64,000 nt of DNA from contig OY969701.1 of NCBI GenBank assembly GCA_963702045.1, forward strand, positions 3,886,452-3,950,451. Reading direction: 5' to 3'. Shown here one piece after another: positions 1 through 64,000 of this stretch. Source of the DNA: Pyrinomonadaceae bacterium (GTDB lineage Bacteria; Acidobacteriota; Blastocatellia; Pyrinomonadales; Pyrinomonadaceae). The notes beneath the pieces are model-generated. The model was not told the origin of the DNA, did not search any database, and was given only the letters and a program-made list of their open reading frames with translations. Numbering within the stretch: position 1 is the stretch's first letter; the number at the start of each line of letters is the position of its first letter. The translations under genes and the position numbers were made by a program.

Positions 1-1
1 G

Positions 2-1123
2 TACGAAGGACTGTATCTTCACGCCGGTGAGACTCCGGACGAAGTGCGACAGCGCGAAGCGTTTGATGCCGAGATTCGCGGATGGATAGCGTGGCGCGAC
101 GCGAAAGGGCGAAGAGCTTTTACGATACCCGTCGCAGCAGGATCGGACGATGCGGAGGTTACGTCGCTCGATCGAATCTCGATGGGCGAGTGGATGCGCC
201 AACGCGGCTACACGTCGTCGCGGCTTCGATGGCTGGTCGATTACGCCTGCCGAGACGATTACGGAATGACGATCGATCAAACCAGCGCCTGGGCCGGCCT
301 CTTCTACTTCGCGTCGCGCGTGCTCAAGCCCGGCGATGAATCGCAGCCGTTGATGACGTGGCCGGAAGGAAACGGACGATTGGTCGCGCATCTTTTCGAA
401 AAAGCGAAATCGCGTGTGCGACTGGGCCAGGCAGTTGCGGACATAGTTCCGACTGAAACGAAAGGTAAGGTTGGCGTTGACGTCGTAACGATCGACAGCT
501 CAGGTCGTGCATCGGGGATTCATGCCGGGAACGTGATCTTCGCGGCGCCGCATTTTATGGCTCGGTATTTGGTCAGGCCGTTTCGCGAAAATCCGCCGGC
601 GTATCTCCAGGAGTTTCAATACGGCGCATGGATGGTGGCCAATCTTTTTCTGAAGGACAGACCGCGCGATCGCGGATTTCAACTGGCCTGGGACAACGTG
701 CTTTACGAGAGCCCGGCGTTGGGTTATGTCTGTGCCACGCATCAACGCGGGCTCGATCGCGGCCCGACGGTCTTTACGTATTACTATCCGTTATGCGACG
801 ACAACACGCGGGCGGCGCGAACAAGGCTTTTGGAAACGGACTGGCGCGGGTGGTGCGATGTGACGCTGACGGATTTGAGCCGCGCGCATCCCGACATTCG
901 AAGTCTGACCGAGCGGCTGGATGTAATGCGTTGGGGGCATGCGATGATTCGTCCGCGGCCGGGGTTTATGTGGGGAGGGGCGCGGGCTGAGGCTATGAAG
1001 CCGTTTCGCGGGATTCATTTTGCGAATACTGATTTGAGCGGAGTGCCGCTGTTTGAAGAAGCGTTTTTTCATGGCATTCGAGCGGCGGAAGAAGTGGCTG
1101 CAAAAAAGGATGAATCAACTTAG
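2..1123 (+). CDS. FAD-dependent oxidoreductase, amine-oxidase-like (C-terminal part; 5' end lies outside the window)
   Basis: The frame is open from the window edge (YEGLYLHAGETPDE precedes the listed Met at 44). The C-terminal FANTDLSGVPLFEEAFFHGIRAAEE resembles the FAD-contact tail of flavin amine oxidases. Overlapping ORFs are Arg-rich shadows. Confidence 0.6.
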   Translation, partial: YEGLYLHAGETPDEVRQREAFDAEIRGWIAWRDAKGRRAFTIPVAAGSDDAEVTSLDRISMGEWMRQRGYTSSRLRWLVDYACRDDYGMTIDQTSAWAGLFYFASRVLKPGDESQPLMTWPEGNGRLVAHLFEKAKSRVRLGQAVADIVPTETKGKVGVDVVTIDSSGRASGIHAGNVIFAAPHFMARYLVRPFRENPPAYLQEFQYGAWMVANLFLKDRPRDRGFQLAWDNVLYESPALGYVCATHQRGLDRGPTVFTYYYPLCDDNTRAARTRLLETDWRGWCDVTLTDLSRAHPDIRSLTERLDVMRWGHAMIRPRPGFMWGGARAEAMKPFRGIHFANTDLSGVPLFEEAFFHGIRAAEEVAAKKDEST

Positions 1124-1129
1124 CCAAAC

Positions 1130-1224
1130 GCAGTCAGGAAGGGGACCCTGTCCCCGCTGACTTTGGAACTCTCTTGAGTGCCAATGAAACCTGAGGCGGG
1201 GACAGGGTCCCCTTCCTGACTGCG
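1130..1224. repeat. Family A palindromic element, copy 1 of 3
   Basis: 28-nt arms GCAGTCAGGAAGGGGACCCTGTCCCCGC and its reverse complement flank a loop of about 39 nt. The same arms occur at 34279..34375 and 41359..41456 with unrelated loops. Confidence 0.9.
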
Positions 1225-1238
1225 AGTTCTAAAACTTG

Positions 1239-2324
1239 ATGAGCGTTCTCAAACTTGAAATAGATTCTTTCGCTACCCAATCTCGCCGCGGTTGGTGGCT
1301 CTTCTCTCCCACACTCGATCTAACCGTATTTCTCGGCAGCGCGGTTGTATCTCTCATTTTGTTATGGATCGGCGCTCGTGCAGGCGTGCTCGAAGGAGAC
1401 TCTCCCGATTGGGCATGGGTGCCGGCCGTTCTCTTGATAGACGTCGCGCATGTCTACGCCACGGGCTTCCGCGTTTACTTCGATTCAACTGAACTGAAAC
1501 GGCGGCCGTGGCTTTATGTTCTGGTTCCTCTGCTCGGTTATGCACTCGGCGTTGCTCTGTACACCGAGGGCGACATGTTGTTCTGGCGCGTGCTTGCGTA
1601 CCTGGCTGTCTTTCATTTTGTCCGGCAACAATATGGCTGGGTCGCGCTTTATCGCGCGAAGCTGGGCGAGCGAGATCGCCGCGGCCGGGTCATCGACACG
1701 GCCGCGATCTATCTTGCGACTATCTATCCTTTGATTTTCTGGCACGCGAACTTGCCGAGGCATTTCTGGTGGTTTCTGCCCAACGACTTCGCTTCGCTTC
1801 CTCAATTGATTGTGAAGATCGTGGAGCCGATCTATTGGTTGTCGCTGGCGGCCTACGCCGCGCATTCGCTTTATCGTCGCTTCATCAAAGGCGAGACGAA
1901 TCCCGGCAAGGACATCGTCGTGGTTACCACAGCGGTGTGCTGGTACGTAGGCATTGTCGCTTTCAATTCAGATTACGCATTCACCGTGACCAACGTGATC
2001 ATCCACGGAGTTCCGTACCTGGCGCTGGTTTACTGGTACGCGCGCACGCGACGCGCAGAAACCGAGAGCAGGTCTTATCGGTTTCTCGCGCGCGGCCCGA
2101 TCATGTTTCTGGCTACGCTGTGGCTGTTGGCTTACGCGGAAGAGTTGCTCTGGCACCGCGGCGTCTGGCACGAACGCGGTTGGCTCTTTGGCGCAGGCTG
2201 GGACATACAGGCGTGGAAGGCCTGGCTGATACCTTTGCTCGCGTTGCCGCAACTTACGCATTATCTCCTGGACGGATTTATCTGGCGAAGAAAGAGCAAC
2301 CCGAACTTCCGCCTTATCGATTAA
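1239..2324 (+). CDS. polytopic integral membrane protein, family not recognised
   Basis: Long ORF (TTG at 1236, first ATG at 1239) with hydrophobic segments throughout. His-containing motifs include [21 protein letters not shown] and [13 protein letters not shown]. The alternative-frame 276-aa ORF is an Arg-rich shadow. Confidence 0.7.
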
Positions 2325-2367
2325 CCCTTATCGATTAACCTCGCAGCGTGCTGGAAAGGAGTTTCCG

Positions 2368-3873
2368 ATGGCAGACGGATATGTGCTGGCGATAGACCAG
2401 GGAACTACGGGCACGAAGGTCATCGTCTTCGATCACGATTGCACGATTCGTTCGCGCGCGTACGCGGAGTTCACTCAGTACTACCCGCAGCCCGGTTGGG
2501 TCGAACACGACGCCCAAGAGATCTGGCTTTCATGCATCAGCCTGGTCGAACAAGCTTTGAAGCAAGCAGGCGTAGCCGCCGGCGAATTGCGCGCGATCGG
2601 AATTACGAACCAGCGCGAGACTACGCTGATCTGGGACAGAGAAACCGGCCAGCCCGTCATGAAGGCAATCGTCTGGCAAGACCGACGAACGTCGTCGATG
2701 TGTAACGACCTGAAGTTGATCGGGATGGAGCGCGGCATTCGCGGCAAGACCGGACTGGTTATCGATCCATACTTTTCCGCCACCAAACTCAAATGGATAT
2801 TCGACCACGCGCCGGGTTTGCGTGCGCGTGCAGAAACCGGCGCGCTGGCGTTTGGCACAATCGATTCATGGCTGGCCTGGAAACTGACCGGCGGGCGCGA
2901 ACACATAACCGATTATTCAAACGCGTCGAGGACGTTGCTTTACAACATTCACGACCTCACCTGGGACGCGGAGCTGTTGGAAGTCTTTGGCGTGCCGCGG
3001 GCGATTTTGCCGGCGGTCAAATCATCTTCCGAACTCTACGGACGAACCGACCCGTCGGTCTTTTTCGGCGAAGAGATCCCGGTGTCAGGAATCGCAGGTG
3101 ATCAGCAGGCCGCGCTTTTTGGCCAGGCTTGTTTCGACGCGGGCATGGCAAAAAACACATACGGCACCGGTTCGTTTCTGTTGATGCACACGGGCCAGGA
3201 GGTCGTAGAAAGCGATGAAGGGCTGTTGAGCACGATCGCGTGGCGCATCGGCGACGAGCCGGTCGAATACGCGCTGGAGGGCGCGATATTCATCACCGGC
3301 GCCGCCGTGCAATGGCTTCGCGATGGCTTGCAGATAATCGACTCAGCGGATGAGACCGAAGCGCTGGCCCAATCGATTGAATCGAACGACGGAGTCTATT
3401 TCGTTCCCGCGCTGGCCGGACTCGGCGCGCCGCATTGGGATCCGTTTGCGCGCGGAGCGCTGTTCGGAATAACTCGCGGCACAACCAGAGCGCATATCGC
3501 TCGTGCCACGCTGGAGAGCATCTGCTATCAAACCATAGACGTCGCCGATGCGATGAAACGCAATTCGGGCATTCCGCTCAAGGAGCTTCGGGTTGACGGC
3601 GGCGCGGTCAACAATAATTTTCTGATGCAGTTTCAGTCAGACATGCTCGGCGTGCCGGTCGAGGTCCCGCTGGTGACTGAAACGACTTCGCTGGGCGCCG
3701 CTTACCTGGCCGGACTCGCGGTCGGATTCTGGAAAAACCGGAAGGAATTGTCCGCGAGTTGGAAAGTCAAGAAGCGTTACGAACCGCAAATGGCGAAGCG
3801 CGAAAGAGACCGACTGTATCTTCGCTGGCTACGGGCGGTCGAGCGATCGAGAGAATGGGCTTGCGATGAATAA
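2368..3873 (+). CDS. glpK: glycerol kinase
   Basis: N-terminal [13 protein letters not shown], full-length FGGY-kinase pattern ([24 protein letters not shown]), about 500 aa. GGAAAGGAG Shine-Dalgarno sequence upstream of the ATG. Confidence 0.97.
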
Positions 3874-3890
3874 GGATCGACCGACAACCG

Positions 3891-3921
3891 ATGGAGCGCA
3901 GGCGGCTCGCCTGCGCTCCAT
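3891..3921. repeat. Family C hairpin (short copy)
   Basis: ATGGAGCGCAGGCG-GCT-CGCCTGCGCTCCAT is a perfect 14-bp stem lying 18 nt after the glpK stop. The same GGAGCGCAGGCGGCTCGCCTGC core occurs at 16221 and 53128. Confidence 0.8.
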
Positions 3922-3964
3922 CGGCACTTCTTCGAACTTCCCCAGTGTTGCCATCTGACTTTCC

Positions 3965-5602
3965 ATGCCGCGAACCATCCCCACAGACACTCCCTTCGAC
4001 GTCATCATCATCGGTGGAGGCATCAACGGCGCCGGCATCGCGCGCGACGCAGCGATGCGCGGGTTACGCGTTCTCCTGCTGGAAAAAGGCGATCTCGGCA
4101 GCGGCACCACCGGTTGGTCTTCGCGGTTGATTCATGGGGGCCTGCGATACCTGGAATACGGCGAGCTTGGTTTGGTTCGAGAATCGCTGCGCGAACGCGA
4201 AACGCTTTTGAAGATCGCGCCGCATTTGATCAGGCCTCTGCCGATGCTGCTTCCGATCTATCACCAGAGCAAACGCGGGTTGTGGACGATTCGCGCGGGC
4301 ATGATCGCTTACGATCTTCTCTCTTCGGGAAAATCGCTTCCTCGTCATCGGATGCTCACAGCGGACGACGCATTGAAGCTTGCGCCCGGATTGAATCGTG
4401 ATGGATTGAAAGGCGCGGCGCTTTACCATGACGCACAGGTTGAGTTTCCTGAACGACTGGTGCTGGAAAATGCTTTATCGGCTCGCGAACACGGCGCGAC
4501 GATAATGACCTACGCTCGGGTTGACCGTCTGATTCATCAGAACGATAGCGTCGCGGGCGTCGAGTTCACGGACCTGATGACGAACGAGCAACACGCGGCC
4601 CGCGGCATCGTCACGATCAACGTAGCAGGTCCGTGGGTTGACCAGGTGTTGGCTGGAGAACGGGTTTCGGAAGCGCCGTTGATCGGCGGAACAAAGGGCA
4701 GCCACCTGATCGTCGATAGGTTCGAGGGCGCACCCGACACCGCGCTTTATGTGGAAGCACAGGAGGACGGCCGCCCGTTCTTCATTCTTCCGTGGAATGA
4801 GAAGTTTCTGATCGGCACGACCGACATTCCGTTTGACGGCGATCTGGATCGGGTTGAAGCGACCGGGCAGGAGATCGAGTATCTGCTGAAGGAAACGAAT
4901 CGCGTGGTCCCGTCGGCAAAGCTAGCGCGCGAATCGATTCTCTACACCTACGCCGGCGTGCGGCCGCTTCCGTTTGTCGGCAACGCCAAGTCCAGCGGAA
5001 TTACCCGACGACACTTCATTCGCGAACACGAACCGCGGCTCAAGAATTTCATTTCGATCGTCGGTGGAAAGCTGACGACATATCGAAGTCTTTCGGAGCA
5101 GACCGTCGACCTAGTCTTCAAAAAGCTCGGGCGCGCAGTGCCGCGTTGCTCGAGCGCGCAAACACCATTGCCCGGAGCAGAAGGCCCGATCGTGAGCGAG
5201 TTTCAGTTCGACCTCGAACGTCACAATCCTGAACTTTCGGACAAGTCGGCGGAGCGGCTATTCAGGATTTACGGAATCCGAGCGTTCGAGATCGCCAGGC
5301 TGGTTGAAGCGAATCCGAAGTTGAAAGACGTGTTCGATCAGGAGACCGGCGCAATCGCCGCCGAAATCGTTTTCGCCTTTAGAACTGAGATGGCACAGAC
5401 GCTTTCCGATTGTTTACTGCGACGAACGATGGTGGGACTAAATTCAAGTGCGGGACTCGATGCGGTTGAATCCGCGGCGCGGATCGCGGAAGAACATCTG
5501 GGATGGAGCGAAGTTCGGATGGCGCACGAGATCGAAACATATCGCGAATACGTTCGGCGATTCTATCCGTTAGTGGTGCGAAAAACGTCAACCACGAAAT
5601 AA
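3965..5602 (+). CDS. glpD: FAD-dependent glycerol-3-phosphate dehydrogenase
   Basis: FDVIIIGGGINGAGIARDAAMRGLRVLLLEKGDLGSGTTGWSSRLIHGGLRYLE dinucleotide-binding start, about 545 aa, directly downstream of glpK. Confidence 0.95.
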   Translation: MPRTIPTDTPFDVIIIGGGINGAGIARDAAMRGLRVLLLEKGDLGSGTTGWSSRLIHGGLRYLEYGELGLVRESLRERETLLKIAPHLIRPLPMLLPIYHQSKRGLWTIRAGMIAYDLLSSGKSLPRHRMLTADDALKLAPGLNRDGLKGAALYHDAQVEFPERLVLENALSAREHGATIMTYARVDRLIHQNDSVAGVEFTDLMTNEQHAARGIVTINVAGPWVDQVLAGERVSEAPLIGGTKGSHLIVDRFEGAPDTALYVEAQEDGRPFFILPWNEKFLIGTTDIPFDGDLDRVEATGQEIEYLLKETNRVVPSAKLARESILYTYAGVRPLPFVGNAKSSGITRRHFIREHEPRLKNFISIVGGKLTTYRSLSEQTVDLVFKKLGRAVPRCSSAQTPLPGAEGPIVSEFQFDLERHNPELSDKSAERLFRIYGIRAFEIARLVEANPKLKDVFDQETGAIAAEIVFAFRTEMAQTLSDCLLRRTMVGLNSSAGLDAVESAARIAEEHLGWSEVRMAHEIETYREYVRRFYPLVVRKTSTTK

Positions 5603-5691
5603 GACGAAACGCTATCGAAACAACATGAACCTGGCCAGAACTTCGGTTTCGTGTGATTTCGTTTTTTGTTTCGTGTTACTTCGTGGTTCGC
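5586..5691. repeat. Family D MITE-like palindromic element, copy 1 of 4
   Basis: Termini ..CAACCACGAAAT / ACTTCGTGGTTCG and inner box TTTCGTGTGATTTCG, as in 18002..18125, 36548..36665 and 44761..44880. The left arm overlaps the last codons and the stop codon of glpD. Confidence 0.8.
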
Positions 5692-5705
5692 TTTTTCAAG
5701 CAATC

Positions 5706-7421
5706 CTACTGCCCCGGGGTTGGATTTGTCGGCGTCGGAGGTGGCGGCTGATTCTCCTTCGGCGCAGTCAGCTTGTAATCGTCAAAGCTGCTGTCGAAAC
5801 GGTGGTAGTTACTGAACTCCTGCATCAGGTTCACTTCAACTCCCTTGAACAGAAAAACCTTTGCCGAGATGTTGACCTGCGCCATCACCGGCAACCAGAC
5901 GCCATCCTCCATTCGTTTCTGTTCAAACGTAAGCGCCGTCCCAGGTCGAATCGACGCCAGCAACCCGCCACCGACTTTGTAACTATCGACCAGCCTCGCT
6001 TCCAACCGCATGACCTGTTTGTCTACCGGATCGATCCACATGACGCCGGCCAGCTTGCTTATGATCGCTTCGACTCGTCCCTTCGGTTTGTATCCCACGC
6101 GAGGACGAAAGTCGAAAACGATTGCATCGCGATCGCGCAGACGTTCGCGCCTCGGTGAAATCAGTTCAGCCGCGCGCAAAAAATCCGCTATTCCGGGATC
6201 GTCTTCTTCTTTCGGAGGTTTGCCCTTCAGCTTATCGCGCTCGCGTTTCTCCATCCGTTTCTCGCGCTCGCGCTGGGCTTTCTCCAGTTCTTCGGTGACC
6301 CGCTTCTCTTCCTTCGCGAGCTTTTCGCCGGACAATGCGACGCCGTTCTCGCTGATCAGCTTCTCTACATCTCTTCCATCAGGAATCGGATAAATTTCAA
6401 ACACCTTGACGGTTTCTTCCGTCAGTTCGCCGCGTCCGTTGATCTTCCGCTCGGTCCTTTTCTCTGTGTAGGTGTAATCGCCGACACGTTCGTCGACCTG
6501 CTCCTGATTGCGGTCGACTTCTCTTAAGAGCGCGCTGACATCTATGGCTTCTGCCGTCGGAGGGTCAAAGAAAGCGTCCGCAATGTCAGTGTTGTAACGA
6601 ACCGATTGCAGGTGCAGCGTCAACGCTTCCGTCGAGCCGTTGCTGAACTGGATTCGATGCGGCTCGAGCAAGCCGCTTTCGGCGCGATAGTCGCTGAATC
6701 GAGTTTCGAGATTTCCACGTTCGTCGCGCGATTTCAAAAGCAGTTTGCTCGAAACGCCGAACCAGTATCTGAACCGCGCGCCGTTCCTGGACGAAAATTC
6801 GACGACGTACGCAGGCTCGCTTTCCGATTGATCCAAAGTTACGGTTCGGGCCAGTACATTTCGTTTTTTGTAATCAAGAAATCGACTAGCTTCCAGCGCG
6901 GCTTTCAACTTTGCGACATTCGCTTCGGCGTCGGTCAGCGTGCGGGTGATCGCAAGCACGCCGGCGGTCGCTTCCGATCTACGCATCCACGCGGAACGCG
7001 AGTTGGCTCCAGTGCTGGTTTCGCCGTCTCGCGCGAACATGATTTCGAGCGGCGCCTTTCGATTGCCTGATTCCGCGTCGACCAGACTCTTCGAAGCACC
7101 CGCTCGTGAGCTCAGAACAAAATCCCACCGAAGCGCAGACGGAGATTTCAGATAAGACTTCGCAGTTCCGGTCGCTTGCAACGGCGTTGAGCCGCTGCTG
7201 CCGTTCACCACCTGCCATTCGTACACAGCGGCTCGGATCGCGATAACACGTTTCTTTCCGCCGATCGCTTTCACGTATTCGCCGGCGATTTTGTCAGGCG
7301 ACGGCAGCTTCTTTTGTCCCGAGGTTCGCGTGTACGTAGTTACAGGAAGGCAAGCAAGGAGGAGCAGAATCAAAAGGCCGATGGGGGAATTTCTCATAAT
7401 TCGGTAGATGCTGTTAGGCAT
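5706..7421 (-). CDS. secreted protein or lipoprotein of unknown function
   Basis: 571-codon ORF with an N-terminal hydrophobic segment ending LLILLLLAC, a Lys/Glu-rich central segment and a Pro-rich tail. No enzyme motifs recognised. No Shine-Dalgarno sequence, because the F1 hairpin abuts the ATG. Confidence 0.75.
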   Translation of the reverse strand: MPNSIYRIMRNSPIGLLILLLLACLPVTTYTRTSGQKKLPSPDKIAGEYVKAIGGKKRVIAIRAAVYEWQVVNGSSGSTPLQATGTAKSYLKSPSALRWDFVLSSRAGASKSLVDAESGNRKAPLEIMFARDGETSTGANSRSAWMRRSEATAGVLAITRTLTDAEANVAKLKAALEASRFLDYKKRNVLARTVTLDQSESEPAYVVEFSSRNGARFRYWFGVSSKLLLKSRDERGNLETRFSDYRAESGLLEPHRIQFSNGSTEALTLHLQSVRYNTDIADAFFDPPTAEAIDVSALLREVDRNQEQVDERVGDYTYTEKRTERKINGRGELTEETVKVFEIYPIPDGRDVEKLISENGVALSGEKLAKEEKRVTEELEKAQREREKRMEKRERDKLKGKPPKEEDDPGIADFLRAAELISPRRERLRDRDAIVFDFRPRVGYKPKGRVEAIISKLAGVMWIDPVDKQVMRLEARLVDSYKVGGGLLASIRPGTALTFEQKRMEDGVWLPVMAQVNISAKVFLFKGVEVNLMQEFSNYHRFDSSFDDYKLTAPKENQPPPPTPTNPTPGQ

Positions 7422-7510
7422 ATGTCAGATGCTAGATGTCGGATGTTAGATGTTGGTCTCGGTAGTCGTTCATTTCGAACTGATATCTAACATCTAACAT
7501 CCAACATCTG
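7422..7510. repeat. Family F hairpin with heptamer-repeat arms, copy 1 of 2
   Basis: Left arm is five tandem ATGYYRG units (7422..7456). Right arm is three to four complementary CYRRCAT units (about 7481..7507). The related element is at 9490..9615. Confidence 0.85.
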
Positions 7511-7526
7511 CTCCTGAATCGCCGTT

Positions 7527-7706
7527 CTACGTACTCTTTCCTTCCATTGTTTCAGACGCGTCCGGCGGTTGCGGGACGTCCGCATCCATAGCCGCGGCGG
7601 ATTCCTGCTCAGCCTCGAGTTCGTTTTCCTGATTATCGCGGGCGGCGTCTACCGGCTCAGGTTTCTCCAGGGTTTCCCTGGTTTGTTGGGTCGCTGGTTT
7701 ATTCAT
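7527..7706 (-). CDS. candidate small acidic protein (59 aa), speculative
   Basis: Hand-translated as MNKPATQQTRETLEKPEPVDAARDNQENELEAEQESAAAMDADVPQPPDASETMEGKST. Its ATG overlaps the stop of the upstream small ORF (ATGAATAATGAATAA). It falls below the 60-aa cutoff of the ORF track. Confidence 0.25.
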   Translation of the reverse strand: MNKPATQQTRETLEKPEPVDAARDNQENELEAEQESAAAMDADVPQPPDASETMEGKST

Positions 7707-7911
7707 TATTCATCTCCTGACCTTGATTCCCTTTATTCCCTTTATTCCCTTTGTTCGTAGCATGGTTCTGATCTTCGCCCGCGGGTCCTTTCAGATGTCG
7801 CTCGCGTTCCTCCTGAGCGATCGCGGTCTGATTCTGTTGAAACTCAAACTCGTTTAGCTCTCCGCCTTTGATTTTGTATTGATTGATATTCTCTGCTGGA
7901 TCTTTCGGCAT
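7699..7911 (-). CDS. small hydrophilic protein (about 70 aa), unknown function
   Basis: AAGGGGG Shine-Dalgarno sequence lies 7 nt before the ATG at 7911 (GTG at 7914). Hydrophilic sequence with a KGNKGNKGN tract. No homolog recognised. Confidence 0.45.
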   Translation of the reverse strand: MPKDPAENINQYKIKGGELNEFEFQQNQTAIAQEERERHLKGPAGEDQNHATNKGNKGNKGNQGQEMNNE

Positions 7912-7934
7912 CACGATTCCCCCTTAAGTTTTTT

Positions 7935-7992
7935 ATGTCCGACAAACTTTAGTTTGTCGCGTGTCATCGACAAACTAAAGTTTGTCGGACAT
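7935..7992. repeat. Family B palindromic element (double unit)
   Basis: ATGTCCGACAAACTTTAGTTTGTCG-CGTGTCAT-CGACAAACTAAAGTTTGTCGGACAT. The GTCCGACAAACT/AGTTTGTCGGAC core recurs at 8155, 33870, 42430, 53063 and 56458. Confidence 0.9.
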
Positions 7993-8021
7993 TTTTCGGA
8001 AATTCGTTTTTGTACGCTCGC

Positions 8022-8051
8022 TTGACAGTCTTAGCAGCGCGTCCGTATATT
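8022..8051 (+). promoter_or_regulatory. sigma-70-like promoter candidate for tRNA-Thr
   Basis: TTGACA (8022..8027), 18-nt spacer, TATATT (8046..8051). The tRNA 5' end lies 17 nt downstream of the -10 element. Confidence 0.55.
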
Positions 8052-8068
8052 TTTCACCTCGCCCGAAT

Positions 8069-8144
<76 letters not shown>

Positions 8145-8154
8145 AAAAATTCTT

Positions 8155-8182
8155 ATGTCCGACAAACTGAAGTTTGTCGGAC
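8155..8182. repeat. Family B single hairpin, possible tRNA terminator
   Basis: TGTCCGACAAACTGAAGTTTGTCGGACA is a perfect 12-bp stem lying 10 nt after the tRNA CCA end. No T-tract follows. Confidence 0.85.
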
Positions 8183-8192
8183 ACTGCTTGAC

Positions 8193-9284
8193 TCACCCGC
8201 TAACACCCGTTCCGGTCGTCGGGCTCGCAGCCTTGACCTTACCTTTCCTCGCTCGCGCGTGATAAAGATCCGCCACCTCTTGTTCCTGTTCGGCGATGGC
8301 GACCTCCATCTTGTCAAAAATATCTACGGTGGCAGGATCAGTCAGCGAGTTGCGCAGCCTGTAAGTGTCGACAACTCCTGTTTGAAGATCGCCGAGTGCG
8401 CGCCTGAGCACGCTGACGTCATCACTCGACTGCAACCAACTCTTAAGCGTCGCCCACGCGCCGCTGGCCTCGGCCTGAAAAGTCTTTTCTCCACCAAGCG
8501 CCGACAGCCTTTCCTCCAACCGATGGATGTGCACGCGTTTGGTCGAGCAGATCTTATTGAACTCTCGCTTCAGATCGTCGTCGGAGACTTTTTCGGCGTA
8601 ATGCTCGAAAGCGTGGAGCGCGTAATGCTCGCCGCGGATTGCGGTATTGATGGCTTCGACGATTTCGTCTTTCGTCGAACCGCCCCAGCCTTCAGCCAGT
8701 TTCCACCATTCAGCGCTGATGTCGTTCTCGTCAGGTAACACCGTACCTTTGATCGACAGTCCAAGCCGACGCAGAATCGCGGTAGTAAAGACAGCCAGAT
8801 CGCCGGGCTGCCGCGACGTGATAAGTTTTCCATCCACAACAAGCGGCGCGTCGTCAAAGATTGCACCCGCGTTCTGCATGTCTTTGCGAATCGCGCGAAA
8901 GCCGGTCGCGTTAATGTTCTTCAAAAGATCGCCCTCGATCAGAACCTGCGGTCCGTGACAGACTGCGGCAACCAGTCTGTCCCGCTCTACTGCGTTCTGT
9001 ACAAACCGGACAGTTTTCATGTTCGTTCGCATGGCGTCGGGCGCAGCGCCGCCGGGAATAATTACGGCGTCAAAGTCTTCGGCCAACATTTCGGTTGTGG
9101 TCGCGTCGGCTTTGATCGATACCTTACCGTTCTTGCCGACGTAGGTTTCGTTCACGCGTGAACCCAGAACGGTCACCTCGGCCAGCGTTTCCTGCAGCGC
9201 TGTGTAGGGAATCTGAAATTCTGAATCTTCAAAATGTTGTTCTACCAGGATAGCGACTCTTGTCTTTTGAACTTCGGCGGTCAT
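8193..9284 (-). CDS. DJ-1/PfpI-family protein fused to a ferritin-like four-helix-bundle (DUF2383/PA2169-like) domain
   Basis: N-terminal half has VAILVEQHFEDSEF, IIPGG and the AAVCHGPQVL nucleophile elbow. C-terminal half has EHYALHAFEHYAEKV...HIHRLEERLSALGG...LRRALGDLQTG. AAGGAG Shine-Dalgarno sequence lies 9 nt before the ATG at 9284. Confidence 0.85.
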   Translation of the reverse strand: MTAEVQKTRVAILVEQHFEDSEFQIPYTALQETLAEVTVLGSRVNETYVGKNGKVSIKADATTTEMLAEDFDAVIIPGGAAPDAMRTNMKTVRFVQNAVERDRLVAAVCHGPQVLIEGDLLKNINATGFRAIRKDMQNAGAIFDDAPLVVDGKLITSRQPGDLAVFTTAILRRLGLSIKGTVLPDENDISAEWWKLAEGWGGSTKDEIVEAINTAIRGEHYALHAFEHYAEKVSDDDLKREFNKICSTKRVHIHRLEERLSALGGEKTFQAEASGAWATLKSWLQSSDDVSVLRRALGDLQTGVVDTYRLRNSLTDPATVDIFDKMEVAIAEQEQEVADLYHARARKGKVKAASPTTGTGVSG

Positions 9285-9489
9285 TGCTAAATCTCCTTCT
9301 GCTCTCATCGACGATGAGAAGCCTGCAAGCGAAAACGGGTAATAAACAGCGATATCTAGACGAATAATCGCAACAGACGTGCCAGCAGGAATTAGTGGAT
9401 TTGCGTAGAAATTCCGAGTGGAGAGCGGGAGACGTTGGCGAAAAGGCGTACAGGCGTGTACGGGCAGCGTGCAATAAGACTACGAAAGC

Positions 9490-9615
9490 AGATGTCAGAT
9501 GTTGTCGGATGTCGGAACGGCAGATGTTTGATGCTGGATGTTAGATGTTGACGAAAGTAGGGGTCAGGTCCGGTTCTTCTTTTACTGACATCTAACATCT
9601 GACTTCCAACATCTA
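9490..9615. repeat. Family F hairpin with heptamer-repeat arms, copy 2 of 2
   Basis: Left arm is eight GATGYYR units with two phase breaks. Right arm is four complementary YRRCATC units. The loop is unrelated to copy 1. Confidence 0.85.
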
Positions 9616-9616
9616 C

Positions 9617-10240
9617 TTAGCTCGTTGGACGCAGCAATCCGCGGAAAATTCCCTGGACTGAAACCTGCGACGCGGGAAGGCGCATCGGCGCGAGGCGTGA
9701 GTTTGCCGGCCGCAGCTCAACGGTCGAACCAAACCGGAAAAGACGTTTCAACGTAGCGCGAGTACCATCAACCAAAGCGACAACGATCTCGCCGTCGCGA
9801 GCTTCGGTTCGATTCTCGATCAGCGCGATATCGCCGTCGCAAATATGTTCGTCGATCATCGAATCGCCGCTGACTCGCAACGCATAAACTCTTTCCGGAC
9901 GTACTCGACCGAGCAGAAATCGCGGGACAGAGATCGGCTCGCTGTCCTCGATCGCCTCGATCGGAGCACCGGCGGCAATTCTTCCCAGCAACTGAACTTC
10001 ACAGATCGCGTCTGAAGAAACTTCTTCGACTTTTACCGCCAGACCGAACGCACCATCCGCCCTGTGTCGCGAGAGCAATCCGCGTTTTTCCAACGCCGCA
10101 ATATGTTTGGCGATCGTCGCTTTTGATTTGACGTTGAAGAAGCGAGCGATCTGGGCATACGAGGGTTCGTAGCCGTGACGTTCGATGAAACTCGATATGT
10201 AATCCAGAATCTCTTTCTGGCGTTGTGTGCGTGGAAGCAT
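9617..10240 (-). CDS. lexA: LexA repressor (S24 peptidase)
   Basis: Winged-helix N-terminus (QKEILDYISSFIERHGYEPSYAQIARFF), cleavage-region AAG, catalytic VSGDSM and a downstream TLKR Lys motif. 207 aa. Confidence 0.93.
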   Translation of the reverse strand: MLPRTQRQKEILDYISSFIERHGYEPSYAQIARFFNVKSKATIAKHIAALEKRGLLSRHRADGAFGLAVKVEEVSSDAICEVQLLGRIAAGAPIEAIEDSEPISVPRFLLGRVRPERVYALRVSGDSMIDEHICDGDIALIENRTEARDGEIVVALVDGTRATLKRLFRFGSTVELRPANSRLAPMRLPASQVSVQGIFRGLLRPTS

Positions 10241-10314
10241 GTAACAACTCTCCAGTCTTGATGGAAGAGGCGGCGGGCGGGTGGCGCAAACCTCAAAATT
10301 TCAGGTGCGTCGAG

Positions 10315-10343
10315 ATTCTAAGGGCGCGCAAGTTAAGCGTCAA
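10315..10343 (-). promoter_or_regulatory. sigma-70-like promoter candidate for lexA
   Basis: On the minus strand: TTGACG (10343..10338), 17-nt spacer, TAGAAT (10320..10315). It lies about 75 nt upstream of the lexA ATG and is embedded in the upstream hairpin. Confidence 0.45.
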
Positions 10344-10361
10344 GCACTTCGTTGCGCGCCC
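10322..10361 (-). terminator. GC-rich hairpin downstream of the SYLF gene (possible terminator)
   Basis: GGGCGCGCAA-N20-TTGCGCGCCC starts 28 nt after the stop at 10389. There is no clear U-tract, so the terminator function is uncertain. Confidence 0.4.
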
Positions 10362-10388
10362 CGTAGATTTACATGGTTGAGAAAAAAT

Positions 10389-11111
10389 TTACTTCGCCCT
10401 GCGGCTGGAATAGCGCGAGAGCGTTTGCGGAAAAATGCGAACACCGGCCGGCATGTTTCTCAACGTCATGCCGCTTCCGCTCTTCAGAACGTCGTTTGCT
10501 TTCTTTCCATAGACTGCTTCGTTCAGATCGTTGTCCGGATTGATGACCGCGCCTTCCAGCGACGCACCAATGAACGCGCCCTTGCTGCGCGAATATGAAA
10601 GAATTCCCGCGTCAAGCGTCACGTTCGTGGAAGCGGCGGCCGTTCTGCCAACCGGACCTGCCGAGATGCTGGCCTGCGCGCCGATTTCGAACTTGTCTTC
10701 GAGCAATCCGTTCAGTCCCTCGTCATTCATGATAAGCAGAACGTAGTCGGTTTTTTGCGCTCCGATCTGCGCACCAAAACTTCCGCCGCCCAGATTGAAG
10801 AATGCCGGTGCATCCCATCCGTTCTTTGTGCGACGACTGATCACGCCCTGTCCACCGCGCCCGCCAAAGATGAATGCGGCCTTTACCACGCCCGGGAAAA
10901 CCATTATCGCTTCGGCTTTATCAAGCAGCTCTTTCGGAATCGCCTTATCAGGCACCGCCATTATTTCGTTGAATACCTTGGAAGCGTCGCGCGCATGCCG
11001 CTCGGCGTCCTTTAGTCTCTTGTTCTGCGCCGGAGCAACCGCCGCCGTCAAACACAGCACGGCGAAAATACTCAGCGCGCAAAACACCTTTCGTTTAATA
11101 AACCGGTTCAT
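10389..11111 (-). CDS. SYLF (DUF500/Ysc84-like) lipid-binding domain protein, secreted
   Basis: Signal peptide MNRFIKRKVFCALSIFAVLCLTAAVAPA. Gly-rich SYLF pattern (FGGRGGQGVISRR, FFNLGGGSFGAQIGA, SISAGPVGR, YSRSKGAFIGASLEG). AGGAGG Shine-Dalgarno sequence precedes the ATG at 11111. Confidence 0.85.
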   Translation of the reverse strand: MNRFIKRKVFCALSIFAVLCLTAAVAPAQNKRLKDAERHARDASKVFNEIMAVPDKAIPKELLDKAEAIMVFPGVVKAAFIFGGRGGQGVISRRTKNGWDAPAFFNLGGGSFGAQIGAQKTDYVLLIMNDEGLNGLLEDKFEIGAQASISAGPVGRTAAASTNVTLDAGILSYSRSKGAFIGASLEGAVINPDNDLNEAVYGKKANDVLKSGSGMTLRNMPAGVRIFPQTLSRYSSRRAK

Positions 11112-11285
11112 GCTTCTCCTCCTCGCATCCGATTGAAAATCGCTAAATGCCTCGCCCAAATCTCTCTTCTCAAGAACGCATCGAGAAAAATTTTAGGGGG
11201 TTGTACGTCGCGGATTCTATCACGTGTAACCACACCGCCAGCACCTTGACGCGTAAATGTCACAAGACCGAAAGCAATTCTTGAC

Positions 11286-13085
11286 TTAAGGATGGCGGTG
11301 ACCTCCGCCGCTGTGTGACATCCGGTTGGGTCTGATTCGAACAAAGAAACGATACGACGTCGGTCGATCGCCGTAGATCAAGTCGAGCACCGCAGGTTTT
11401 GAATAAAACGTAAAGTCCGAACCCAGCGCAACCGAAAACCTGTCATCTGTCCAAACATCGCGCGCGTAGCCAAAAGTGTAAGCGCTGATGCGAAACACCG
11501 GATGATCGGTGACAAAACCCAGGTCGTGCGCCTCGTCATGACTTAACAATCCATTTTTATCCACCAGCTCGAGCCTGGTGTAGACATAGTTTCTGTTAAG
11601 GAAGTTCAATGTCGACTCCGCTGTGTAGCCGTTAAGCGTTTGCGGCTCGTCGTGGTGTTCGCGGTTACGCCCCCAGATAAAAGCGCTGGCCCAATTGCCG
11701 CGATCGAATCGCTTGTTGTAGGTGATGGACGCGGTCATGCGGCGCACGTCGCCCGGCTGTAACTCCTCGGGATTCTTCAGCAATCCGTGGCTGTACTGCA
11801 TGGCCCAGTTGTCATTCGGCGCAAACGAGATTCGAAACGATCGCGAGTTCCATGGATTGAATTCGAAGTCGTATCGATTTTCGTCCGGCTCGCGCCCGTT
11901 GAAAACCGACCCCTCGATTTTGAACCAGCGATATGTAAAGCCGGTGGTGAAGACGCCGAACGAGATATGCGACGAATCCTGCAAGTGATGAGTCAGCGGC
12001 GCCGATGGATTTTCCGAAGCAGACATCCGGTGCATGAATGCGGTCGGCCCTAACGCCGGCTCTCCCGGAAAGCCAAGGTATGCGAACCACGTCGCGCGTT
12101 CGCCGATTGGCAAGGTGTAGTTGGCGGACAGCTCCATGAAAAGATCGTGCGGGTGCTGCGCATCCACTATCGGCTGTCCGCGATAGGCTTCGCCGGTTTG
12201 GAAAAGTTGCGGCGAACCGCCGGGTGGAAAGGTAAACGGCTCTGCGCTGAACATTCCGCGAAGCTGAAGCGTTCCGGCGCCCACCCGGCGAATCGCCATC
12301 GGCATAAACCAGTTCTGCGATTCGAACTTCGCAACCCCGCGCGGTCCACCCTGAGCGTTAACTCCCATTTTCAAATCGCCATGAAAGAAGAGCAGCCATT
12401 TGCCGGCCGACTTGTACCACATGTACATAGGTGTGGTTGTCGGTTGCCATGACGTGCCGGAGCCCATCTGGCCCATCGCGATCGAATTGTTTTTGCTGGC
12501 CCCGATACGGATGTCCATCTTCTCTTCTGACATCGTCATGAGAGAATCGCTGGTTGGAATTCCTTCTACGGCTTTCACCGGCTCGTGCGTGTGCGGAGCA
12601 GCCGGCGTCTCACTCGTCTTCGTTTCGTCGGGCGTTGCGGACATCTTCGAATGGTCGTGCGGAGGATCAGCGCCTGGCGACGAAGGTGTCGATTCGGACT
12701 GGGTTGTTTTCGGCGTGACGTCGGATTGCTGAACAGGAGTTGTCGTGGCCCGTTCGGTTTGGTTAGTCGCTGGTACGTGTGTCTCGTGCTGCACAGGCGA
12801 AGAAGTCGGCGCATCGCTCGGCTTGGGTTCGTCGACAGGCGCTGCTTGATTTGTGTTCGGAGCGACAGATGGCGGCGCTTGCTGAACCGGCGTCGTCGTC
12901 GGAGCTTTCTTTACATTTTTCTTTGCGGGTTTCCTGGCCGGTTTCTTGGCAGGTTTGGGCTTGTTTGTCGCGGGCATGTTGTGCCCTTCGTGCTGCGCTC
13001 GAACTGAACGGACAAACGGCGCTGCGGCGACAAATAACAGGACGGCCAGCACCACGACATGTGCTCGGCGAATTAATCTGATCAT
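11286..13085 (-). CDS. secreted His-rich protein with a C-terminal beta-rich (outer-membrane barrel-like) domain, unknown family
   Basis: Signal peptide MIRLIRRAHVVVLAVLLFVAAAPFVRSVRA after a GAGGGGA Shine-Dalgarno sequence. Pro/Thr/Lys-rich linker carries HEGHNM, HETH, HDHSKM and HTHEP. The C-terminal region of about 400 aa has alternating aromatic/polar beta-strand character and further His pairs. Confidence 0.75.
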   Translation of the reverse strand: MIRLIRRAHVVVLAVLLFVAAAPFVRSVRAQHEGHNMPATNKPKPAKKPARKPAKKNVKKAPTTTPVQQAPPSVAPNTNQAAPVDEPKPSDAPTSSPVQHETHVPATNQTERATTTPVQQSDVTPKTTQSESTPSSPGADPPHDHSKMSATPDETKTSETPAAPHTHEPVKAVEGIPTSDSLMTMSEEKMDIRIGASKNNSIAMGQMGSGTSWQPTTTPMYMWYKSAGKWLLFFHGDLKMGVNAQGGPRGVAKFESQNWFMPMAIRRVGAGTLQLRGMFSAEPFTFPPGGSPQLFQTGEAYRGQPIVDAQHPHDLFMELSANYTLPIGERATWFAYLGFPGEPALGPTAFMHRMSASENPSAPLTHHLQDSSHISFGVFTTGFTYRWFKIEGSVFNGREPDENRYDFEFNPWNSRSFRISFAPNDNWAMQYSHGLLKNPEELQPGDVRRMTASITYNKRFDRGNWASAFIWGRNREHHDEPQTLNGYTAESTLNFLNRNYVYTRLELVDKNGLLSHDEAHDLGFVTDHPVFRISAYTFGYARDVWTDDRFSVALGSDFTFYSKPAVLDLIYGDRPTSYRFFVRIRPNRMSHSGGGHRHP

Positions 13086-13221
13086 GACTCCCCTCGAATG
13101 CTTGTCGATCACGCGCAGGCTCTTAACAAATCATCTGCGCGCGGTAGCGATTGATTACTACGATAGACACGACGACGCGCTTCACTCACCGCAATGAGTT
13201 GAAGCGGTTTGGAGGGAACTG

Positions 13222-13782
13222 TTAGATCAGAAATGTGCTATGGAGAATGAAGGCGCGAATCGAGTTGCCGGGTGGAGCGCCGCCGCGGCTGCACACTCGC
13301 GCGGGAACGATAGGTAACTGAATTTCGACGGAGCGAAAGTTATCGGGTTTCAAAAGGTCCGTGACTCGCTTCGCTGATTTATCGTTAGCCAGATTCAGCG
13401 GAGCAGGTACAGGGGTTGAAGGGGCCAGGCAATGTGTACAGGGTGTGCAGGGGGCGCCCAGCGGAGACACGCTTTCAGCGAACGCGGCCGGCTCGTTTTG
13501 CTCCGACTCGGCGTGATGTTGAGCGGGAGCCGGTTCCGCATCCTCGCTGCAATGCGACTCCATCTCAGGCTCTTCAGGTTGTGCCGGCTCTTCCTGCTTT
13601 GCATGCATCGTCTGCATTGTCTGCATTGCCGGGCAAGAAGCGTCTTCGTCTGCCGTGTCGACAAGAGGCTTTGATACGCCGGCCATGTGTGGACAGAACG
13701 CAGCAGCGAAGACAGTTCCCCACCCGCTCGCCAAAAGCGGAACGAGGAGGAAAAGCCAACCGAGCTTTGATCTAAGCCGCAT
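13222..13782 (-). CDS. small secreted Cys/His/Met-rich protein, putative metal binder
   Basis: Signal-like LGWLFLLVPLLASGWGTVFAAA, then FCPHMAG, CPAMQTMQTMH, ESHCSED, AQHHAE and CTPCTHC. Same strand as, and immediately upstream of, the His-rich protein gene. Confidence 0.6.
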   Translation of the reverse strand: MRLRSKLGWLFLLVPLLASGWGTVFAAAFCPHMAGVSKPLVDTADEDASCPAMQTMQTMHAKQEEPAQPEEPEMESHCSEDAEPAPAQHHAESEQNEPAAFAESVSPLGAPCTPCTHCLAPSTPVPAPLNLANDKSAKRVTDLLKPDNFRSVEIQLPIVPARVCSRGGAPPGNSIRAFILHSTFLI

Positions 13783-13900
13783 AAATTGAGTTTGTGTCCG
13801 CGGTGAAGTTTAGCACGCGGCTTCGTAGAGGTGATAGAGGACCTGTGGTTTAGCGTGTTAGTTCAAAAACTCAGTTGAATACCCGTGAAAGGGATGGGGT

Positions 13901-13965
13901 CCCGCAAAGACGCAAAGGAGTTGAGCCGCTCTGTATCTCTATTGATTTATTCGCGCCTTTGCGGG
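13901..13965. repeat. Family E hairpin (short copy)
   Basis: CCCGCAAAGACGCAAA ... TTCGCGCCTTTGCGGG inverted repeat. The CGCAAAGGCGCAAAG-type arms are shared with 15862, 31055, 43762 and 49806. Confidence 0.7.
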
Positions 13966-14031
13966 AACCTGCTTTCCACCGCGACTGGTACTGACTGGTT
14001 CGTGTCGCTTCCTCGATCTCTCCGTCCCGCC

Positions 14032-15420
14032 TCACTTAAAATCGGTCCACCTGCCTTTATGCGCGCCCCATTGAAGTTTGCCTTCGAAAACCCTGATTCG
14101 GATTTTTCCCGGTTGAGTCGGGAGCTGGCCGCCCGGTTCTTCTTCCAGCTCGATGATCCCGTTGAAAGCGAATCCCTTGTGCGGGCTCCGTTGGTTGGCG
14201 GTGAATCGATGAATGCCGTTCCAGTCCCGAGAAGTTTCAAAGTAATTCGCCCGGGTCCCGAATCGCGCGGTCGGCTTCTCTACTAATTCGCTTTCATAAG
14301 CCACTATAGGCTGATCGGCTGGGTAAAAGTTTACGCCAGGGTCGCGATAAATATGTCTGGCCTGGAATTCATTTATCGCGGTGATGGGATTTTCACTGAC
14401 CATGATGAGCGCGCCGTCGGTGCACGCGAACGGGCTGCGGCTATCCACTTCTTTATCGCAGTCGGTGACGTATTTTCCATTGGGCAGGCGATAGAGCATA
14501 TCGCCGCGCGAATAGATTCGGCTATGTCCCGCCGCGTGAACCGACTGGACGCAATACTGATTGCCGCGCGATTCAAGGATCGTGGTGTTTTCCAGGACAA
14601 CGCGGTCCTGAACCAAATTCCCCTTGAGATTAACAGCCGCGATGTGCGAACCGGCAACTACTCTTAGAAATTCCTGCATTCCCTCGGTCGCGCAGCTCTC
14701 AATATTGATTGGTCCCCGCTCTCCGCCCAAAAAGACAAACGTCTTTGCGTTGGCGGGGTTCGGCTTGCCGTTGATGCAGGGATCGTTCGTCTCGCCTACG
14801 CCGAGGCATCCATCCATTCTTAAAAGCCCGACCTTGTTAAATTCCAGAGCATTGTTGCCGATGCCCGGCTTGAAGTAGCAGTTATCCAGGACGAATTGCG
14901 AGTTGGTCGTATTGCACTTGATACCGGTTCCGCCGATAAACTGACAGTCAGCCAGGCGGAGCATATTGCACTCCCAATCTGAAACGCCCGGCAACGATCG
15001 CACTTCGAAACCGCAATCGAGATTTTGAGTGACGACGCGCTCGAACGTAGTCATAAACGCAGACTTGTCGTATGTGCCCTCCGCCAACACACCGACGTTC
15101 TTCGATCCTCTGGCGGCGTGAAGTTCGATGTCGCGGAAATTAACGCTACGGCTCAGGTCGCCGACTTTGAAGACATAGCCGTCTTGACCAGCAAGCGAGA
15201 TGCGACATTGAGAATTATCACGGGCGCCGGTTCCCTCGATGGTGGTGCAGGGTGGAAGAACATGCTTGCCGCCTGTCTTCCAGATGCCGGCGGGAAACGA
15301 AATGACTCCTCCGCCAACACCAAGGGCCTCGTTAATCGTCTTTCTAATCGCTTCGGAGTTATCAAATGATCCATCGCCTCGTGCGCCGTGTTTCTCGACG
15401 CTGAACTTGGTGTCTTGCAC
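14032..15420 (-). CDS. right-handed beta-helix protein, pectate-lyase superfamily (glycosidase/lyase-like)
   Basis: N-terminus VEKHGARGDGSFDNSEAIRKTINEALGVGGGVISFPAGIWK matches the pectate_lyase_3-type start. Repetitive G/N/C-rich coil pattern follows. GTG start is preceded by AAGGAG. No obvious signal peptide. Confidence 0.8.
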   Translation of the reverse strand: MQDTKFSVEKHGARGDGSFDNSEAIRKTINEALGVGGGVISFPAGIWKTGGKHVLPPCTTIEGTGARDNSQCRISLAGQDGYVFKVGDLSRSVNFRDIELHAARGSKNVGVLAEGTYDKSAFMTTFERVVTQNLDCGFEVRSLPGVSDWECNMLRLADCQFIGGTGIKCNTTNSQFVLDNCYFKPGIGNNALEFNKVGLLRMDGCLGVGETNDPCINGKPNPANAKTFVFLGGERGPINIESCATEGMQEFLRVVAGSHIAAVNLKGNLVQDRVVLENTTILESRGNQYCVQSVHAAGHSRIYSRGDMLYRLPNGKYVTDCDKEVDSRSPFACTDGALIMVSENPITAINEFQARHIYRDPGVNFYPADQPIVAYESELVEKPTARFGTRANYFETSRDWNGIHRFTANQRSPHKGFAFNGIIELEEEPGGQLPTQPGKIRIRVFEGKLQWGAHKGRWTDFK

Positions 15421-15644
15421 AGGGGTTTTCTCCTTTACTGGATGATTGGAAGCTCGCGACGTTGCAGGTGATGAAGGTCGTTGCGAAATCCGGCCGGCAG
15501 GAACGGTTGAAGGTCCTTCTTGATCTTTAGTCGGAACCGGTTTTTTCCAGAAGGCTAATCACTCGCTCGGTGAAGTCGCGCCAGCCCAAAACGATCGTGA
15601 GCATCGCTGTAGTTGATGCGGCCCGCTTACAGAGATCGACGACT

Positions 15645-15740
15645 GGTAAATAGTGAATGGTAAATGGTAAATAGAAGGTTCAGTGATCGCTCGGCGCTAT
15701 TTTCCATTTACCATTCACTATTTACGATTCACCATTTACC
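15645..15740. repeat. Family G hairpin with heptamer-repeat arms
   Basis: Left arm GGTAAAT AGTGAAT GGTAAAT GGTAAAT. Right arm has six complementary ATTYACY units. Single copy in this window. Confidence 0.85.
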
Positions 15741-15861
15741 TCTTGAGTTTGTCGAATGATCTTAAGGGTCGCGGCGACATAATACACCCGCTCCGGGCTT
15801 ACCCAAGCATAAATGTCGACCTGGCGGGGTGCTTGATTGCGAGTGATCGGCGCGCAAAAAA

Positions 15862-15900
15862 AAGACGCAAAGGAGAAACGTCGATTCTCCCTTGCGTCTT
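15862..15900. repeat. Family E hairpin (minimal copy)
   Basis: AAGACGCAAAGGAGAA-ACGTCGA-TTCTCCCTTGCGTCTT, a 16-bp stem with one mismatch. Confidence 0.7.
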
Positions 15901-16220
15901 GAAGACGGCCGTTCGCGAGGCATTAATTTTCTCGAGTTGGGCAAATCAGAACAGCGGTGTTGAGGCGCAAAGGCGTGTCGATGTCCGGATCGACACAGAA
16001 AACGTGCGGCCGCGAATACGCAGAATTCAAAAACTTACGAACGATTGTTTAGGGGGCAATGAGAAAACTGGCTGACCACCAGCGCGAACCACAGATAGAT
16101 GCTACGTATTTCGAAACTGTTGCTCTCTAAAACGTGGGTTGGCGACGGGGTTAAGTGAGGTCCAAACCGTGGCCGGAATCAGTGTAACTCAGGCCGAACG
16201 CGGCAAGCAAAGTTTTTGAG

Positions 16221-16320
16221 GGAGCGCAGGCGGCTCGCCTGCACTGAGCGCCGCAGGCGCGAAAAGCGCAAATGCATTATTCGCGCTTCGCGCTCACTGC
16301 AGGCGAGCCGCCTGCGCTCC
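16221..16320. repeat. Family C palindromic element (long copy)
   Basis: GGAGCGCAGGCGGCTCGCCTGCA ... TGCAGGCGAGCCGCCTGCGCTCC. The right half, TTCGCGCTTCGCGCTCACTGCAGGCGAGCCGCCTGCGCTCC, is nearly identical to 53208..53248. Confidence 0.9.
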
Positions 16321-16411
16321 TTCGTCGAATTTGACTGCTCCGGTCTTTGATGCGACCATCGGCGTCACTCAAACTTAAGCATTACTATCAGAACAACGGG
16401 AGGGTTTTATC

Positions 16412-16618
16412 GTGGAAGTGAACAAAGAGAACGTCGTATCACAGGAAGAAACCGGCGAAACCGCGCCGATGGACCAGGTCGAAAACCGCGTAGAGGCCGA
16501 GATGAAACGTATCGAGGGCCGAGCCAAAGAACGCGTGGCCCATGGATTACAGGATGAAGAGCTCGAACGAGACGCCCAGAAGTTGAAAGAAGAAGGCGAG
16601 CGCGAGAAGCCGGCGTAA
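16412..16618 (+). CDS. small CsbD-like stress protein (tentative)
   Basis: GGGAGG Shine-Dalgarno sequence lies 8 nt before the GTG. IEGRAKERVAHGLQDEELERDAQKLKEEGE resembles the GKAKE..G...DEELE..GK CsbD repeat. 68 aa. Confidence 0.45.
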   Translation: MEVNKENVVSQEETGETAPMDQVENRVEAEMKRIEGRAKERVAHGLQDEELERDAQKLKEEGEREKPA

Positions 16619-16677
16619 GCGTGGAGGAACGAGTGACAAGACAGGCGGCTTATCACGCAATTTATCACCTGGGCTTC

Positions 16678-17349
16678 TTAACCGTTATCTTTGATAGCTT
16701 CTTCAAGAGCAGCGCGAAGCTTGGGCGGGGTTTCGGAAGCGCTAAAGCCGACGAAGCGCTTCAGCACCCTTCCGTCGCGAGAGATGATAAAGCTCTGCGG
16801 AATGTTGTTCCTCACCTGGCCCTGCATTAAACCCATCGCCAATTCCTGATCGGTCCAGCCAATCTTATAAGTTATCTTAAACTGGCTGACGAAGTCCTTG
16901 ACCTTTTCGAGGTCCGCGACCGGGTCTTCGTTGGTTAATCCGACGACTTCAACGCCCCTGGGTCCGTACTCGTTCGCCACACGAATCAAATCCGGGATCT
17001 CGGATCGGCACGGCCCGCACCAGGTAGCCCACAAATTAACCAGCAGCACCTTGCCTTTGTAATCGCCCAGCTTAAACGATTTGCCGTCAATCGACTTTAC
17101 TTCAGCCTCCATAACACTGGCCGGCAAAGGCTTGGCCGGCGCCGGAGGTGTATTCGGTTTTGCGCCTGGAACAGTCCCGTCGGGCGCTTTCGAATCAGGA
17201 TTCGACGCCGTGCTCGGGTTGGCTGAATTCGGATCAGACGGAGTGCACGCCGCGACGGCAAAGAGCGTGACAAGAGTGAATATGAAAGCAGTTTGGATCA
17301 GGCGCGCCGGTGTCCAGAAAGTCCTGCGCGGTTCGTTTGAAGAAGTCAT
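16678..17349 (-). CDS. TlpA/ResA-family thiol-disulfide oxidoreductase lipoprotein
   Basis: Lipobox LFAVAAC, Pro/Ala-rich linker, and a thioredoxin fold with WATWCGPCRSEIPDL. Confidence 0.9.
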   Translation of the reverse strand: MTSSNEPRRTFWTPARLIQTAFIFTLVTLFAVAACTPSDPNSANPSTASNPDSKAPDGTVPGAKPNTPPAPAKPLPASVMEAEVKSIDGKSFKLGDYKGKVLLVNLWATWCGPCRSEIPDLIRVANEYGPRGVEVVGLTNEDPVADLEKVKDFVSQFKITYKIGWTDQELAMGLMQGQVRNNIPQSFIISRDGRVLKRFVGFSASETPPKLRAALEEAIKDNG

Positions 17350-17376
17350 CTGATTGAATAATTCCTTTTGCCCTGG

Positions 17377-17970
17377 TTAATAAATAACGTCGAAAGTTGC
17401 GATGCGTTGCAGGTCCGATCCTACGATCGCAAAATTGGATCCTGTCAGCGGCTCACGCGGTCGAACTTCCATAAAGAGCATACCACCATCACGCGCCAGC
17501 ACGCGATAATGCGGCTTTACGATTTGATCGGAATCGATCGCAAAACCCTTCTGGCCTTTCTGCGCCATTGCAGTGACTCGCCGATCGCCTCGTCTTTGCG
17601 TCAACTGCACAAGAAAAGGTGGATGCTGATTCGGCTCGTCCCGCACAAACATGTAGATGCGCGGGAGCGGGTCGTTCACTTTCGATGTTGAATTGGTTCC
17701 CTTCAGTTCAATGAAGCTGGTTTTGTCGCTACCGGCCACTTCCGAGGGCTTAAGCGAAGTGGCACCTCTTTCAAACGGCAAAGCGACGAGCGCGCCGGAT
17801 TTGTCGGCTATGTAAACCAACGAGCGATCTGCGGGAGGCGATGGGATCGTTTCCTGAGTTGCAAAAGCAAGACGAACGGATGAGGTTTGAAAAGCGAATG
17901 ATGTAGGAAGAACTACGAACAATAGCCCGGCTAACGCAATTCTCACTAGCCTAAGCAATTCTCCTGTCAT
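17377..17970 (-). CDS. secreted hypothetical protein
   Basis: Start moved to the internal Met (MTGELLRLVRIALAGLLFVVLPTSFA signal peptide). The upstream 43 codons of the listed ORF run into repeat D2. Confidence 0.6.
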   Translation of the reverse strand: MTGELLRLVRIALAGLLFVVLPTSFAFQTSSVRLAFATQETIPSPPADRSLVYIADKSGALVALPFERGATSLKPSEVAGSDKTSFIELKGTNSTSKVNDPLPRIYMFVRDEPNQHPPFLVQLTQRRGDRRVTAMAQKGQKGFAIDSDQIVKPHYRVLARDGGMLFMEVRPREPLTGSNFAIVGSDLQRIATFDVIY

Positions 17971-18001
17971 CCGGTACCGGTGCAGTTTGGGAGAAGTTAA
18001 A

Positions 18002-18125
18002 GACGAACCACGAAATACACCAAACCGAAAACCAAAATCACACGAAGTAAATGACTTTTCTCGACGGGTTCCACTTGATTCGTGTAATTGGTTTTTCATT
18101 TTCTTCGTGCATTTCGTGGTTCGTC
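18002..18125. repeat. Family D MITE-like palindromic element, copy 2 of 4
   Basis: GACGAACCACGAAATAC ... GCATTTCGTGGTTCGTC termini and AAATCACACGAA / TTCGTGTAATTGG inner boxes. Confidence 0.9.
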
Positions 18126-18182
18126 TTTAACTTCTCCCTAACTACCTCTGTACTGTCATCCTAACGCCCTGGCCCTTCATCC

Positions 18183-21100
18183 TCACCCAATGTCCTGCGA
18201 ACGTAACGCGATGATCGTAGCGATGATCAAACCGAAAAACATTATGAGCAGGACGATCGGATTCAAAAGCGTGTGTCCCCACGGATGCAGGAAATTCACG
18301 TAATTGCTCAGATCTTCCGGGATCTTTACCGCCTCCTGAATCTTCGGCGCGGGCGCCAACTCCGGCGCAGCCGGTTTTTCCCCGCTGACGCCGCGCTGCA
18401 TGTCCGTCAGATACGTTTCCATTTTGTCCTGATAGTCCCTGGACTCTTTGTCGGCGTCTGACCGGTATTTCTCGATATCGGCTTTGGCCTGTTCGATGTT
18501 GTCTTCGTTTTTCTTCTCGACGTACTTGTAGACACCGCGCCCTTCGTTCGGACCATTAGGGTCCGAGCCCTCTTCTTCCAACGTGTCGAGACCAGACAGT
18601 CGTTTCATTTCGTCAAACGACCAGGTGGCCGGCATTGTCAGTCCGACTAACTTCGAAACTCCGGTGGGAACTCCGACCAGTCCCGAAAACAGAATCTGCG
18701 GAATCAGGATGAGCGGGACCAGGCTGGTGGCCATCTCGGAAGTCTTTACGATCGCGGAGATGAAAAGGCCCAGCGCGATTCCGACCATGCCTGTAACGAT
18801 CATGACCAGGAGTTGCGGGAAGCCGAATAACCACTCGGGCCAGGCCGGCAATTTCGTCAGGCCGGCTAGATCGAAAAGCTTCAGCGTGCCGAAAAGCAGA
18901 ACGCATTGAACGCCGACGATCAACGAAAGCACGAGCAGCTTCGAGCCGACGTATGGCAACAAGCCAAGATTGACCATCCGTTCGCGGTTGTAGACAGCCC
19001 GCTCGCGTATGATTTCGCGCGCCGCCACCGACGTGCCGAACCAAACGGCGACCAGAGCCAGAACAAAGAACGGAAAGTCGCGGGGCGCGTCCGCCGCCAC
19101 GACCAGATAGGTCAGTACCGCCACGATCGGCGCCTGGCCAAACAGGATCAGCAGGTTGAATTTGTCACGTCCGAGAACTTCCATGTATCGGCGCGCGAGC
19201 GTGGCCCATTGTCTGAGCGCGTCGGTCACACTTGGCCGGCGCTTGGCAGGCGCGTTGACCTGCATGTCGCGTTTGAGTCCGCTGAGCGGTTGGACGATGT
19301 TCTGCTGATACTGTGACGTCTGTTGGAATCTGCGTTTCCAATCGTTCGCGACCTCTTCCGAGATCTGTTCCTTGCGAAGCTTGAAATCCTTCTTCTGTTC
19401 GCCAGTAGAGTCGGGCGGAAGCGGCGGCATTTTCGCAACTTTATCGTCGATCGGCGCTTCCAGTTTGTCGTACAAGTCTTTGAAGCTGTCCGCCTTTACG
19501 TGGGCCAGCGCTTCCTGCGGCGCGCCGTAGAAAACAAGCTTGCCGCGCATCATGACCACGATCTTGTCGAACAGTTTCACGTTCTCCATCGCGTGCGTGG
19601 TCAGGATTACCGTGCGGCCACTCTCCGCGATCGTTCGGAACAGCCGCATGATCTTCTCTTCGGTAGCCGGATCAAGACCCGACGTCGGTTCGTCAAGAAA
19701 GATAACCGACGGTTTTGTGATGAGCTCGACAGCGATCGAAACGCGTTTTCGCTGGCCGCCGGACAATTGACCGACCGGAACATCGCGTCGTTCTGCCAGG
19801 CCTGTGACGTCCATCACCTCGCTGACGATCTGATCAATTTCCTGTTTCGAAACGTCGCTCGAGAGGCGCAGTCGCGCGACATAGTAAAGCGTGCGATAGA
19901 CGGTCAACTCGCGGTGAATGATGTCGTCCTGCGGAACGTAGCCGATCGACTGCTTGATCGAATCCAGATGCTGATAGAGATCCAGGTTGTTGATCAGCAC
20001 GTGGCCGCTGGAAGCAGGCCGCATCCCGTTGAGCGAATCCATCAGCGTCGACTTGCCGGCTCCCGACGGACCCAACAGTCCGACAAACTCGTTCGGCTGG
20101 ATCGTCAGGTCGACATCGTCGAGCAGCTTTATCATCCCGCCGCCCGAGCGGTTTTTCACTTCTTTCGTAATGTCGATGCAATCGATTCGCGTTTTTGAAC
20201 GCGTGTCAAAAATCGCTACGCCGCGCTGTGCATCCGCTTGAAGAACGAACGGACCGATCTGAACTACGTCCTGGTTTTGAACCGGACGACGGCCGGTTAT
20301 GCGGGTTCCGTTTACGTAGACTCCGTTGGTCGAGCCGGCATCTTCGATAAAGACGCTGCTGCCCTGTTGCTTTACGGTGGCGTGGTGATTCGAGATCTGC
20401 AGTCCGTCGAGCCGGATATCGTTGTCAGGTGCGCGACCGATAGAAAGTTGCGCCCGTCCGTCAAACGCGAGCTGCATCAAGAGCTGAGGCTGCGCACCGC
20501 CCTGCGACGGATGCGGCATTTGCTGGCTGAGCGAACCTGAGCCCGGCTTGACCACCATCGTGCCCATGTGGACGCCCTGCCGGGGCGATACAGGAGCCGG
20601 GCCGCCACCGACCGCGGGGACTGCGCCGCTGACGTTGCGTTGCGCTGCGGGCTGTCCGGCCGCCAGAGCCGGATGGGCCGGATCGTTAAATCTGAGAATC
20701 GGACCGCCCATTCCCAACTGAAGTCGATCGCCGTCATACAAAGGCGTCGGCGCGGTTATGCGCTGGTCGTTGATCAGCGTTCCGTTAAAACTGCCCAGAT
20801 CAAACAGAACGCATTGGCCGTCTCGTCGTCGGATTTCAGCGTGCTTGCGCGAGACCACCGCAGAGTCGGCATCGATGACAACGTCTGCGGCCGGGTCGCG
20901 GCCGAGGAGTATCACTTCCTTGTCACTGATCGTTACCCGCTCCATTTTGCCGGTCGCCGATCGCAGCAATTCGATCGTCGGTTGCGCCGCAGACGGCGCG
21001 GATTTTTTTGGCGGAGGCGGAGCAGCGGGGGGTGGTGGCGGAGGCGGAGCTACTGCAGCCGGTGGCGGCGCTGCGGGTGGTTTCGGGGCTGCTGGTTTTT

Positions 21101-21542
21101 GTGCCGGCGGAGGTGGCGGAGACGGGGCGGCCGGTTTGACGGGTTCCTGAACTGCCATACCCGACGGCAAGTCGCGATGCGTTTCCATATCGGCGCGAAC
21201 CGGCGGGGGCTGCTGTAGCGGTGCCGCAGATTCAATTCGCGCGACACGCATCACGGGACCACCCGCGCCGAACTGAATACTGGCTCCGGATTTGATTTCG
21301 GTCGGCTCGCTGACTCGCTGGCCGTTGACGAAAGTTCCAAAGCTGGAATTCGTATCAACCAGCAAACACCGCTCGTCCTTCAAACGAAACTCGGCATGTC
21401 TGCGCGAGACCATGGGCCATTCTGTCTGGTCGAACACGATGTGACATTCAGAAGGGTCGCGTCCGACTTTGACGGTCTGTTGATCAAACGAGCGCTCGCC
21501 GCGCTGCTGTCCATTGCGTTCTTCGATTAGAACGATTTTCAT
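18183..21542 (-). CDS. ABC exporter (fused ATPase plus ABC-2 permease) with three N-terminal FHA domains
   Basis: Three FHA cores (GRDPSECHIVF..VSRRHAEF..SSFGTFVNG; GRDPAADVVI..VSRKHAEI..SFNGTLIND; GRAPDNDIRL..ISNHHATV..STNGVYVNG) are separated by Pro-rich linkers. Then Walker A GPSGAGKST, LSGGQRKR, IFLDEPTSGLD, and about six C-terminal TM helices. Confidence 0.93.
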   Translation of the reverse strand: MKIVLIEERNGQQRGERSFDQQTVKVGRDPSECHIVFDQTEWPMVSRRHAEFRLKDERCLLVDTNSSFGTFVNGQRVSEPTEIKSGASIQFGAGGPVMRVARIESAAPLQQPPPVRADMETHRDLPSGMAVQEPVKPAAPSPPPPPAQKPAAPKPPAAPPPAAVAPPPPPPPAAPPPPKKSAPSAAQPTIELLRSATGKMERVTISDKEVILLGRDPAADVVIDADSAVVSRKHAEIRRRDGQCVLFDLGSFNGTLINDQRITAPTPLYDGDRLQLGMGGPILRFNDPAHPALAAGQPAAQRNVSGAVPAVGGGPAPVSPRQGVHMGTMVVKPGSGSLSQQMPHPSQGGAQPQLLMQLAFDGRAQLSIGRAPDNDIRLDGLQISNHHATVKQQGSSVFIEDAGSTNGVYVNGTRITGRRPVQNQDVVQIGPFVLQADAQRGVAIFDTRSKTRIDCIDITKEVKNRSGGGMIKLLDDVDLTIQPNEFVGLLGPSGAGKSTLMDSLNGMRPASSGHVLINNLDLYQHLDSIKQSIGYVPQDDIIHRELTVYRTLYYVARLRLSSDVSKQEIDQIVSEVMDVTGLAERRDVPVGQLSGGQRKRVSIAVELITKPSVIFLDEPTSGLDPATEEKIMRLFRTIAESGRTVILTTHAMENVKLFDKIVVMMRGKLVFYGAPQEALAHVKADSFKDLYDKLEAPIDDKVAKMPPLPPDSTGEQKKDFKLRKEQISEEVANDWKRRFQQTSQYQQNIVQPLSGLKRDMQVNAPAKRRPSVTDALRQWATLARRYMEVLGRDKFNLLILFGQAPIVAVLTYLVVAADAPRDFPFFVLALVAVWFGTSVAAREIIRERAVYNRERMVNLGLLPYVGSKLLVLSLIVGVQCVLLFGTLKLFDLAGLTKLPAWPEWLFGFPQLLVMIVTGMVGIALGLFISAIVKTSEMATSLVPLILIPQILFSGLVGVPTGVSKLVGLTMPATWSFDEMKRLSGLDTLEEEGSDPNGPNEGRGVYKYVEKKNEDNIEQAKADIEKYRSDADKESRDYQDKMETYLTDMQRGVSGEKPAAPELAPAPKIQEAVKIPEDLSNYVNFLHPWGHTLLNPIVLLIMFFGLIIATIIALRSQDIG

Positions 21543-21549
21543 AGGGGAT

Positions 21550-22372
21550 GCTTTCTGTAAGAACTCAGGAGTCAGAAGTCAGGAGTCAGAATAAGAACTC
21601 TGGTAGGCTTGCCTCCTGTGTTCTGTCTCCTGACTTCTGTCTCCTGCCTTTCAGCTTTCTGTAAGAACTCAGGAGTCAGAAGTCAGGAATCAGAATAAGA
21701 ACTCTGGTAGGCTTGCCTCCTGTGTTCTGTCTCCTGACTTCTGTCTCCTGACTTCTGTCTCCTGACTTCTGTCTCCTGCTTTTCAGCTTTCTGTAAGAAC
21801 TCAGGAGTCAGAATAAGAACTCTGGTAGGCTTGCCTCCTGTGTTCTGTCTCCTGACTTCTGTCTCCTGCTTTTCAGCTTTCTGTAAGAACTCAGGAGTCA
21901 GGAGTCAGAATAAGAACTCTGGTAGGCTTGCCTCCTGTGTTCTGTCTCCTGACTTCTGTCTCCTGCTTTTCAGCTTTCTGTAAGAACTCAGGAGTCAGAA
22001 GTCAGGAATCAGAATAAGAACTCTGGTAGGCTTGCCTCCTGTGTTCTGCCTCCTGACTTCTGTCTCCTGTTTTTCAGCTTTCTGTAAGAACTCAGGAGTC
22101 AGGAATCAGAATAAGAACTCTGGTAGGCTTGCCTCCTGTGTTCTGTCTCCTGACTTCTGTCTCCTGCTTTTCAGCTTTCTGTAAGAACTCAGGAGTCAGG
22201 AATCAGAATAAGAACTCTGGTAGGCTTGCCTCCTGTGTTCTGTCTCCTGACTTCTGTCTCCTGCTTTTCAGCTTTCTGTAAGAACTCAGGAGTCAGGAAT
22301 CAGAATAAGAACTCTCGTAGGCTTGCCTCCTGTGTTCTGTCTCCTGACTTCTGTCTCCTGCTTTTTCAGCTT
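21550..22372. repeat. tandem array of 8 hairpin units (Family H, heptamer-repeat arms)
   Basis: Units start at 21550, 21654, 21786, 21876, 21973, 22077, 22174 and 22271, with lengths 104, 132, 90, 97, 104, 97, 97 and 98. Each unit is GCTTTCTGTAAGAACTC + (AGRAGTC)n + loop ATAAGAACTCTGGTAGGCTTGCCTCCTGTG + (TTCTGTC TCCTGAC)n + TGCTTTTCA. Confidence 0.95.
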
Positions 22373-24018
22373 TTTCCCAACGTGAACGAATTTAGAATCA
22401 TCGGCAGCTCCCCTTTGACGCCGACATCGTCAACGCTTTGGAGTTCGGGAGCCAACGACGTGGTTAGCATGTAGAGCGTCACGCCTTTTGAATTGTTTTC
22501 ATCTCCGGGAGGCAGGTAAACGACACGACCCCAAATGTTCATGTCACTCCCGTCCGGTCCCGCCGAGATTGCCTTGAAGCGAACTTCGTATCCTTCGATC
22601 CCGTTGATCGTGGTCTTGCCTTCCGAAACCTTCTGATATTCCGGTAACGTCTTCGAGTAATTCTCGTCCAATGCCTTGATCAGGTCCGGCAGTCGTCCGG
22701 CCAGGTCGGCTTCAATCGTGCCTTTGCTGTCGTACCAGCTAACGGCCAGATCTTCCTGCGTTTTATCTGGCGGAAGCCGTCGCTCGACTTCCACGAAATT
22801 GGCGGCGCCGGGCACTCCGGCTTTGGGACTTTTTTGCCACGACTGCGGATAGTAGAAATAGAAATCAACGTAGTGCTCGGCAAGTTTTCCGTCCAGCGTG
22901 TCCTTCGTGTTTTCAAACTTGATCGAACCCGGCGGAGCATCCGGCACTTTTACCGCTTGCGTCGGGGACGGGCTGGCGGCGACGTTCGCGTTGCGATTGT
23001 TATTAATAGTTGGATCGACGGTTACAACTCCGCCGTCGTCTTTCGGCGCCTTGTTACGAATAAAGATGAAGTACGCACCCACTCCTCCGGCGATCAAAAG
23101 CAAGAGAACGAGGACGCCGCCAACCGCCAGAACCAATCCGAGCTTCGATTTTTTTTGCGGCGCCGCGGGCGGCTGATTGATCGGGCCCGTCGTTGGCGTC
23201 GTTGGCGTCGTGGGCGTCGTGGGCGTCGTGGGCGTCGTTGGCGTCGTGGGCGCCGAGGGCTGTGCAGCGGATTGCGGACCCAGCTGCTGACTAAACTGGC
23301 TGTCAAAAGTCGGGGTTTCGCGGTGTGATTCGCGCGAAGCGTCCATCGGTCCCGTTTGGAACGGCGCTCCGGTGGTGGGTGGAAGCGGCGGTGGAGCAGG
23401 CGGAGTCGGCGGCGCCATCATCGTCGGAAATTGCTGCGGCGGCGGAGATTGCGGCGGTGGAGATTGCCTCGGCGGCTCGGCTGCCGGTGGCTCTTCCGAA
23501 CGCAGTGGCGGCAATGGCTGCGAAAGCCTTGTTGTCTGTTGCTGCAGACCCTTGGTTTCTCCCGACGGACCAAAAGTGCTCGTGCCCAACAGCGTAGGCG
23601 CCGACGAAGGCGACACAGGAGGTTGTTGTTGTGAAGGCGGTTGTTGGGGCGGCTGAGCCTGTTGCGGAGGCGGAGGCGGTTGCTGTGGTGGCTGAGCCTG
23701 TTGCGGAGGCGCCGGTTGTTGCGGCTGCGGCGGCTGTGCTTGTTGCGGAGGCTGTGGTTGTGGCGGCTGCGGCTGTGGGGGCGTCGAGGGCAATGGTCCT
23801 GCAATCGTTGCGTTTAGGTCTTGCGGTCGCTCGGCCGGCTGTCGCGGAGCCGGCGGCGTTGTCGGAATATCCAAATTCGAGAGATGCCCCTGAACAGTAG
23901 CATTCGGATCAAAAACCTGCGGCCGTTCAAAATCCGGCACCAGCCTTCCGCCGTCGTGCGTACAGAACTTCTGCATGTCGTCCTGATAACTGCGATTACA
24001 TTTCGGGCAACGAAGCAT
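22366..24018 (-). CDS. zinc-ribbon, Pro/Gln-rich single-pass membrane protein with a C-terminal extracytoplasmic domain
   Basis: N-terminus MLRCPKCNRSYQDDMQKFCTHDGGRL, about 270 aa of P/Q low complexity including a (PTT)n tract, TM segment LGLVLAVGGVLVLLLLIAGGVGAYFIFI, and a C-terminal domain of about 220 aa of normal composition. Confidence 0.75.
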   Translation of the reverse strand: MLRCPKCNRSYQDDMQKFCTHDGGRLVPDFERPQVFDPNATVQGHLSNLDIPTTPPAPRQPAERPQDLNATIAGPLPSTPPQPQPPQPQPPQQAQPPQPQQPAPPQQAQPPQQPPPPPQQAQPPQQPPSQQQPPVSPSSAPTLLGTSTFGPSGETKGLQQQTTRLSQPLPPLRSEEPPAAEPPRQSPPPQSPPPQQFPTMMAPPTPPAPPPLPPTTGAPFQTGPMDASRESHRETPTFDSQFSQQLGPQSAAQPSAPTTPTTPTTPTTPTTPTTPTTGPINQPPAAPQKKSKLGLVLAVGGVLVLLLLIAGGVGAYFIFIRNKAPKDDGGVVTVDPTINNNRNANVAASPSPTQAVKVPDAPPGSIKFENTKDTLDGKLAEHYVDFYFYYPQSWQKSPKAGVPGAANFVEVERRLPPDKTQEDLAVSWYDSKGTIEADLAGRLPDLIKALDENYSKTLPEYQKVSEGKTTINGIEGYEVRFKAISAGPDGSDMNIWGRVVYLPPGDENNSKGVTLYMLTTSLAPELQSVDDVGVKGELPMILNSFTLGKS

Positions 24019-24059
24019 AAAAATCCTCGATTGATAACGGTGGCCTAGCTAATGTCTTA

Positions 24060-25337
24060 TCAATTATTCCCACGTGCCGCAGCGATCTTGTTCGGCAGCT
24101 CGGCATTATTCGGATCCAGTTCAAGCGCCCGCAAATAAACACGCAGCGCGTCACGGCCGCGGCCCGTCTTCATGTATCCGTCGCCCACGCCGGTCAATCC
24201 AAACGAGCCTGCCAGACTCCTGCGATCGCCAGCCGATGCAATCAAAGCCGCGCGCTCGTAGGTCTTCTCCGCATCTTCAAACCGATCTGCGCGGAGATAA
24301 AGCGAGCCCAGCAACTGGTAAGGCGCAATGCTCTTCGGGCTGTTCTCGATCAAGTTGGTGAGCACGGGTTCGGCTTCATCATATCGTCGAAGTGCTACCA
24401 GGAGCTTACTCAGAAAATAGAGCGCGCTCAAATTCTTGCCGTCCAGTTGAAGCGCTCGGCGCAACAGTGGCTCGGCCTCGATATAACGCTGTTCCGACTC
24501 CAACGCCTCGGCGATCAATACCAGCGTCGGAGCATCGTTTGCGAGCTCGATCGCGCGCCGATAATAAGGCTCGGCGTCCTGCGCGCGTCCCATTTTTCTG
24601 AGCAGCCGGCCGAGGTGAACCTGCGCCACGGCAAACTGCGGATCTGCCTCAACCGCGCTGCGATACGCCTGTTCGGTCTCGCCGCTGAGAATTCCGCGTG
24701 CTTCCAGCGCGACGCCCAGCCGGTCGAAAGCGATTGCGTAAGTCGGCTGTAACTGGATCGCGCGTCTGGCGAATCGTTCCGCGTCAACCAAACGCCCGGC
24801 CATGCTGCCGCCGCTTCTCGGCTGAACCAGCACATAGCTGAGCGCGACATAAGCGTCTGTGCTCAGTTGATTGTATTGAACTGCCTGGCGGTAGGCCTTC
24901 TCGGCCTCTTCCCAACGATGCTGGTCCGTGTAGATATTTCCGAGGCCGTAATACGCGCGATGGTCGCGCGCCTTCAGGTCGATGGCCTCGCGGTAAGCCC
25001 GCTCAGCTCCGGAATAATTGCGTGCGTCGCGCGCTTCGTTTCCTTCGTCCAGCTTATCTTCGACCGCCTCTTCGATTTCTTCGGGCGATGGTCCAGTCGG
25101 TTTTCCTTTGGGCGCCTTTGGTTTCGGCCGAGGGCTTGAAACTCTGGCGCCGCTACCGCTCGCTCGTCGCTTGCTCTTAGTTTCGGGATTTCTCGGTCGG
25201 AAAATTCCCGCGCCGCCGCCTAGCTCGCCGCCGGCTTCCTGCGCGCCGACAACTGCGGCCATGGAAAGAAGCATCGCCGCGCAAACGACGAACATCATCG
25301 GCGCGCAAGCGATACGAATACGACTAACAAATCTCAT
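24060..25337 (-). CDS. secreted tetratricopeptide-repeat protein
   Basis: Signal-like CAPMMFVVCAAMLLSMAAVVGA, basic linker, then about 9 TPR-like 34-aa repeats (AERAYREAIDL, AEKAYRQAVQY, AEPYYRRAIEL and others). GAGGAG Shine-Dalgarno sequence upstream. Confidence 0.85.
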   Translation of the reverse strand: MRFVSRIRIACAPMMFVVCAAMLLSMAAVVGAQEAGGELGGGAGIFRPRNPETKSKRRASGSGARVSSPRPKPKAPKGKPTGPSPEEIEEAVEDKLDEGNEARDARNYSGAERAYREAIDLKARDHRAYYGLGNIYTDQHRWEEAEKAYRQAVQYNQLSTDAYVALSYVLVQPRSGGSMAGRLVDAERFARRAIQLQPTYAIAFDRLGVALEARGILSGETEQAYRSAVEADPQFAVAQVHLGRLLRKMGRAQDAEPYYRRAIELANDAPTLVLIAEALESEQRYIEAEPLLRRALQLDGKNLSALYFLSKLLVALRRYDEAEPVLTNLIENSPKSIAPYQLLGSLYLRADRFEDAEKTYERAALIASAGDRRSLAGSFGLTGVGDGYMKTGRGRDALRVYLRALELDPNNAELPNKIAAARGNN

Positions 25338-25393
25338 TATTTCTCCTCACGGAAAATTCTTTAATCAGGCGGTCAAGTCAAAAGAGCAAATGA

Positions 25394-28189
25394 TCAAGGT
25401 TCACGGACAAGACGAAATCCGAGCAGATCATTCTTCGTCGTCGGCACTATCCAATCCCGATACGTATTGGAAATCGGTTTATTGCCGCGCGAATCACTGG
25501 CCAACGAGCCGCCGCGTATGATTGCCCAGGTTCGGTGGGCCGGGATTATCGTCAGCTTGCTGCCCGGGTAGTACGAAGCTGTCGACGATGTCCACTCCCA
25601 AACATTGCCTATCATATCGAGGTGGCCCCACTTTGCCTTACCTTCCGGAAACGATCCAACCGGTTGGACCGAAGCGAATCCCGCGTCCTTGATAGCCGCC
25701 CGACCGCTGGCCCATGTATTTCCCCATGGATAAAGATTGCCTTCATCGCCGCCACGCGCGGCGTATTCCCATTCCTCTTCAGTCGGAAGCCGGTACTTAA
25801 CTCCGTCGCGCTTTGAACGCCATTCAGCGAACGCATTCGCATCGGCCAGTGACACATCGGTAACCGGCCATCGCTCCTGGCCTTCAACTGGTTTTTTCCC
25901 GGCCCAGTTTGAAGGCGGGGTGCGCTCTGTGGCCGCTACAAACTCCGCGTACTCGCCGTTGGTGACTTCAGTCTTGTCCATGGAGAATTCGCCGACCTGA
26001 ACCTGGTGCGGCGGACCTTCCTGCACCAGCTTGCCCGCGCGTCCCATTTGAAATGGACCGCCCGGAACGCTGATCAATTCGGACACGTAGTTTTCTACCA
26101 CAGGAGGCTGCGAACGATTTTCACGGGGCCGGACCCGACCCGATGGATTGGCTACAACCGGAGGCTTCGTGACTACCGTTCCTCCTGATTGCCTGAATTT
26201 CAAATACGCCCCGACGCCACCGCCGACCAGTAACACTATACCGATTATCGCTGCCGCAATTCGAAATGAATTCGATTTCTTGCCCTGAACTTCAACCGCT
26301 TCATATCCAATCACCGATCTCCCCGCAACACCGCCCATAGTTTCCGACGCCCGCGCCGGAGTTTGTGCAGGAGGAACCTGGTCTTTTCCGTACATCGACT
26401 GCGTCACGACGCCTTGTCGCTGGTCCTGCGTCGATTCCAGGTTTAGAGGAACCACCAGCGTGTCATCTATCGAAGCAGCGACACTCTGCGGCTCGATAGG
26501 TTCGCGCTCTTTGCTGTCTTCGCGGACAAGCTTTTCTCGCTCGGACCTCTCGCGGGCTTCCTGCTCTTCAACGGCCAGAAGCGGCGCGCTGTCCTGCGCG
26601 CCCGTTATAGACTTAGACCTATCATCTTCCGCTACGCCACCGCGCGTTCTTGTTTCCGCTCGTTGGCGCTCACTAGCTTCGTGAAGCCGCGCCGCGTCGG
26701 TTTCGGCACGTTGGCGCTCGTCGGCTTCGACCTGGACCTTGGCGGCCTGCGCTTCTGCTTTGCGCCGCGTCTCTTCATCTGCTTTGCGTTGTGATTCTTC
26801 GTCAGCCAGTCGACGAGCTTCCTCGCGCTGTCGCGCCGCATCTTCTTCCTCACGCTGTCGCGCCGCATCTTCTTCCTCGCGCTGTCGCGCGGCTAGTTCG
26901 TCTGCCTTCTGCTTCGCTTCCGCTTGGGCCTTTAGCCGCGCTTCTTCTTCGCGCGCCAATTCCTCACGAGCAACACGGTCTTTCGCTTCCTGATCGAGCC
27001 GTTCCTGTTCGCGTCTTTGCGCTTCCGCCGCCTGCCGAGCCCGCTCTTCGAGTAAGTCGGCCTGAGCCCGCAATCGTTTGGCTTCCATCGACGCAGCGCT
27101 TTGTTCGTGAGCGTAATCCTCGAGCGAATTGGAAAGTCCGCCCAGACTCTGGAAACTGGTAGGCGGGATGGTCGGTGGCGCGGCTGACGTTACAAGCGTC
27201 GCCGAGTCCAAGCTGTACGGATCTTCGTAAGTAGTAGCCAGCGCGCGCGTAGCACTGCCAACCGCCTCGCGAAGCTCCTGAACAAAAACGTCGACCGACG
27301 CCGGTCGATCCGCGGCCTCTTTTTCCAACGCGTGACGAACAGCCGCTTCGATCTGCGCGGGAATTTGAACTCCCATTTCGCTGAACGTAGGCGGTTCCAA
27401 TGTCAGGTGCTTTTTCATGATCGACGGAATCGACGTACCCTTGAACGGAACGTCGCCGCCGAGCATTTGATACATGATCACACCCAAACTGTAGATGTCG
27501 GCTTTTCCATCCGGCTCTTCATCCGACCATTGCTCCGGAGCCATGTAAAAAGGCGATCCCATCAGCCCGCTCGTCTTCGCCTGTACAAAAGAACCGAGCA
27601 GCTCGCCGGACTTTATCTTCGCCAAACCGAAGTCAAGAATCTTCAGTCCCTCGGCGATCGGAAGACCGTTCTGAATCATTATGTTCAGCGGCTTCAAGTC
27701 CCTGTGCACGATGTTCTGCCGATGCGCGGCGGCGACCCCGGCGCCGATCGCGGAGATCAGCTCCAGAGCTCGCGCGGGCGGCAGAGATTTTTCCGCGGCG
27801 AGAATGTCGTGCAGCGAACGACCCTCGACAAACTCCATCACCAGGAACGGCATGGTGCCGCGCACGACTCCAAAATCGGTTACGGAAATGATGTTTTGAT
27901 GGCGAATCGCAGCGGCGGCCAACGCTTCCTGACGAAAACGCGTGACCAGCATCGGATCGTTGCCGACCAGGTCCGGAAGAATGACTTTTATCGCGTGTGA
28001 AGTTTTGAGGAAGATGTGCCGCGCCTTGAAAACAACACCCATTCCGCCGTGTCCCAAACGCGTTTCCAGTTGGTAACGACCGTCCAGCATCGGCTCGCCC
28101 GCGATCGAGTGCGTCGTAGCATCACCGTCATTCGGACAGTGATTCACGTGATCGGGATAACAACGCCTACAAGCCGGACATTCTTTCAT
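25394..28189 (-). CDS. Ser/Thr protein kinase with N-terminal zinc ribbon, coiled coil, TM helix and C-terminal FGE-sulfatase (SUMF1-like) domain
   Basis: MKECPACRRCYPDHVNHCPNDGD. Hanks motifs GHGGMGVVF, AIKVI, HRDLKPLNIM, DFGLAK and YMAPE. Glu/Arg/Ala-rich coiled coil, TM segment IAAAIIGIVLLVGGGVGAY, and an FGE-like end (MDKTEVTNGEYAEF, EEEWEYAARGG, GNVWEWT, RGGS). Confidence 0.95.
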   Translation of the reverse strand: MKECPACRRCYPDHVNHCPNDGDATTHSIAGEPMLDGRYQLETRLGHGGMGVVFKARHIFLKTSHAIKVILPDLVGNDPMLVTRFRQEALAAAAIRHQNIISVTDFGVVRGTMPFLVMEFVEGRSLHDILAAEKSLPPARALELISAIGAGVAAAHRQNIVHRDLKPLNIMIQNGLPIAEGLKILDFGLAKIKSGELLGSFVQAKTSGLMGSPFYMAPEQWSDEEPDGKADIYSLGVIMYQMLGGDVPFKGTSIPSIMKKHLTLEPPTFSEMGVQIPAQIEAAVRHALEKEAADRPASVDVFVQELREAVGSATRALATTYEDPYSLDSATLVTSAAPPTIPPTSFQSLGGLSNSLEDYAHEQSAASMEAKRLRAQADLLEERARQAAEAQRREQERLDQEAKDRVAREELAREEEARLKAQAEAKQKADELAARQREEEDAARQREEEDAARQREEARRLADEESQRKADEETRRKAEAQAAKVQVEADERQRAETDAARLHEASERQRAETRTRGGVAEDDRSKSITGAQDSAPLLAVEEQEARERSEREKLVREDSKEREPIEPQSVAASIDDTLVVPLNLESTQDQRQGVVTQSMYGKDQVPPAQTPARASETMGGVAGRSVIGYEAVEVQGKKSNSFRIAAAIIGIVLLVGGGVGAYLKFRQSGGTVVTKPPVVANPSGRVRPRENRSQPPVVENYVSELISVPGGPFQMGRAGKLVQEGPPHQVQVGEFSMDKTEVTNGEYAEFVAATERTPPSNWAGKKPVEGQERWPVTDVSLADANAFAEWRSKRDGVKYRLPTEEEWEYAARGGDEGNLYPWGNTWASGRAAIKDAGFASVQPVGSFPEGKAKWGHLDMIGNVWEWTSSTASYYPGSKLTIIPAHRTWAIIRGGSLASDSRGNKPISNTYRDWIVPTTKNDLLGFRLVREP

Positions 28190-28458
28190 GGGTTGGTTCG
28201 ATCCAGAGGCACCCGCCCGTTACCTGCGCGGGCAACATTATGATCGGGGGGCAGCCTGAGTTTTTCACCAGCAAGCAAGTATTTGGGTTTGCCTGCCGAG
28301 AACTTTCCACGCGGTGTCAGGCGCTAGCCTTAAGCGACAGCGGCTGCCAGACGGTACGAAAGGAATTAGCATGAATCCGCGCGAAAACGATTTTAGCTAC
28401 CTTCTCTCTGTCAATCAAGTAATAAGCCTTTCGCGGCCTTTAGTATCAGAAACATAGC

Positions 28459-28748
28459 GGGGGAAGGGGTCAGGGGTCGGGGGTCGGGGGCCGGGGGCCG
28501 GGGGTCGGGGGCCGGGGGACGGGGGCCGGGGGCCGGGGGCCGGGTTTTGGGTTTTGGGTTTTGGGTTTTGGGTTTTCAGATTTTGGTTCGATGTTCTGAA
28601 ATCTCAAATTGGAATCTGGCCCTCCGACCCCCGACCCCCAGCCCCCGTCCCCCGGCCCCCGACCCCTGCCCCCCGTCCCCCGTCCCCCGTCCCCCTGCCC
28701 CCCGTCCCCCGACCCCCAGCCCCCCTCCCTCCCCTCTTCCCTCTTCTG
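28459..28748. repeat. G-run / C-run heptamer palindrome (Family I)
   Basis: Plus strand: about a dozen GGGGNCR heptamers (28459..28541), five GGGTTTT units (28542..28576), a spacer of about 40 nt, then at least 15 C4-6 runs in CCCCCNN heptamers (28619..28748). It ends 13 nt before the ATG at 28762. Confidence 0.9.
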
Positions 28749-28761
28749 CTATCCTTCCTCC

Positions 28762-29442
28762 ATGACCGTACTCGAGGCCTATCGCGGGCGGGACTTTATC
28801 GGAGTGGAAGAGCTATCAACCACCGCGGCCGCGCTCGTCGAGGGTTATCAACGAGCCCCGATCCGCGGAAGCGTGCGTCTGGCAATCACCCCGCGAATTG
28901 TCCGCCACTACCTGGGAGAAGACCTGCTGGGTGAAACAACCGGATTGGCAGGAACTTCGATCGTCTTCAATTACGGAAACCTGCTCCGCCTTTTGGCCGT
29001 GAAGAAACTACTCGCGGACAACTGGTCGCTGGCAAAGATCCGTGGGTTCATGTCGACACTCGACATAACGGCCCTCGAGGAGCTCGTCAATAGCGCGTTG
29101 TCACCGGCTGCTGAAATCGAACTCGACAATGAAACGGAAACGGCAAACAGCCGTGAGCTGAACATCAAACCCGCGCAACGCCGGCTTCCGGATACTTCTC
29201 CAACAGTCGCGCCTCTGTTTGCTGCAAAGGCGTCCATGCCGTCGCCGCCCACGCCATTGGCTTCGCTTGTCATCGAATCAGCTCGCCGCGCCGAACGGTC
29301 GGCGGCGGAATGGGTCGAGATCGCGACCGGTTTGGAAGTGAAGGTGCGCCGCAGCTTTCGCCCGCCGCAAACCGAAGAAGAACTCGAGAAGATCCAGGCT
29401 CGCTTTTGGGCGGTGATAAGCAAGAAAGAAGAAGGCGAGTGA
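28762..29442 (+). CDS. MerR-like helix-turn-helix protein (tentative)
   Basis: Start placed at the first ATG after the C-rich arm. ITPRIVRHYLGEDLLGE...VFNYGNLLRLLAVKKLLADNWSLAKIRGFM resembles the MerR recognition helix, wing and dimerisation helix. The acidic/Ala-rich C-terminus is unassigned. Confidence 0.5.
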   Translation: MTVLEAYRGRDFIGVEELSTTAAALVEGYQRAPIRGSVRLAITPRIVRHYLGEDLLGETTGLAGTSIVFNYGNLLRLLAVKKLLADNWSLAKIRGFMSTLDITALEELVNSALSPAAEIELDNETETANSRELNIKPAQRRLPDTSPTVAPLFAAKASMPSPPTPLASLVIESARRAERSAAEWVEIATGLEVKVRRSFRPPQTEEELEKIQARFWAVISKKEEGE

Positions 29443-29601
29443 GAGCGCCAATGGTTGAGTAGTCTTCAGCGCCAACGGCGCGAAAGGTGATAGCCCAGGG
29501 CAACGCGCTGGGTAATAGACCCTTAAAAGACGGAGCGCTGAAAGCGCGAAAGGTTGCTCAGGGTGGCTCGACTCCTGAGCGTCACACAAGATCGGTCCTT
29601 C

Positions 29602-31014
29602 TTACTTCAGCCCCAGCGCTCTTCCCTCCGCGTCGTTCAACTTTAAGTTCAAAACACTCGCTATCGTAGGGCCGATGTCGATCATTCGAACGTCGCCCAG
29701 GTTGCCGCGTCTCGTAATGCCCGCGCCTGACACAATCAGCGAAGCTTTGTAATTCGGCCGGGTGGGAAGAAATCCGTGTTGGCCCTTACGCGAGTACGAG
29801 GTGATGAAGTCTCCGGAGTAATTTCCGCCAAACGTGTAGCCATCGGCTCCTTCCAGCATTAGCGTCGCGCGCGGATTGCCGCCCACCTTTCGCACTTCTG
29901 CTGCTTCGAGCACACGCAGAATTCCGCTGTCGCTTTTCCCCGCGAGCGGCTTGAAGATCTCCCGGACTTTCTTGATCATCTCCTTGTCATTCGGATCGCG
30001 AAGAATGATCGAACACGAACCGCTGGTCGGATAAGCAGCGGCGCGCCAATCGGTCGCTAGCGTGCCCGTGTCGTTACCTCTCCCTGTTGTGTCTTGCAGT
30101 TTAACCAGACCCGCCTTGACCAATAGAACGCCGGGATGCACCTGTTTTGTCACCGGCAAAAAGCCATGATCGCTGACGATGAAGATCGCCGATTCGTCGA
30201 GCGTTCCGGCTCGTTCGGCGGCGGCCAGAATACGGCCGACGTATCCGTCTACCTTTTCCAGGATCGCGAACACTTCAGGAGTGAACGGGCCGAAATCGTG
30301 TTCGAAGTGATCCAGATCGAAGAGATGGACCAGCACAACATCCGGACGCTTTCCCTCGACGATGTATTCGGCAAAGCGAGTCCGCAGATCGTCGCTTTCA
30401 TCTCTGGTGACGCCACCAAAAAGCGAACCGCCGCGCTGTGTTAGCTCGGCGACCAATTCCTTTGGCCGCGTGTTTCCAGCAATCCGCAGCCAGGTTTGTT
30501 CCTGCGACAAGCCGCTTTGATAAATCTCCGGAAGGTTGAAGTCGCCGGTTCCCGCCGAAACAGGCCACGAAACCATGGCCGTCTTTAGATTCGCGCGCGT
30601 CGCTGCGTTCCACAACGTGTCGATCTTGATGTCATCAGCAAACCAATTCCATTTGCCGGTCCGCGGGGCATCGGGCGGTTCGAAGATTTCGTTACCGAGT
30701 ATTCCGTGTTTAGCTGGATAAGCGCCCGTCACGATAGTCGTATGCGCCGGATAAGTGACAGACGGATACACCGACCAGACGCCGCGCGCAGTGGCGCCAT
30801 CCGCCATCAGCCGTCGCAGGTTGGGAATTTTGAGTTTGTATTCGTCACGCTTTTCCAGATATCGCGCGTCAAGTCCGTCGAGCGAGATCACGATAATTCG
30901 CTTCGCCGGTTTCGAGTTTTGTGAAGCCCCCGCGCCCTGGGTTGCAGATCCGGGAAGCGTGATTGCGAAGAGCAGTATCGACGAAAGGAAGATCGCGATT
31001 CGTTGCTTGGACAT
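29602..31014 (-). CDS. nucleotide pyrophosphatase/phosphodiesterase (alkaline-phosphatase superfamily), secreted
   Basis: Signal peptide, then IIVISLDGLDARYL, YPSVTYPAHTTIVTG (Thr nucleophile context), FIVSDHGF and QHGF metal-ligand motifs. Confidence 0.88.
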   Translation of the reverse strand: MSKQRIAIFLSSILLFAITLPGSATQGAGASQNSKPAKRIIVISLDGLDARYLEKRDEYKLKIPNLRRLMADGATARGVWSVYPSVTYPAHTTIVTGAYPAKHGILGNEIFEPPDAPRTGKWNWFADDIKIDTLWNAATRANLKTAMVSWPVSAGTGDFNLPEIYQSGLSQEQTWLRIAGNTRPKELVAELTQRGGSLFGGVTRDESDDLRTRFAEYIVEGKRPDVVLVHLFDLDHFEHDFGPFTPEVFAILEKVDGYVGRILAAAERAGTLDESAIFIVSDHGFLPVTKQVHPGVLLVKAGLVKLQDTTGRGNDTGTLATDWRAAAYPTSGSCSIILRDPNDKEMIKKVREIFKPLAGKSDSGILRVLEAAEVRKVGGNPRATLMLEGADGYTFGGNYSGDFITSYSRKGQHGFLPTRPNYKASLIVSGAGITRRGNLGDVRMIDIGPTIASVLNLKLNDAEGRALGLK

Positions 31015-31054
31015 GTTTTCAACTCCGGGCTAGTTGATGGAAAGGGTAAGTTTG

Positions 31055-31200
31055 GTTTTCTCGCAAAGACGCGAAGGAAAGTAAATACAAAAGGCGCAAA
31101 GAAATGCCGAAGAACTGGTTAGACGTACCGGATCATCCTGTTAAGGACTCTTCAGAACTCTTCGCGCCTTATGTATTTCCTTTGCGCCTTTGCGAGAAAC
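31055..31200. repeat. Family E palindromic element (long copy)
   Basis: GTTTTCTCGCAAAGACGCGAAGGAAA ... TTTCCTTTGCGCCTTTGCGAGAAAC. Lies between the NPP gene start and the leuS stop. Confidence 0.85.
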
Positions 31201-31243
31201 GAATCCGCTGCAATACTTCAAGTCCCGATTCGCACGAACAACG

Positions 31244-33793
31244 TCACCGCACCACGATATTCACCAACCGCTGCGGCACGACGACGACCTTCACGACCTC
31301 GCGTCCGTCGATCCAGCCCTTCACCTTTTCATCGGCCAGCGCCGCGGATCGCAACTCTTCCTCCGACGTCTCGGGCTTTGCCAGGATTTTCGAGCGCAGC
31401 TTTCCGTTGACCTGCACTGGAATTTCCAGTTCGTCTTTACGCGCCAGCTCCTGGTTGGCTTTGGGCCACTGACCTTCGGCCAGCTGCAGTACTCCGCCTT
31501 CGTGGCCCAGGCCTTCCCACATCTCCTCGCCCGCGTGCGGCGCGAACGGAACGAGCATCACCACCAAAGCCTCCAGCGCTTCGCGAACCGCGAACACATC
31601 CGACGCAGTCGCATCGGCCGGAGCTACATCAAAATCACCCAGCTCGTTCGACAACTCCATTAACGCCGCTACGCTGGTATTGAAATGCAGTTGTTCGAAG
31701 TCATTCGTGATCCGCGCGATTGTCTGATGTGTCTTTCGACGCAGCGCGCGAGCTCTTTGCGAAAACTCGCCTACGCTTTGCTCGTCCTTCCGCTGCGCGG
31801 GATCGGCCAATCGCTCGTGCCATCGCCAGAGCATTCGGTAAACCCGTTGCAGAAACCTGACCGAGCCTTCGATACCGGTTTCCAACCAACGCAGCTCATT
31901 CTCGGGCGGCGCCGCGAACAGTACGAACAATCGTGCGGCATCCGCGCCGTAGGCCTCGACCATTTCGTCCGGGTCTACGCCGTTACCCAAACTCTTCGAC
32001 ATGGCCTTCCATTCGTCCGTGCCCTCAACACGATTTGTGACCATGCCTTGTGTCAACAAGCGTTTGACAGGCTCGTTGAACTTCACCAGCCCCAGATCGC
32101 GCATCATCTTGTTCCAGAACCGCGTGTAGATCAGGTGCATGACCGCATGCGAATCGCCGCCGATGTATTGATCTACCGGCGCCCAGTGCGCGGCGATCGC
32201 CGGATCGAACGGCATGCCGTCGTTTCGCGGGTCGGTGTATCGAAAGAAGTACCACGACGAGTCTACGAACGTGTCCATCGTATCGGTTTCGCGACGAGCG
32301 GGTCCGCCGCAGTTAGGACAAGTCGTGTTGACGAATTCGGCCACGCCCGCCAACGGCGATTCGCCCGTGCCGGTGAACTCCGCGTGGTCGGGCAACCGCA
32401 CCGGCAAATCCGCTTCGGGGACAGCAACCGTGCCGCACTTCGCACAGTAGATGATCGGAATCGGCGCTCCCCAGAAACGCTGGCGGGAAATTCCCCAGTC
32501 GCGTATCCGATAGGTGACCGCGGCTTCGCCAAAGCCTTTGCTTTCGGCAAACGCGGTCATCTCCTTGATCGCTACTTCAGACAGTTTTCCGCCCCATTCG
32601 CCGCTGTTCACCAACATGCCGTAATCCGTTGTGGCGCCAGTTATCCGATCGATGCCATGTTCGGCCACGCTCGACTCTTTGCTATCAGTGACAGGCGCTA
32701 TGACCTGCTTGATCGGCAGCGTGTACTTCTGCGCGAATTCGAAATCGCGTTCGTCATGCGCGGGCACGGCCATCACGGCTCCGCTGCCGTATTCCATCAA
32801 GACGTAGTTGGCCACCCAAATCGGAACGCGTTCTCCGCTGAAAGGATTGATCGCAGACACTCCCGTGTTGACGCCTTCCTTCTCCACCTCAGCGCCGGGA
32901 TCCGCCGCGCGATCGCGCTCGGCGCGAACACGCTCGACGAACTTCGTAACATCGTCTTTCAGCCCCGAGCCTTCCATCAGCTCGGCCAACAGCAGATGTT
33001 CAGCGGCCAGCACGACGGCATTCGCTCCGAAGATCGTGTCGATTCGGGTGGTGAAGACGCGTATGAATTTGTCCGAGCCCTCGACTTGAAAGTTGACGTA
33101 CGCGCCGACGCTCTTTCCGATCCAATCGCGCTGGCGCTTCAAGACTTTCTCGGGCCAGTCGGCTTCGATCTCCTTCATGTCTTCCAGCAACGCTTCGGCG
33201 TAATCGGTAATGCGTACGAACCACTGCTCCAGCTCTTTCTTGACCACGGCCGTACCGCAACGCCAGCAGACTCCGCCCGACGATTGTTCGTTCGACAGCA
33301 CGGTCTGCTCTTTCGGACACCAATTGACCGCCGACTTTCGCTTGTAAGCCAACCCGCGTTCGTACATTTTCAAGAAGAACCATTGGTCCCACTTGTAATA
33401 ATCGGGCCTGTGCGCGGCGATCTCCCGGCCCCAGTCATAGCTGATGCCCAGACGCTGCAATTGCCCGCGCATGTGCGCCAGGTTTTTCTCGGTCCATTCC
33501 AACGGCATGATGCCGCGCTTGATCGCCGCCTGCTCCGCCGGTTGTCCAAAGCTGTCCCAGCCGATCGGATGCAGGACATTGAAACCGCGCAAGCGTTTGT
33601 ACCAGGCCAGCGCATCGCCGATCGAATAGTTGCGCACGTGGCCCATGTGCAGATAGCCGGATGGGTACGGCAACATTTCGAGCGCGTAGAACTTCGGTCG
33701 GGGGTCTGTTACCTCGGCCACGAACGCGCGGGTTTCGTTCCAGCGCTGTTGCCACTTCTTCTCGATCTTCTCGGGAAAATATTTTTCGTCCAT
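31244..33793 (-). CDS. leuS: leucine--tRNA ligase
   Basis: Class I motifs PYPSGYLHMGH and AMSKSLGN, a CP1 editing insertion, 849 aa collinear with bacterial LeuS. Confidence 0.98.
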   Translation of the reverse strand: MDEKYFPEKIEKKWQQRWNETRAFVAEVTDPRPKFYALEMLPYPSGYLHMGHVRNYSIGDALAWYKRLRGFNVLHPIGWDSFGQPAEQAAIKRGIMPLEWTEKNLAHMRGQLQRLGISYDWGREIAAHRPDYYKWDQWFFLKMYERGLAYKRKSAVNWCPKEQTVLSNEQSSGGVCWRCGTAVVKKELEQWFVRITDYAEALLEDMKEIEADWPEKVLKRQRDWIGKSVGAYVNFQVEGSDKFIRVFTTRIDTIFGANAVVLAAEHLLLAELMEGSGLKDDVTKFVERVRAERDRAADPGAEVEKEGVNTGVSAINPFSGERVPIWVANYVLMEYGSGAVMAVPAHDERDFEFAQKYTLPIKQVIAPVTDSKESSVAEHGIDRITGATTDYGMLVNSGEWGGKLSEVAIKEMTAFAESKGFGEAAVTYRIRDWGISRQRFWGAPIPIIYCAKCGTVAVPEADLPVRLPDHAEFTGTGESPLAGVAEFVNTTCPNCGGPARRETDTMDTFVDSSWYFFRYTDPRNDGMPFDPAIAAHWAPVDQYIGGDSHAVMHLIYTRFWNKMMRDLGLVKFNEPVKRLLTQGMVTNRVEGTDEWKAMSKSLGNGVDPDEMVEAYGADAARLFVLFAAPPENELRWLETGIEGSVRFLQRVYRMLWRWHERLADPAQRKDEQSVGEFSQRARALRRKTHQTIARITNDFEQLHFNTSVAALMELSNELGDFDVAPADATASDVFAVREALEALVVMLVPFAPHAGEEMWEGLGHEGGVLQLAEGQWPKANQELARKDELEIPVQVNGKLRSKILAKPETSEEELRSAALADEKVKGWIDGREVVKVVVVPQRLVNIVVR

Positions 33794-33869
33794 TGTCTTT
33801 TGCCTTTACGGAGTTCCTACAATTAATCACGAAATCGCTGTCTGCACAAAGTGGTCAGATATCCGGCCG

Positions 33870-33966
33870 ATGTCCGACAAGCTTTAGCTTGTCGACGACT
33901 TGCCCGGGCTTGAAGCCTCGTATGTCGACGACAAACTGAAGTTTGTCGGACATTCTTGTCGGACAT
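33870..33966. repeat. Family B bipartite palindromic element
   Basis: TGTCCGACAAGCTTTAGCTTGTCG, a 35-nt spacer, CGACAAACTGAAGTTTGTCGGACAT, plus an extra TTGTCGGACAT. The spacer resembles that of 56458..56552. Confidence 0.9.
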
Positions 33967-34278
33967 TTTTGCGACTATTGGTTTTTGAAGAAGGAGTATC
34001 GCCGCGTCAACCGCCGCGCAAGACTACGCGCGGGCGCCGAGCGGCACCGTAAGGGCGAGACAGGACAGATTGTAGGTTCGTATCATGATTTTTCTTGAAC
34101 TCAACTCTACTTAATCTGATCGTATCTTATCGTAGCGAATATCAGTTCGTCGAGTGGAAATAGGGTACTGGGTCAATTTGAAATCACGCCTTAAGAATCT
34201 CGTCAACGCCGAAGGCGTTACAATGCGAATTTCTTCAAACTGACCACTATCGGAAATAGACTGGTCTCTCAACCTAAT

Positions 34279-34375
34279 GCAGTCAGGAAGGGGACCCTGT
34301 CCCCGCTTGAAATTTGTATTTGCCTTTGAAATTATCCTTACTAGCGGCGGGGACAGGGTCCCCTTCCTGACTGCG
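34279..34375. repeat. Family A palindromic element, copy 2 of 3
   Basis: Arms identical to copy 1. The loop is unrelated. Confidence 0.9.
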
Positions 34376-34485
34376 AGGTCCTTGAATCTTGAACGGCAAC
34401 CCCTTTTGAGATCCCCTAATCACTCTCTCGGCACTATTCGTGCATAACCCTCTCTCACCCAGCCTAACCGGAGCCAAAACGTATC

Positions 34486-36531
34486 ATGTCTATCCACAAC
34501 ACCTTCGTCGCCGTATCAAAATTTTTCATCTCAACCGGATTTATCTTCGCTGCGCTGCTGCTGGTGAGCCAGACCGCTCTAGCGCAGCCGACCGGTGAAT
34601 GGACCATCGTCAACAGCCCTAACCCGGGACCCGGCGCCAGCCGGCTCAGCGGGGTCGCGCCCGTTTCCGCCAGTGATATCTGGGCAGTCGGGCATTACCT
34701 GCCAAGCGGAGGTTCCGATTTCGAGAACCTGGCGATGCGCTGGAACGGTTCGCAGTGGACCGTTGTTCCCACTCCGCACTCGAACGTGTCGCCGACAAAC
34801 ATTCTGAAAAAGGTGATTGCTCTGTCGACCAACGATGTCTGGGCGGTGGGCGGACATCAACACGCCTACACGCTGCACTGGAATGGATCTGCCTGGAGCT
34901 TAATCAACATTGGAGACATACCGGGCGGCATTACGCCTTCGCTCAACGACATCTCGGCCGTCGCGCCGAACGACATCTGGGCAGTGGGCCATTACGCCGC
35001 GGACACTGGACGTGTCAGCACCGTCATCATGCACTGGGACGGGAACGCCTGGACGCGCGTCCCGAGCCCCGATGCGACGGTGAGCGGCGGCCCGCCGCGC
35101 TCCAGCTTTCTTTGGAGCGTAAAAGCGATTTCGGCGAACAACGTTTGGGCCGTCGGTGAATATCTGGTCGGCAACGACTCGTTCACCTTGATCGAACACT
35201 GGAACGGAACTAACTGGAGCATCGTGCCGAGCCCGAACGGAGCAACCGGCGACGGGCGACTCTTTGGCATCGGCGCCAGCTCAGCTACCGACATTTGGGC
35301 AGTCGGCGAGCACAACATCACAGATTTCAATGGCTATGGAAGCTCGCTGGCGCTGCGTTGGAACGGTACGCAGTGGTCGGTTGTTCCAACACCGACATCC
35401 GGGATTCAGAACGATACCAGTCGTCTCTCCGCCGTGACAGCGTTATCAGCAACCGACGCCTGGGCGGTCGGCACGGCAATCAACGCGACCTCTGGACTCA
35501 GCACATTTATTGTTCATTGGAACGGAACGCAGTGGACTCGCGTTGCCAGCCCCAGCGTGCCACCCGCAGGAAGCACAGGCTGGAATCAGCTTCAGGACAT
35601 CGCGGCCGTCTCGCCCGGAAATCTCTGGACGGTCGGTTACGGTCAGCCGTCTTTCGGAACGCCGCACATTACGATCACAGAGCATTTCACGAATGGTCTT
35701 TCCGGCCTTCAGAGCTTTGACATAGACGGCGATGGCCGTACCGACCCGGCTGTCTTTCGTCCTTCCAATGGCAACTGGTATTCGCTGGGAAGTACGAGCG
35801 GCGCGCAACAACAGTACTGGGGACTTGCCAGCGACAAATTCGTGCCGGGCGATTACGACGGCGACGGCAACTCGGACATCGCGGTCTTCCGTCCGACCGA
35901 TGGCAATTGGTACGTCCTCAGAAGCAGCGGCGGAATGCTGAGCCAGGGATGGGGACAAGCCGGCGACATCCCGCTCAAAGGCGATTACGACGGCGATAAT
36001 AAGAATGATTTTGCAGTCTTCCGTCCTTCCGAAAACAATTGGTACATCCTGAAGAGCAGCGGCGGCACGATCGGACAAAATTGGGGGGCCAGCGGCGATC
36101 AACCGGTCTCCGGGGACTTTGACGGCGACGGCAATACGGACATAGCCGTCTTTCGTCCATCGAACGGCAATTGGTACATCATGAAAAGCAGCGGCGGAGT
36201 GCTTTCGCAGAATTGGGGATTGAGCGGAGACAAGCTCGTTCCGGGAGACTACGACGCGGATGGAAAGACTGACATTGCCGTCTTCCGACCGTCGACTGCG
36301 GGCTGGTACGTTCTGAACAGTTCGGGTGGGACGACCAGTCTCAATTGGGGACTCAGCACCGACATACCCGCATCCGGAGACTACGACGGCGACAGCAAAA
36401 CCGACGTCGCGGTCTGGCGTCCGTCAAACGGCAGCTGGTACATCCGGAAGAGCAGCGATGGAAACACCATGACCCATGCTCTCGGAACCAGCGGTGACGT
36501 TCCGGTTTCGTCGGACTACATTTCGCAGTAG
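34486..36531 (+). CDS. secreted two-propeller protein: WxVG/WNGxxW repeats plus C-terminal FG-GAP/VCBS-like repeats
   Basis: Signal peptide. About seven repeats of ..D(I/V)WAVG...HWNG(T/S)xW..VPSP. From about 35716 there are six 44-aa repeats GDYDGDGxxDIAVFRPSxGNWY..SSGG...NWG..GD.PV. Confidence 0.88.
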   Translation: MSIHNTFVAVSKFFISTGFIFAALLLVSQTALAQPTGEWTIVNSPNPGPGASRLSGVAPVSASDIWAVGHYLPSGGSDFENLAMRWNGSQWTVVPTPHSNVSPTNILKKVIALSTNDVWAVGGHQHAYTLHWNGSAWSLINIGDIPGGITPSLNDISAVAPNDIWAVGHYAADTGRVSTVIMHWDGNAWTRVPSPDATVSGGPPRSSFLWSVKAISANNVWAVGEYLVGNDSFTLIEHWNGTNWSIVPSPNGATGDGRLFGIGASSATDIWAVGEHNITDFNGYGSSLALRWNGTQWSVVPTPTSGIQNDTSRLSAVTALSATDAWAVGTAINATSGLSTFIVHWNGTQWTRVASPSVPPAGSTGWNQLQDIAAVSPGNLWTVGYGQPSFGTPHITITEHFTNGLSGLQSFDIDGDGRTDPAVFRPSNGNWYSLGSTSGAQQQYWGLASDKFVPGDYDGDGNSDIAVFRPTDGNWYVLRSSGGMLSQGWGQAGDIPLKGDYDGDNKNDFAVFRPSENNWYILKSSGGTIGQNWGASGDQPVSGDFDGDGNTDIAVFRPSNGNWYIMKSSGGVLSQNWGLSGDKLVPGDYDADGKTDIAVFRPSTAGWYVLNSSGGTTSLNWGLSTDIPASGDYDGDSKTDVAVWRPSNGSWYIRKSSDGNTMTHALGTSGDVPVSSDYISQ

Positions 36532-36547
36532 AGCAGGGAATCTATGA

Positions 36548-36665
36548 ATGAACCACGAAACACGCGAACAAATGAAAGACAAATCACACGAAACGCGAAG
36601 AGTAGCCGAGTTCGCAGTCATTTTCGTGTGATTTCGTCTTCGTTTGGTGTGTTTCGTGGTTCGTC
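36548..36665. repeat. Family D MITE-like palindromic element, copy 3 of 4
   Basis: GAACCACGAAACAC ... GTGTTTCGTGGTTCGTC with AAATCACACGAAAC / TTTCGTGTGATTTCG boxes. Begins 17 nt after the stop at 36531. Confidence 0.9.
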
Positions 36666-36844
36666 CCTCACTTAGCCCAAACTGCACCCATTCTCGAAAT
36701 TCCGCACGTAGTATGAAAGGTGTCGATCGCTAAGCTGTGTCGCTAATGCATTCGCGTGGTCGGCAACCCATTGATCCAAGTAACGATCCAAGTCCTGCAA
36801 CCTTCTTTTCAGAATTCACTCCAGGCGTCAGAAAGAAAATTACG

Positions 36845-37807
36845 ATGATTAGATATTTCCTCTTAGGATTTCTGGCATTCACTTTTTACCTGGCGGCTCA
36901 GCCTGTCCGGGCTCAGCCGGCAAGCTGCGATAAAGAGTGTGTGACCACGATCAGGTCGCTGCTCGAACAGCAGAAGCACGGTATTTCCGTCAGCTGGCTT
37001 GAAAGAGCGAACAGCCGCTTGGGCGACAGCGTTTCCGTGGGAGTGCAGAAGATTTTCGCGGGTCGAAATATCGCGAGTCCGAAAAACGTAAGGCCGAACC
37101 TTCCGATACTTGTTCAAGCTTTCCGGTCACCCGAGATGATCACGGACGCGGAAAATAAGTCGCCAACATCTACTATCAAACTTCTTGATACTTTGAGCCG
37201 TGATCTGCGAGACGCCTATTTGAGAGAGGAGATCATCCGGACACGGGATGCGATATTGAATCTGACGAAGCAGGCTACGAGTAAGACCCAGGCGCACAGC
37301 CGAAACATGACCGACGCTGAAGTGATCGAAGCGTTGGCGTCAGACGATAGAGACTTAGTTGAGCGTGCAGTGAGTGAGGTAATGCTGGGTGGCGAACGAC
37401 TGATTCCATTATTCGTGAAACTCAAAGGCGATCGCCGCTGCTTCGCAGCAATAAGAAAGCTTGGAGAGTGGGGACCTGGAAACATTCGTTTTGATCCTCG
37501 CAATCGCGAGTTATGCGCGAAGGATCCAGACGCAATTACTGTCGAGGTCGCAGCGTTGTTCCTGATCTCAGCGATTTACTACAACGACCTGGAATTCGCC
37601 ACGCCTCCATCGCTTTGCGACCGCGCCAGCCCGCACGACAACCGTGGATATCGTTGTGCTGGTGATAAAAGTAATACGAGAGAGCGGGTGGAGAAGGCGT
37701 GGATAGCAGTCGAGAAATGGATCAGCGAGATCGAGACAAACGGAATCGAATCGTTACGAGAGAGAAAACGCGACCCACTCGCAGGTTCCGAGATAGCTTT
37801 TTACTAA
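36845..37807 (+). CDS. secreted hypothetical protein
   Basis: Start moved to MIRYFLLGFLAFTFYLAAQPVRAQ (signal peptide). 320 aa of normal composition. No motif recognised. Confidence 0.6.
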   Translation: MIRYFLLGFLAFTFYLAAQPVRAQPASCDKECVTTIRSLLEQQKHGISVSWLERANSRLGDSVSVGVQKIFAGRNIASPKNVRPNLPILVQAFRSPEMITDAENKSPTSTIKLLDTLSRDLRDAYLREEIIRTRDAILNLTKQATSKTQAHSRNMTDAEVIEALASDDRDLVERAVSEVMLGGERLIPLFVKLKGDRRCFAAIRKLGEWGPGNIRFDPRNRELCAKDPDAITVEVAALFLISAIYYNDLEFATPPSLCDRASPHDNRGYRCAGDKSNTRERVEKAWIAVEKWISEIETNGIESLRERKRDPLAGSEIAFY

Positions 37808-37842
37808 AGGAAGCTCTGATTAGATAATTCGATCAGTCTCTC

Positions 37843-37926
37843 GGGGCGGTAGCCCGACTGTGAAGGAGGGCTCGCTCGCAGAACTAGCCGGGCAGGAGCC
37901 CTCCTTAACAGTCGGGCTACTGCCCC
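37843..37926. repeat. Family J palindromic element (single copy here)
   Basis: GGGGCGGTAGCCCGACTGTGAAGGAGGGCTC ... GAGCCCTCCTTAACAGTCGGGCTACTGCCCC, 31-nt arms with 2 mismatches. Confidence 0.8.
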
Positions 37927-38021
37927 GGTTAAATAGCCCAAATTCGAATCGCGCGATCCTTTCCAATACGTTTGCCAAACGACAATGGCGAATTTGCCGG
38001 AGTTGAAATCCTGCCGGTCTA

Positions 38022-38064
38022 CGGTCGCGACAAGCTCGTCGTCCAATGCGCGTTTGATGTTCTC
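38022..38064 (-). pseudogene. 43-nt relic of an S9-peptidase 3' end (direct repeat of 39387..39429)
   Basis: 39 of 43 nt are identical to the 3' coding region of the peptidase gene. Both encode [11 protein letters not shown](D/G)EL on the minus strand. The flanks are unrelated. Confidence 0.5.
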
Positions 38065-38217
38065 GGAGCGACGGGAACGACATGACACACTGGCTGGGAA
38101 CTAACAGAAATGTCTGGGTTTGATCGTATTATCTTTCGCGGTAGAGATTGACAGGCGGGTGTCGGAATCAAGGATTTGAACTCTAAACGCCATCGATGCC
38201 ATTTCTTCAAACAAGTA

Positions 38218-39204
38218 TCAAGGCGAGTAGCACATTCCAGTGCATGGATATTGCCAAAGAGTGCCGCAGCCCGAGGTCGTACGTTTGCAGATGTTGCTGA
38301 AGCAGTCATAAGCCGCACACCAATCAGAATCATGTGAACATTGACACTTTTGATTAGGATCGGGCTCGGGCTCCAGGCCATCGAGCGAACCAGATTCTGG
38401 AGTACCCAGCGTTCCGAAAATTTCGCCTCCTTCATTTTTGGAAAACACGGCCACTGCTCGCTTGTTCAGCGCTTGCAACGGTATGTCTACCTGAGCTTTC
38501 CAAAGCGGATTCTCAGAAGATAAGCTGAAAAACTCCGGCGAGGCCAAAGACATCGCATTCACGAGCACCTCGCGTTGTGCTTCATTCAGACTCGATCGGA
38601 AAGCAAGATTGAGAGCCAGATGTACTCTCCAAAGGTCGCTTTTATCCGTACTACCGGCTTTCGCAAACAATTCTTTCCGATGTGACAAAGACTGTTCCGA
38701 GAAACCGATATACTTTCTAAGAAGTGATGATTCGACTTCATCATCACCGATGTTAGCGAGGATGCGAGCTGCTTCATTCCGGGGAAACGCTTTCAGAGCT
38801 CGCTGCCTGAGCAATTGCAGCGGTTCAGCCACCTTTACACGCCAGTTGGGATTCTCGCTAGTTATTGTAAACAGCTCAGGACTGGCCAAAGAGATACTAT
38901 CTAAAATAATTCTTTGCTGTTCTGCTTGTAATTCAGGCAGCCTTGCGAGAGACAGTGCCAAATGAACGCGCCACAAGGCGCTTTTCTCAGCCGCCGTCGC
39001 CTGAACAAAAGCGTCTTGTCTCTCAGACAGAGCAAGCGCAGCAATGTCCAAATATTTCTGCAGATAACCTTGCTCTACAACGTTCGTTCCTTTATCCGCA
39101 CCTTGTATCTGTATTGGTTTTTGTGATCGGACAATCGATGCGGTCGAACAAGCTAATACAACAGTGAGAAGAAGCATCAACGTGCGAGACTTGACACAAA
39201 ACAT
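38218..39204 (-). CDS. fulvocin-C-like bacteriocin precursor (signal peptide, two ~100-aa repeats, 8-Cys C-terminal domain)
   Basis: Signal MFCVKSRTLMLLLTVVLACSTA. Internal duplication (KSALWRVHLALSLA...LASPELFTITSENPNWRVKV versus KSDLWRVHLALNLA...LASPEFFSLSSENPLWKAQV). The tail CQCSHDSDWCAAYDCFSNICKRTTSGCGTLWQYPCTGMCYSP matches my recollection of fulvocin C (..CSCSTASDYC...TGCGTGWVYCAC..). Confidence 0.7.
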   Translation of the reverse strand: MFCVKSRTLMLLLTVVLACSTASIVRSQKPIQIQGADKGTNVVEQGYLQKYLDIAALALSERQDAFVQATAAEKSALWRVHLALSLARLPELQAEQQRIILDSISLASPELFTITSENPNWRVKVAEPLQLLRQRALKAFPRNEAARILANIGDDEVESSLLRKYIGFSEQSLSHRKELFAKAGSTDKSDLWRVHLALNLAFRSSLNEAQREVLVNAMSLASPEFFSLSSENPLWKAQVDIPLQALNKRAVAVFSKNEGGEIFGTLGTPESGSLDGLEPEPDPNQKCQCSHDSDWCAAYDCFSNICKRTTSGCGTLWQYPCTGMCYSP

Positions 39205-39247
39205 TTTAGGATCTCCTTGTGTGGGTGGGTGAAAGAGGACCGAACAG

Positions 39248-39277
39248 ATTGTAGGTGACCGCCCGCAGTGAAGTCAA
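39248..39277 (-). promoter_or_regulatory. sigma-70-like promoter candidate for the fulvocin-like gene
   Basis: On the minus strand: TTGACT (39277..39272), 18-nt spacer, TACAAT (39253..39248), about 45 nt upstream of the ATG. AAGGAG Shine-Dalgarno sequence precedes the start. CCTACAATCTGT also occurs at about 34062..34073 on the minus strand. Confidence 0.4.
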
Positions 39278-39314
39278 GGAACTTTGTCCCCGGGTAGCGG
39301 GGTAGTTTGATCCG

Positions 39315-41267
39315 TCAGAGATTCTCAATCTCGACGGGCTCGACCTCATCCGCTAAATCAAACTTAAAAACTTTTGAGTAAAAGTAAAGCTCGCCGTCCA
39401 ACGCGCGTTTGATGTTTTCAGAGCGACGGAATCCGTGTTGCTCGCCTTCGAACGGAACGTACGCGACCGGAAGGCCTTTGGCTTTCACCGCTTCGAACAT
39501 CCGCTCGGCCTGGTCGGGCGGTACTACCTTGTCTTCCAATCCCTGGAACAGAATCATCGGACAGGCCAGCTGGTCTGTGAAGTTGATCGGCGAACGTTCG
39601 AGATACAGATCGCGTCGTTCGGGATACGGTCCGATCAAACCATCCAGATATCGCGATTCGAATTTGTGTGTGTCTTTCGCCAGCGCTTCGGCGTCGCTGA
39701 CTCCGTAATGACTGGCGCCCGCGGCAAAAACTTTGCGAAACGTCAGCGCGGCGAGAGTTGTGTATCCGCCCGCGCTGCCGCCGCGAATCGCCAGCCGCTT
39801 TTTATCCGCGCGTCCCTGTTCCGCCAGAAACAGCGCGCCGCCGCCGCAATCGTCGACGTCGACTATTCCCCATTTGTCTCGCAACCTCTCGCGATACGCG
39901 CGGCCGTAGCCGGTGCTTCCTCCGTAGTTCATATCGAGCACGGCGATTCCGCGGCTGGTCCAATACTGGATCGAGAGCCGAAGCGCAGTCGTCGTAGCCG
40001 AAGTCGGCCCGCCGTGGCTGATGACCAGAAGCGGCGGACGTTCGCCTTCGGGAGCGACGAAGTCTTTGTTTCGCGGCGCATAATAGAATCCGTGCGCAGT
40101 AGCGCCGTCTTCGGCCGGGAATTCGATCGGCTCCGGGATCGCCAGGTAACCTTCATCCATCTTGATACTGCTGGAAGTTCGCAGCGTCTCGAACTTGCCT
40201 GAAGCGAGATCAAGCAGGACCACCGAATCCGCAATAGTCGGCGAGGCGGCGCACATGATGGCTTTGCCGGGCTGCACGCGAAGGTAAGCGATTTCGGTGT
40301 AGGGATTTTCGATCGGTGAAAGCCGGCGAGTGCCGGTGTCGAGGCTCGAAAGGTGCCAATCGCCGTTTTGGTTGTACGCACAAATTATTCGATCAGCCGA
40401 TTCGAAATCGTAAACCGAAAGACCGAATACCCATTGCGGCTCGCCGAACTCGACGTCCAGGGCGGTTACCGTCTCCGCTTCGACAGTCGGGCCGTTCTCG
40501 CCCAGTCGGTAAAGGTTCCACCATCCGGTCGTGTCAGAAGCGAAGTAAAGCCGCCCGTCGGGTGACCATTCCGGCTGAAAGATCGATTCGCCCGCGCCGC
40601 CTGCACCACCTGCAATGTGGGCTGAGCTCTCTACCGTTCCGTCCGGATTGAGCTCGCCGATCCACAACTCCGATTCATCCCAGGGCATGTTCGGGTGATT
40701 CCATTGCAGCCAGGCGAGCCTGGCGCCATCGTGGCTTAACCGAGGCGTTGAAAAGAAGTCGCTGCCCGAGGCGAGCACCTTCTGCGCTGAACCGTCGTTA
40801 AGATCGATGCTGACGATCGTGTTGACCGCCTCTCGATCGCTTTGCGAATGATCTTCTCGGACGCAGATCAAACAATTGCGTCCGCGGTCAACCACCGCTT
40901 CTGCGTAACGCATCTCGGCGGCCGGAGTCAGTGGCTGCGGCGCTTCGCCGACGATTTGCCGGTAAAGACGCTGGTCGTCGAAGTTGGAAAAATAAACAGT
41001 GCCGTGCGAAACGGTGAAGGAGCCTCCGCCGTATTCGTGAACTCGCGTGCGCGCATTGAACGGCGCCGGATTGACGTCGGTAATTTTTCCGTCCGGCGAT
41101 CGACGCACGATCACGTAGCGTCCGCCTTCGGAGGGCCGGCTTTCGAGCCAGTAAATATCGTCGCCGTCGAACAGAGGCTCGCTCAAACCGATCGTGCCCG
41201 AAATAATTAGGTCTGAGGTAATCGGCGATTTCCACGAGCCGTAAGGTTTAGTCTGTTTGTCCGTCAT
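39315..41267 (-). CDS. S9-family serine peptidase (prolyl oligopeptidase/dipeptidyl peptidase type)
   Basis: N-terminal beta-propeller region, then an alpha/beta hydrolase with GGSAGGYT nucleophile elbow and downstream D and H (EGEQHGF). Confidence 0.93.
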
Positions 41268-41358
41268 GAGTTTCCCTTGATCTTCTAACTTTAGAATTTG
41301 TCCAATTCAGTGGCTTGAGCATTCAACCCTCATCGCCACATCTCACCTCTCCCACCAT

Positions 41359-41456
41359 GCAGTCAGGAAGGGGACCCTGTCTCCGCTTCTTAAGCTCTTT
41401 ATTTCAGCTTTGAGATCTGTTTGTTAGGCGGGGACAGGGTCCCGTTCCTGACTGCG
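41359..41456. repeat. Family A palindromic element, copy 3 of 3
   Basis: Arms carry one substitution each relative to copies 1 and 2. The loop is unrelated. Confidence 0.9.
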
Positions 41457-41509
41457 TTAGGTAGAGCAAATAGCTGACTCAGGCCGCCTGAGCTAAGTCA
41501 GCAGACTTC

Positions 41510-42397
41510 TCATGCACCGCATCCGCACCCAATCACATCGACCGCTTTATTGCCTTTGATTTCGTAAACGGTCTTCCAATTCCCTTCGTAATACTCGCCC
41601 GAGGTAATAACTTCCATTACACCGTCGCCGTTCAGGTCCAGAACCGCCACCAGCTTAAACTCATCCGGTGCAGTAAATCTTTCTGTCTTCTTATGGTATT
41701 CCTCGTCCAGCATAATGTTCTGGACCTTTCCGAGATTCATCTTCCTTAACATCACGAACGAGTAGTCGCCGGCGCTGGGGTCTGGCGTGATGGTATTGCT
41801 GTTGCCCCATCGATTGACGCGACTCGCTTGTATCAATACTTCTTCAACGCCATCGCCTTCCAAATCTATACGCACTATCTTCAATATCTTCACGTCAGGC
41901 CGGCCAATTCCCTTTGACCTGAGATGGGCCGCCACAACATTGCGATAGACCGGCGAGTTCGTATTCTCCGACTTCGGTATTCGCGGCATCGGATTCCATT
42001 TCCCGGGAAAACCGATGTACGGCTTCCCTTCCGACAACGATAAGAAAAACTCCTGCGGGATGTCGACGTAGAGCGTGTCTTCGCACGGAGGGCCCTGCGA
42101 CTTCGGTTTGCCGCCGGTTACGTTTTTGTTGTCCTCGCCCTTCAAATCGAAGAGACGATACTTGTCGCCGCCGCTCATCCGCGTAGCCATCTCTTCCGCC
42201 TTTACCCACTTGCCGTCAACCGATCCGCCGAGCAGACAGCCGCCTTCCATGTCTACGATTGGGACAGCGGTGGTGGTGGATTGCTTAAGAGGCGCCGGAG
42301 ATTTGCTGCCAACTGGTCCAGTCAAGCTCGCATATGCCATCGCCGTCGCAGCCAATAGCAACACAAGCGCAAAGATCGTCGATCGTCGGTTTATCAA
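41510..42397 (-). CDS. secreted hypothetical protein with two DxDGDG-type loops
   Basis: TTG start lies 7 nt after AGGAG. Signal peptide FALVLLLAATAMAYA. Contains IDLEGDGVEEVLI and LDLNGDGVMEVIT. No enzyme motif. Confidence 0.65.
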   Translation of the reverse strand: MINRRSTIFALVLLLAATAMAYASLTGPVGSKSPAPLKQSTTTAVPIVDMEGGCLLGGSVDGKWVKAEEMATRMSGGDKYRLFDLKGEDNKNVTGGKPKSQGPPCEDTLYVDIPQEFFLSLSEGKPYIGFPGKWNPMPRIPKSENTNSPVYRNVVAAHLRSKGIGRPDVKILKIVRIDLEGDGVEEVLIQASRVNRWGNSNTITPDPSAGDYSFVMLRKMNLGKVQNIMLDEEYHKKTERFTAPDEFKLVAVLDLNGDGVMEVITSGEYYEGNWKTVYEIKGNKAVDVIGCGCGA

Positions 42398-42429
42398 ATT
42401 GTTCTCCTGTTTGGCACTGGTTCAGCTTG

Positions 42430-42513
42430 ATGTCCGACAAGCTTTAGCTCGTCGTTGACTTTCTTTCATGTTCAATTGGCGACGTCAGCGACAAACTAAA
42501 GTTTGTCGGACAT
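42430..42513. repeat. Family B bipartite palindromic element
   Basis: TGTCCGACAAGCTTTAGCTCGTCG, a 34-nt spacer, CGACAAACTAAAGTTTGTCGGACAT. Confidence 0.9.
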
Positions 42514-42520
42514 TGGGACA

Positions 42521-43819
42521 TTAACGAAAACGTCTCGGACTCGTTGGCTTCAACTTCCACCACGGATCTTTGCCCGGACTGACAAAATAAATTACGCCGG
42601 CAAAATCATCCGTGAAAAGAAATGAATCGGTGCCCACCCTCAACACGTCGACAGGCCGGCCGTACACTTTTCCGTTTTGAAGAAATCCGTTGATAAAATC
42701 CTGCGGCACTCCTTTGTCGCGCACCCGCATGATCGCGTAGCCGCGTTTCATTCCCAAATCGGATGAGCCGTGAAGTCCCACCAAAAAGCTGTTCTTCAAT
42801 CGCTCGTCCGAAGTGGTCGCCGGAAAGTGCTCGAAACCAAGCGGCGAGCTGTGCGCACTGAATGCCGTGTAGCCGGTCGGCACGGTCGAACATTTTTTCC
42901 GGTCTTTCGTAAATTTCGGGTCGGGAAAAATTCGCCGGCGGTACTCGTAACAATACGGCCAACCATAATCCGTATTTCCGCGAATGGCGAACATCGTATC
43001 ATCCGGCTTGTTTTTCCCCAGATGATCCGAGCCCATATTTGTCGCGAACAGCCGCCCGTTCACCCATCGCACTCCAACCGCGTTGCGCAAACCTTTGGCG
43101 AAGATTCGGCGATTCGATCCGTCCGGATCCATCTCGAGAATCGTGGCGCGCACGTCCTCTTTTTCTTCGCACGCGTTACAGCTGCTTCCAACCGACAGGT
43201 ACAGTTTGCCGTTGTCGCCGAACGCGATCGTCCGAGTTAAGTGCCAACCGCCGTATTTGTAGCTCAAGCCGTAGTCGGGAAACGTCGCCAGAGTTTGCGG
43301 CAACCCCGACGGAGAATTCTCACCCGCTCGATATTTGTATCGCACCAGTTTGTCAGTCAGGGCGAGATAGAACCAGCTTTGTCCCGAATCGTCGGTGTAG
43401 AAAGCGCAGCTGTTCGGATTGCGCAATCCAGTCATGTACGGCGTGACTTTGGCGAAGCGGCCCGTTTCGGCGTTGAAGTCGTCGAGGATGTAAACCGCGC
43501 CGCGCGTGTTGTCGGCCAGGTTATACATGTCCGTCACGAAAATCCGCTTGTCCGGACTTCGGGACATAAAGCGAACTCGCTTGAGGCCCTCGGCGGCGAC
43601 TCGGATGTCGTAGCCCTCGGGGACATTTAGCTTAAATGCTTTGCCGTTTTTGAGAGCGATGCTGTGCGGAACCAGCTTCAGGTTTTGGGCAAGTGACGAT
43701 GACGGCAATATAAAAAGGATGATTGTTAATGTCGCGGTGAGTGCAGCGAGAAGACGGCGTTCCCGCAAAGGCGCCAAGGCGCCAAGAAGAACGGAAGGCC
43801 TGAAATTATCTGATGTCAC
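42521..43819 (-). CDS. PQQ-dependent sugar (sorbosone/glucose-type) dehydrogenase, secreted
   Basis: Signal peptide. Beta-propeller pattern with GLRNPNS, GLRNAVG, GSDHLG, YGWPYCY and HSSPLG. GTG start overlaps the nfo stop (GTGA). Confidence 0.75.
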   Translation of the reverse strand: MTSDNFRPSVLLGALAPLRERRLLAALTATLTIILFILPSSSLAQNLKLVPHSIALKNGKAFKLNVPEGYDIRVAAEGLKRVRFMSRSPDKRIFVTDMYNLADNTRGAVYILDDFNAETGRFAKVTPYMTGLRNPNSCAFYTDDSGQSWFYLALTDKLVRYKYRAGENSPSGLPQTLATFPDYGLSYKYGGWHLTRTIAFGDNGKLYLSVGSSCNACEEKEDVRATILEMDPDGSNRRIFAKGLRNAVGVRWVNGRLFATNMGSDHLGKNKPDDTMFAIRGNTDYGWPYCYEYRRRIFPDPKFTKDRKKCSTVPTGYTAFSAHSSPLGFEHFPATTSDERLKNSFLVGLHGSSDLGMKRGYAIMRVRDKGVPQDFINGFLQNGKVYGRPVDVLRVGTDSFLFTDDFAGVIYFVSPGKDPWWKLKPTSPRRFR

Positions 43820-43862
43820 GCTTTTGCTTTGCTCTTTCCTGGCGCCTTTGCGCCTTTGCCGG
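43762..43862. repeat. Family E palindromic element lying inside two coding sequences
   Basis: CCCGCAAAGGCGCCAAGGCGCCAAGAA ... TTCCTGGCGCCTTTGCGCCTTTGCCGG (24 of 27 complementary). The arms encode the tail of Nfo (GKGAKAPGK) and the N-terminus of the dehydrogenase (LGALAPLRE). Confidence 0.75.
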
Positions 43863-44727
43863 AACCAATCGTTTCAGAGCTTACAAACGAACGCAGCTCA
43901 GACAAATTCTTCGCATCGGCCTCTGGATCGTCCTGCGGAGTTTCGAGTAAGAACGCCGCGTGCGCAAGTTTTGGATGTTGCGCTACTCGCTCTAACGCGT
44001 CGCGTCCGATATGACCTTCTCCGATATGCCAGTGGCGATCTACGCGCGAATTGTATGCGGCACGCGAATCGTTAAAGTGAACTGCGCGGACATTCTTTGT
44101 CCCGACGTTTTTCGTCAACGATTGAATCGTCGATGCAAGCCCATCCTCGTCGCGTATGTCGTAGCCGGACGTGAACGCATGAGCAGTGTCAAAACAAACG
44201 CCAAGATTCAGCTCACGGCAGTCGGCCATAATTTCGCGCAGATGTTCGAACCGGTGACCGATGCACGCGCCTTGACCCGCTGTGTTCTCGATCAGGATAC
44301 GAAACGAACCCATATTAATTCCGCGACAAGCGGTTTTCAGACTCGCGGAGCAGGTCCGAATTCCTTCCTCTTCTGTGTATCCCTTGCTGCTTCCGGGATG
44401 TACCACGAGATAGTCGGCTTTCAACAAAATTCCGCGTTCAACCTCTTCGCGAAATGACGCTATCGATTTTTCGCGCATTGCTTCGTCCGACGCGGCCAGG
44501 TTGATCAGGTAGTTCGCGTGTATCACGACCGGCGAAATTTTTGTCTTCACTCTTACTTCGCGAAAGGTCTCGATCTCCTCGATCGAAAGCGGTCGCGCCA
44601 TCCAGCCGCGCGGGTTGCGCGAGAAGATCTGCACAGTGTTGCATCCACGCTCGCGTGCTTTGATCAGCGCGTTCTGAAGCCCGCCGGCGATGGGTGCGTG
44701 ATAACCAATCTTTCGAACTTTAGTCAT
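43816..44727 (-). CDS. nfo: endonuclease IV (AP endonuclease 2 family)
   Basis: IGYHAPIAGG, VQIFSRNPRGW, HANYLINLAS, VVHPGS, ENTAGQG, CFDTAHAF, HFNDS and DRHWHIGEG metal-ligand pattern. Carries a Lys/Ala tail of about 20 aa derived from the repeat. Confidence 0.93.
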   Translation of the reverse strand: MTKVRKIGYHAPIAGGLQNALIKARERGCNTVQIFSRNPRGWMARPLSIEEIETFREVRVKTKISPVVIHANYLINLAASDEAMREKSIASFREEVERGILLKADYLVVHPGSSKGYTEEEGIRTCSASLKTACRGINMGSFRILIENTAGQGACIGHRFEHLREIMADCRELNLGVCFDTAHAFTSGYDIRDEDGLASTIQSLTKNVGTKNVRAVHFNDSRAAYNSRVDRHWHIGEGHIGRDALERVAQHPKLAHAAFLLETPQDDPEADAKNLSELRSFVSSETIGSGKGAKAPGKSKAKA

Positions 44728-44760
44728 ATCAGTACCGGAGCAAACTTTGACGAAAACCGG

Positions 44761-44880
44761 GACGAACCACTAAGCAACACTAACCGAAGACGAAATCACA
44801 CGAAATTACGACCCCGATCGTAAACAGTTCTTTCTGATTCGTGTGATTGGTTTTTCGTTTCGTGTATTTCGTGGTTCATC
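44761..44880. repeat. Family D MITE-like palindromic element, copy 4 of 4
   Basis: GACGAACCAC ... GTATTTCGTGGTTCATC with GAAATCACACGAAA / TTCGTGTGATTGG boxes. Confidence 0.9.
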
Positions 44881-44889
44881 GTGCCTCGC

Positions 44890-46152
44890 CTACTTTTCCA
44901 CATTCTCCATAACGCGAAGCACGTTGCCGCCCAGGATCTTATGAATATCTTCTTCCTTGTACCCGCGTCGCACGAGTTCCTTAGTCAGATTCGGCAGATC
45001 GGCCACGCTCGAAAGATCCGAAGTCACAGCCATGATCCCGTCAAAGTCCGATCCCATTCCGACGTGATTTATCCCGACCAGCTTCACGATGTGATCGATA
45101 TGATCGACGATCCGCGACACGGTCACGGGCGGCAGTCGCTTTTTGTACTCAACCAACCGAACACGGTCCCGCGCCATTTTTTTCTCAGCGACGGTTCCCT
45201 GCTGTTCATCCGAAGCTTTTTGAACCAGCGGAGCGATCTCGGCATCCACCTGTTTTTTCTTCTCGCTCCATCCCGGCTCAAGGAATTCCGGATAGAACAC
45301 TACGCAAACAACCCCGCCGCTCCCGGCAATGGCGCGGATCATCTCGTCATCCAGATTGCGCGGCACGTTTGTAATCGCGCGCGCGTTCGAGTGCGACGCG
45401 ATGATCGGCTTGGTCGATGCACTGACGATGTCCCAAAACGCCGCATCGGAAACATGCGAAACGTCCACCATGATACCCAGGCGATTCATCTCTCGAATCA
45501 CGCTCTTTCCAAACTCGGTCAGCCCGCGCGTGCGTCCAATCTCGTCGCCGCTTGATCCGGCCCAGCTCGTGCTGACGCTCCAGGCCGGTGACATATAGCG
45601 AACACCCATCTTGTAATAGCGCTCGACGTTCTCGAGCTTTTCGTCGATCGCGTAACCGCCTTCCAGACCCATCAAGGCTGCCAGCTTTCCGGACTCGGCG
45701 ATCCTGCGCACATCGCCGGCGGTGCTCGCTAACTCCCATGTATCCGGAAATTTCTCGGCCAGCCCGCGAACGGCTGCGATCTGGTCGTCCGCCCGCTTTG
45801 TCGCTCCGGCGCCGGTTACGCCGTAAAGTTGCGGCTCGACCCAGATCGAAAAGAACTGCGCATCGAGACCGCCCTCCTTCATTCGCACCGAATCCAAATG
45901 GCCGTCGGTCAGTCGCTGGCTCAGGTCAATATGCTCGTCAACCAGCCGTTGGGTGGTGTCGGCGTGCAAATCTATCGCGATGGCGCGTCGATGAAGCGTG
46001 TTCACATCGACGCCGTTATCCGAAGCTGGAGTAGGAGAAGGCATATCGTTCTTTGCGGTTTCGGGGGATTTTTGACAGTTTGTGAACGAAACGAGAAGCA
46101 AGATCAGCGAGGCCATTGCTGGAATTAGGGCCGACTTTGCACTATGTCTCAT
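44890..46152 (-). CDS. membrane dipeptidase (peptidase M19), lipoprotein
   Basis: Start set at MRHSAKSALIPAMASLILLLVSFTNC (lipobox). Contains IDLHADT, VDVSHVSD, IASHSNARA and GSDFDG. The upstream TTG-initiated extension is unsupported. Confidence 0.88.
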   Translation of the reverse strand: MRHSAKSALIPAMASLILLLVSFTNCQKSPETAKNDMPSPTPASDNGVDVNTLHRRAIAIDLHADTTQRLVDEHIDLSQRLTDGHLDSVRMKEGGLDAQFFSIWVEPQLYGVTGAGATKRADDQIAAVRGLAEKFPDTWELASTAGDVRRIAESGKLAALMGLEGGYAIDEKLENVERYYKMGVRYMSPAWSVSTSWAGSSGDEIGRTRGLTEFGKSVIREMNRLGIMVDVSHVSDAAFWDIVSASTKPIIASHSNARAITNVPRNLDDEMIRAIAGSGGVVCVVFYPEFLEPGWSEKKKQVDAEIAPLVQKASDEQQGTVAEKKMARDRVRLVEYKKRLPPVTVSRIVDHIDHIVKLVGINHVGMGSDFDGIMAVTSDLSSVADLPNLTKELVRRGYKEEDIHKILGGNVLRVMENVEK

Positions 46153-46411
46153 TTGAAAGATTGAAACGCGAGCAGAGGCATTTTTTGTAAAGCTTTGCGA
46201 GCTTTCATAGGTTACGCGAGAGATTAAGGTTGAATCAAGCTCGCCTTGCAATGCTATACGGCTTTACGGTATTGTGCGGTCTTAAACACAGGTCGCAATC
46301 GCTCTAAGAGGCTCATTTTTTCTATCTCAAAACGCAACGGCGATTTTGAAATTTTTTGCAATTGTACAGTCGCGCCCTTCATCTAATCACTCCCCGGAAG
46401 GAGCAATAAAA

Positions 46412-47494
46412 ATGTTTTCAAAAGACGGTAAAGCAAAAGACGTTAAGGCCCCTAAGATCGCGGACGACGTGTGGTGCAACGGCGAGTTCATCAAGTGGAA
46501 TGATGCGCGGGTTCATGTTATGTCGCACGTTCTGCACTACGGATCGAGCGTCTTTGAAGGCATTCGCTGTTACAAAACCAAGCGAGGCCCGGCCGTCTTT
46601 CGACTTCAGGAACACATGCAGCGGCTGTTGAATTCGGCCAAGATTTACCGGATGGAGAATGATTGGACGCGCGATCAGTTGTCCGATGCAGCGGTTGAAT
46701 TGGTCCGTCGAAGCGGGATGGATCAGTGCTACCTTCGACCGATAATTTTCCGAAGCCTGGATGAAGAGAATCCTGCTTTCGGCGTTAACCCTTTTCCGAA
46801 TCCGCTGGCCTGTTACATCGGCGCCTGGGATTGGGGCAAGTATTTAGGCGACGAAGCACTGGAGCAGGGTGTCGATGTTTGCGTGTCGACGTGGAATCGA
46901 CTGACGCCGAATTCGATGCCGGCGATGGCAAAGGCCGGCGCGAACTACATGAATTCGCAGTTGATCAAGATGGAAGCCATCCTGAACGGCTTTGCTGAAG
47001 GAATCGCACTCGACGATCGCGGATATGTTTCCGAAGGTTCGGGCGAGAATATTTTCCTGGTCTACGAAGGCAAGCTGGTAACACCGCCGCTTTCGTCTTC
47101 GATCCTGCCGGGCATCACGCGCGACAGCGTGATTGAGATTTGCCGCGGACTCGGAATTCCCGTGATTGAGGGCGGAGTGCAGCGCGCCGCGTTATACGTC
47201 GCGGACGAAGTTTTCTTTACCGGCACCGCTGCCGAAGTGACGCCGATTCGTTCGGTGGATCGGATCACGGTCGGCAATGGACGACGCGGCGAGATAACCG
47301 GACAAATCCAGAAGCTGTATCTTGAGATCACCTCCGGCGAACGCGAAGCGCCGGGTCCGTGGTTGACGTACGTTAACGACGGCGCAGTTCCGGTTGAACG
47401 CAACGGCCACGGCAAGGTTCAGGTCAAGGAAGCCAGCGCATCGGCCAGCCCGAGCGAGCCGGCAGTGGATTTGGAAGCCGTGATGACTGAATAG
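46412..47494 (+). CDS. ilvE: branched-chain amino acid aminotransferase
   Basis: GGAAGGAG Shine-Dalgarno sequence, then the ATG at 46412. HYGSSVFEGIRCY, class IV aminotransferase pattern (YLRP, NYMNSQL, EGSGENIF, PGITRDS). Unusual C-terminal extension of about 50 aa. Confidence 0.93.
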   Translation: MFSKDGKAKDVKAPKIADDVWCNGEFIKWNDARVHVMSHVLHYGSSVFEGIRCYKTKRGPAVFRLQEHMQRLLNSAKIYRMENDWTRDQLSDAAVELVRRSGMDQCYLRPIIFRSLDEENPAFGVNPFPNPLACYIGAWDWGKYLGDEALEQGVDVCVSTWNRLTPNSMPAMAKAGANYMNSQLIKMEAILNGFAEGIALDDRGYVSEGSGENIFLVYEGKLVTPPLSSSILPGITRDSVIEICRGLGIPVIEGGVQRAALYVADEVFFTGTAAEVTPIRSVDRITVGNGRRGEITGQIQKLYLEITSGEREAPGPWLTYVNDGAVPVERNGHGKVQVKEASASASPSEPAVDLEAVMTE

Positions 47495-47533
47495 CCGGTA
47501 TTGACTTTAAGTTTTGCTGCTCCAGCAAAAACC

Positions 47534-47575
47534 AAACGACGCAGCGAAAGCACTATGCTTTTCTGCGTCGTTTTT
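47534..47575. terminator. bidirectional intrinsic terminator between ilvE and the convergent FG-GAP gene
   Basis: AAACGACGCAG - 18-nt loop - CTGCGTCGTTT followed by TTTT. A-run on the other side. A second small hairpin TTTTGCTG-CTC-CAGCAAAA lies at 47512..47530. Confidence 0.6.
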
Positions 47576-47605
47576 GTATCTCGACCAACCTGCGTTTGCT
47601 TCAGC

Positions 47606-49693
47606 TCAGTAGTTGAGCGATGACGGAACCGGTATGTCTCCGGCAGTTCCCCACTGCTCCGCTCGCATTGAGTTCGAACCGCTCTGCAATATCAACCAGG
47701 TTCCGATCGACGGCCGAAAGACAGCGAAGTCGGTCTTGCCATCCGAATTGTAGTCGCCCGGTACCGGTACATCGCCGGCCGCTCCCCACAATTGTCCACG
47801 AAAAGTCTTGAGCGTGCTAAGAAGCACATACCATCCGCCGTCCGACGGGCGATAAACCGCGATGTCCCGCTGCGTGTCGCCGTCATAGTCTCCCGGAACC
47901 GGTACGTCACCATTTGCGCCCCAAACTTCAGAACGAACATTCCCGGAAAGACTCTGAAAGACATACCAGGTGTTCGTCGATGGCCGCATGACAGCTATAT
48001 CGCTCTTTGAATCGCCATCGTAGTCGCCCGGAACCGGACGGTCGCCGTTTGCTCCGAACTGTAGCGAGCGAAAAATGTTGCCGGTCCCGACCGTGATGTA
48101 CCACGTTCCTTCACTGGGCCTGAAAACCGCGACGTCGGTCAATCCGTTGCCGTCAAAATCTGCCGGAGTCGGTACGTCGGTCGCGACGCCAAAATTCTGC
48201 ACGCGCAACAAACCGTTCGAGCTGTTCAGAATGAACCACGTTCCGATCGAAGGACGAAATACAGCGATATCGGTTCTGCCGTCTCCGTCGTAATCGCCGG
48301 GTGCCGGCAGATCGCCGGTGGTTCCGAACATGCGGACAAGCGTGCTGGTGTTACTACTCCGCAACGCGTACCAGGTATTGTCTGAGGGACGATAAACCGA
48401 CAAGTCAGTCAGAGTGTCGCCGTCGAAATCTCCGATGTTGCGGTGGCTGGGGCGCGTGACATAAACGTTCGACGTACCGGGATTAAGCGCCGGCGCAGAA
48501 TCACCAAACGGTGCTCCAACAAGAAATCCGTTGTCGCTCACACTCACGCTGGCTCCAAACGCATCACCCGCCGCAGCATTCTCGGCGAGAATAATCGTGC
48601 CGTTGTCCCAAACTTCACCGTAGCGTCTGAAGTAGTACGCAGCCCCGCTGTCTGTGCCGACCGAGTCGTGGAGCGGAGCTCCGACAACGATCGTGTCGCC
48701 GTTGATGGCCACGTCCCAACCGAAAGCGCCCGACGGTGCTTCAGGCGGGAACAATTTTCTGCTGAATGTCCACGAGCCACCGGCGCGTTGATAAACATAC
48801 GCAGACCCGTCGTTTTTCGCACCAATGACCGCAGTATCACCGCTGATGCCCACACGCCATCCAAAGTAATCACCGGGCATGTTGTCGGTCGGTACAAGGT
48901 AAGTTTGTTCGGTCCACGCCGTACCGTTGAACCGGAAAATATAAGCCGACCCAGCATCCACGCCGACGGACGGGTCGTCAGCGTATGCGCCAACTACAAC
49001 TGTGTCGCCGTTGATCCCCACGCTGTTGCCAAAGTTATCGAAGGGCTGGATCTGACTGCCGGTCAACTGAGTTTCGAATTCCCACGTCGTGCCGTTGAAG
49101 CGATAGATCGAGGCCGCGCCCGAACGGTATACACCTGGCGTGCTGGCGTTACTTTCACCAACCACAATTCTGTCCCCGGCGATCGCTACGCTGGTTCCGA
49201 AATAACTACCCTCTTTTTCGAATTTGGCCTGACGCGTCCAGGTAGTTCCATTTCGCTGGTAGACATAGAAGGCGCCAGTCAGCGTATAGGCGCTGTAAGG
49301 TCGACCGACCACTGCGGTGTCACCGCTGATAGCTACGGCTAATCCGTAATTCGTCATGACCGGTTCATCTTCGATCAGCGTTGCCTGCAAAACCCAGGTC
49401 GATCCCGTTCGTTGAAAAATGTATGCGACTCCCTGGCGCCAATTCGTTATCCGCTTTGTATATGCACCCACGATAGCCGTGTTGCCGCTGACCGCCAGGG
49501 TCCAGCCAAACCGATCACCGCCCGCGCCATCCGTCGCCGCCAGCCTCGCCTGAAAAAGTTGCGCCGGGCTGTCGGTTGTGTTGTTCTCCGCCCTAATCTT
49601 GCTTGAGAAACCTGCGGCATAAACTGCAACGGCGAACAAGAAAACAAAAATCACGTAGCGAACTGCACGAGAGCGGTTGGGAGTAGTTGTCAT
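47606..49693 (-). CDS. secreted two-propeller protein: integrin-type FG-GAP repeats plus C-terminal FG-GAP/VCBS-like repeats
   Basis: Signal peptide. Seven repeats of xFGxSVAISGDTxVVGAP type. The C-terminal module (47606..about 48436) has six 44-aa repeats GDYDGDGxTDIAVFRPSxGTW. Confidence 0.88.
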   Translation of the reverse strand: MTTTPNRSRAVRYVIFVFLFAVAVYAAGFSSKIRAENNTTDSPAQLFQARLAATDGAGGDRFGWTLAVSGNTAIVGAYTKRITNWRQGVAYIFQRTGSTWVLQATLIEDEPVMTNYGLAVAISGDTAVVGRPYSAYTLTGAFYVYQRNGTTWTRQAKFEKEGSYFGTSVAIAGDRIVVGESNASTPGVYRSGAASIYRFNGTTWEFETQLTGSQIQPFDNFGNSVGINGDTVVVGAYADDPSVGVDAGSAYIFRFNGTAWTEQTYLVPTDNMPGDYFGWRVGISGDTAVIGAKNDGSAYVYQRAGGSWTFSRKLFPPEAPSGAFGWDVAINGDTIVVGAPLHDSVGTDSGAAYYFRRYGEVWDNGTIILAENAAAGDAFGASVSVSDNGFLVGAPFGDSAPALNPGTSNVYVTRPSHRNIGDFDGDTLTDLSVYRPSDNTWYALRSSNTSTLVRMFGTTGDLPAPGDYDGDGRTDIAVFRPSIGTWFILNSSNGLLRVQNFGVATDVPTPADFDGNGLTDVAVFRPSEGTWYITVGTGNIFRSLQFGANGDRPVPGDYDGDSKSDIAVMRPSTNTWYVFQSLSGNVRSEVWGANGDVPVPGDYDGDTQRDIAVYRPSDGGWYVLLSTLKTFRGQLWGAAGDVPVPGDYNSDGKTDFAVFRPSIGTWLILQSGSNSMRAEQWGTAGDIPVPSSLNY

Positions 49694-49805
49694 AGGCGAG
49701 ACCTCTTGATCGAGTTTTGCGAGTATGTATCACAGCGCTGCAGTTATGACAACGACTTTCCGAAAGTGGTAGTGGTGCAGTTTGCATTCGAGAAAGATAA
49801 GACGG

Positions 49806-49941
49806 TTTCACGCAAAGGCGCGAAGAACCGAAAGCAGAAGACGCAAAGAAAATCATTCATTATCTTTGCAGTTCTGAGCGCTTGTAACATTGCTTCCCCT
49901 TTGCGCCTCTTGCTTTCGGTTCTTTGCGCCTTTGCGTGAAA
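49806..49941. repeat. Family E palindromic element (long copy)
   Basis: TTTCACGCAAAGGCGCGAAGAACCGAAAGCAGAAGACGCAAAG ... CTTTGCGCCTCTTGCTTTCGGTTCTTTGCGCCTTTGCGTGAAA, 43-nt arms with about 39 complementary positions. Confidence 0.88.
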
Positions 49942-50257
49942 TTTCCTCCTGACAAAGTCCGAAACTGCGCCACAACTCCGAAAGTGATCTGGCCCTAAGT
50001 CTTTAATATTCAAGGGGCTTCAGGCCGTTCAACATGGGCCAAACTTAGTTATTGACGCCCAAAAGGCTGGCAGCCTATTATGTTCATGGCGTCTCCGGGC
50101 CTTTAATTCTCCGGATCGCCGCCCCAGAGCCCGCAAAAGAGACAGCCAGGAAAAGCGTTTCCAGCCCTGAAAACGCTAATAATCCCAACATTCCCAGTGT
50201 CACCCCTCACATACGGATCCGAGTCCGTGCGGAAAGGTAAACGGTTCTAAACCTCTT

Positions 50258-51439
50258 ATGTCTCAGAAAATTGACGACCTGCTGCACGTCGCCTGCACGT
50301 TTGGCGCGTCCGATCTTCATGTCAAGGTCGGAAACTTTCCATTTATGCGCATCGGGGGCGAGTTGCGTCCGGTTGTCGACTCAATGCGGTTGACCCAGGA
50401 AGACACGCTCGACATGGCGTTTTCGATGATGTCGAATCGCCAGAAACAACGATTCAAGGAAGTCTGCGAAGTCGATATCGGATACGGCGTTTCCGGTCTG
50501 GGCCGTTTTCGCGCGAACATTTTTCAGCAGCGCGGAACTGTCGGCATAGTCATGCGCGTCATTCCCGATCAGATGCGCGCCATGTCCGAATTGATGTTGC
50601 CGCCGGTGATCGAAAAGATTTCAGACGAACAGCGCGGGTTGATTCTGGTGACCGGAACTACCGGCTCCGGAAAATCCACGACGCTCGCGTCGATGATCGA
50701 TCGCATAAATTCGAACCGCAGCGGTCACATAGTAACCATCGAAGATCCGATCGAGTTTCTCCATCGCGACAAACGATCGTTCGTAACTCAACGTGAAGTC
50801 GACGTAGACACGCGTTCGTTCGCCGAAGCTTTGCGCGGCGCCTTGCGACAGGACCCGGACATAATTCTGGTCGGCGAAATGCGCGATCTGGAAACGATCT
50901 CAACCGCGATGACCGCGGCCGAGACCGGCCACCTGGTTCTTTCGACTTTGCACACGCTCGATGCGACTGAAACGATCACGCGAATCGTGTCGTCCTTCCC
51001 ACCTCATCATCAGAAGTCAGTTCGGCTTCAGCTGGCAGGAATTCTAAAAGCGGTCATTTCCATGCGTCTGGTCCGAGCCGCCAAAGGCGGAGGCCGCGTG
51101 CCCGCCGTCGAAGTGATGGTATCGACCGGATTGATTCGCGACTGCATCGTTCACGAAGAGAAGACTTCGCAGATTCGCGACGCGATCGCCGCCGGAACAT
51201 CGCAGTACGGCATGCAGACCTTCGATCAATCGCTGTTTCATCTTTATCAATCCGAACACATCACGCTGGGTGAAGCGCTGCGCGGTGCAAGCAACCCGGA
51301 TGAATTTCGTCTGCGCATCGAAGGCATTCGTTCGACCGCGGACCAGGCCAAAGAAGAGATGGAACGCATCGGTAACGTCAGCAGTCCCGCCCCACGATCC
51401 AAACACTCCTCGACCACAGGTGAACTGCGATCGAGTTAG
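50258..51439 (+). CDS. pilT: type IV pilus retraction ATPase PilT-family
   Basis: ASDLHVKVG, Walker A GTTGSGKSTT, IVTIEDPIE, ILVGEMRD, GHLVLSTLHT and a PilT-type C-terminal region. Ser/Pro-rich tail of about 35 aa. Confidence 0.93.
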   Translation: MSQKIDDLLHVACTFGASDLHVKVGNFPFMRIGGELRPVVDSMRLTQEDTLDMAFSMMSNRQKQRFKEVCEVDIGYGVSGLGRFRANIFQQRGTVGIVMRVIPDQMRAMSELMLPPVIEKISDEQRGLILVTGTTGSGKSTTLASMIDRINSNRSGHIVTIEDPIEFLHRDKRSFVTQREVDVDTRSFAEALRGALRQDPDIILVGEMRDLETISTAMTAAETGHLVLSTLHTLDATETITRIVSSFPPHHQKSVRLQLAGILKAVISMRLVRAAKGGGRVPAVEVMVSTGLIRDCIVHEEKTSQIRDAIAAGTSQYGMQTFDQSLFHLYQSEHITLGEALRGASNPDEFRLRIEGIRSTADQAKEEMERIGNVSSPAPRSKHSSTTGELRSS

Positions 51440-51501
51440 ATTGAGAACGCATTCACCACATCTTCCCAAACTCGCCCTCGCTGCCCGGAGAGATTGAGAC
51501 T

Positions 51502-52998
51502 ATGAGTTCGCAGACGGTTGAAACCTGGCGCGTGATGACGCCGGAAGGGGTTTTCGAAGCAGACCTGGATACCTTGAAGCAGTGGATTGTCGAAGGTTGT
51601 GTTCTTCCGACCGACAAGGTAGCCAAAGGAAATCTGAACTGGATAGACGCCGGCCGCGCGCCCAGCCTGCGCCGCGCGTTTTCAGGCGAGGTCGATCTAT
51701 CCGCGGTCCCCAGCGCATCGGCCGAATCCGTCTTCGTATCGGAGCCGGTTCCCGAAACGGCGTACGCTGAACCTGCGTACAGCGGCGGCTATGCTCAGGA
51801 AGCAAACTCTCAAGCGAGTTACACGCATTCGACTTCTTCACACTCTTTCGCTCAAACCGCGCTTCCCGACAACCCTGCCTGCCTGAACCACCCCGGGATC
51901 GCTCCCTTTTATCTTTGCCGCGCGTGCAGCGCTACGTTTTGCAAGTCTTGCCCGACCGTCGTTAACCAGATTCCGATCTGCCCGGCGTGCGGCGACCTGT
52001 GCAAGCCCTTTCAGGAAGTCAGAGAACGAGCGGTTCGTCGCGAATACCAGGCCGCCGGTTTCGGCTTTGCCGAATTCGGAAAGTCGCTGGCCTATCCATT
52101 CAAAAATATTTTCGGCGTGATCGGCATGGCGATTCTCTATGCCTTTCTCCTGTTCGGCGGTTTTAAGGGACAGCTGGTCGCGTGGGGCATACTCTTCGGA
52201 TGCATGTCGAACGTCATTAGCCAGTTCGCGTGGGGTCGAACCGATCGCGGCATGTTTTCAAACTTCGATTCGTTTTCTTTCTATGAAGACGTTATTCGCC
52301 CGCTGTTTCTTAGCATAGGAATTTTCCTGGTCACGCTTGGGCCAACCATCGTCCTGATCATCGCCCTGTTTTTTGGATTGTTCAGCGGTACCAGTTCGTC
52401 GCGACCAGGCACGACTCCGATCCCGCAGCCTTCAGCGGCGGAAGAATCCGAGATCACCGATGAAGACATGGACGCCTTGATCGAAGGCAACGATCCGGAG
52501 AAAGAGGCTGCTGCTGCAAAGAAGGTCGAGAGACTTCATCCAGGCCAGCGGATGAGCGAAGAGATGGAGAAGCAGAAGGAATCTATCCCGCTCAGCTCGA
52601 TGCTCGGGCTTTTGGGAATCTCAGGCGCGATCATCGGACTCTTTCTGCTCACGTTGGGATGGGCATTTTTCTATTACCCGATGGCTTTGGCCGTGGCCGG
52701 TTATACGGAAGACTTCAAATCCGTGATCAATCCGCTGGTCGGGTTGGACACGATGCGGCGAATGGGATGGACGTACGTCAAGGCTTTCTTCATGTATCTC
52801 GGAGTGCAGGGCGTCGGCATCATCCTGGCAGTTATTACCGGAATCCTCCTGGCTCCGTTTGATATGCCGTTCTTCGGAAACCTGCCGGCGCAGTTCGTCA
52901 ATGGAATAATCACGTTCTACACCAGTCTTGTAGTCGCTTGCATTCTGGGCTTCGCGTTGTTCAAGTGCGCGGACAAGCTGGGCATCGATACGGATTAG
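51502..52998 (+). CDS. GYF_2-like plus B-box-like zinc-finger N-terminus fused to a 6-7 TM membrane domain, unknown function
   Basis: GGAGAG Shine-Dalgarno sequence. WRVMTPEGVFEADLDTLKQWIVEGCVLPTDKV (GYF_2/DUF4339-like). CLNHPGIAPFYLCRACSATFCKSCPTVVNQIPICPACGDLC. Multiple hydrophobic helices with an acidic cytoplasmic loop. Confidence 0.75.
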   Translation: MSSQTVETWRVMTPEGVFEADLDTLKQWIVEGCVLPTDKVAKGNLNWIDAGRAPSLRRAFSGEVDLSAVPSASAESVFVSEPVPETAYAEPAYSGGYAQEANSQASYTHSTSSHSFAQTALPDNPACLNHPGIAPFYLCRACSATFCKSCPTVVNQIPICPACGDLCKPFQEVRERAVRREYQAAGFGFAEFGKSLAYPFKNIFGVIGMAILYAFLLFGGFKGQLVAWGILFGCMSNVISQFAWGRTDRGMFSNFDSFSFYEDVIRPLFLSIGIFLVTLGPTIVLIIALFFGLFSGTSSSRPGTTPIPQPSAAEESEITDEDMDALIEGNDPEKEAAAAKKVERLHPGQRMSEEMEKQKESIPLSSMLGLLGISGAIIGLFLLTLGWAFFYYPMALAVAGYTEDFKSVINPLVGLDTMRRMGWTYVKAFFMYLGVQGVGIILAVITGILLAPFDMPFFGNLPAQFVNGIITFYTSLVVACILGFALFKCADKLGIDTD

Positions 52999-53062
52999 TT
53001 CGTGCAGAGTTCGCAGTTGGTAGAATGGCCGAGAGTGTCGAGCTCTCGGCCATTTGCTTTGC

Positions 53063-53087
53063 ATGTCCGACAAACTTCAGTTTGTCG
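53063..53087. repeat. Family B hairpin (degenerate single unit)
   Basis: ATGTCCGACAAACTTCAGTTTGTCG. The right half is truncated. Confidence 0.6.
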
Positions 53088-53127
53088 CTCGTTGCTATTT
53101 CCAACTCAAGACGGAGCGCAAGCCGAT

Positions 53128-53248
53128 GGAGCGCAGGCGGCTCGCCTGCAAAGCGTGCTTTAGCACGCTAATAGGCTTCGCTGTCACTCGACGCTACTGG
53201 TTCTTTATTTTCGCGCTTCGCTCACTGCAGGCGAGCCGCCTGCGCTCC
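53128..53248. repeat. Family C palindromic element (long copy)
   Basis: GGAGCGCAGGCGGCTCGCCTGCA ... TGCAGGCGAGCCGCCTGCGCTCC. The right half is near-identical to 16281..16320. Confidence 0.88.
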
Positions 53249-53326
53249 TTCGGCCCTGTCCCGCTTGACACCCATACGGGAATTAGCGACCCTTTCTCGC
53301 TTGCTCCTAACGCGGTCTGCACCTAC

Positions 53327-54352
53327 ATGAAACGAATCGACGACGAAGATACGATCACACAAACTCGCGCATACGCTGCTGCGCGCGACGTAGCAATGCC
53401 CGAAATCTCTGTCTTCCTTCCTGTTTTCAACGAAGAGCCAAACCTGCGGCCGCTTCACGCAAAACTCGACGAGGCCTTAAGAGAGCTCGGTGTAACCGCC
53501 GAAATTATCTACGTGGATGACGGCTCGACCGACGGAAGCCTGGATGTGCTTCGCGGGCTTGCGCATCTGGACGGCCGTGTTCGCGTGGTGGCGCTGCGCC
53601 GCAACTACGGTCAGACCGCCGCGATGTCGGCGGGCATCGACGCTGCCAGTGGAAAAGTGTTGATCCCGATGGATGCTGACCTGCAAAACGATCCGGCGGA
53701 TATCAAGCGATTGCTGGAAAAGCTGGACGAAGGATACGACGTCGTGTCGGGATGGCGCCTGAATCGACAGGACAAGATGATCACTCGGAAAATTCCTTCG
53801 ATGCTGGCCAATCGATTGATCTCCTGGATCGGCGGGGTTCCGCTGCATGATTACGGTTGCTCGCTAAAGGCGTATCGCCGCGAGTCGATACAGGACGTGC
53901 GGCTTTACGGTGAAATGCATCGCTTCATTCCGATCTATGCCTCGTGGGTCGGCGCGCGTGTGACGGAGATTCCGGTCGAGCATCACCCGCGAACAATGGG
54001 CGAGTCAAAGTACGGTCTATCGCGTACGATCAAAGTGATCTTCGACCTGATGACGATTAAGTTTATGGCGTCGTATCAGACAAAGCCGATCTATGTCTTC
54101 GGCACGTTCGGCATGATTGCTTTTGGACTCTCGTTCATCGCGGGGCTTTGGGCCACGGTACTGAAATTCTGGAAAGGCGTCTCGTTTATCCTGACGCCGT
54201 TGCCGGTCATCACCGTGGTCATGCTGGCGATCGGAGTGCAATTTCTGATGATGGGTTTGCTGGCGGAGATGTTGGCCCGCACTTATCACGAGTCGCAGGC
54301 AAAACCGATTTATGCCGTGCGCGAGAAGCTCGGATTCAATGACGTGCGGTAG
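53327..54352 (+). CDS. family 2 glycosyltransferase, polyprenyl-phosphate sugar transferase type (GtrB/ArnC-like)
   Basis: Start moved past repeats B5 and C3 to the ATG at 53327 (alternative 53396). VFLPVFNEE, YVDDGSTDGS, PMDADLQNDP, and two C-terminal TM helices. Confidence 0.88.
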   Translation: MKRIDDEDTITQTRAYAAARDVAMPEISVFLPVFNEEPNLRPLHAKLDEALRELGVTAEIIYVDDGSTDGSLDVLRGLAHLDGRVRVVALRRNYGQTAAMSAGIDAASGKVLIPMDADLQNDPADIKRLLEKLDEGYDVVSGWRLNRQDKMITRKIPSMLANRLISWIGGVPLHDYGCSLKAYRRESIQDVRLYGEMHRFIPIYASWVGARVTEIPVEHHPRTMGESKYGLSRTIKVIFDLMTIKFMASYQTKPIYVFGTFGMIAFGLSFIAGLWATVLKFWKGVSFILTPLPVITVVMLAIGVQFLMMGLLAEMLARTYHESQAKPIYAVREKLGFNDVR

Positions 54353-54521
54353 AATGCTCGAGAATAGACCCGGACCCCCAAAGAGTCTGTGGGAAAAGCA
54401 GCCGCTTAGCGGCGAAATGTTTATAGCTCGCAACAGAAGATCAATTCTCCAGCTCCGAAGAACAAGGGCAGTTTAGGTTACTGACATTTCTGCTTAGAAG
54501 AAGACATTAGGATTTGATCTG

Positions 54522-56456
54522 ATGTGCGGAATTACCGGATGGGCAAATCTCGATGCGCGTAGACCGCCGCCGGACGGCGGACGGGAATTGCTGCATTCGA
54601 TGTGCGAACGGATGACGCACCGCGGGCCGGACTCCGAAGGGCTGTTGGTGCAAACCGGCGTCGCGCTCGGGATGCGGCGGCTGGCGATTATCGACCTGCA
54701 AACCGGCGAGCAGCCTGTCTGGAACGAAAGTCAGTCCGTAGCAGCAATCCTCAACGGCGAGATTTACAACTACCGCGAACTGCGTGCCGACCTCGAAACG
54801 CGCGGACATCGTTTCAAATCAGCATCCGACACTGAAGTCCTTCCCCACCTTTACGAAGAATACGGCGCGAACATGGTCGAACATTTGAATGGGATGTTCG
54901 CGTTCGCGTTGTGGGACGAATCACGCCGAAGACTGCTTTTGGCGCGGGATCGCTTTGGCGAAAAGCCTTTGTACTGGGGTGTGTTCGACGGCGTGTTGCT
55001 GTTCGCTTCTGAGCCGAAAGTTCTTCTCGCGCATCCGTCCGTTCGCCCGAAGCTGAATCTAGCCGCGCTTCGTCAATACCTTTCGTTCGATTACGTGCCC
55101 GCGCCGCTTTCTATTTACGAAGGCATCCAGAAGCTGCCGGCCGCGCATGCGTTGACGCTGGAAAACGGCCAGATCGCGATCGAGAATTACTGGAAGCTGA
55201 GTTACAAGACCGAACAGCCGGTCCCGGATGTTGCCGAGGCTACCGAGCATTTGAAGCAACTGCTGGGTGATTCGGTTCGCATGCGATTGGTGTCTGACGT
55301 TCCGCTTGGCGTGCTCTTGTCAGGTGGAGTGGATTCTTCGACCATCGCGGCTTTGGCCGTCAAGGCCTCGTCCGAAACGGTGAAGACGTTCTCGATCTCT
55401 TTCGCGGAAAGCTCGTTTGACGAATCGGCGTATGCTCGGGCGGTGGCGAAGTTCCTCAGTACGGATCATCACGAAGAGCGATTGAGCGTGGACCTGGCCG
55501 CGAACCTCGTCGGCGAGATCGGCTCGTGGATGGACGAGCCGTTAAGCGATCCTTCGCTGGTACCGACTTACCTGCTCTCGCGCTTCACACGCAAACACGT
55601 GACGGTGGCGCTGGGCGGCGACGGTGGCGACGAATTGTTCGCGGGTTATCCGATGTATTTTGGGCACAAGCTCGCGCAAACCTACGACAAGATTCCGCGA
55701 CCGTTGAAACGCGCGCTGATTGAACCGCTGATCAAATTGTTGCCGGTCAAGACCAAGAACATTTCATTCGACTACAAAGCGCGCAGGTTTATCGCGGGCG
55801 CCGATTACGATCAGGTCGCGCGTCATCATATTTGGTTCGGTTCGTTCATGCCGGCAGAGCACGAGTTGTTGTTAACCGACGATGTCTTGCGGTCGACCGA
55901 CGGCGACGTTTACGCGAACGCGCGACGAATGGTTGAAGAGTCGGACGCCGAGACCACTCTCGAGCGGATGCAGAATCTGGATACGCGGCTCTATCTGGCT
56001 GAAGATATTTTGACGAAGGTCGACCGCGCCAGCATGGCTGTCTCGCTCGAGGTTCGCGCGCCGTTCCTGGATCCGCGCGTTGCCGAGTTCGCGGCGTCGC
56101 TTCCGGCGAATTACAAACTGCGCGGGCGCACAACCAAGTACATTTTGAAGAAAGCAGTTGCGCCGATGTTGCCGGAGTTCGTCACTCGTCGAGGCAAGAA
56201 AGGTTTTGGAGTTCCGGTCGCGGAGTGGATCAAAGGCCCCTTGCGCCCTCTGGTTCGCGACATGCTTTCGCCCGAGCGAATGCGGCGCAGCGGACTCTTT
56301 AACGCGGATTACGTTACGCGCTTGCTGGATGAACACGAGCGCGGAATCGCCAACCATCGCAAACCGCTCTGGACGCTCCTGATGTTCGAGCTTTGGCAGG
56401 AGAGCTTCGTCGAAACCGCTCGCCGAATCGAAACGTCCTTGAGCAGCTCGCTTTAG
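54522..56456 (+). CDS. asnB: asparagine synthase (glutamine-hydrolysing) family amidotransferase
   Basis: MCGI N-terminal nucleophile, a GATase-II domain, and the PP-loop SGGVDSS. 644 aa. Probably polysaccharide-associated given its neighbours. Confidence 0.93.
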   Translation: MCGITGWANLDARRPPPDGGRELLHSMCERMTHRGPDSEGLLVQTGVALGMRRLAIIDLQTGEQPVWNESQSVAAILNGEIYNYRELRADLETRGHRFKSASDTEVLPHLYEEYGANMVEHLNGMFAFALWDESRRRLLLARDRFGEKPLYWGVFDGVLLFASEPKVLLAHPSVRPKLNLAALRQYLSFDYVPAPLSIYEGIQKLPAAHALTLENGQIAIENYWKLSYKTEQPVPDVAEATEHLKQLLGDSVRMRLVSDVPLGVLLSGGVDSSTIAALAVKASSETVKTFSISFAESSFDESAYARAVAKFLSTDHHEERLSVDLAANLVGEIGSWMDEPLSDPSLVPTYLLSRFTRKHVTVALGGDGGDELFAGYPMYFGHKLAQTYDKIPRPLKRALIEPLIKLLPVKTKNISFDYKARRFIAGADYDQVARHHIWFGSFMPAEHELLLTDDVLRSTDGDVYANARRMVEESDAETTLERMQNLDTRLYLAEDILTKVDRASMAVSLEVRAPFLDPRVAEFAASLPANYKLRGRTTKYILKKAVAPMLPEFVTRRGKKGFGVPVAEWIKGPLRPLVRDMLSPERMRRSGLFNADYVTRLLDEHERGIANHRKPLWTLLMFELWQESFVETARRIETSLSSSL

Positions 56457-56457
56457 A

Positions 56458-56552
56458 ATGTCCGACAAATGTCCGACAAGCTTTAGCTTGTCGCTGACTT
56501 GCCCAGCCTTTGAGCCGCAAAAGCCGACGACAAACTGAAGTTTGTCGGACAT
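56458..56552. repeat. Family B bipartite palindromic element
   Basis: ATGTCCGACAA + ATGTCCGACAAGCTTTAGCTTGTCG, a 35-nt spacer, CGACAAACTGAAGTTTGTCGGACAT. It starts 2 nt after the asnB stop and ends 5 nt before the next ATG. Confidence 0.9.
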
Positions 56553-56556
56553 CAAT

Positions 56557-57729
56557 ATGGAACCACTGCTGGAACGTTCGTATGAAAGTCTCGCAGAGTG
56601 GTGTCGTTCACGCGATTACGCCGGACACGATCCGTTCGATGGCTTGAACAGCCGCTTGTTTCAGGCAACTCCCTTCGCAAATTCACGCCTGGCCCGCCTG
56701 GCGTGGACCCAACTCTTCAAACGCTCGCCAATCAATTTTCGCGGTCTCGCACGCGTCCCTGCTGAATCAAACTCGAAAGGCACGGCGCTCTTTGCGCTGG
56801 CCGCGTTATCGCAGTTTCGTCGCACCCGCACCAAGAAAGCCGAAACTGAAGCGCGGCGGTTGTTGAATGACCTGCTCGCCGCGCGGCTGGCCGGCTTCAG
56901 CGGGGACGCGTGGGGTTACAACTTTGATTGGCAAGGACGCGCGTTCTTTGCGCCGAAGGGGACGCCGACGATTGTTCCGACAGCATTCGCGGTTCGCGCA
57001 TTGATTGAAGCGAGCGATGTTTTTCAGGAGAAGGAATTTCTGCAATCGGCTCGAAGCGCGTGCGATTTCATTCTGAAGGATTTGAATCGCAACGACGGGA
57101 TGGAATCGGAGTTGTGTTTCAGCTACTCGCCGATAGATCGAACCCGAGTTTTCAATGCCAGCCTGCTCGCGGCGGAATCGCTTGCCGTCGTTTCTCAAAG
57201 AACAGGCGAAAAAGAATTGACTGCCGTTGCGATTCGCGCGGCGCGATACGTAGTGCATCGTCAACGCGCCGATGGTTCGTGGGCGTACGGCGGAGCGGAT
57301 TTTCAGTCGTGGGCCGATAATTTTCACACCGCATTTGTGCTTTCGAGTCTGGTTCGAATCGCGGCGGCGTGTGACTCTCAGGACGAATTCGGTGATGCGA
57401 TACAACGCGGTTACGAGTTCTGGCGGAAGAGCTTCTTTCTTGCTGAGGGTTGGCCGAAATACTACCATGACCGCCTTTATCCGGTTGATGCGCATTCCGC
57501 CGGGGCGGCCATCGCAACCTTGCTTGATTTGAAATCGATTGACAACGGCGCAATTGACTTCGCGCGAACCGTAACGACGTGGTCGATCAATCATCTACAG
57601 GACCCGGCCGGTTACTTCTACTATCAACGCCGTAGCTTTCACACCGTCCGCACGCCATACATGCGCTGGTCCCAGGCGTGGATGATGTACGCCATGTCCA
57701 GATTGCTTGAAGAGAGCAAGCAACTCTGA
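56557..57729 (+). CDS. hypothetical protein, possibly an (alpha/alpha)6-toroid fold, polysaccharide-cluster associated
   Basis: Start set at MEPLLERS (the listed MSDIN is repeat-derived). Normal composition compared with the Arg-rich antisense 262-aa ORF. Contains ADGSWAYGG and helix-rich periodicity. Family not recognised. Confidence 0.7.
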   Translation: MEPLLERSYESLAEWCRSRDYAGHDPFDGLNSRLFQATPFANSRLARLAWTQLFKRSPINFRGLARVPAESNSKGTALFALAALSQFRRTRTKKAETEARRLLNDLLAARLAGFSGDAWGYNFDWQGRAFFAPKGTPTIVPTAFAVRALIEASDVFQEKEFLQSARSACDFILKDLNRNDGMESELCFSYSPIDRTRVFNASLLAAESLAVVSQRTGEKELTAVAIRAARYVVHRQRADGSWAYGGADFQSWADNFHTAFVLSSLVRIAAACDSQDEFGDAIQRGYEFWRKSFFLAEGWPKYYHDRLYPVDAHSAGAAIATLLDLKSIDNGAIDFARTVTTWSINHLQDPAGYFYYQRRSFHTVRTPYMRWSQAWMMYAMSRLLEESKQL

Positions 57730-58019
57730 ACGTGTCCGCCTCGCATTCACTGTGACAAGTCCGAAATTCGAAAGAAAACTTGACGAGTTGTCTCAGGACG
57801 TTTTGGCCGCCCTCGACTCTATTCGCGGTCACGCGACAGCCGGGAGTAAGAGAACTTACGTCTATCTCGTTACCACTTCTCCGGATATAACAGGTGAGCG
57901 CAGGAGAGTGATGCGGCCGATCAATGACTGGGGGATATTCGGTACTTCCGCAAACCGACAGCTGCGAATACGGCGAGTTTCTCAACCGCAAAGCGTTAAC
58001 CGTTCATGTGTCCACGGTG

Positions 58020-58290
58020 CTTTGCCTCAAAAGTCCGCTTGTAACGCAGTTCTCAGAGAATCGGAAATGAATTTAACTCCGAAGGAGTTCGCTAATTTCA
58101 GCCCAGGGTTTCCTACCCCGGGTCAGTTTGCCAGCGCTGAACTCCTAACTCTGAAAGAGTTCCATCCGGTTCCTTAACTCTTTCAGAGTAAGCAGGACCT
58201 TAACCGCGTTGTTCCCCGGGGTAGGAAACCCTGGGCTGAAATTAGCCAACACCTTTGGTGTTAAATCTCTTCCAGACTTTTGAGGCAAAG
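58020..58290. repeat. 271-bp composite nested palindrome
   Basis: Outer arms CTTTGCCTCAAAAGTC / GACTTTTGAGGCAAAG. Inner arms of about 54 nt (..GCTAATTTCAGCCCAGGGTTTCCTACCCCGGG and its complement). Central hairpin ACTCTGAAAGAGTT..AACTCTTTCAGAGT. Confidence 0.85.
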
Positions 58291-58429
58291 CATCGCGGGG
58301 CAAACCGCTTACCCCCTCTCTGTTAGCCAATCTGAAAATCATCATAAAATGACACAGCATTTTGAAAGAGACTTCTCTTAAATAGTATCTTTCTGACGAC
58401 AGGTCGAGTTAGAACGGAGTTAATCAAAA

Positions 58430-61288
58430 ATGAGTAGCGCTGGTCAAAACGGTTCGCGTGTACAAGTTTGGTGGGTGATCGTCGTGATTACGCTCGCGGG
58501 GTTTCTCTTTCTAAGCCGCTCTGCACAATTGCAGCCAAACGCAACGCCTGACTCGCCTGCGCCGGACCAGAATCTCACGCTGGGGAAACTGGCTTATGCG
58601 AAATCTGTCTCATTTTTTATGGGCGGCGCCATTTACCTTTTCACCAGCAATGCCGACGGCACGGGCGAGACGGCTCGAACCGAATTCCCCCCGCACCTCC
58701 CGACTCAGCCCTCCTGGTCGCCGGATGGTAACAAGATTGCTTTTGCCAGTTTCAACGAGATCTTCGCGGTGAACATCAGCGGAGGCATCGTCAATCTCAC
58801 CAACTCCATGTCGAGCGAAACCGATCCATCGTGGTCTTCGACTGACAAGATCGCCTACGAAAACCTCGGTCAGATTTGGACGATGAACGGCGACGGCACC
58901 AACCAGGCGCCGTTTAGCGCCATAACCCGGCCAACGCCGACAGATCCTGCGTGGTCACCGGACGGCTCTAAACTAGCTTTTGTCAGCGGCGGAGATATCT
59001 ACGTCATCAACGCAAACGGGACGGGTGAGGTACCCGTCACAACCGGGACGGCGACCGACAGCGATCCGGCGTGGTCGCCCGACGGATTGCGGATCGCATT
59101 TGGCCGTGCCGGGTCGAGCATTTTTGTCATCAATCTGGATGGCTCGAACGAGCTGAACCTCTCCGGAGGTGCGGATGACAGAGAACCAGCCTGGTCCCTG
59201 GATAACGCAAAAATCGCTTTCGTCAAAAAAGGAACAAACGCCGACGGCATTTACCTGATGAACCCCGACGGCACCAACCAAGTTCGTGCCATCGCCGATG
59301 TGCAAACATCGCTGGGAAACCGGAACAACTCTCCGGCATGGCAGCCGGTGGCGATGACGCCCGGCACTTTCACGATTAGCGGTCGGATAACGCGCAGCGG
59401 CGCGAGCTCGAGCGGGGTGACTGTCAATCTCACCGGTTCCGCGGCGGCTTCGACAGTTACTGACGCGCTTGGCAATTATCAGTTCAGCAATCTTCCCGCA
59501 GGCGGCGATTACATGGTGCGCCCGGTTTTGGCCAACCACAATTTCTCTCCGATTAATCACATCTTTAATGGTCTCAACACCAATCGGATTGCCGACTTTG
59601 CCGCTGGAGAAATTTGTCTTGGCTCGAACTGCGGGGCCAACGGCAAGATTGCTTTTGTGCGTGACTTCGCAGAGATCTACATCATGAACCAGGACGGCAC
59701 GAACCAGATCAACCTGACGAACAACGCCGCGACCGATACAGAGCCCGCGTTCTCGCCGGACGGATCGAAAATAGCTTTCACCAGCGACCGCGACGGCAAT
59801 TCTGAGGTTTATGTGATGAATGCCAACGGCAGCGGCGTGACTCGGTTGACCTTTGAAACGGCGAATGACAGTTCGCCAACTTACTCGCCGGACGGAAGCA
59901 AAATCACGTTTGCCAGTTCGCGAGACGGCAACAGCGAGATCTACACGATGAATGCCGACGGCACCAATCAGGTCAGACGCACCAGCAACACTACGTTTGA
60001 CGGGTCTCCGTCGTATTCGCCGGACGGCAACAAGATACTGTACGTCGGGACCTCGGCGCCGAACCGCGACCTGTTCACGATGAATTCCGATGGCTCAAGT
60101 CCAGCTAATTTGACCAACCAGCCGGGCTTTTACACCAGACCGTTCTACTCGCCGGACGCCAGCAAGATTATCTTTATCTACGGCGGTGACGTAACGGCGC
60201 AGACGAATTGGGTGATGAATGCGAACGGCACAAACCGAAGGACGCTGGCCAACGGAGGCGACGGCGGAGGAAAGTTCTCGCCGGATGGACGAAAGGTCGT
60301 TTGGTCCTGCTGTAACACAAGCCCGACGTTTAGCGGGCTCTTCATGGGAACCGCCAAGACGAGTGAGATGGTGCGTCTGACGACTGGACAGGACAGGCTG
60401 CCCGATTGGCAGCCCATTCGCCCGGTGCGACCAACCGCCTTTGATTTTGACGGCGACGGGCTGGCAGATGTCGGCGTTTACCGTCCTGGCGCAAACGCCA
60501 GCGCGCCGAGTTTTTGGTACGTCCTGCGCAGCTCTAACAACACGTTTATCGGCGAGCAGTTTGGTTCCGGTGAAGACAAGATCGTACCCGCTGATTTTAA
60601 CGGCGACCTGGTGACGGAAATCGCGGTCTGGCGGCCTTCGACTGGGACCTGGTACACGTCTCTAAATCCAGCCATCAACTATGGCGCGTTTCAGTGGGGC
60701 ACATCCGGAGACATTCCCGTGCCCGGCGATTTTGATGGTGATGGCCGCGCCGACTTTGCCGTCTTTCGTCCAAGCAACGGCCACTGGTACATCCTAAGAA
60801 GCTCGGAGGGATCCTTCGTATTCCAGCAATTCGGCCAAAACGGAGATAAGCCGCTGATCGGCGATTTCGACGGCGACGGCGCGTCTGATCTGGCTTACGT
60901 CAGAATCGGGGGGCCGGATCTATCCTGGAATATTCTGCAAAGCTCGAACGGAGCGGTCGTGTCACAACTCTTCGGACTCGCAAATGATAAAGCGACGACG
61001 ATGGATTTTGACGGCGATGGCCGTGCCAACATCGCGGTCTTCCGTCCGTCGACCGGCCGCTGGTACACGTCGACTAATCCCGCAACCAATTACGGCGAAG
61101 TGCACTGGGGGCAGAATGGCGACACGCCCGCGGCAGCAGACTTTGACGGCGATGGCAGGGGCGACGTTTCTGTCTTTCGACCATCGATTGGCTCGTGGTT
61201 TATTTACAGGAGTTCGAATGGCGGGATTGTAAGCCAGCAGTGGGGCGCGAACGGGGACCTGCCGGTCGAGGCGGCGTATGTACCGTAG
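58430..61288 (+). CDS. membrane-anchored multi-propeller protein: two TolB-like PD40 propellers, a CarboxypepD_reg-like domain, and C-terminal FG-GAP/VCBS-like repeats
   Basis: N-terminal TM segment. Repeated (D/E)P(A/S)WSPDGxKIAF. [37 protein letters not shown] second PD40 set ([23 protein letters not shown]). From about 60440 there are six repeats of about 44-48 aa, FDGDGxxDxAVFRPSxGxWY. Confidence 0.9.
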
Positions 61289-61451
61289 GTTTATTCTAAG
61301 TCTTATTTTTGAAGGCCATGTCCGTTGCTACCAAGTCGGAAGATGACAACGAAAAGGGACATTACCGGAGGCGTCGGACTGAATTGGGTGTCGGACAGTG
61401 CGCAAGAAAAGACAGGAAGGGCTTAGTTTCTATACTAACGGTGTGTAAACA

Positions 61452-61476
61452 AAAGCCGCCTTGTAAAGACGGCTTT
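61452..61476. terminator. hairpin between convergent genes (possible bidirectional terminator)
   Basis: AAAGCCGCC-TTGTAAA-GACGGCTTT with flanking A- and T-rich runs (ACAAAA / CCTCGTTATTTTT). Confidence 0.4.
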
Positions 61477-61503
61477 CCTCGTTATTTTTCTGAGCGATTC
61501 TTA

Positions 61504-62124
61504 CTACGGCGCCACAGGATAACTCGGCCCCTTGAGAAGAGTTTGATCAGGCTCTCCCCACTCTACTCGAACTCCTTCCGTAACATATATCGCCTGCCCT
61601 TCCGAGTAAATCACCAGCTTAAGCGGTGCGTTTCCGAATTCAGGAGCAAAATAAGCGTCCGATGAGGGCAGCCCGCTTGCCTCATCCATTACGCGGTGAA
61701 CGTAGGTTGTGTATCCCAGAACCTTATCCGTTCTGACAAATTGAGGGTTTAAGCGCAGTCCTTCAGCAGTCGGCAAGGGAGCGTCTACACCAGCAGGCGA
61801 CATGTTCTTATTTTGATACAACAATTTGTCTTTGGAACTGACAGTAAAGAACCCACGCCCGCGCTCAAAGAAAGATTCTCTTACGACGCCGTTGGCCTCG
61901 ACGTGAACGGCACGAAAATTACCACTGGATGAGACATATCGGACTTCCTGTGACACAATTTCGCTGCTGTCCTTAGGATTGATGCGAGTGACCTGACTGT
62001 GCAACGTAAAGGCCACGGTGGATTTAGCATTAGCCACTGTCCCCAGTTTCCGTCTTGCAACGACACCTGCTCCGACGGCAAGTCCCATCAATAACATTAT
62101 CGAAACAACAGATTTAGCTTTCAT
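61504..62124 (-). CDS. hypothetical protein with N-terminal signal/anchor
   Basis: MKAKSVVSIMLLMGLAVGAGVVA. AGGAGG lies 12 nt upstream of the ATG at 62124 (alternative GTG at 62133). 206 aa of normal composition. No motif recognised. Confidence 0.6.
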   Translation of the reverse strand: MKAKSVVSIMLLMGLAVGAGVVARRKLGTVANAKSTVAFTLHSQVTRINPKDSSEIVSQEVRYVSSSGNFRAVHVEANGVVRESFFERGRGFFTVSSKDKLLYQNKNMSPAGVDAPLPTAEGLRLNPQFVRTDKVLGYTTYVHRVMDEASGLPSSDAYFAPEFGNAPLKLVIYSEGQAIYVTEGVRVEWGEPDQTLLKGPSYPVAP

Positions 62125-62155
62125 GCTTATCACTTGCCTCCTTTATTCTGTGGAG

Positions 62156-62448
62156 CTAAAAATTGCACGAAGGATTAGAGCAGTCACGCACAGTATAACC
62201 TCCGTATGTGGGACCATAGCAGGCATAGTAGACATAGTAACAGCAAAGTCCGCCTGGATACTCACTCTGGCAGGTACAGCCGCTGATACATGCCTCGTAC
62301 ATTATTTCAAGCGATTGGCAATTGCTATGGTTCCGCTCGGGCAACCCTGTGCCGATGCTCTTTGTGGAAACAGAAATCCTGCGACGAATGACGCTGAGAT
62401 AAGCAATAGAGCCAAAGCTAAGTGTTTTCTAGTTCTCGTGAGGTGCAT
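62156..62448 (-). CDS. candidate secreted Cys-rich peptide split over two frames (signal-peptide ORF 62302..62448; Cys-rich ORF 62156..62344)
   Basis: GAAGGA Shine-Dalgarno sequence, then ATG at 62448 gives MHLTRTRKHLALALLLISASFVAGFLFPQRASAQGCPSGTIAIANRLK-stop. The overlapping -1 frame gives ..LPERNHSNCQSLEIMYEACISGCTCQSEYPGGLCCYYVYYACYGPTYGGYTVRDCSNPSCNF (9 Cys). Confidence 0.4.
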
Positions 62449-62643
62449 CTTATTCCTTCTGGCTAATTGTCAACAACTCGTATATTGGTGGGCGAATCTT
62501 AGCACAACGCCAAGACTATTCCCATAGAAGTTTGATCCGGGGCGAAGACAAAAAGGGGATGGTTGGAAAGTAGTGTACAGTGCGCTTTCGAGAATATTTC
62601 ACGCACTCGACTGATCACTTCGTCGCTCGTCGCTGTCCTTACT

Positions 62644-63666
62644 ATGCTTATCTGGATTGACCTGGCAAATTCACCGCACGTTCCCTTCTTTCGCGCGCTG
62701 ATACCTGAGTTTGAAAAGCGCGGTCATCGGATTGAGGTCACGGCGCGGCGTTATGCCCAGACGGTTGAGCTGGCTGAAGCAGCTGGGTTGTCGCCTACGA
62801 TAATCGGACAGCATGGCGGTGGGAAACTTGCCGGCAAGGCGTCGAACTTGATAGGCCGCACGGCCGCGCTTGCGCGATGGGCGCGTGGGCGCGGGATCGA
62901 TCTCGCGGTGAGTCACAATTCCTACTCGCAAACATTGGCCGCGCGCGCGGTAGGCATCAAGTCCGTGACTTTGATGGATTACGAACACCAGCCCGCGAAT
63001 CACCTGGCGTTTCGTTTTGCCTCGCGCGTGATCGTGCCGCGCGCATTTCCCGACGAAGCGCTGCGACGTTTCGGCGCAGGCCAGAAGCGAGTCCGCCGGT
63101 ATGACGGAACTAAAGAAGATGTTTACCTGGCTGACTTCTCCGCCGACTCGGGCTTTTCGAAAATTTTAGACGATCTCGGAATCAGCAACGAAGATGTTCT
63201 GGTGATTGTGCGACCTCCCGCTCATCAAGCTCTCTATCATCGGTTTGAGAACGAGTTGTTTGACGAGCTTATCGAGAAACTGTGTGCGCGCGCAGATGTG
63301 AAGCTGATCCTGCTTGCTCGAGACGAAGCGCAGCGCGAGCTTTTTGCAAACCGAGATTGTGCCAATCTAATAATTCCTGATCGCGCGCTGGATGGAGCAA
63401 ACCTGATTACCGCCGCCGATCTGGTCATCAGCGCTGGTGGCACCATGAATCGAGAAGCCGCCGCGCTCGGCGTGCCGGCCGCGACGATCTACGCGGGTAA
63501 ATGGGCGGCGATCGATGAAATGCTTGTGACGGAAGGCAGGCTGCGACGCATAAACTCGCGGGAAGATTTGGCCCATCTCAAGGTGGCGAAGAAGAACGCC
63601 GCCGCAGTTGCCCGTCGTGCGGCGGGCGTTCGTGATCAAGTTGCAGATTTGATACTCAGCGCCTAA
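62644..63666 (+). CDS. DUF354-family protein (glycosyltransferase/epimerase-like fold)
   Basis: MLIWIDLANSPHVPFFRALIPEFEKRGHRIEVTAR start is typical of DUF354. GT-B-like C-terminal ISAGGTMNREAAALGVP. Start moved to the internal ATG at 62644. Confidence 0.8.
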   Translation: MLIWIDLANSPHVPFFRALIPEFEKRGHRIEVTARRYAQTVELAEAAGLSPTIIGQHGGGKLAGKASNLIGRTAALARWARGRGIDLAVSHNSYSQTLAARAVGIKSVTLMDYEHQPANHLAFRFASRVIVPRAFPDEALRRFGAGQKRVRRYDGTKEDVYLADFSADSGFSKILDDLGISNEDVLVIVRPPAHQALYHRFENELFDELIEKLCARADVKLILLARDEAQRELFANRDCANLIIPDRALDGANLITAADLVISAGGTMNREAAALGVPAATIYAGKWAAIDEMLVTEGRLRRINSREDLAHLKVAKKNAAAVARRAAGVRDQVADLILSA

Positions 63667-63754
63667 AGCGAATAGACTTGGCTCCTGGCTATTGAGCGCT
63701 CATGACAAGCCCGAGATGATCTGACGATTGAGAGCTGAACGAATCAAGAAGAGT

Positions 63755-64000
63755 TTGATTGATGCTCGAACGGTGCGTGTGCCCGCGCGCGCGCCGCAGT
63801 GGGTCATACCAACTGTCAAATTCGTGCTCGTGCTATCGGATGCTGCGATCGCGGTGTTCGCTTTTATCGCTGCCTTCTATCTTCGTGAAGGCGGATCGAT
63901 CTTCCAAAGTTCAGGCTTTGCCTGGTCAGCTGAGTTCGCTCCGTACGGAGCGCTTCTGCTTTTCGTCCTGCCGATCCGTTTACTGACGCTGAAGTATTAC
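63755..64000 (+). CDS. membrane protein N-terminus, possibly an exopolysaccharide priming sugar transferase (continues beyond the window)
   Basis: Hand-translated open frame LIDARTVRVPARAPQWVIPTVKFVLVLSDAAIAVFAFIAAFYLREGG...YGALLLFVLPIRLLTLKYY, not closed within the window. Start uncertain (TTG at 63728 or 63755; no in-frame ATG). Only the TM region is visible. Confidence 0.4.
   Translation, partial: MIDARTVRVPARAPQWVIPTVKFVLVLSDAAIAVFAFIAAFYLREGGSIFQSSGFAWSAEFAPYGALLLFVLPIRLLTLKYY

Follow-up and report, generated by a model that had tools for sequence, protein, structure and literature searches.

Tandem-heptamer hairpins after stop codons in Pyrinomonadaceae: putative REP-like elements with arms that change in 7-nt steps

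Introduction

An excess of heptamers in prokaryotes has been known since 2007, and we know of no accepted cause for it. Earlier work has dealt with this excess and has suggested about 7 nt as the length of a polymerase contact (cited in PMC4679880 and PMC4692102). The STRR sequences of heterocystous cyanobacteria and the TAACTGA repeats of Beggiatoaceae are intergenic tandem heptamers with many copies per genome, mainly direct arrays of a few fixed heptamers that often lie just upstream of start codons (PMC4679880); 169 direct sets were counted there against one inverted set. In Xanthomonas campestris, 186 GGGAATC arrays were described, 70 cases of which are convergent inverted pairs (Rehm et al. 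2015, PMC4692102). Xanthomonas genomes hold 70-75 convergent array pairs each, at a mean of 28 nt to the upstream ORF and 160 nt to the next ORF, and this one G-rich heptamer was treated as a G-quadruplex (G4) element (PMC4692102). The REP, BIME and REPIN elements of Proteobacteria are extragenic imperfect palindromes that form dispersed families at gene 3' ends and inside operons, occur in clusters or tandem arrays, differ in family between relatives and in many cases lie at most 15 nt from a stop codon (PMC12306157, PMC3116915, PMC3733652).

Here we describe hairpins with arms of tandem heptamers in a 64-kb stretch (64,000 nt, hereafter the window) of a chromosome from a soil bacterium of the Pyrinomonadaceae (Acidobacteriota) and in related loci. 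The closest precedent is the Xanthomonas pairs, since in both cases intergenic, complementary heptamer arrays converge, can form a stem-loop and lie nearer to the 3' end of the upstream ORF; the array lengths, which are not conserved between Xanthomonas species, were counted as a further likeness (PMC4692102). In contrast to the single G-tract heptamer of Xanthomonas, dozens of heptamers are used here, mostly not G4-capable, and the distance to the stop codon is shorter, with a median of 5-6 nt; the elements occur at about 75 hairpins per Mb sampled and in a different phylum. The intergenic tandem heptanucleotide is shared with STRR and TAACTGA repeats, but the arrays described here are mostly paired and complementary, follow stop codons, use many heptamers rather than a small fixed set, and belong to a host that is not a heterocystous cyanobacterium. 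All the properties listed above for REP, BIME and REPIN elements recur in our hairpins; REP arms, however, are 20-40 nt long, non-periodic and marked by a GTAG or CGTC tag, whereas the tandem-heptamer arms are 20-120 nt long and lack a tag, and the RAYT gene to which REPINs are tied, a single-copy gene per genome, was not seen in the 64-kb window and the lexA neighbourhoods. Like Rho-independent terminators, which take the same slot in sister species, the hairpins follow the stop codon and have A-rich sequence ahead of the stem and T-rich sequence behind it; their stems, however, are several times longer, with loops of 15-80 nt and a weak U-tract, and many lie near the next start.

A first-pass annotation of the window had held that a common mechanism, 7-nt slippage on a hairpin template in unrelated sequences, would be new. 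This was overstated, since the heptamer excess and the idea of 7-nt polymerase slippage (PMC4679880, PMC4692102) as well as the inverted Xanthomonas pairs (PMC4692102) were already published. The layout is thus known. New are the lineage, the multiplicity of heptamers, the density and polarity of the hairpins and their close placement at stop codons; our literature search found no report of such elements in Acidobacteriota.

Materials and methods

The lexA-anchored comparison placed the host in Pyrinomonadaceae, Acidobacteriota, in agreement with the early impression that the DNA is not cyanobacterial. The window is ordinary chromosome, with glpK, glpD, lexA, leuS, asnB and peptidase genes, and the anchor gene was:

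9617..10240, minus strand: lexA (Peptidase_S24 and LexA DNA-binding domain), its 3' end adjoined by hairpin E2; anchor for 160 loci

By means of lexA, 80 related loci were fetched, one genome per species, all from Pyrinomonadaceae/Blastocatellia (Acidobacteriota); the LexA most similar to that of the window had 92% identity. These loci, compared with the window, carry L-numbers (L001, L002 and so on). The main repeat sample consisted of the window and the 80 genome loci (1.30 Mb), and arrays of at least 3 copies called by Tandem Repeats Finder (TRF) were counted. A second sample comprised 80 lexA loci on metagenome contigs (0.50 Mb; best LexA identity 93%). Every sampled locus surrounds lexA, and the counts are those of lexA neighbourhoods, not of whole genomes. 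For the 80 loci, genes were predicted from codon bias with a simple and crude ORF model, which gave a coding fraction of 81% and missed some genes. Long hairpins (arms of at least 21 nt; n = 232) were collected by an independent hairpin finder. Slippage was assessed by alignment of the eight nearly identical units of E4, and similarity between elements by all-against-all comparison of the elements with 150-nt flanks.

Assembly artefact was ruled out as a source of the hairpins, as the identical architecture recurs in orthologous slots of many assemblies made independently, multi-megabase contigs among them. A search for RNA-seq runs of this organism found none. In the DNA runs, only relatives of about 90% identity were present, as short contigs ending at hairpins; short-read assemblies of Pyrinomonadaceae genomes break at these points because heptamer hairpins sit there.

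Results

Five places in the window had been pointed out as heptamer hairpins, and TRF called period-7 arrays at each of them, with complementary arms. The five elements (E1-E5) and the genes needed to place them are:

7422..7510, no strand: E1, arms 7422-7454 (ATGYYRG x4.7) and 7485-7510 (complementary, x3.6), loop of 30 nt
7527..7706, minus strand: small conserved ORF, 59 aa, without Pfam match, its 3' end preceding E1
7699-7914, minus strand: small ORF overlapping the 7527-7706 ORF, without Pfam match; a 9-nt repeat (7721-7756) encodes NKG repeats
9490..9615, no strand: E2, left arm 9490-9549 with about 8 units and phase breaks, right arm 9588-9615 with 4 units
15644..15740, no strand: E3, arms 15644-15674 (TGGTAAA / TAGTGAA x4.1) and 15697-15740 (x6.0)
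21549..22373, no strand: E4, hairpin unit of about 97 nt repeated eight times head-to-tail, AGRAGTC arms and their complement
18183..21542, minus strand: FHA-ABC transporter gene; the E4 array ends 7 nt upstream of its ATG
28459..28746, no strand: E5, the longest hairpin, GGGGNCG x11.3 (28466-28544) and C-rich units x15 (28624-28729)

The bounds of the arrays in TRF were 7422-7454 and 7485-7509 for E1, 15644-15672 and 15699-15740 for E3 and 21550-22373 for E4. Compared with dinucleotide shuffles, all five elements folded much more stably, with z = -6.6 (also -7.6) for E1, -2.3 (also -2.9) for E2, -6.9 for E3, -3.6 to -7.2 for the units of E4 and -7.8 for E5. Outside the open frames of the window we counted 8 period-7 arrays against 2 arrays of all other periods together, and a 50-kb E. 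coli control run with identical TRF settings gave one period-7 array, within a gene; chance is therefore excluded.

E1 lies 16 nt 3' of the stop of the ORF at 7527..7706 and adjoins the ATG of the ORF at 5706..7421 (both on the minus strand). The C-terminal part of the former ORF keeps 84-86% DNA identity in L002, L003 and L081, where the neighbouring genes have only 72-77%. E2, read on the minus strand, starts 1 nt past the lexA stop codon (9617-9619); its TRF arrays are 9522-9549 and 9588-9615 (4.0 copies each), the phase-broken units from 9490 were read from the sequence, and the loop (9550-9587) holds an inner stem. A different heptamer had been assigned to each element type; in E1 and E2, however, one heptamer, AGATGTY, appears in two rotations. 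E1, E2 and the element of L073 have AGATNTCAGT at the arm-core junction in common.

The surroundings of E3 are a stretch of about 1 kb without a conserved ORF, which also holds a large palindrome. This stretch is followed by an ORF of 68 aa rich in charged residues (16412-16618, plus strand), kept in dozens of related loci (tblastx 62-74%). The E4 array takes up the gap between the stop codon of the ORF at 22366..24018 (minus strand) and the transporter gene, whose ATG is 7 nt away, with unit lengths of 103, 132, 90, 97, 104, 97, 97 and 104 nt. The ORF at 22366..24018 (550 aa, without Pfam match) itself carries in-frame repeats, at 23188-23260 (9-nt x8) and 23435-23782 (15- to 42-nt units). 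E5 has a small inner stem at its centre and also holds GGGTTTT x5 (28542-28576), which had been taken as part of a complementary arm and turned out to be without a complementary partner in E5. A G4-prone arm begins each strand of E5. E5 is placed atypically, in the gap between a minus-strand gene (25394..28189) and a divergent MerR-like gene with its start near 28754; neither E3 nor E5 stands beside a stop codon, and both are divergent-gap exceptions, the only two in the whole sample.

The proposed enrichment of period 7 over periods 6 and 8 was borne out in the 1.30 Mb, where TRF called 237 arrays of period 7 against 101 of period 6 and 34 of period 8; periods 9, 12 and 3 gave 44, 42 and 42 arrays. 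Periods that are multiples of three lay almost wholly within open frames, as did nearly all period-6 arrays. Outside long open frames, 110 arrays of period 7 remained, with 11 of period 8 and 2 of period 6. Among the 232 long hairpins, 68 had an arm autocorrelation of at least 0.7 at lag 7; the corresponding numbers for lags 6, 8 and 9 were 1, 8 and 2. In the metagenome replicate (0.50 Mb) period 7 led again, with 40 arrays as compared with 15 for period 6 and 11 for period 8, and 10 of 59 long hairpins were periodic at lag 7. In Pyrinomonadaceae, tandem DNA outside genes grows and shrinks by 7 nt at a time. A minor second mode of the same phenomenon is seen in the period-8 hairpins (8 of the 232 long hairpins), of which the CTTTGCG(C) type occurs in the window at 31057-31199, 43759-43865 and 49806-49941 and also in L001, L068, L074 and L076.

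A complementary period-7 array was called within 300 nt for 126 of 235 period-7 arrays, about 50 further arrays had a reverse-complement match of at least 17/21 nearby, and roughly a quarter were unpaired. The expectation of many heptamers stood, since the 235 arrays contain 86 distinct heptamers when rotation and strand are allowed for (the commonest being AAGGATG), and the single degenerate family that would have spoken against it was not found. Single-linkage clustering of heptamers (at most 1 mismatch) joined 229 of the 235 arrays; this is expected by chance given 14 rotations and strands, and we discarded it as carrying no descent signal. Only a few families are G4-capable (E5 and a few with G-runs), and AATGATG, AGTGACG, AACCGTR and AGATGTY are not among them. 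That the two arms usually differ in unit number holds for the window but not in general, where a difference of at least 1 unit was present in only 22 of 63 pairs.

The composition of the arms is polar. The 5' arm is richer in G than in C (A.32, C.13, G.34, T.20), a bias seen in 88 of 94 heptamer hairpins; the arms being palindromic, this is true on both strands, and 14 of 15 hairpins in the metagenome replicate agree. The bias is weaker in non-periodic hairpins (138/212). Stop codons in three frames were considered as a purpose of the C-poor 5' arm and rejected, the effect (29% of arms against 20% with letters permuted within units) being too weak. When loops were at least 40 nt, 9 of 31 hairpins contained an inner stem: five are GC-rich and terminator-like, at the centre of the hairpins of L027, L037, L041, L043 and L055, and three are a second heptamer hairpin. 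Such hairpin-in-loop, nested composites occur in L034 and L073.

An association with gene ends, which had been proposed for testing, was confirmed by the positions of 98 heptamer hairpins, none of which is genic: 68 lie in same-strand gaps, 26 in convergent gaps, 2 in divergent gaps and 2 at contig ends. Divergent gaps make up 24% of the intergenic length, yet hold only 2 of the 98. In same-strand gaps the hairpin starts at a median of 5-6 nt past the upstream stop and ends at a median of 97 nt before the next start; 52 of 64 same-strand hairpins are at most 15 nt from the stop (pairings between E4 units removed). Between convergent genes the heptamer hairpin fills the gap, with a stop codon typically 5-13 nt away on either side. 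Many heptamer hairpins stand 4-30 nt ahead of the start of the next gene, inside apparent operons. The stem is followed by a T-rich tail (T 0.40-0.50 at +2 to +8) and preceded by its A-rich mirror; a clear T-run was seen in only 14 of 58 elements, the U-tail being weak.

We compared the occupants of the same slots in other species. Downstream of lexA, AGTGATG hairpins are found in L001 and L007 and a shorter run of this type in L002, AGTGACR in L015, L075 and L078, AGAAAGT in L039, ATTTTTG in L054, CTGACTC in L046, and in L073 a CAGATGY hairpin whose loop encloses another heptamer hairpin; many other species carry a plain GC-rich hairpin with a T-run behind it. The slot of E1 holds a classical terminator in L002 and L081 and, in L003, a GTAG-type palindrome (GTAGGGGC...GCCCCTAC), a relative of which also follows lexA there. 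It seems that whichever palindrome family is active in a genome fills the shared gene-end slots. In one slot, five species with flanking coding sequence of about 95% identity carry a heptamer hairpin that reaches from the stop to the next ribosome-binding site, built of AGTAGGC in two species, of GGAGTCA/GAAGTC in one and of AATGATG/AATGCGG in two. The slot is thus conserved, and what fills it, here three heptamer families, is exchanged far more rapidly than the flanking sequence changes.

Similarity confined to the elements was found for 116 pairs in the all-against-all comparison. Members of the AACCGTR family have the core GTGACAAGAG...CTCTTGTCAC in common; L051 holds three of them, and in L055 three lie within 20 kb. 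Non-orthologous sites carry AATGATG/AATGCGG elements in several species and members of the E3 family in L030, L004 and L082, and the heptamers of E4 recur in L014, L018, L020 and L046. This homology over arms and core at non-orthologous sites, also within one genome, contradicts the initial picture of unrelated sequences each shaped in place, and shows the elements, as judged by their sequence similarity, to form dispersed multi-copy families of extragenic palindromes. No conserved tag was found at the 188 outer ends (GTAG within 8 nt of 20, CGTC of 2), no target-site duplication was evident in the alignment of the slot with flanks of about 95% identity, where slippage blurs the element ends, and no transposase domain was found among the ORFs of the 64-kb window.

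The eight units of E4 allowed the behaviour of the arms to be followed. All internal length differences are 7, 14 or 28 nt and affect one arm each, in line with the claim that the arms change independently in 7-nt steps. The further claim that slippage takes place on a hairpin template was not supported: about a quarter of period-7 arrays are unpaired, and such arrays (GGGTTTT x5, for instance) show that slippage can do without the hairpin. Indels between more diverged family members were mostly gaps of 1-4 nt in loops or poor alignments and unusable as a slippage test. In two family alignments, both-sided changes that keep the pair were present at 8 of 35 and 9 of 36 stem pairs, with few one-sided changes, and variant units are mirrored between the arms (e.g. 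AATGCGG and CCGCATT). Selection for the stem and copying of one arm from the other fit these data alike. The mismatches on the sense strand (33 G:U and 38 A:C) gave no G:U excess as a signature of RNA wobble.

Palindromes of other kinds are also present in these genomes. A separate REP-like family with ends ATGTCCGACA...TGTCGGACAT has 14 matches in the window against 1.3 expected, and two non-periodic families, with cores GCAGTCAGGAAGGGGACCCTGTCCCCGC and GAGCGCAGGCGGCTCGCCTGCA, occupy intergenic gaps with two or three copies each:

7934-7993, 8154-8185, 33869-33967, 42429-42514, 56457-56553, 53062 and 61389: REP-like palindromes of the ATGTCCGACA...TGTCGGACAT family
1129-1224, 34279-34374 and 41359-41455: one non-periodic palindrome family, intergenic
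16196-16345 and 53122-53254: the other non-periodic palindrome family, intergenic

One ATGTCCGACA...TGTCGGACAT copy is a perfect hairpin with 25-bp arms, 77 nt upstream of the tRNA-Thr gene (8069-8144), which is the sole Rfam match near the elements; at a ATGTCCGACA...TGTCGGACAT element, contigs of soil metagenomes reach several-hundred-fold depth and break. In L003, at about 10625-10730 and 17860-18000, a GTAG-tagged palindrome (GTAGGGGCAGGG...CCCTGCCCCTAC) is found in each of the two slots where the window has its AGATGTY hairpins.

Discussion

We think it somewhat probable that these loci are REP-like dispersed 3'-end hairpins, common across Pyrinomonadaceae, with arms remodelled by 7-nt slippage. 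The elements fill a short non-coding slot that starts a few bases after the stop, within operons or between convergent genes, a slot that in sister species is filled by a terminator hairpin or a GTAG-type REP. The families, each with one heptamer type and a common core and with several copies per genome, replace one another at orthologous slots, having spread, we infer, by transposition or by copy-and-paste recombination. The arms slip separately, in 7-nt steps, and the stem survives slippage because any register of the repeat pairs with any register of its complement; variant units are mirrored, perhaps through selection for the stem or through intrastrand template switching that copies one arm from the other. 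Judged by where it lies and by its likeness to REP/BIME, the element probably forms a hairpin at RNA 3' ends, where it could hold up 3' exonucleases or weakly terminate transcription, possibly in both directions. The stop codon may be near enough for the hairpin to interact with the terminating ribosome; in E. coli, REPs at most 15 nt from the stop codon are reported to stall ribosomes and lower translation (PMC12306157).

Several observations could also be explained by growth in place and no mobility, with terminators lengthened outward by 7-nt slippage of their flanks followed by fold-back (intrastrand template-switch) copying, the apparent families then reflecting shared descent at a slot or convergence. 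The short GC-rich, terminator-like stems enclosed by several hairpins, the independent slippage of the arms in the E4 units and the unpaired period-7 arrays would all be expected, and both-sided changes with few one-sided intermediates would be read as templated copying. We nevertheless regard this explanation as unlikely, as arms and core are homologous between non-orthologous sites, both of one genome and of different species, and as the three unrelated heptamer families between flanks of about 95% identity imply a replacement too fast for point mutation and homogenisation. Mobility is the essence of another explanation, by which these are selfish REPIN- or MITE-like elements with no host role, moved in trans by a Y1/HUH or other transposase, and post-stop sites merely tolerate or attract insertions, e.g., into terminator hairpins. 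The dispersed families and slot replacement agree with it, as do the nested composites of L034 and L073, the further REP-like families in the same genomes and the eight-copy tandem array of E4, which resembles REPIN clusters (PMC3116915). On the other hand, neither a transposase among the window ORFs, nor a GTAG/CGTC tag, nor a target duplication was seen, compensatory changes keep the stem, and nearly every species has some hairpin in the slot. Upkeep of the stem and a slot that is nearly always filled suggest that the hairpin is useful to the host, which argues against a purely selfish reading, one that we likewise hold to be improbable.

The heptamers themselves might matter: each could be the site of a sequence-specific DNA- or RNA-binding protein that covers 7 nt, or the arrays could work as functional G-quadruplex elements. 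Factor binding or G4 has been proposed for the heptamer arrays of Nostoc and Xanthomonas (bioRxiv 10.1101/2022.06.06.494920; PMC4692102), the arms of E5 are G4-prone on both strands and the commonest heptamer, AAGGATG, includes GGA; but 86 heptamers with only the period and the G>C bias in common offer no single recognition sequence, only few families are G4-capable and most units are locked in a long stem, and we consider such a role very improbable. We give a little more credit, though still rather little, to the idea that the arms are built not by ordinary replication slippage but by a lineage-specific machine with a fixed step of 7 nt, for example a polymerase that adds repeats or copies by folding back at hairpins or breaks. 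If true, this would explain why one period is found across dozens of unrelated heptamers, why the G-rich strand runs 5' to 3' toward the centre on both strands (88/94), as if two 3' ends had been extended and then joined, and how whole elements are replaced between flanks of about 95% identity.

In conclusion, REP-like dispersed hairpins with slipping arms remain the reading that we favour, and what they may contribute goes beyond their own lineage. Sequence-specific explanations of the heptamer excess could not be excluded before, because the inverted case that had been studied, that of Xanthomonas, has a single G-rich unit. In Pyrinomonadaceae, dozens of unrelated heptamers share one period, one layout, the G>C polarity and the post-stop position, by which step size is separated from sequence; the cause must therefore be the physical step of a machine or a structural requirement. 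Nature here provides a clean system in which to ask why slippage in bacterial DNA goes by seven, and Acidobacteriota, a dominant phylum of soil, gain a large class of 3'-end elements that had been unannotated.

Follow-up and report, generated by a model that had tools for sequence, protein, structure and literature searches.

Eightfold tandem duplication of a heptamer-palindromic intercistronic spacer upstream of an FHA-ABC exporter gene in a soil Pyrinomonadaceae acidobacterium

Tandem copies whose number is variable between strains are known from the BIME-2 clusters of E. coli, and the REPs from which these are built are defined by a GTAG (CTAC) tag at the foot of the palindrome (PMC3333891). 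Palindromes assembled from heptamers have been described in Xanthomonas, where inverted pairs of the heptamer GGGAATC keep their position and are variable in length (Rehm et al. 2015, PMC4692102). In H. influenzae, the 5'-UTRs of hmw1A and hmw2A form an (ATCTTTC)n hairpin, which is cleaved by RNase III, and expression is inversely proportional to the number of repeats (PMC12721329). The heptamer repeats of cyanobacteria and the TAACTGA repeats of Beggiatoaceae are tandem and intergenic and reside beside start codons (PMC4679880).

The locus addressed here is located in a stretch of 64,000 nt (the window) from a soil Pyrinomonadaceae acidobacterium and consists of eight hairpin units with heptamer-built arms. 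As in the Xanthomonas pairs, convergent heptamer SSR runs form intergenic stem-loops that follow closely on the 3' end of the preceding ORF and mostly separate co-directional genes, and their position is conserved while length and sequence vary. However, Xanthomonas uses one G-rich heptamer genome-wide, whereas each gap in Pyrinomonadaceae has its own heptamer, and amplification of a whole hairpin plus spacer, which is present here in eight units, is not described for the Xanthomonas pairs (PMC4692102). The hmw hairpin is a transcribed structure just upstream of a gene, in which slippage of an SSR in one arm changes the heptamer count and thereby tunes expression. In the array, both arms are SSRs and it is mainly the number of whole units that varies; in addition, the array is intercistronic, whereas the hmw hairpin is promoter-proximal. 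In its anatomy, with stems of 24-26 bp and heptamer indels between the units, the array is compatible with the hmw type. The arm motif CTCCTGAYTYCTGWCTCCTG is frequent in cyanobacterial genomes among the matches listed, but the cyanobacterial and Beggiatoaceae repeats are mostly plain direct arrays and neither palindromes nor arrays of hairpin units. A literature search with the exact repeat sequence matched no paper.

The array occupies the whole gap between two genes on the minus strand, which belong to an operon with the conserved order kinase-TPR-hypothetical-ABC. The upstream gene (22366..24018, minus strand) encodes a hypothetical protein of 550 aa ending in ..FTLGKS, which has no Pfam match, contains an internal low-complexity repeat and is conserved at its C-terminus in orthologs. 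The downstream gene (18183..21542, minus strand) encodes a fusion of three FHA domains, an ABC ATPase and an ABC-2 permease of 1119 aa (Pfam: FHA, 7e-61; ABC_tran, 1e-31; ABC2_membrane, 1.5e-13) with orthologs in Pyrinomonadaceae. The original prediction had placed eight tandem hairpin units in this gap, and TRF (21550-22373, period 97, 8.0 copies, 89% matches, score 1190) as well as dissection of the units bore this out, including the unit lengths of 104, 132, 90, 97, 104, 97, 97 and 98 nt. Alignment of the units likewise upheld that, apart from one extra T, these lengths vary in multiples of 7. According to unit dissection, junction analysis and alignment, the array proper spans 819 nt (21550..22368, minus strand) and comprises eight copies of the complete intercistronic spacer; the count of eight derives from a single assembly.

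In the orientation of the genes (minus strand), a unit is composed of TGA-AAA(A)G, the 5' arm, the loop, the 3' arm and GAGTTCTTACAGAAAGC. The stem feet are ..AGAACT/CAGGAG and CTCCTG/CTTTTC. The loop has the sequence GGTAGGCTTGCCTCCTGTG, and its motif GGCTTGCCTCCTGTG occurs eight times in the array and nowhere else in the whole 64 kb. Unit 1 (21550..21653, 104 nt), which is nearest to the ABC start, is the sole unit with matched arms; 24 of its 26 stem positions are paired, and the two T.T mismatches on the plus strand correspond to A.A on the sense RNA. The original prediction had ascribed the two T-T mismatches of this stem to all units, but such a stem is confined to unit 1, as unit 5 (21973..22076, 104 nt) has 23 of 26 pairs as well as private SNPs, and the arms of the other six are unequal by one to four heptamers and pair only via a slipped register. 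Unit 2 (21654..21785, 132 nt) carries four extra heptamers (28 nt) in one arm that are unmatched in the other, and in unit 3 (21786..21875), which is the shortest with 90 nt, one arm is short of two heptamers. They are followed by unit 4 (21876..21972, 97 nt), delimited by dissection and alignment, by units 6 and 7 (22077..22270, 97 nt each), which are mutually identical, and by unit 8 (22271..22368, 98 nt). The latter is the first unit in sense direction, has one SNP in the loop and one extra A/T, and opens with the genuine stop codon TGA of the upstream gene (22366-22368). All units are on the minus strand. On the plus strand, the 5' arms of the unequal units measure 10, 17 or 24 nt, whereas the 3' arm has 26 nt or, in the case of unit 2, 54 nt. 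The arms are convergent tandem 7-nt repeats, as reflected by a self-identity of 0.71-0.78 at lag 7 versus 0.1-0.38 at lags 5, 6, 8 and 9, and TRF reports period-14 sub-arrays in both arms. In the alignment, the units are distinguished by the gain or loss of entire heptamers in particular arms and by five SNPs in a nested pattern.

The junctions of the array disclose the extent of the duplicated segment. The 5' boundary reads ..GGAAAAAGC TGA AAAAG/CAGGAG, the internal linkers read ..ACAGAAAGC TGA AAAG/CAGGAG, and the 3' boundary reads ..ACAGAAAGC/ATCCCCTATG. The last codon of the upstream gene and its stop codon (AGC TGA) are retained in every internal linker, and the stem begins 5 nt after the TGA. 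The sequence AAAGC at the end of the upstream gene (22369..22373, minus strand; GCTTT on the plus strand; codons ..AAA AGC) is identical to the AAAGC closing every unit and represents the presumed duplication junction; because it matches the unit ends, TRF extends the array to 22373. On the other side, ATCCCCT (21543..21549, minus strand), directly 5' of the ABC ATG, is the unduplicated remainder of the basal spacer.

The homologous gap was compared in 18 orthologous loci (L001, L002, L146, L147 and 14 of L123-L145), in which it measures 16-165 nt and is never arrayed. It is 16 nt long and free of hairpins in four loci (L123, L124, L127, L141). In L138 and L139 it measures 56-64 nt and is weakly structured, and in the remaining 12 it is 99-165 nt long. 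Hence, the copy-number variation between orthologous loci that the original prediction had envisaged is present, with one copy or none versus eight. Of the relatives that share the heptamers and have a homologous loop, L147 is the closest (ABC gene 92.6% identical in aa and 88% in nt); it possesses a single hairpin copy, whose loop CAGAATACGGGAGGCAG..ATTCTG carries GGGAGG. In L146, the 5' flank is identical (AGC TGA AAAGCAGGA) and is followed by a single hairpin of TAGGACR heptamers. Across L001, L002, L128, L132, L146 and L147, heptamer palindromes in this gap use six different heptamers; relatives other than L147 have one hairpin of unrelated heptamers, another kind of palindrome, or no hairpin. 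The unpaired residual spacer amounts to 20-28 nt in all six orthologs with a heptamer hairpin and to 28 nt in the window, and the position of the heptamer hairpin in the gap is kept between relatives while its length and sequence vary. Read from these junctions and orthologous gaps, the array proves to be an eightfold tandem duplication of the entire intercistronic spacer, which is restricted to this lineage. It is a genuine and neat instance of a spacer expanded through repeats, but not a new kind of element.

Heptamer palindromes are not confined to this gap. The window contains 19 long hairpins versus 0.55 in shuffled sequences, nearly all of them intergenic, and further heptamer-armed palindromes are found at 7434, 15641 and 28464. 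No further tandem array of hairpin units was detected in 1.11 Mb of sequence examined. Scanning a genome collection for the arm motif returned at least 120 loci, mostly cyanobacterial heptamer arrays, and revealed a cross-phylum family; among the matches listed, the non-acidobacterial loci comprise 116 solo runs versus 7 hairpins. In many Acidobacteriota, AGRAGTC-type palindromes are present at non-orthologous gaps among the matches listed. Considering 22 hairpins of this type, again among the matches listed, 15 of the 18 classifiable ones are positioned between co-directional genes, and the hairpin typically starts 4-7 nt after a stop codon. In the AGRAGTC palindromes among the matches listed, the purine arm comes first in 19/19. 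This strict polarity, together with recurrence of the AGRAGTC type across phyla, hints at something beyond neutral slippage. A general rule of the purine-rich arm coming first in heptamer palindromes was rejected, as the T-rich arm is first in L128 and L132; it applies to the AGRAGTC family only. By the make-up of its arms, the hairpin of the array belongs to a class of heptamer-repeat palindromes that is common in this lineage, has counterparts in other organisms and undergoes rapid sequence turnover. Membership in this lineage-wide class, the identity of the unit with the whole spacer and the single-copy state of relatives had not been part of the original prediction.

Folding of both strands, which had been proposed as a check, placed units 1 and 6 far below the energies of dinucleotide shuffles. 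For unit 1 the MFE is -46.1 kcal/mol in sense (z -5.1) and -50.0 in antisense (z -6.6) orientation, and for unit 6 the values are -33.2 (z -3.5) and -34.8 (z -3.7), respectively. Since the heptamer hairpins exhibit no bias between sense and antisense stability (8/22, p=0.23), their symmetry is at the DNA level, and as sense stems are not stabler than antisense stems, there is no positive sign of selection on mRNA structure.

Several roles and origins have to be weighed against these data. According to one proposal, the array serves as a ribosome-loading or standby platform, in which eight AGGAGG loops hold 30S subunits that subsequently slide to the ABC start. Indeed, AGGAGG is present in eight of eight loops, L147 as the sole relative with a homologous loop has a similar motif, and the ABC start lacks a Shine-Dalgarno (SD) sequence of its own as predicted: no SD core is found in its context GCATCCCCTATG, in contrast to 30 of the 45 called genes of the lineage. 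However, contrary to the original claim, the loop sequence is not predicted to be exposed, because both MFE and centroid structures show pairing of GGAGG with CCUACC in a 5-bp apical mini-stem. Moreover, the nearest loop is ~60 nt away from the ATG, and no SD-like motif occurs in the single-hairpin loops of L001, L002, L128, L132 and L146. Relatives conserve the SD-less context CCCCTATG of the start, and all orthologs have an SD-less ABC start; because those with a 16-nt hairpin-free gap are equally SD-less, the ABC start is independent of any hairpin. A platform function is therefore very unlikely. We are similarly sceptical of a tandem array of small-RNA genes, each with promoter and terminator, although near-identical intergenic units with a strong stem, followed on the plus strand by CTTTTCAGCTTT, resemble the NsiR1 array of Nostoc, which reportedly is made of tandem short, near-identical structured units having their own promoter and terminator. 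No sigma-70-like promoter was detected on either strand in 21000-23000 using an E. coli-type consensus, which may miss acidobacterial promoters, and a consensus scan for terminators yielded 3 sites in 2 kb, where shuffles gave 3.2, and no site coincided with a unit stem. In Rfam, a scan of the whole window at gathering thresholds returned one tRNA and no family at the array, and permissive thresholds (Rfam 15) produced just generic miRNA-hairpin matches of 17-33 bits versus thresholds of 50-100. Unlike in NsiR1, the single copy of the relatives is wedged between stop and start codon, and as it fits a gap of 99-112 nt and starts 4-7 nt after the stop, there is no room for a promoter. These findings leave the small-RNA reading with a very low probability. 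As regards the terminator-like appearance of the plus strand, the T-rich tail GCTTTTCAGCTTT is present but the consensus scan is negative at the unit stems. Hairpin clusters located no more than 80 nt from stop codons have been suggested to act as intrinsic terminators that do not require a U-tract (PMC8355165), and accordingly the array, whose hairpins begin 5 nt after the stop codon, might end the upstream transcript and, if bidirectional, insulate against antisense transcription. However, efficient termination would leave the ABC gene promoterless, since 24 nt separate the last unit from the ATG and no promoter was detected; the 16-nt gaps of orthologs show co-transcription of the genes, and the sense tail after the stem (AGUUCUUAC) contains no canonical U-tract, the antisense tail being CUUUUCAGCUUU. 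A role as terminator or antisense barrier is only weakly suggested, and we regard the hairpin-cluster terminator as unlikely.

Concerning its origin, the array could be a REP/BIME-type cluster of mobile palindromes whose copies are multiplied by a RAYT (Y1) transposase, after the model of E. coli BIME-2. Like BIME-2, it is a non-coding intergenic array in which arms of opposite orientation alternate with two conserved spacers (the loop and the inter-unit linker), and copies are well conserved within the locus while their number differs between relatives, eight here versus one in L147 (PMC3333891). BIME-2 clusters are transcribed within operons and their stem-loops affect mRNA fate, and the array may resemble them in this respect. 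Similar AGRAGTC palindromes of uniform polarity at non-orthologous sites of Acidobacteriota, among the matches listed, also fit this idea. On the other hand, each arm is a run of directly repeated heptamers (CAGGAGT CAGAAGT ...) that pairs solely with the opposite arm, whereas BIME-2 arms are self-palindromic REPs of 30-40 nt; no GTAG/CTAC tag is located at the stem foot, GTAG being confined to the loop (CTGGTAGGC). In all sequence examined, the unit is confined to a single locus: loop, arms and heptamers recur neither elsewhere in the 64-kb window nor across ~200 kb of related loci, and the loop is absent from the at least 120 loci carrying the arm motif and from JGI metagenomes. In addition, the units have the same limits as the native spacer, with the stop codon included, as expected if resident DNA was duplicated and not if an element was inserted, and a mobile origin is thus quite improbable. 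Over-expansion of one spacer by the assembler was considered as well, given that there is one assembly and that one unit deviates by the length of a homopolymeric T run, a typical long-read error. But the units are non-identical in the heptamer content of specific arms and in nested SNPs, the flanks of the array are unique and collinear with the orthologs, and 0.8 kb are easily spanned by long reads, from which the contig of 5.7 Mb was presumably assembled, making an artefact highly improbable. Other candidate identities were ruled out: an integron attC array by missing cassettes, absence of the GTTRRRY core and syntenic flanks; a CRISPR array by the lack of unique spacers, loop and linker both being conserved; and a coding repeat by stops throughout all six frames and unit lengths that are not multiples of 3.

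We therefore favour, with moderate confidence, the reading that an SSR-derived palindromic spacer was amplified in tandem specifically in this lineage, with the eight resulting stem-loops in the mRNA likely decoupling or attenuating the SD-less FHA-ABC exporter gene. The ancestral spacer was ~100 nt long, a basal unpaired sequence of 20-28 nt split by one long palindrome with arms of the tandem heptamers GGAGACA/GAAGTCA and their complements. In the first duplication, two AAAGC microhomologies were presumably joined, one within the final codons of the upstream gene and the other 7 nt before the ABC ATG, which accounts for the AGC-TGA copy in every unit. Unequal recombination or slippage between units then raised the copy number, and heptamer slippage within single arms, uncompensated in the other arm, gave rise to the length differences of 7 nt. 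As the array lacks a promoter of its own and ortholog gaps are as short as 16 nt, it is presumably transcribed within a polycistronic mRNA, in which it would form about eight stem-loops of 17-26 bp. The SD-less ABC start in every ortholog suggests reliance on termination-reinitiation coupling. With one folded hairpin, stop and start would be ~25 unpaired nt apart, a distance that eight units would extend to ~190 nt, while also adding eight structures that might act as barriers to exonucleases, as substrates of RNase III or as pause sites. Liang, Rudd and Deutscher reportedly found that REPs lying within 15 nt of a stop codon cause ribosome stalling. The array probably weakens expression of the downstream exporter, which most likely is reduced or uncoupled relative to the upstream genes, with copy number acting as attenuator, whether selected or not. 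A role in stabilising or processing the mRNA, by which the exporter would be uncoupled from the upstream genes, is plausible and is the effect we favour. A more far-reaching possibility, which we consider doubtful, is that heptamer palindromes abutting stop codons constitute a functional, concertedly evolving intercistronic class (in Acidobacteriota; the AGRAGTC type in several other phyla as well). The folded helix could bridge the stop to the SD-less start, with terminating ribosomes reinitiating across its base, and the number of heptamers or, here, units could provide a heritable, rapidly mutable rheostat, i.e. a contingency locus, by which the ratio between the upstream proteins and the FHA-ABC exporter is set.

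The locus is a clean natural case of spacer growth through microhomology-mediated duplication followed by unit amplification and heptamer slippage, with the single-copy ancestral state preserved in relatives. Such arrays are also traps for short-read assembly, RNA-motif finders and CRISPR finders. Beyond this locus, the data uncover a previously undescribed abundance of heptamer-repeat palindromes inside operons of Acidobacteriota, 4-7 nt after stop codons, in which the arm sequence changes even between close relatives while palindromy is retained. If copy number modulates coupling to the SD-less exporter gene, SSR-based tuning of expression, so far experimentally shown in pathogens such as H. 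influenzae, would be extended to soil bacteria and to intercistronic regions.

Tandem Repeats Finder (TRF) detected one large array in the window at 21550-22373 (period 97, 8.0 copies, 89% matches, score 1190), with period-14 sub-arrays nested within both halves of each unit. The array is located between two minus-strand ORFs, the upstream ORF 22366-24018 encoding a 550 aa protein without Pfam hit, and the downstream ORF 18183-21542 encoding a 1119 aa exporter in which three FHA domains, an ABC ATPase and an ABC-2 permease are fused. Cutting at the conserved linker reproduced the predicted unit lengths of 104, 132, 90, 97, 104, 97, 97 and 98 nt, and, in agreement with the original prediction, these differ by multiples of 7 apart from one extra T. 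Eight copies of the loop motif GGCTTGCCTCCTGTG are present in the array, and none elsewhere in the window. The array has no coding capacity, with stop codons throughout all six frames, and its G+C content (0.47) is lower than that of the window (0.555). On both strands, units fold much more strongly than dinucleotide shuffles, as exemplified by unit 1 next to the ABC start (sense -46.1 kcal/mol, z -5.1; antisense -50.0, z -6.6) and unit 6 (sense -33.2 kcal/mol, z -3.5; antisense -34.8, z -3.7). The two T-T mismatches had been assigned to every stem, but a stem with these mismatches and 24 paired positions out of 26 is seen in unit 1 only: unit 5 has 23 out of 26 pairs, and the two arms of the other six units differ in length by between one and four uncompensated heptamers. 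The loop AGGAGG, which had been regarded as exposed, pairs with CCUACC in the predicted fold and forms an apical mini-stem of 5 bp.

Inspection of the boundaries in gene sense revealed the nature of the repeat. The sequence preceding the first unit is ..TTC ACG TTG GGA AAA AGC TGA AAAAG/CAGGAG, every internal linker reads ..GAGTTCTTACAGAAAGC TGA AAAG/CAGGAG, and the last unit ends with ..ACAGAAAGC/ATCCCCTATG (slashes denote boundaries). Therefore, each unit carries a copy of the last codon and the stop codon of the upstream gene, i.e. the repeat is the complete stop-to-start spacer in head-to-tail duplication. The 5-nt microhomology AAAGC is present at either end of the duplicated segment, explaining why the TRF end lies 5 nt beyond the eighth unit. 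Variation between units comprises five point differences and whole heptamers gained or lost in single arms, while two adjacent units are identical, which matches the prediction for slippage. The array thus originated by duplication of a resident spacer. The upstream protein also contains internal low-complexity tandem repeats (23188-23773, minus strand; TRF periods 9-42) and exceeds its orthologs in length (550 versus 458-527 aa), showing that repeat expansion reaches the adjoining coding sequence, too.

The suggested comparison of copy number covered 18 orthologous loci, each with a locatable ABC start and a locatable conserved C-terminus of the upstream gene, which reads ..FTLGKS* in the closest relatives; the relatives of the ABC protein are annotated as Pyrinomonadaceae/Acidobacteriota. 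None of the 18 gaps is arrayed and the eight copies occur in the window alone, making the array lineage-specific; at 823 nt, the window gap is five times as long as the largest one among the orthologs. Four loci (L123, L124, L127, L141) have hairpin-free gaps of 16 nt, two (L138, L139) have gaps of 56-64 nt with weak structure, and in the remaining twelve the gap measures 99-165 nt. Gaps of ~100 nt contain exactly one long hairpin with tandem-heptamer arms, built from GGAACTC in L001, GCAGTNG in L002, CAGTTTT in L128, TTTTGAA in L132 and TAGGACR in L146. In L145 the heptamer is degraded, and the more distant relatives L129, L130 and L142 possess palindromes of other kinds. L146 and L147 are those relatives whose ABC proteins cluster with that of the window at at least 90% identity. 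In L147, whose ABC is 92.6% (aa) and 88% (nt) identical to that of the window, the gap comprises a single hairpin with the GGAGACA/GGAGTCA heptamers of the window and a homologous loop (CAGAATACGGGAGGCAG..ATTCTG). In L146, the 5' flank AGC TGA AAAGCAGGA is identical to that of the window, and the single hairpin has a different heptamer. Sequence outside the hairpin amounts to 20-28 nt in all six heptamer-hairpin orthologs and to 5 + 23 = 28 nt in the window. Taken together, the ortholog gaps indicate that a short basal spacer was colonised by a palindrome, that this palindrome is dispensable and subject to quick turnover, and that the eight-copy state postdates the split of the window's lineage from that of L147. 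In the gap following the ABC gene, both L001 (13342-13452) and L002 (13300-13377) contain an AGGATGA-heptamer palindrome, of which the window (18100-18182) retains only degraded traces (..CATCCTAACGCC..CTTCATCCTCA..), exemplifying palindrome decay.

The array hairpin belongs to the inverted heptamer-SSR pairs, an already known group that was initially reported from Xanthomonas (PMC4692102) and is still poorly understood. As Mrazek et al. 2007 are quoted in PMC4679880 and PMC4692102, heptamers are the most slippage-prone unit of bacterial long SSRs. Long hairpins, defined by a stem of 16 bp or more, pairing of 85% or more and a loop of up to 60 nt, number 19 in the window, nearly all of them intergenic, versus 0.55 in dinucleotide shuffles. 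Heptamer-armed hairpins are also located between co-directional minus-strand genes at 7434-7509 (AGATGTY, stem 23 bp) and 15641-15730 (TGGTAAA, stem 34 bp), each heptamer being private to its own gap, and further heptamer palindromes are found in L001 and L002. A giant heptamer palindrome occupies the gap upstream of the kinase gene (28464-28717), consisting of ~11x GGGGYCG, 5x GGGTTTT, a loop and ~15x CGRCCCC. Its arms, one G-rich and the other C-rich, could form G-quadruplexes and i-motifs and resemble Xanthomonas and Nostoc repeats in this respect (PMC4692102). Neighbours could be classified for 18 hairpins, of which 15 are flanked by co-directional genes; the 5' arm usually starts 4-7 nt past the upstream stop codon.

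Scanning for a degenerate arm motif across genomes, one per species, yielded at least 120 stretches as compared to ~9 by chance (own estimate). The majority among the matches listed are cyanobacterial direct heptamer arrays, and outside Acidobacteriota the AGRAGTC-type heptamer mostly forms plain direct arrays (at least 116 runs among these matches). The Acidobacteriota among them mostly exhibit [CAGRAGT]n-CAGAAT..loop..ATTCTG-[ACTYCTG]n palindromes in non-orthologous gaps. Sites of AGRAGTC-type palindromes include the gap between accB and accC (L038) and the region before fabD (L073). Among the matches listed (loci L010-L117), the purine arm comes first in 19 out of 19 paired arrangements from at least five phyla, and the inner heptamer variant CAGAAT..ATTCTG is frequent among the listed palindromes. 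The loop of the window unit was absent from the arm-motif loci among the matches listed and from JGI metagenomes, and AGRAGTC heptamers were seen at this gap alone across the window and ~200 kb of related loci. In essence, each palindrome is thus specific to the gap in which it lies, which argues for palindromes that evolved in place, rather than spreading within genomes as a REP/MITE-like family. The sense RNA stem is more stable than the antisense stem in 8 of 22 cases (mean difference +1.8 kcal/mol; p=0.23), and the symmetry therefore seems to be a property of the DNA itself. Intramolecular template switching, by which quasipalindromes are reportedly perfected according to Ripley and the Lovett laboratory, may provide the mechanism.

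Additional features were noted in passing. Three copies of a palindrome not built from heptamers (GCAGTCAGGAAGGGGACCCTGTCCCCGC..; stem 28-32 bp, loop ~38 nt) are dispersed over the window (1129-1224, 34279-34374, 41357-41457) and represent a candidate REP/MITE-like family unrelated to the array. Another dispersed family, ATGTCCGACAARCTTTAG..CTAAAGYTTGTCGGACAT, occurs at 7935-7992, 56469-56552 and 33943-33971. CAAAGRCGC-type palindromes with 8-9-nt repeats, a second periodic-arm hairpin class whose period differs from the heptamers, are found in the window (13897-13969, 43759-43865) and in relatives (L001 1021-1070; L002 782-851 and 1842-1920; L130 gap 2869-3033). The TRF sweep also detected a CRISPR-like array in Mastigocoleus testarum (L061 96-568; period 73, repeat CTTTCAATTTAAATAATCCCGCTTGCGGGATTGAAAC), and a tRNA gene (8069-8141) is the sole Rfam gathering-level match in the window.

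No sigma-70-like promoter was detectable in 21000-23000, terminator-like sites in this region occur at chance rate, and some ortholog gaps measure 16 nt; we therefore infer that the array is transcribed within the operon mRNA. The lack of a Shine-Dalgarno (SD) sequence at the ABC start was confirmed and extends to every ortholog (e.g. window 21535-21549; L001 9990-10003; L002 9990-10003; L123 2701-2719), the start context being CCCCTATG, or GTCCCAATG in the 16-nt gaps. As an SD core precedes 30 of the 45 genes called in four related loci, this suggests that the exporter may be translated via termination-reinitiation and would be obligatorily coupled to the upstream gene. Hairpins located at most 15 nt from stop codons reportedly cause ribosomes to stall at termination (Liang, Rudd and Deutscher, 2015). 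One folded hairpin would leave ~25 unpaired nt between stop and start, near the 16 nt measured where no hairpin is present. With eight units, the unpaired path would lengthen to ~190 nt, and eight helices of 17-26 bp would be added, with possible roles as 3'-exonuclease barriers, RNase III substrates or pause sites. The net effect would most likely be a reduction or uncoupling of exporter expression, graded by copy number, relative to the upstream kinase, TPR and hypothetical genes. Experimental precedent exists in H. influenzae, where the (ATCTTTC)n repeat, once transcribed, folds into a long 5'-UTR hairpin cleaved by RNase III, and HMW1A expression falls in inverse proportion to repeat number (PMC12721329). 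REP/BIME stem-loops, too, are credited with mRNA stabilisation and terminator action (PMC3333891).

Other readings were considered. A standby platform, in which the loops load ribosomes for the SD-less ABC start, had been proposed but is contradicted by the ortholog comparison: GGAGG of the loop is base-paired in the predicted fold and is shared with L147 alone, and the start lacks an SD independently of any hairpin. Likewise, the idea of tandem sRNA genes conflicts with the absence of detectable promoters from the array and with single-copy relatives, which leave no space for one. A cluster-of-hairpins terminator (PMC8355165) would orphan the ABC gene. The closest architectural analogue is the REP/BIME-2 cluster, whose behaviour the amplification of the whole hairpin-plus-spacer unit to eight copies resembles. 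However, self-palindromic REPs and the GTAG foot, the defining features tested, were both absent. An assembly artefact is unlikely, as the differences between units are structured.

Eight-copy amplification of a hairpin-plus-spacer unit was not found in the other 1.05 Mb examined. A literature search found no paper containing the repeat sequence, and a narrow one none describing such palindromes in Acidobacteria. On present evidence, the array does not constitute a new mechanism. It rather offers a snapshot of evolution and points to an under-described palindrome class, with a testable connection to an unusual SD-less exporter gene.

What the first reader, a model, noticed from the sequence alone, without database searches (positions are those of the whole stretch)
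28459..28748. Giant G-run / C-run palindrome with a telomere-like core, in the divergent promoter region between the kinase and a MerR-like gene
The plus strand carries 13 runs of G4-5 spaced by 2-3 nt, then (GGGTTTT)x5, a spacer of about 40 nt, and then at least 15 runs of C4-6. The region can form a very long imperfect hairpin or cruciform. Alternatively it can form G-quadruplexes on the plus strand (left arm) and on the minus strand (right arm), with i-motifs opposite. It ends 13 nt before the ATG of a MerR-like regulator, so it would form the 5' UTR or promoter of that gene, and it lies about 270 nt upstream of the kinase gene. MerR-family proteins act by distorting promoter DNA, so a structure-switching element at this position is suggestive. 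If translated from the TTG at 28609, the C-arm would instead add a Pro-rich N-terminal extension.
Basis: partly seen in the sequence, partly recalled or inferred. Interest (0 to 1): 0.65.

Follow-up and report, generated by a model that had tools for sequence, protein, structure and literature searches.

The report
Giant heptamer-repeat palindrome between two promoters
The 290-base G-run/C-run palindrome is real, but it is an oversized member of a class of 7-base-repeat hairpins found in many gaps between genes in this family of soil acidobacteria, and it sits in a fast-changing spacer between two back-to-back promoters rather than being a conserved regulatory switch.

Summary
Window 28459-28748 holds 12 G4-5 runs of period 7, then (GGGTTTT)x5, a 43-nt AT-rich centre, then 15 C4-6 runs of period 7. 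The arms are inverted and G4Hunter scores are about +2.1 and -2.3.

The organism is a Pyrinomonadaceae-like acidobacterium. Period-7 arrays dominate its non-coding repeats. Most are inverted pairs with a G-rich 5' arm and a C-rich 3' arm (34 of 34 informative pairs), typically with 37-nt arms. This element has the same design but is three times longer.

It lies between two promoters inferred from conservation:
- a minus-strand TTGATT-17-TAAAAT promoter with a roughly 195-nt conserved leader for the kinase gene;
- an extended -10 (TGcTATCCT) placed 6 nt before a leaderless ATG of the MerR-like gene.

The spacer between them is hypervariable among orthologues (19 to about 390 nt). The two closest relatives have identical flanks but different G/T-rich heptamers and no C arm. 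The Pro-rich extension is refuted, and the MerR-distortion idea has no support.

Best reading: a slippage-expanded heptanucleotide microsatellite pair, of the same kind as the convergent G-rich heptamer repeats of Xanthomonas. It is prone to non-B DNA structures but has no conserved regulatory role. The class itself (dispersed families, strict polarity, nesting) deserves study.

The parts
28459..28541 (+). Left arm: 12 heptamer units GGGGG(Y/A)C. The G-rich strand is the + strand.
   Evidence: Period 7, 91% matches. G4Hunter +2.07. GC 0.90.
28542..28576 (+). (GGGTTTT)x5, a perfect second heptamer array nested inside the left arm. It has no AAAACCC partner on the right.
   Evidence: 100% matches. 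Relatives L001/L002 carry GGTTTTA/GGGTTTT arrays at the same place.
28577..28619 (.). AT-rich centre and loop. Together with the GGGTTTT array the centre has GC 0.40. It contains a small inner inverted repeat, 28567-28580 / 28595-28608.
   Evidence: I19; GC of centre; inner helix in the MFE structure.
28620..28748 (+). Right arm: about 15 heptamer units CCCCC(GA/GT/GG/AG/TG). The G-rich strand is the - strand. It decays into CT-rich sequence at 28719-28748 and overlaps the -35 zone of the downstream promoter.
   Evidence: Period 7, 81% matches. G4Hunter -2.32. GC 0.82.
28747..28755 (+). Putative extended -10 (TGcTATCCT) of the MerR-like gene, 6 nt before the ATG, implying a leaderless mRNA.
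   Evidence: Conserved position of TATAnT 6 nt before the ATG in most orthologous loci. The window, L001 and L002 share cTGCTATCCT. Inference only; no transcript data.
28762..29442 (+). MerR-like HTH protein, 226 aa. The true start is ATG 28762.
28390..28418 (-). Putative sigma-70-type promoter of the kinase gene, TTGATT-17-TAAAAT. The G arm begins 40 nt upstream of its -35.
   Evidence: scanner. Both hexamers are conserved across 27 orthologous loci while the spacer varies.
28190..28383 (-). Conserved leader of about 195 nt upstream of the kinase gene. It is not part of the repeat but defines the element's left boundary.
   Evidence: The leader is about 190-240 nt in the loci where the MKECP start was found, with conserved blocks. 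No Rfam match.
25394..28189 (-). Ser/Thr protein kinase fused to an FGE-sulfatase domain, 931 aa.
   Evidence: Pkinase 1.8e-41, FGE-sulfatase 1.9e-52. Synteny kept in L001 and L004.

Best explanation
The element is an over-expanded inverted pair of heptanucleotide microsatellite arrays. It is the largest and most G/C-rich member seen here of a class of heptamer-repeat hairpins that occupy about a fifth of intergenic spacers in Pyrinomonadaceae genomes. In that class the G-rich arm is always 5' and the C-rich arm 3'.

It fills the gap between two back-to-back promoters. One is the kinase promoter on the minus strand. The other is an extended -10, leaderless promoter for the MerR-like gene. The element is therefore most likely not transcribed from either promoter.

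That gap is free to vary. In this lineage, short G-rich and C-rich seeds already present in the nearest relatives were amplified unit by unit, by slipped-strand mispairing within each arm, to about 12 and 15 copies. In the same subclade (window, L001, L002) the ancestral -35 box and dyad of the MerR-like promoter are missing.

The element has no conserved, sequence-specific regulatory role. Any effect is passive and strain-specific. It sets the spacing of the two promoters and removes the A/T-rich upstream and -35 region. Because it lies where divergent transcription accumulates negative supercoils and has an AT-rich centre, it is prone to extrude a cruciform or fold G4/i-motif structures.

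Shown: the anatomy, class membership, hypervariability, promoter conservation and start codon. Inferred: slippage as the mechanism, the non-transcribed status, and any non-B DNA formation in vivo.
For: Period 7 on both arms and in the core.

The same window holds other inverted heptamer pairs with different units, at 7422-7512, 9493-9618 and 15642-15740, plus 8 tandem hairpin units at 21550-22373. All fold stably.

Across 692 kb of orthologous Pyrinomonadaceae loci, period 7 is the dominant period that is not a multiple of three: 121 arrays, against 1-19 for periods 4, 5, 8, 10, 11 and 13.

36 inverted pairs were found. 34 of 34 informative pairs have the G-rich arm on the left and the C-rich arm on the right (p about 1e-10). 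Median arms are 37 and 38 nt, against 130 and 112 nt here.

The two promoters are conserved while the core between them ranges from 19 to about 390 nt.

The flanks of the window, L001 and L002 are identical up to ...CATAGCGGGGG and from CTTCTGCTATCCT..ATG, while the interior is unalignable and L001/L002 lack a C arm.

The arms are not mirror copies. The spacers between G runs are mostly CC or TC on the left, whereas the right arm is mostly GT or GA. Neighbouring units are identical in runs (CC CC CC; GT GT GT), which is the signature of local tandem duplication.

The ancestral TTGACAACAGGTATTGT is absent from the whole window.

Independent assemblies of a relative reproduce its array with 1 difference in 1036 nt.

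Published precedent: G-rich heptamer repeats in Xanthomonas and Nostoc, with 70-75 convergent inverted pairs, length and sequence variation between close relatives, G4 formation in vitro, and no function found (PMC4692102). Heptamers are also the commonest long SSR class in prokaryotes (Mrazek 2007, as summarised in PMC4679880).
Against: Both arms expanded in the same lineage, which hints at coupling by selection for pairing or by arm-to-arm templating.

Typical class members are true palindromes with mirrored unit variants, and one orthologue (L017) shows a two-base compensatory change at this very site. So pairing matters, at least for the class.

The kinase/MerR-like site carries heptamer arrays in 12 of 35 orthologous loci, against 3 of 43 other divergent spacers (Fisher p = 0.003; the loci are not phylogenetically independent). 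This could mean the hairpin is favoured there.

Promoters and the leaderless start are inferred from conservation only. There is no RNA data.

Copy number in the window could not be verified with reads.
Confidence: 0.6

Rival explanations
1. Structure-switching promoter element. Negative supercoiling or K+ would drive cruciform, G-quadruplex or i-motif formation between the divergent promoters, and this would tune transcription of the MerR-like gene and/or the kinase.
For: Very high G4Hunter scores on opposite strands of the two arms. Hairpin free energy far beyond shuffles. An AT-rich centre (GC 0.40) between GC 0.90 and 0.82 arms, which would ease extrusion. Location between divergent promoters. 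Related G-rich heptamers form G4 and i-motif structures in vitro (PMC4692102). Heptamer arrays are enriched at this site relative to other divergent spacers.
Against: The structure is not conserved. The closest relatives have no C arm and only weak G runs. One orthologue has a 19-nt core and others use heptamers with no G4 potential. The orthologous promoter has an optimal 17-nt spacer, so nothing suggests MerR-type distortion. No experimental evidence of any kind is available.
Confidence: 0.15
2. RNA-level element. The array would be transcribed from an unrecognised upstream promoter or by read-through, and would act as a long dsRNA hairpin. Possible roles are a 5'-UTR regulator or RNase III substrate, as for the heptamer SSR upstream of Haemophilus influenzae hmw1A, or a bidirectional insulator or terminator.
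For: Class members mostly sit directly after stop codons, either 8-22 nt before the next start or between convergent stops. They fold as stems of about 35 bp. Compensatory changes keep pairing in relatives. Because of the G-to-C polarity, transcripts from either direction meet the same kind of hairpin. Precedent: the hmw1A (ATCTTTC)n hairpin with RNase III processing (PMC12721329).
Against: The element lies between two 5' ends. The conserved -10 to ATG geometry argues for a leaderless mRNA starting downstream of it. The scanner found no + strand promoter upstream. A canonical U tract is absent here and is present in only 13 of 36 class members. No RNA runs were found.
Confidence: 0.12
3. Copy of a mobile or otherwise dispersed palindromic element (REP/REPIN/MITE-like) that landed in a permissive spacer and then expanded. 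This is compatible with the best explanation as to origin.
For: Other heptamer hairpin families keep the same order of unit variants at different sites and in different genomes. Examples are GATTGCG-GAATGCG-GATTTCG-GATTGCG in L012, L013, L040 and L027, and the right arm CATCCCTCATCCCTCCGCCCTCATCCCT, seen complete in L015, L025, L026 and L027 (L019 has a variant). Hairpins are nested inside one another, as in L040 10740-10875, L029 5214-5357 and L026 14291-14449. Different families occupy the same orthologous site. A soil contig of similar GC content has the same GGGGTCA/GGGGTCG unit as an inverted pair right after a stop codon (L096). G5 arrays flank a 23S_rRNA_IVP gene in L092.
Against: There is no second G5/C5 copy in the 64-kb window or in the 46 related loci. 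No target-site duplication or transposase link was seen. The arms of this element are not mirror copies. Of 102 evaluable G5 arrays in metagenome contigs, only 3 have a convergent partner.
Confidence: 0.25
4. Assembly artefact, such as a fold-back chimera or mis-assembled low-complexity sequence.
For: The tract cannot be checked against reads. Short-read soil contigs break at it. G and C homopolymer lengths are error-prone in long reads (general knowledge).
Against: Both flanks are intact and collinear with relatives that carry heptamer arrays at exactly the same boundaries. The arms are imperfect and differ in unit composition, unlike a fold-back artefact. A relative's array is reproduced by two independent assemblies. 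The class is seen in dozens of MAGs from different projects.
Confidence: 0.04
5. The C arm is coding and adds a Pro-rich N-terminal extension from TTG 28609.
For: An open frame runs from 28609 to 29442.
Against: All homologues start at the Met corresponding to 28762 and have a conserved N-terminus. None carries such an extension. The upstream DNA is unalignable even between 86-89% identical orthologues. A conserved promoter sits where the extension would be.
Confidence: 0.01

Closest known systems
G-rich heptameric simple sequence repeats of Xanthomonas (GGGAATC) and Nostoc (GGGGAYT), including convergent inverted pairs (Rehm et al. 2015, PMC4692102)
   Same: The unit is 7 nt with a G tract. 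The arrays are tandem and intergenic. Pairs have the G-rich strand on + and then on - (convergent), so they can form either a stem-loop or G4/i-motif structures. Copy number and sequence differ between close relatives while the flanking genes are conserved. No function is known.
   Different: The phylum differs (Acidobacteriota). The tract is G5 rather than G3-4. There are 12 to 15 units per arm, against a mode of 4. The element lies between divergent genes, a position under-represented in Xanthomonas. The host family uses many different heptamer units rather than one.
Long heptanucleotide SSRs of prokaryotes (Mrazek et al. 2007, as summarised in PMC4679880) and cyanobacterial STRR heptamers (Mazel et al. 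1990, recalled from memory)
   Same: Heptamers are the over-represented long SSR class, mostly non-coding. The proposed origin is polymerase slippage.
   Different: Those surveys describe direct arrays. The strict inverted pairing, the G-to-C polarity and the dispersed families with a fixed order of variants seen here were not found in the papers I could read.
Haemophilus influenzae hmw1A (ATCTTTC)n heptamer SSR (PMC12721329)
   Same: It is a heptamer array next to a promoter that pairs with a G-rich partner arm to make a long hairpin. Repeat number changes expression.
   Different: The hmw array is transcribed in the 5' UTR, is cleaved by RNase III and controls a surface adhesin in a pathogen. 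Here the geometry suggests the array is upstream of both start sites, and the neighbouring genes encode a regulator and a kinase.
REP/BIME/REPIN elements and their RAYT transposases (PMC3733652, PMC3116915)
   Same: These are dispersed intergenic imperfect palindromes, often just after stop codons, sometimes clustered or nested. Proposed roles are in supercoiling, termination and mRNA stability.
   Different: REPs are 20-40 nt, have no internal 7-nt periodicity, and carry GTAG or CGTC tags linked to a Y1 transposase. None of this was shown here.
Promoter-proximal phase-variable SSRs of host-adapted pathogens (for example the Moraxella uspA1/uspA2 tracts cited in PMC4679880)
   Same: An SSR lies adjacent to or overlapping promoter elements, so that copy-number change could alter expression.
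   Different: Those units are 1-5 nt, the genes encode surface structures, and switching has been shown within clones. Here the unit is 7 nt, the host is a free-living soil bacterium, and no within-population variation could be measured.

Membership tests
Heptanucleotide long SSR / G-rich heptamer repeat (Rehm 2015; Mrazek 2007) | Head-to-tail tandem copies of a 7-nt unit, more than expected by chance | tested here: met
   TRF gives period 7 x11.3, x5 and x15. The period scan finds 7 and 14 enriched while periods 4-6, 8, 10 and 11 are absent. The run pattern occurs 37 times against 0 expected.
Heptanucleotide long SSR / G-rich heptamer repeat (Rehm 2015; Mrazek 2007) | At least four consecutive G tracts of 3 or more (G4-capable) | tested here: met
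   12 G>=4 runs on the + strand and 15 on the - strand. G4Hunter +2.07 and -2.32.
Heptanucleotide long SSR / G-rich heptamer repeat (Rehm 2015; Mrazek 2007) | Non-coding location | tested here: met
   The start codon was fixed by a 24-sequence alignment. The kinase start was fixed by the conserved MKECPAC N-terminus.
Heptanucleotide long SSR / G-rich heptamer repeat (Rehm 2015; Mrazek 2007) | Convergent inverted pair (G-rich on +, then G-rich on -) | tested here: met
   The polarity is the same in 34 of 34 informative pairs in related loci.
Heptanucleotide long SSR / G-rich heptamer repeat (Rehm 2015; Mrazek 2007) | Length and sequence variation between close relatives with conserved flanks | tested here: met
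   Three-way alignment of the window, L001 and L002.
Heptanucleotide long SSR / G-rich heptamer repeat (Rehm 2015; Mrazek 2007) | K+-dependent quadruplex and acid-stabilised i-motif formation in vitro | not testable with these tools
   Requires CD spectroscopy and thermal melts.
REP/BIME/REPIN | Short (20-40 nt) palindrome present in many near-identical dispersed copies | tested here: not met
   The arms are 112-130 nt. There is no second G5/C5 copy in the window or in 46 related loci. Other heptamer families in relatives are dispersed.
REP/BIME/REPIN | GTAG or CGTC tag and association with a RAYT (Y1) transposase | not tested
   This needs whole genomes. Only 64 kb plus 20-kb loci were available.
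Intrinsic (Rho-independent) terminator | Compact GC-rich stem-loop followed by a U tract, downstream of a 3' end | tested here: not met
   The element lies between two 5' ends. The stem exceeds 100 nt and there is no T run after it. The scanner lists no terminator there.
MerR-type activated promoter | Overlong 19-20 bp spacer between -35 and -10 carrying a dyad operator | tested here: not met
   Orthologous promoters have a 17-nt spacer (18 nt in a few). The window lineage has no -35 or dyad at all.
Phase-variable promoter SSR (contingency locus) | SSR overlapping or abutting promoter elements | tested here: met
   The C array runs through the -35 zone up to the extended -10. The promoter itself is inferred.
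Phase-variable promoter SSR (contingency locus) | Copy-number heterogeneity within a population, linked to expression switching | not testable with these tools
   No reads span the tract and there are no RNA runs.
Telomeric repeat | Located at the end of a linear replicon | tested here: not met
   The tract is internal to a 5.71-Mb contig with conserved genes on both sides.

The most novel reading that the evidence does not exclude
The heptamer hairpins of Pyrinomonadaceae may be an undescribed system of dispersed palindromic elements rather than passive microsatellites. The features that point this way are families with a fixed order of unit variants shared between sites and species, an invariant polarity (G-rich arm 5', C-rich arm 3'), nesting of one hairpin in the loop of another, and repeated occupation of the same spacer by different families. 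These suggest a dedicated process that makes, copies or maintains them. Candidates are a hairpin-recognising transposase, RNA/RNase III-dependent repeat dynamics as at H. influenzae hmw1A, or 3'-end extension followed by fold-back synthesis. On this reading the G5/C5 element would be a runaway member that acts as a supercoil-driven cruciform/G4 insulator between two divergent promoters.
Probability: 0.2. Interest if true: 0.7.

Novelty: new member of a known kind. Interest (0 to 1): 0.4.

Why it matters
For the finding itself the result is deflationary. This eye-catching G4/cruciform candidate is a lineage-specific expansion in a hypervariable spacer, not a conserved switch tied to MerR biology. 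It is still one of the longest natural bacterial G5/C5 inverted arrays seen here. It lies exactly where divergent transcription should concentrate negative supercoils, so it would be a good natural substrate for testing the competition between cruciform and G4 formation.

The wider point is that roughly a fifth of intergenic spacers in this poorly studied soil family carry heptamer-repeat hairpins with a strict polarity and family structure. This bears on two long-standing puzzles: why 7-nt repeats are the favoured long SSR in bacteria, and what they do.

Tried and rejected
1. Rfam at gathering and at permissive thresholds gave only a tRNA-Thr elsewhere in the window and sub-threshold microRNA-hairpin look-alikes on the palindrome. 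No known RNA family matches.

2. Read support. Two soil metagenome runs hold related sequence, but their contigs stop at the arrays. They only show that GGGTTTT arrays are very abundant in those soils. No RNA runs were found.

3. Intrinsic-terminator reading. T runs after several orthologous hairpins turned out to be the ...TTTTGACA -35 box of the conserved promoter. A flank census found at least 4 T in 8 nt in only 13 of 36 hairpins.

4. A + strand sRNA in the conserved 270 nt that would be terminated by the hairpin. This was rejected because a minus-strand promoter with conserved hexamers and a variable spacer precedes a leader of about 190-240 nt that ends at the kinase ATG.

5. Covariation in that leader. 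RNAalifold gave only 15 pairs with almost no covariation term, so this is unresolved.

6. A search of all fetched loci for the same locus among the metagenome G5 hits found none beyond L001-L003.

7. A literature search for heptamer repeats in Acidobacteria found nothing.

8. NCBIfam gave no match for the MerR-like protein.
Full report
OBSERVATION. From 28459 there are 12 units in strict 7-nt register: GGGGGAA, GGGGTCA, then GGGGG followed by TC, CC or AC. Then come five perfect GGGTTTT units (28542-28576), a 43-nt spacer, and from 28620 about 15 units of CCCCC plus two bases, decaying into CT-rich sequence that ends 13 nt before the ATG at 28762. Everything else matches. The run pattern G4-N3-G4-N3-G4 occurs 37 times in the 64-kb window, all inside this element, against none in 100 shuffles. 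The arms are inverted: 122 nt at 70% complementarity, with a best stretch of 78 nt at 86%. As a single strand the region folds to -109.8 kcal/mol as DNA (z = -8.0) and -223.2 kcal/mol as RNA (z = -10.1). My G4Hunter implementation gives +2.07 over the left arm and -2.32 over the right arm, far above the usual 1.5 threshold.

ORGANISM AND NEIGHBOURS. The window has 52-59% GC. The left gene (25394-28189, minus strand) encodes a Ser/Thr kinase fused to an FGE-sulfatase domain. The right gene (28762-29442) encodes a 226-aa protein with a marginal MerR_1 HTH match (22.3 bits, cut-off 21.6). It also has weak profile matches to GlnR and to a MerR-family regulator in the PDB. Its 293 homologues come from Pyrinomonadaceae and other Acidobacteriota, and the window's own contig is 5.71 Mb. 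All 24 aligned homologues start at the same Met with a conserved N-terminus, which removes the proposed Pro-rich extension from TTG 28609.

THE ELEMENT IS ONE OF A CLASS. TRF on the whole window showed other period-7 arrays arranged as inverted pairs with quite different units. AGATGTT/AACATCT occurs at 7422-7512 and again at 9493-9618. TGGTAAA/ATTTACC occurs at 15642-15740. AGGAGTC/AGAAGTC hairpins are repeated eight times in tandem at 21550-22373, and all fold stably. A simple periodicity scan found 12 segments of period 7 and none of period 4, 5, 6, 8, 10 or 11. I then fetched 42 orthologous loci from Pyrinomonadaceae and other Acidobacteriota MAGs, using an alignment of the MerR-like protein as query. 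In 692 kb, period 7 gave 121 arrays and period 14 gave 73, against 1-19 for the other periods that are not multiples of three. Of 131 arrays at a slightly looser threshold, at least 72 form inverted pairs. In 34 of 34 informative pairs the left arm is G-rich and the right arm is C-rich, which means that on either strand the 5' arm is the G-rich one (p about 1e-10). Median arms are 37 and 38 nt with a 24-nt loop, against 130 and 112 nt here. With crude gene calls, most pairs fill tight gaps. They lie a few bases after the stop of one gene and 8-22 nt before the start of the next, or between two convergent stops. About 17% of intergenic spacers of at least 40 nt carry an array.

WHERE THE ELEMENT SITS. 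Just upstream of the ATG, most of the 41 orthologous loci listed read TTGACA, then a 17-nt spacer (consensus acaggtattgtgaagaa; 18 nt in a few), then TATAnT, then 6 nt, then ATG. This is a near-consensus sigma-70 promoter whose start site would coincide with the ATG, giving a leaderless mRNA. The spacer contains a conserved partial dyad (ACAAC..ATTGT) that is a plausible operator. The window and its two nearest relatives keep only cTGcTATCCT plus 6 nt plus ATG, which is an extended -10. The TTGACA box and the dyad are gone from the whole window, and C-rich sequence takes their place. On the other side, the scanner found TTGATT-17-TAAAAT on the minus strand at 28418-28390. Both hexamers are conserved in 27 loci while the spacer between them varies. 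A leader of about 190-240 nt follows, in the loci where the start was found cleanly, and ends at the conserved kinase start MKECPAC. The heptamer element therefore lies between two back-to-back promoters. It starts 40 nt upstream of one -35 and runs into the -35 zone of the other. Both promoters are inferred from conservation. No RNA data exist for this organism.

THE SPACER IS HYPERVARIABLE. The distance between the kinase -10 and the MerR-like ATG ranges from 90 to 464 nt among orthologues. The core between the promoters is 19 nt in L034. It is a heptamer hairpin of an unrelated unit in L009, L010, L017, L023, L033, L040, L043 and L044. Elsewhere it holds other long hairpins or unstructured sequence. 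The two closest relatives (86% and 89% protein identity) are decisive. Their DNA is identical to the window up to ...CATAGCGGGGG on the left and from CTTCTGCTATCCT on the right. In between, L001 has about 160 nt and L002 about 290 nt of G/T-rich heptamers (GGTTTTA, GGTCTTT, GCTTTGC), a small central hairpin, and only a short C-rich patch (ctgcccccatcccccgcc). There is no C arm and hence no palindrome. L002's array is reproduced by an independent Logan assembly with one difference in 1036 nt, so such arrays are not assembly noise. The giant G5/C5 arms are therefore a recent expansion from short seeds. The arms are not mirror images. The spacers between G runs are mostly CC and TC on the left, while the right arm is mostly GT and GA, with some AG and TG that have no partner. 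Identical units sit side by side. That is what local tandem duplication by slippage within each arm produces, and not what copying one arm from the other would produce.

WHAT IT PROBABLY DOES. I commit to the reading that this is a slippage-expanded heptanucleotide microsatellite pair in a non-transcribed, freely evolving spacer, with no conserved sequence-specific function (confidence about 0.6). Its consequences are passive. It separates the two promoters by 354 bp. It fills the upstream and -35 region of the MerR-like promoter with C-rich DNA. It places a very GC-rich inverted repeat (GC 0.90 and 0.82) with an AT-rich centre (GC 0.40) exactly where, by the twin-domain model, divergent transcription builds negative supercoils. 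Cruciform extrusion or G4/i-motif folding is therefore physically plausible, but this is inference only.

Three things argue for something more than neutrality. Both arms expanded in the same lineage. Typical class members are true palindromes, and L017 shows a two-base compensatory change at this very site. This site carries arrays in 12 of 35 orthologues against 3 of 43 other divergent spacers (p = 0.003, not corrected for shared ancestry). I therefore keep three rivals open: a structure-switch reading (0.15), an RNA-level reading (0.12) and a dispersed or mobile-element origin (0.25, compatible with the main reading).

COMPARISON WITH WHAT IS KNOWN. The nearest published relative is the G-rich heptamer repeat of Xanthomonas (GGGAATC) and Nostoc (GGGGAYT). 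These are intergenic arrays of 2-26 units. There are 70-75 convergent inverted pairs per Xanthomonas genome. Length and sequence vary between close relatives, G4 and i-motif structures form in vitro, the repeats are under-represented between divergent genes, and no function was identified (PMC4692102). Heptamers are the commonest long SSR in prokaryotes and have been ascribed to polymerase slippage (Mrazek 2007, as summarised in PMC4679880). A functional precedent for a heptamer array that forms a hairpin with a G-rich partner is H. influenzae hmw1A. There the array is transcribed, is cut by RNase III, and needs the hairpin for its copy number to change (PMC12721329). The present element meets every sequence-level criterion of the Xanthomonas-type class. 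It fails the tests for terminator, MerR-type promoter, REP and telomere (see the membership table).

A metagenome scan showed that (GGGGGYC) arrays of five or more units are widespread, in at least 120 contigs with GC 0.42-0.81. Their median length is 42 nt, and only 3 of 102 evaluable arrays have a convergent partner. The size and pairing of this one are therefore unusual, but its unit is not. One of the three (L096, GC 0.57) has GGGGGTCAGGGGTCAGGGGTCGGGG directly after a stop codon, opposite nine CCCCCGA units. This is the same unit as the left end of the window element.

WHAT REMAINS STRANGE. The class is not a set of independent microsatellites. Families keep the same order of unit variants at different sites and in different species. 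GATTGCG-GAATGCG-GATTTCG-GATTGCG appears in four genomes. The right arm CATCCCTCATCCCTCCGCCCTCATCCCT appears complete in four genomes, with a variant in a fifth. GTCGGTGGTCAGTTAAAAG...CTTTAACTGACCAC appears in several more. Hairpins are nested in the loops of others. The G-to-C polarity is absolute. I found no paper describing this in Acidobacteria. Whether a transposase, an RNA-dependent process or selection on dsRNA stems maintains them cannot be decided from 20-kb fragments.

VERDICT. The feature is real, striking and statistically extreme. It belongs to a known kind, the inverted G-rich heptamer SSR pair. Interest is moderate (0.4), mainly because of the class it reveals.

Noticed in passing
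window 7422-7512, 9493-9618, 15642-15740: Three further inverted heptamer-repeat hairpins: units AGATGTT/AACATCT (twice) and TGGTAAA/ATTTACC. They lie in intergenic gaps and fold at -32 to -40 kcal/mol as RNA (z -3 to -7.7). The TGGTAAA/AGTGAAT unit recurs in other genomes (L033, L029).
   Followed up: partly
window 21550-22373: Eight tandem copies of a 97-104-nt unit fill the gap between two minus-strand genes. Each unit is itself a heptamer hairpin (AGGAGTC/AGAAGTC arms, -42 kcal/mol). This looks like a BIME-style cluster of the same element class. The same unit forms the inter-promoter hairpin in L043.
   Followed up: partly
window 28190-28383 (minus strand) and orthologous loci: A leader of about 190-240 nt lies between a conserved promoter and the kinase-FGE gene. 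It has strongly conserved blocks (GCGCGG, GGCAGC, GGCTGCCC..CCCG, GGGCGGGC, GGATCGAGCCGAC just before the ATG) and a variable hairpin showing compensatory changes by eye. It has no Rfam match, and RNAalifold gave no convincing consensus. It may be an undescribed cis-regulatory RNA.
   Followed up: partly
orthologous loci L005-L044, -36 to -1 of the MerR-like ATG: There is a near-invariant leaderless promoter TTGACA-acaggtattgt..-TATAnT-6 nt-ATG with a partial dyad ACAAC/ATTGT in the spacer, probably an autoregulatory operator. It has been lost in the window, L001 and L002, which keep only an extended -10.
   Followed up: partly
L012:1126, L013:7732, L040:9868, L027:6941 and 7940; L015:4465, L019:1132, L025:5726, L026:14291, L027:2247; L010 (3 sites), L017, L018, L043: Heptamer hairpins form dispersed families whose order of unit variants is the same at different sites and in different species. 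The loops often begin with an A run and end with a T run. This behaviour is REP/MITE-like rather than that of a simple microsatellite.
   Followed up: partly
L040:10740-10875, L029:5214-5357, L026:14291-14449, L032:10684-10865: These are nested hairpins, in which a hairpin of one heptamer family sits in the loop of a hairpin of another family. L040's inner hairpin is G-rich (GGGGATA GGGGGAA GGGTGTA) and is a short relative of the window element.
   Followed up: no
L092:1530-1969 (metagenome contig Ga0247727_10000302): Inverted G5/C5 heptamer arrays about 370 nt apart flank a small gene for a 23S rRNA-intervening-sequence protein (Pfam PF05635, E = 8e-37). This suggests that such arrays can bracket a cassette.
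   Followed up: partly
window 28502-28609 in soil runs X1 and X2: Depth over the GGGTTTT array is 80-127, against about 5 on the flanks, with many different flanking sequences. (GGGTTTT)n arrays are therefore very common in these soil communities.
   Followed up: no
window 23188-23260, 23635-23782 and 26818-26890: Repeats with periods that are multiples of three lie inside the ORFs 22366-24018 (9-nt unit x8, and 39/42-nt units x3) and the kinase gene (27-nt unit x2.7). They are presumably coding repeats.
   Followed up: no
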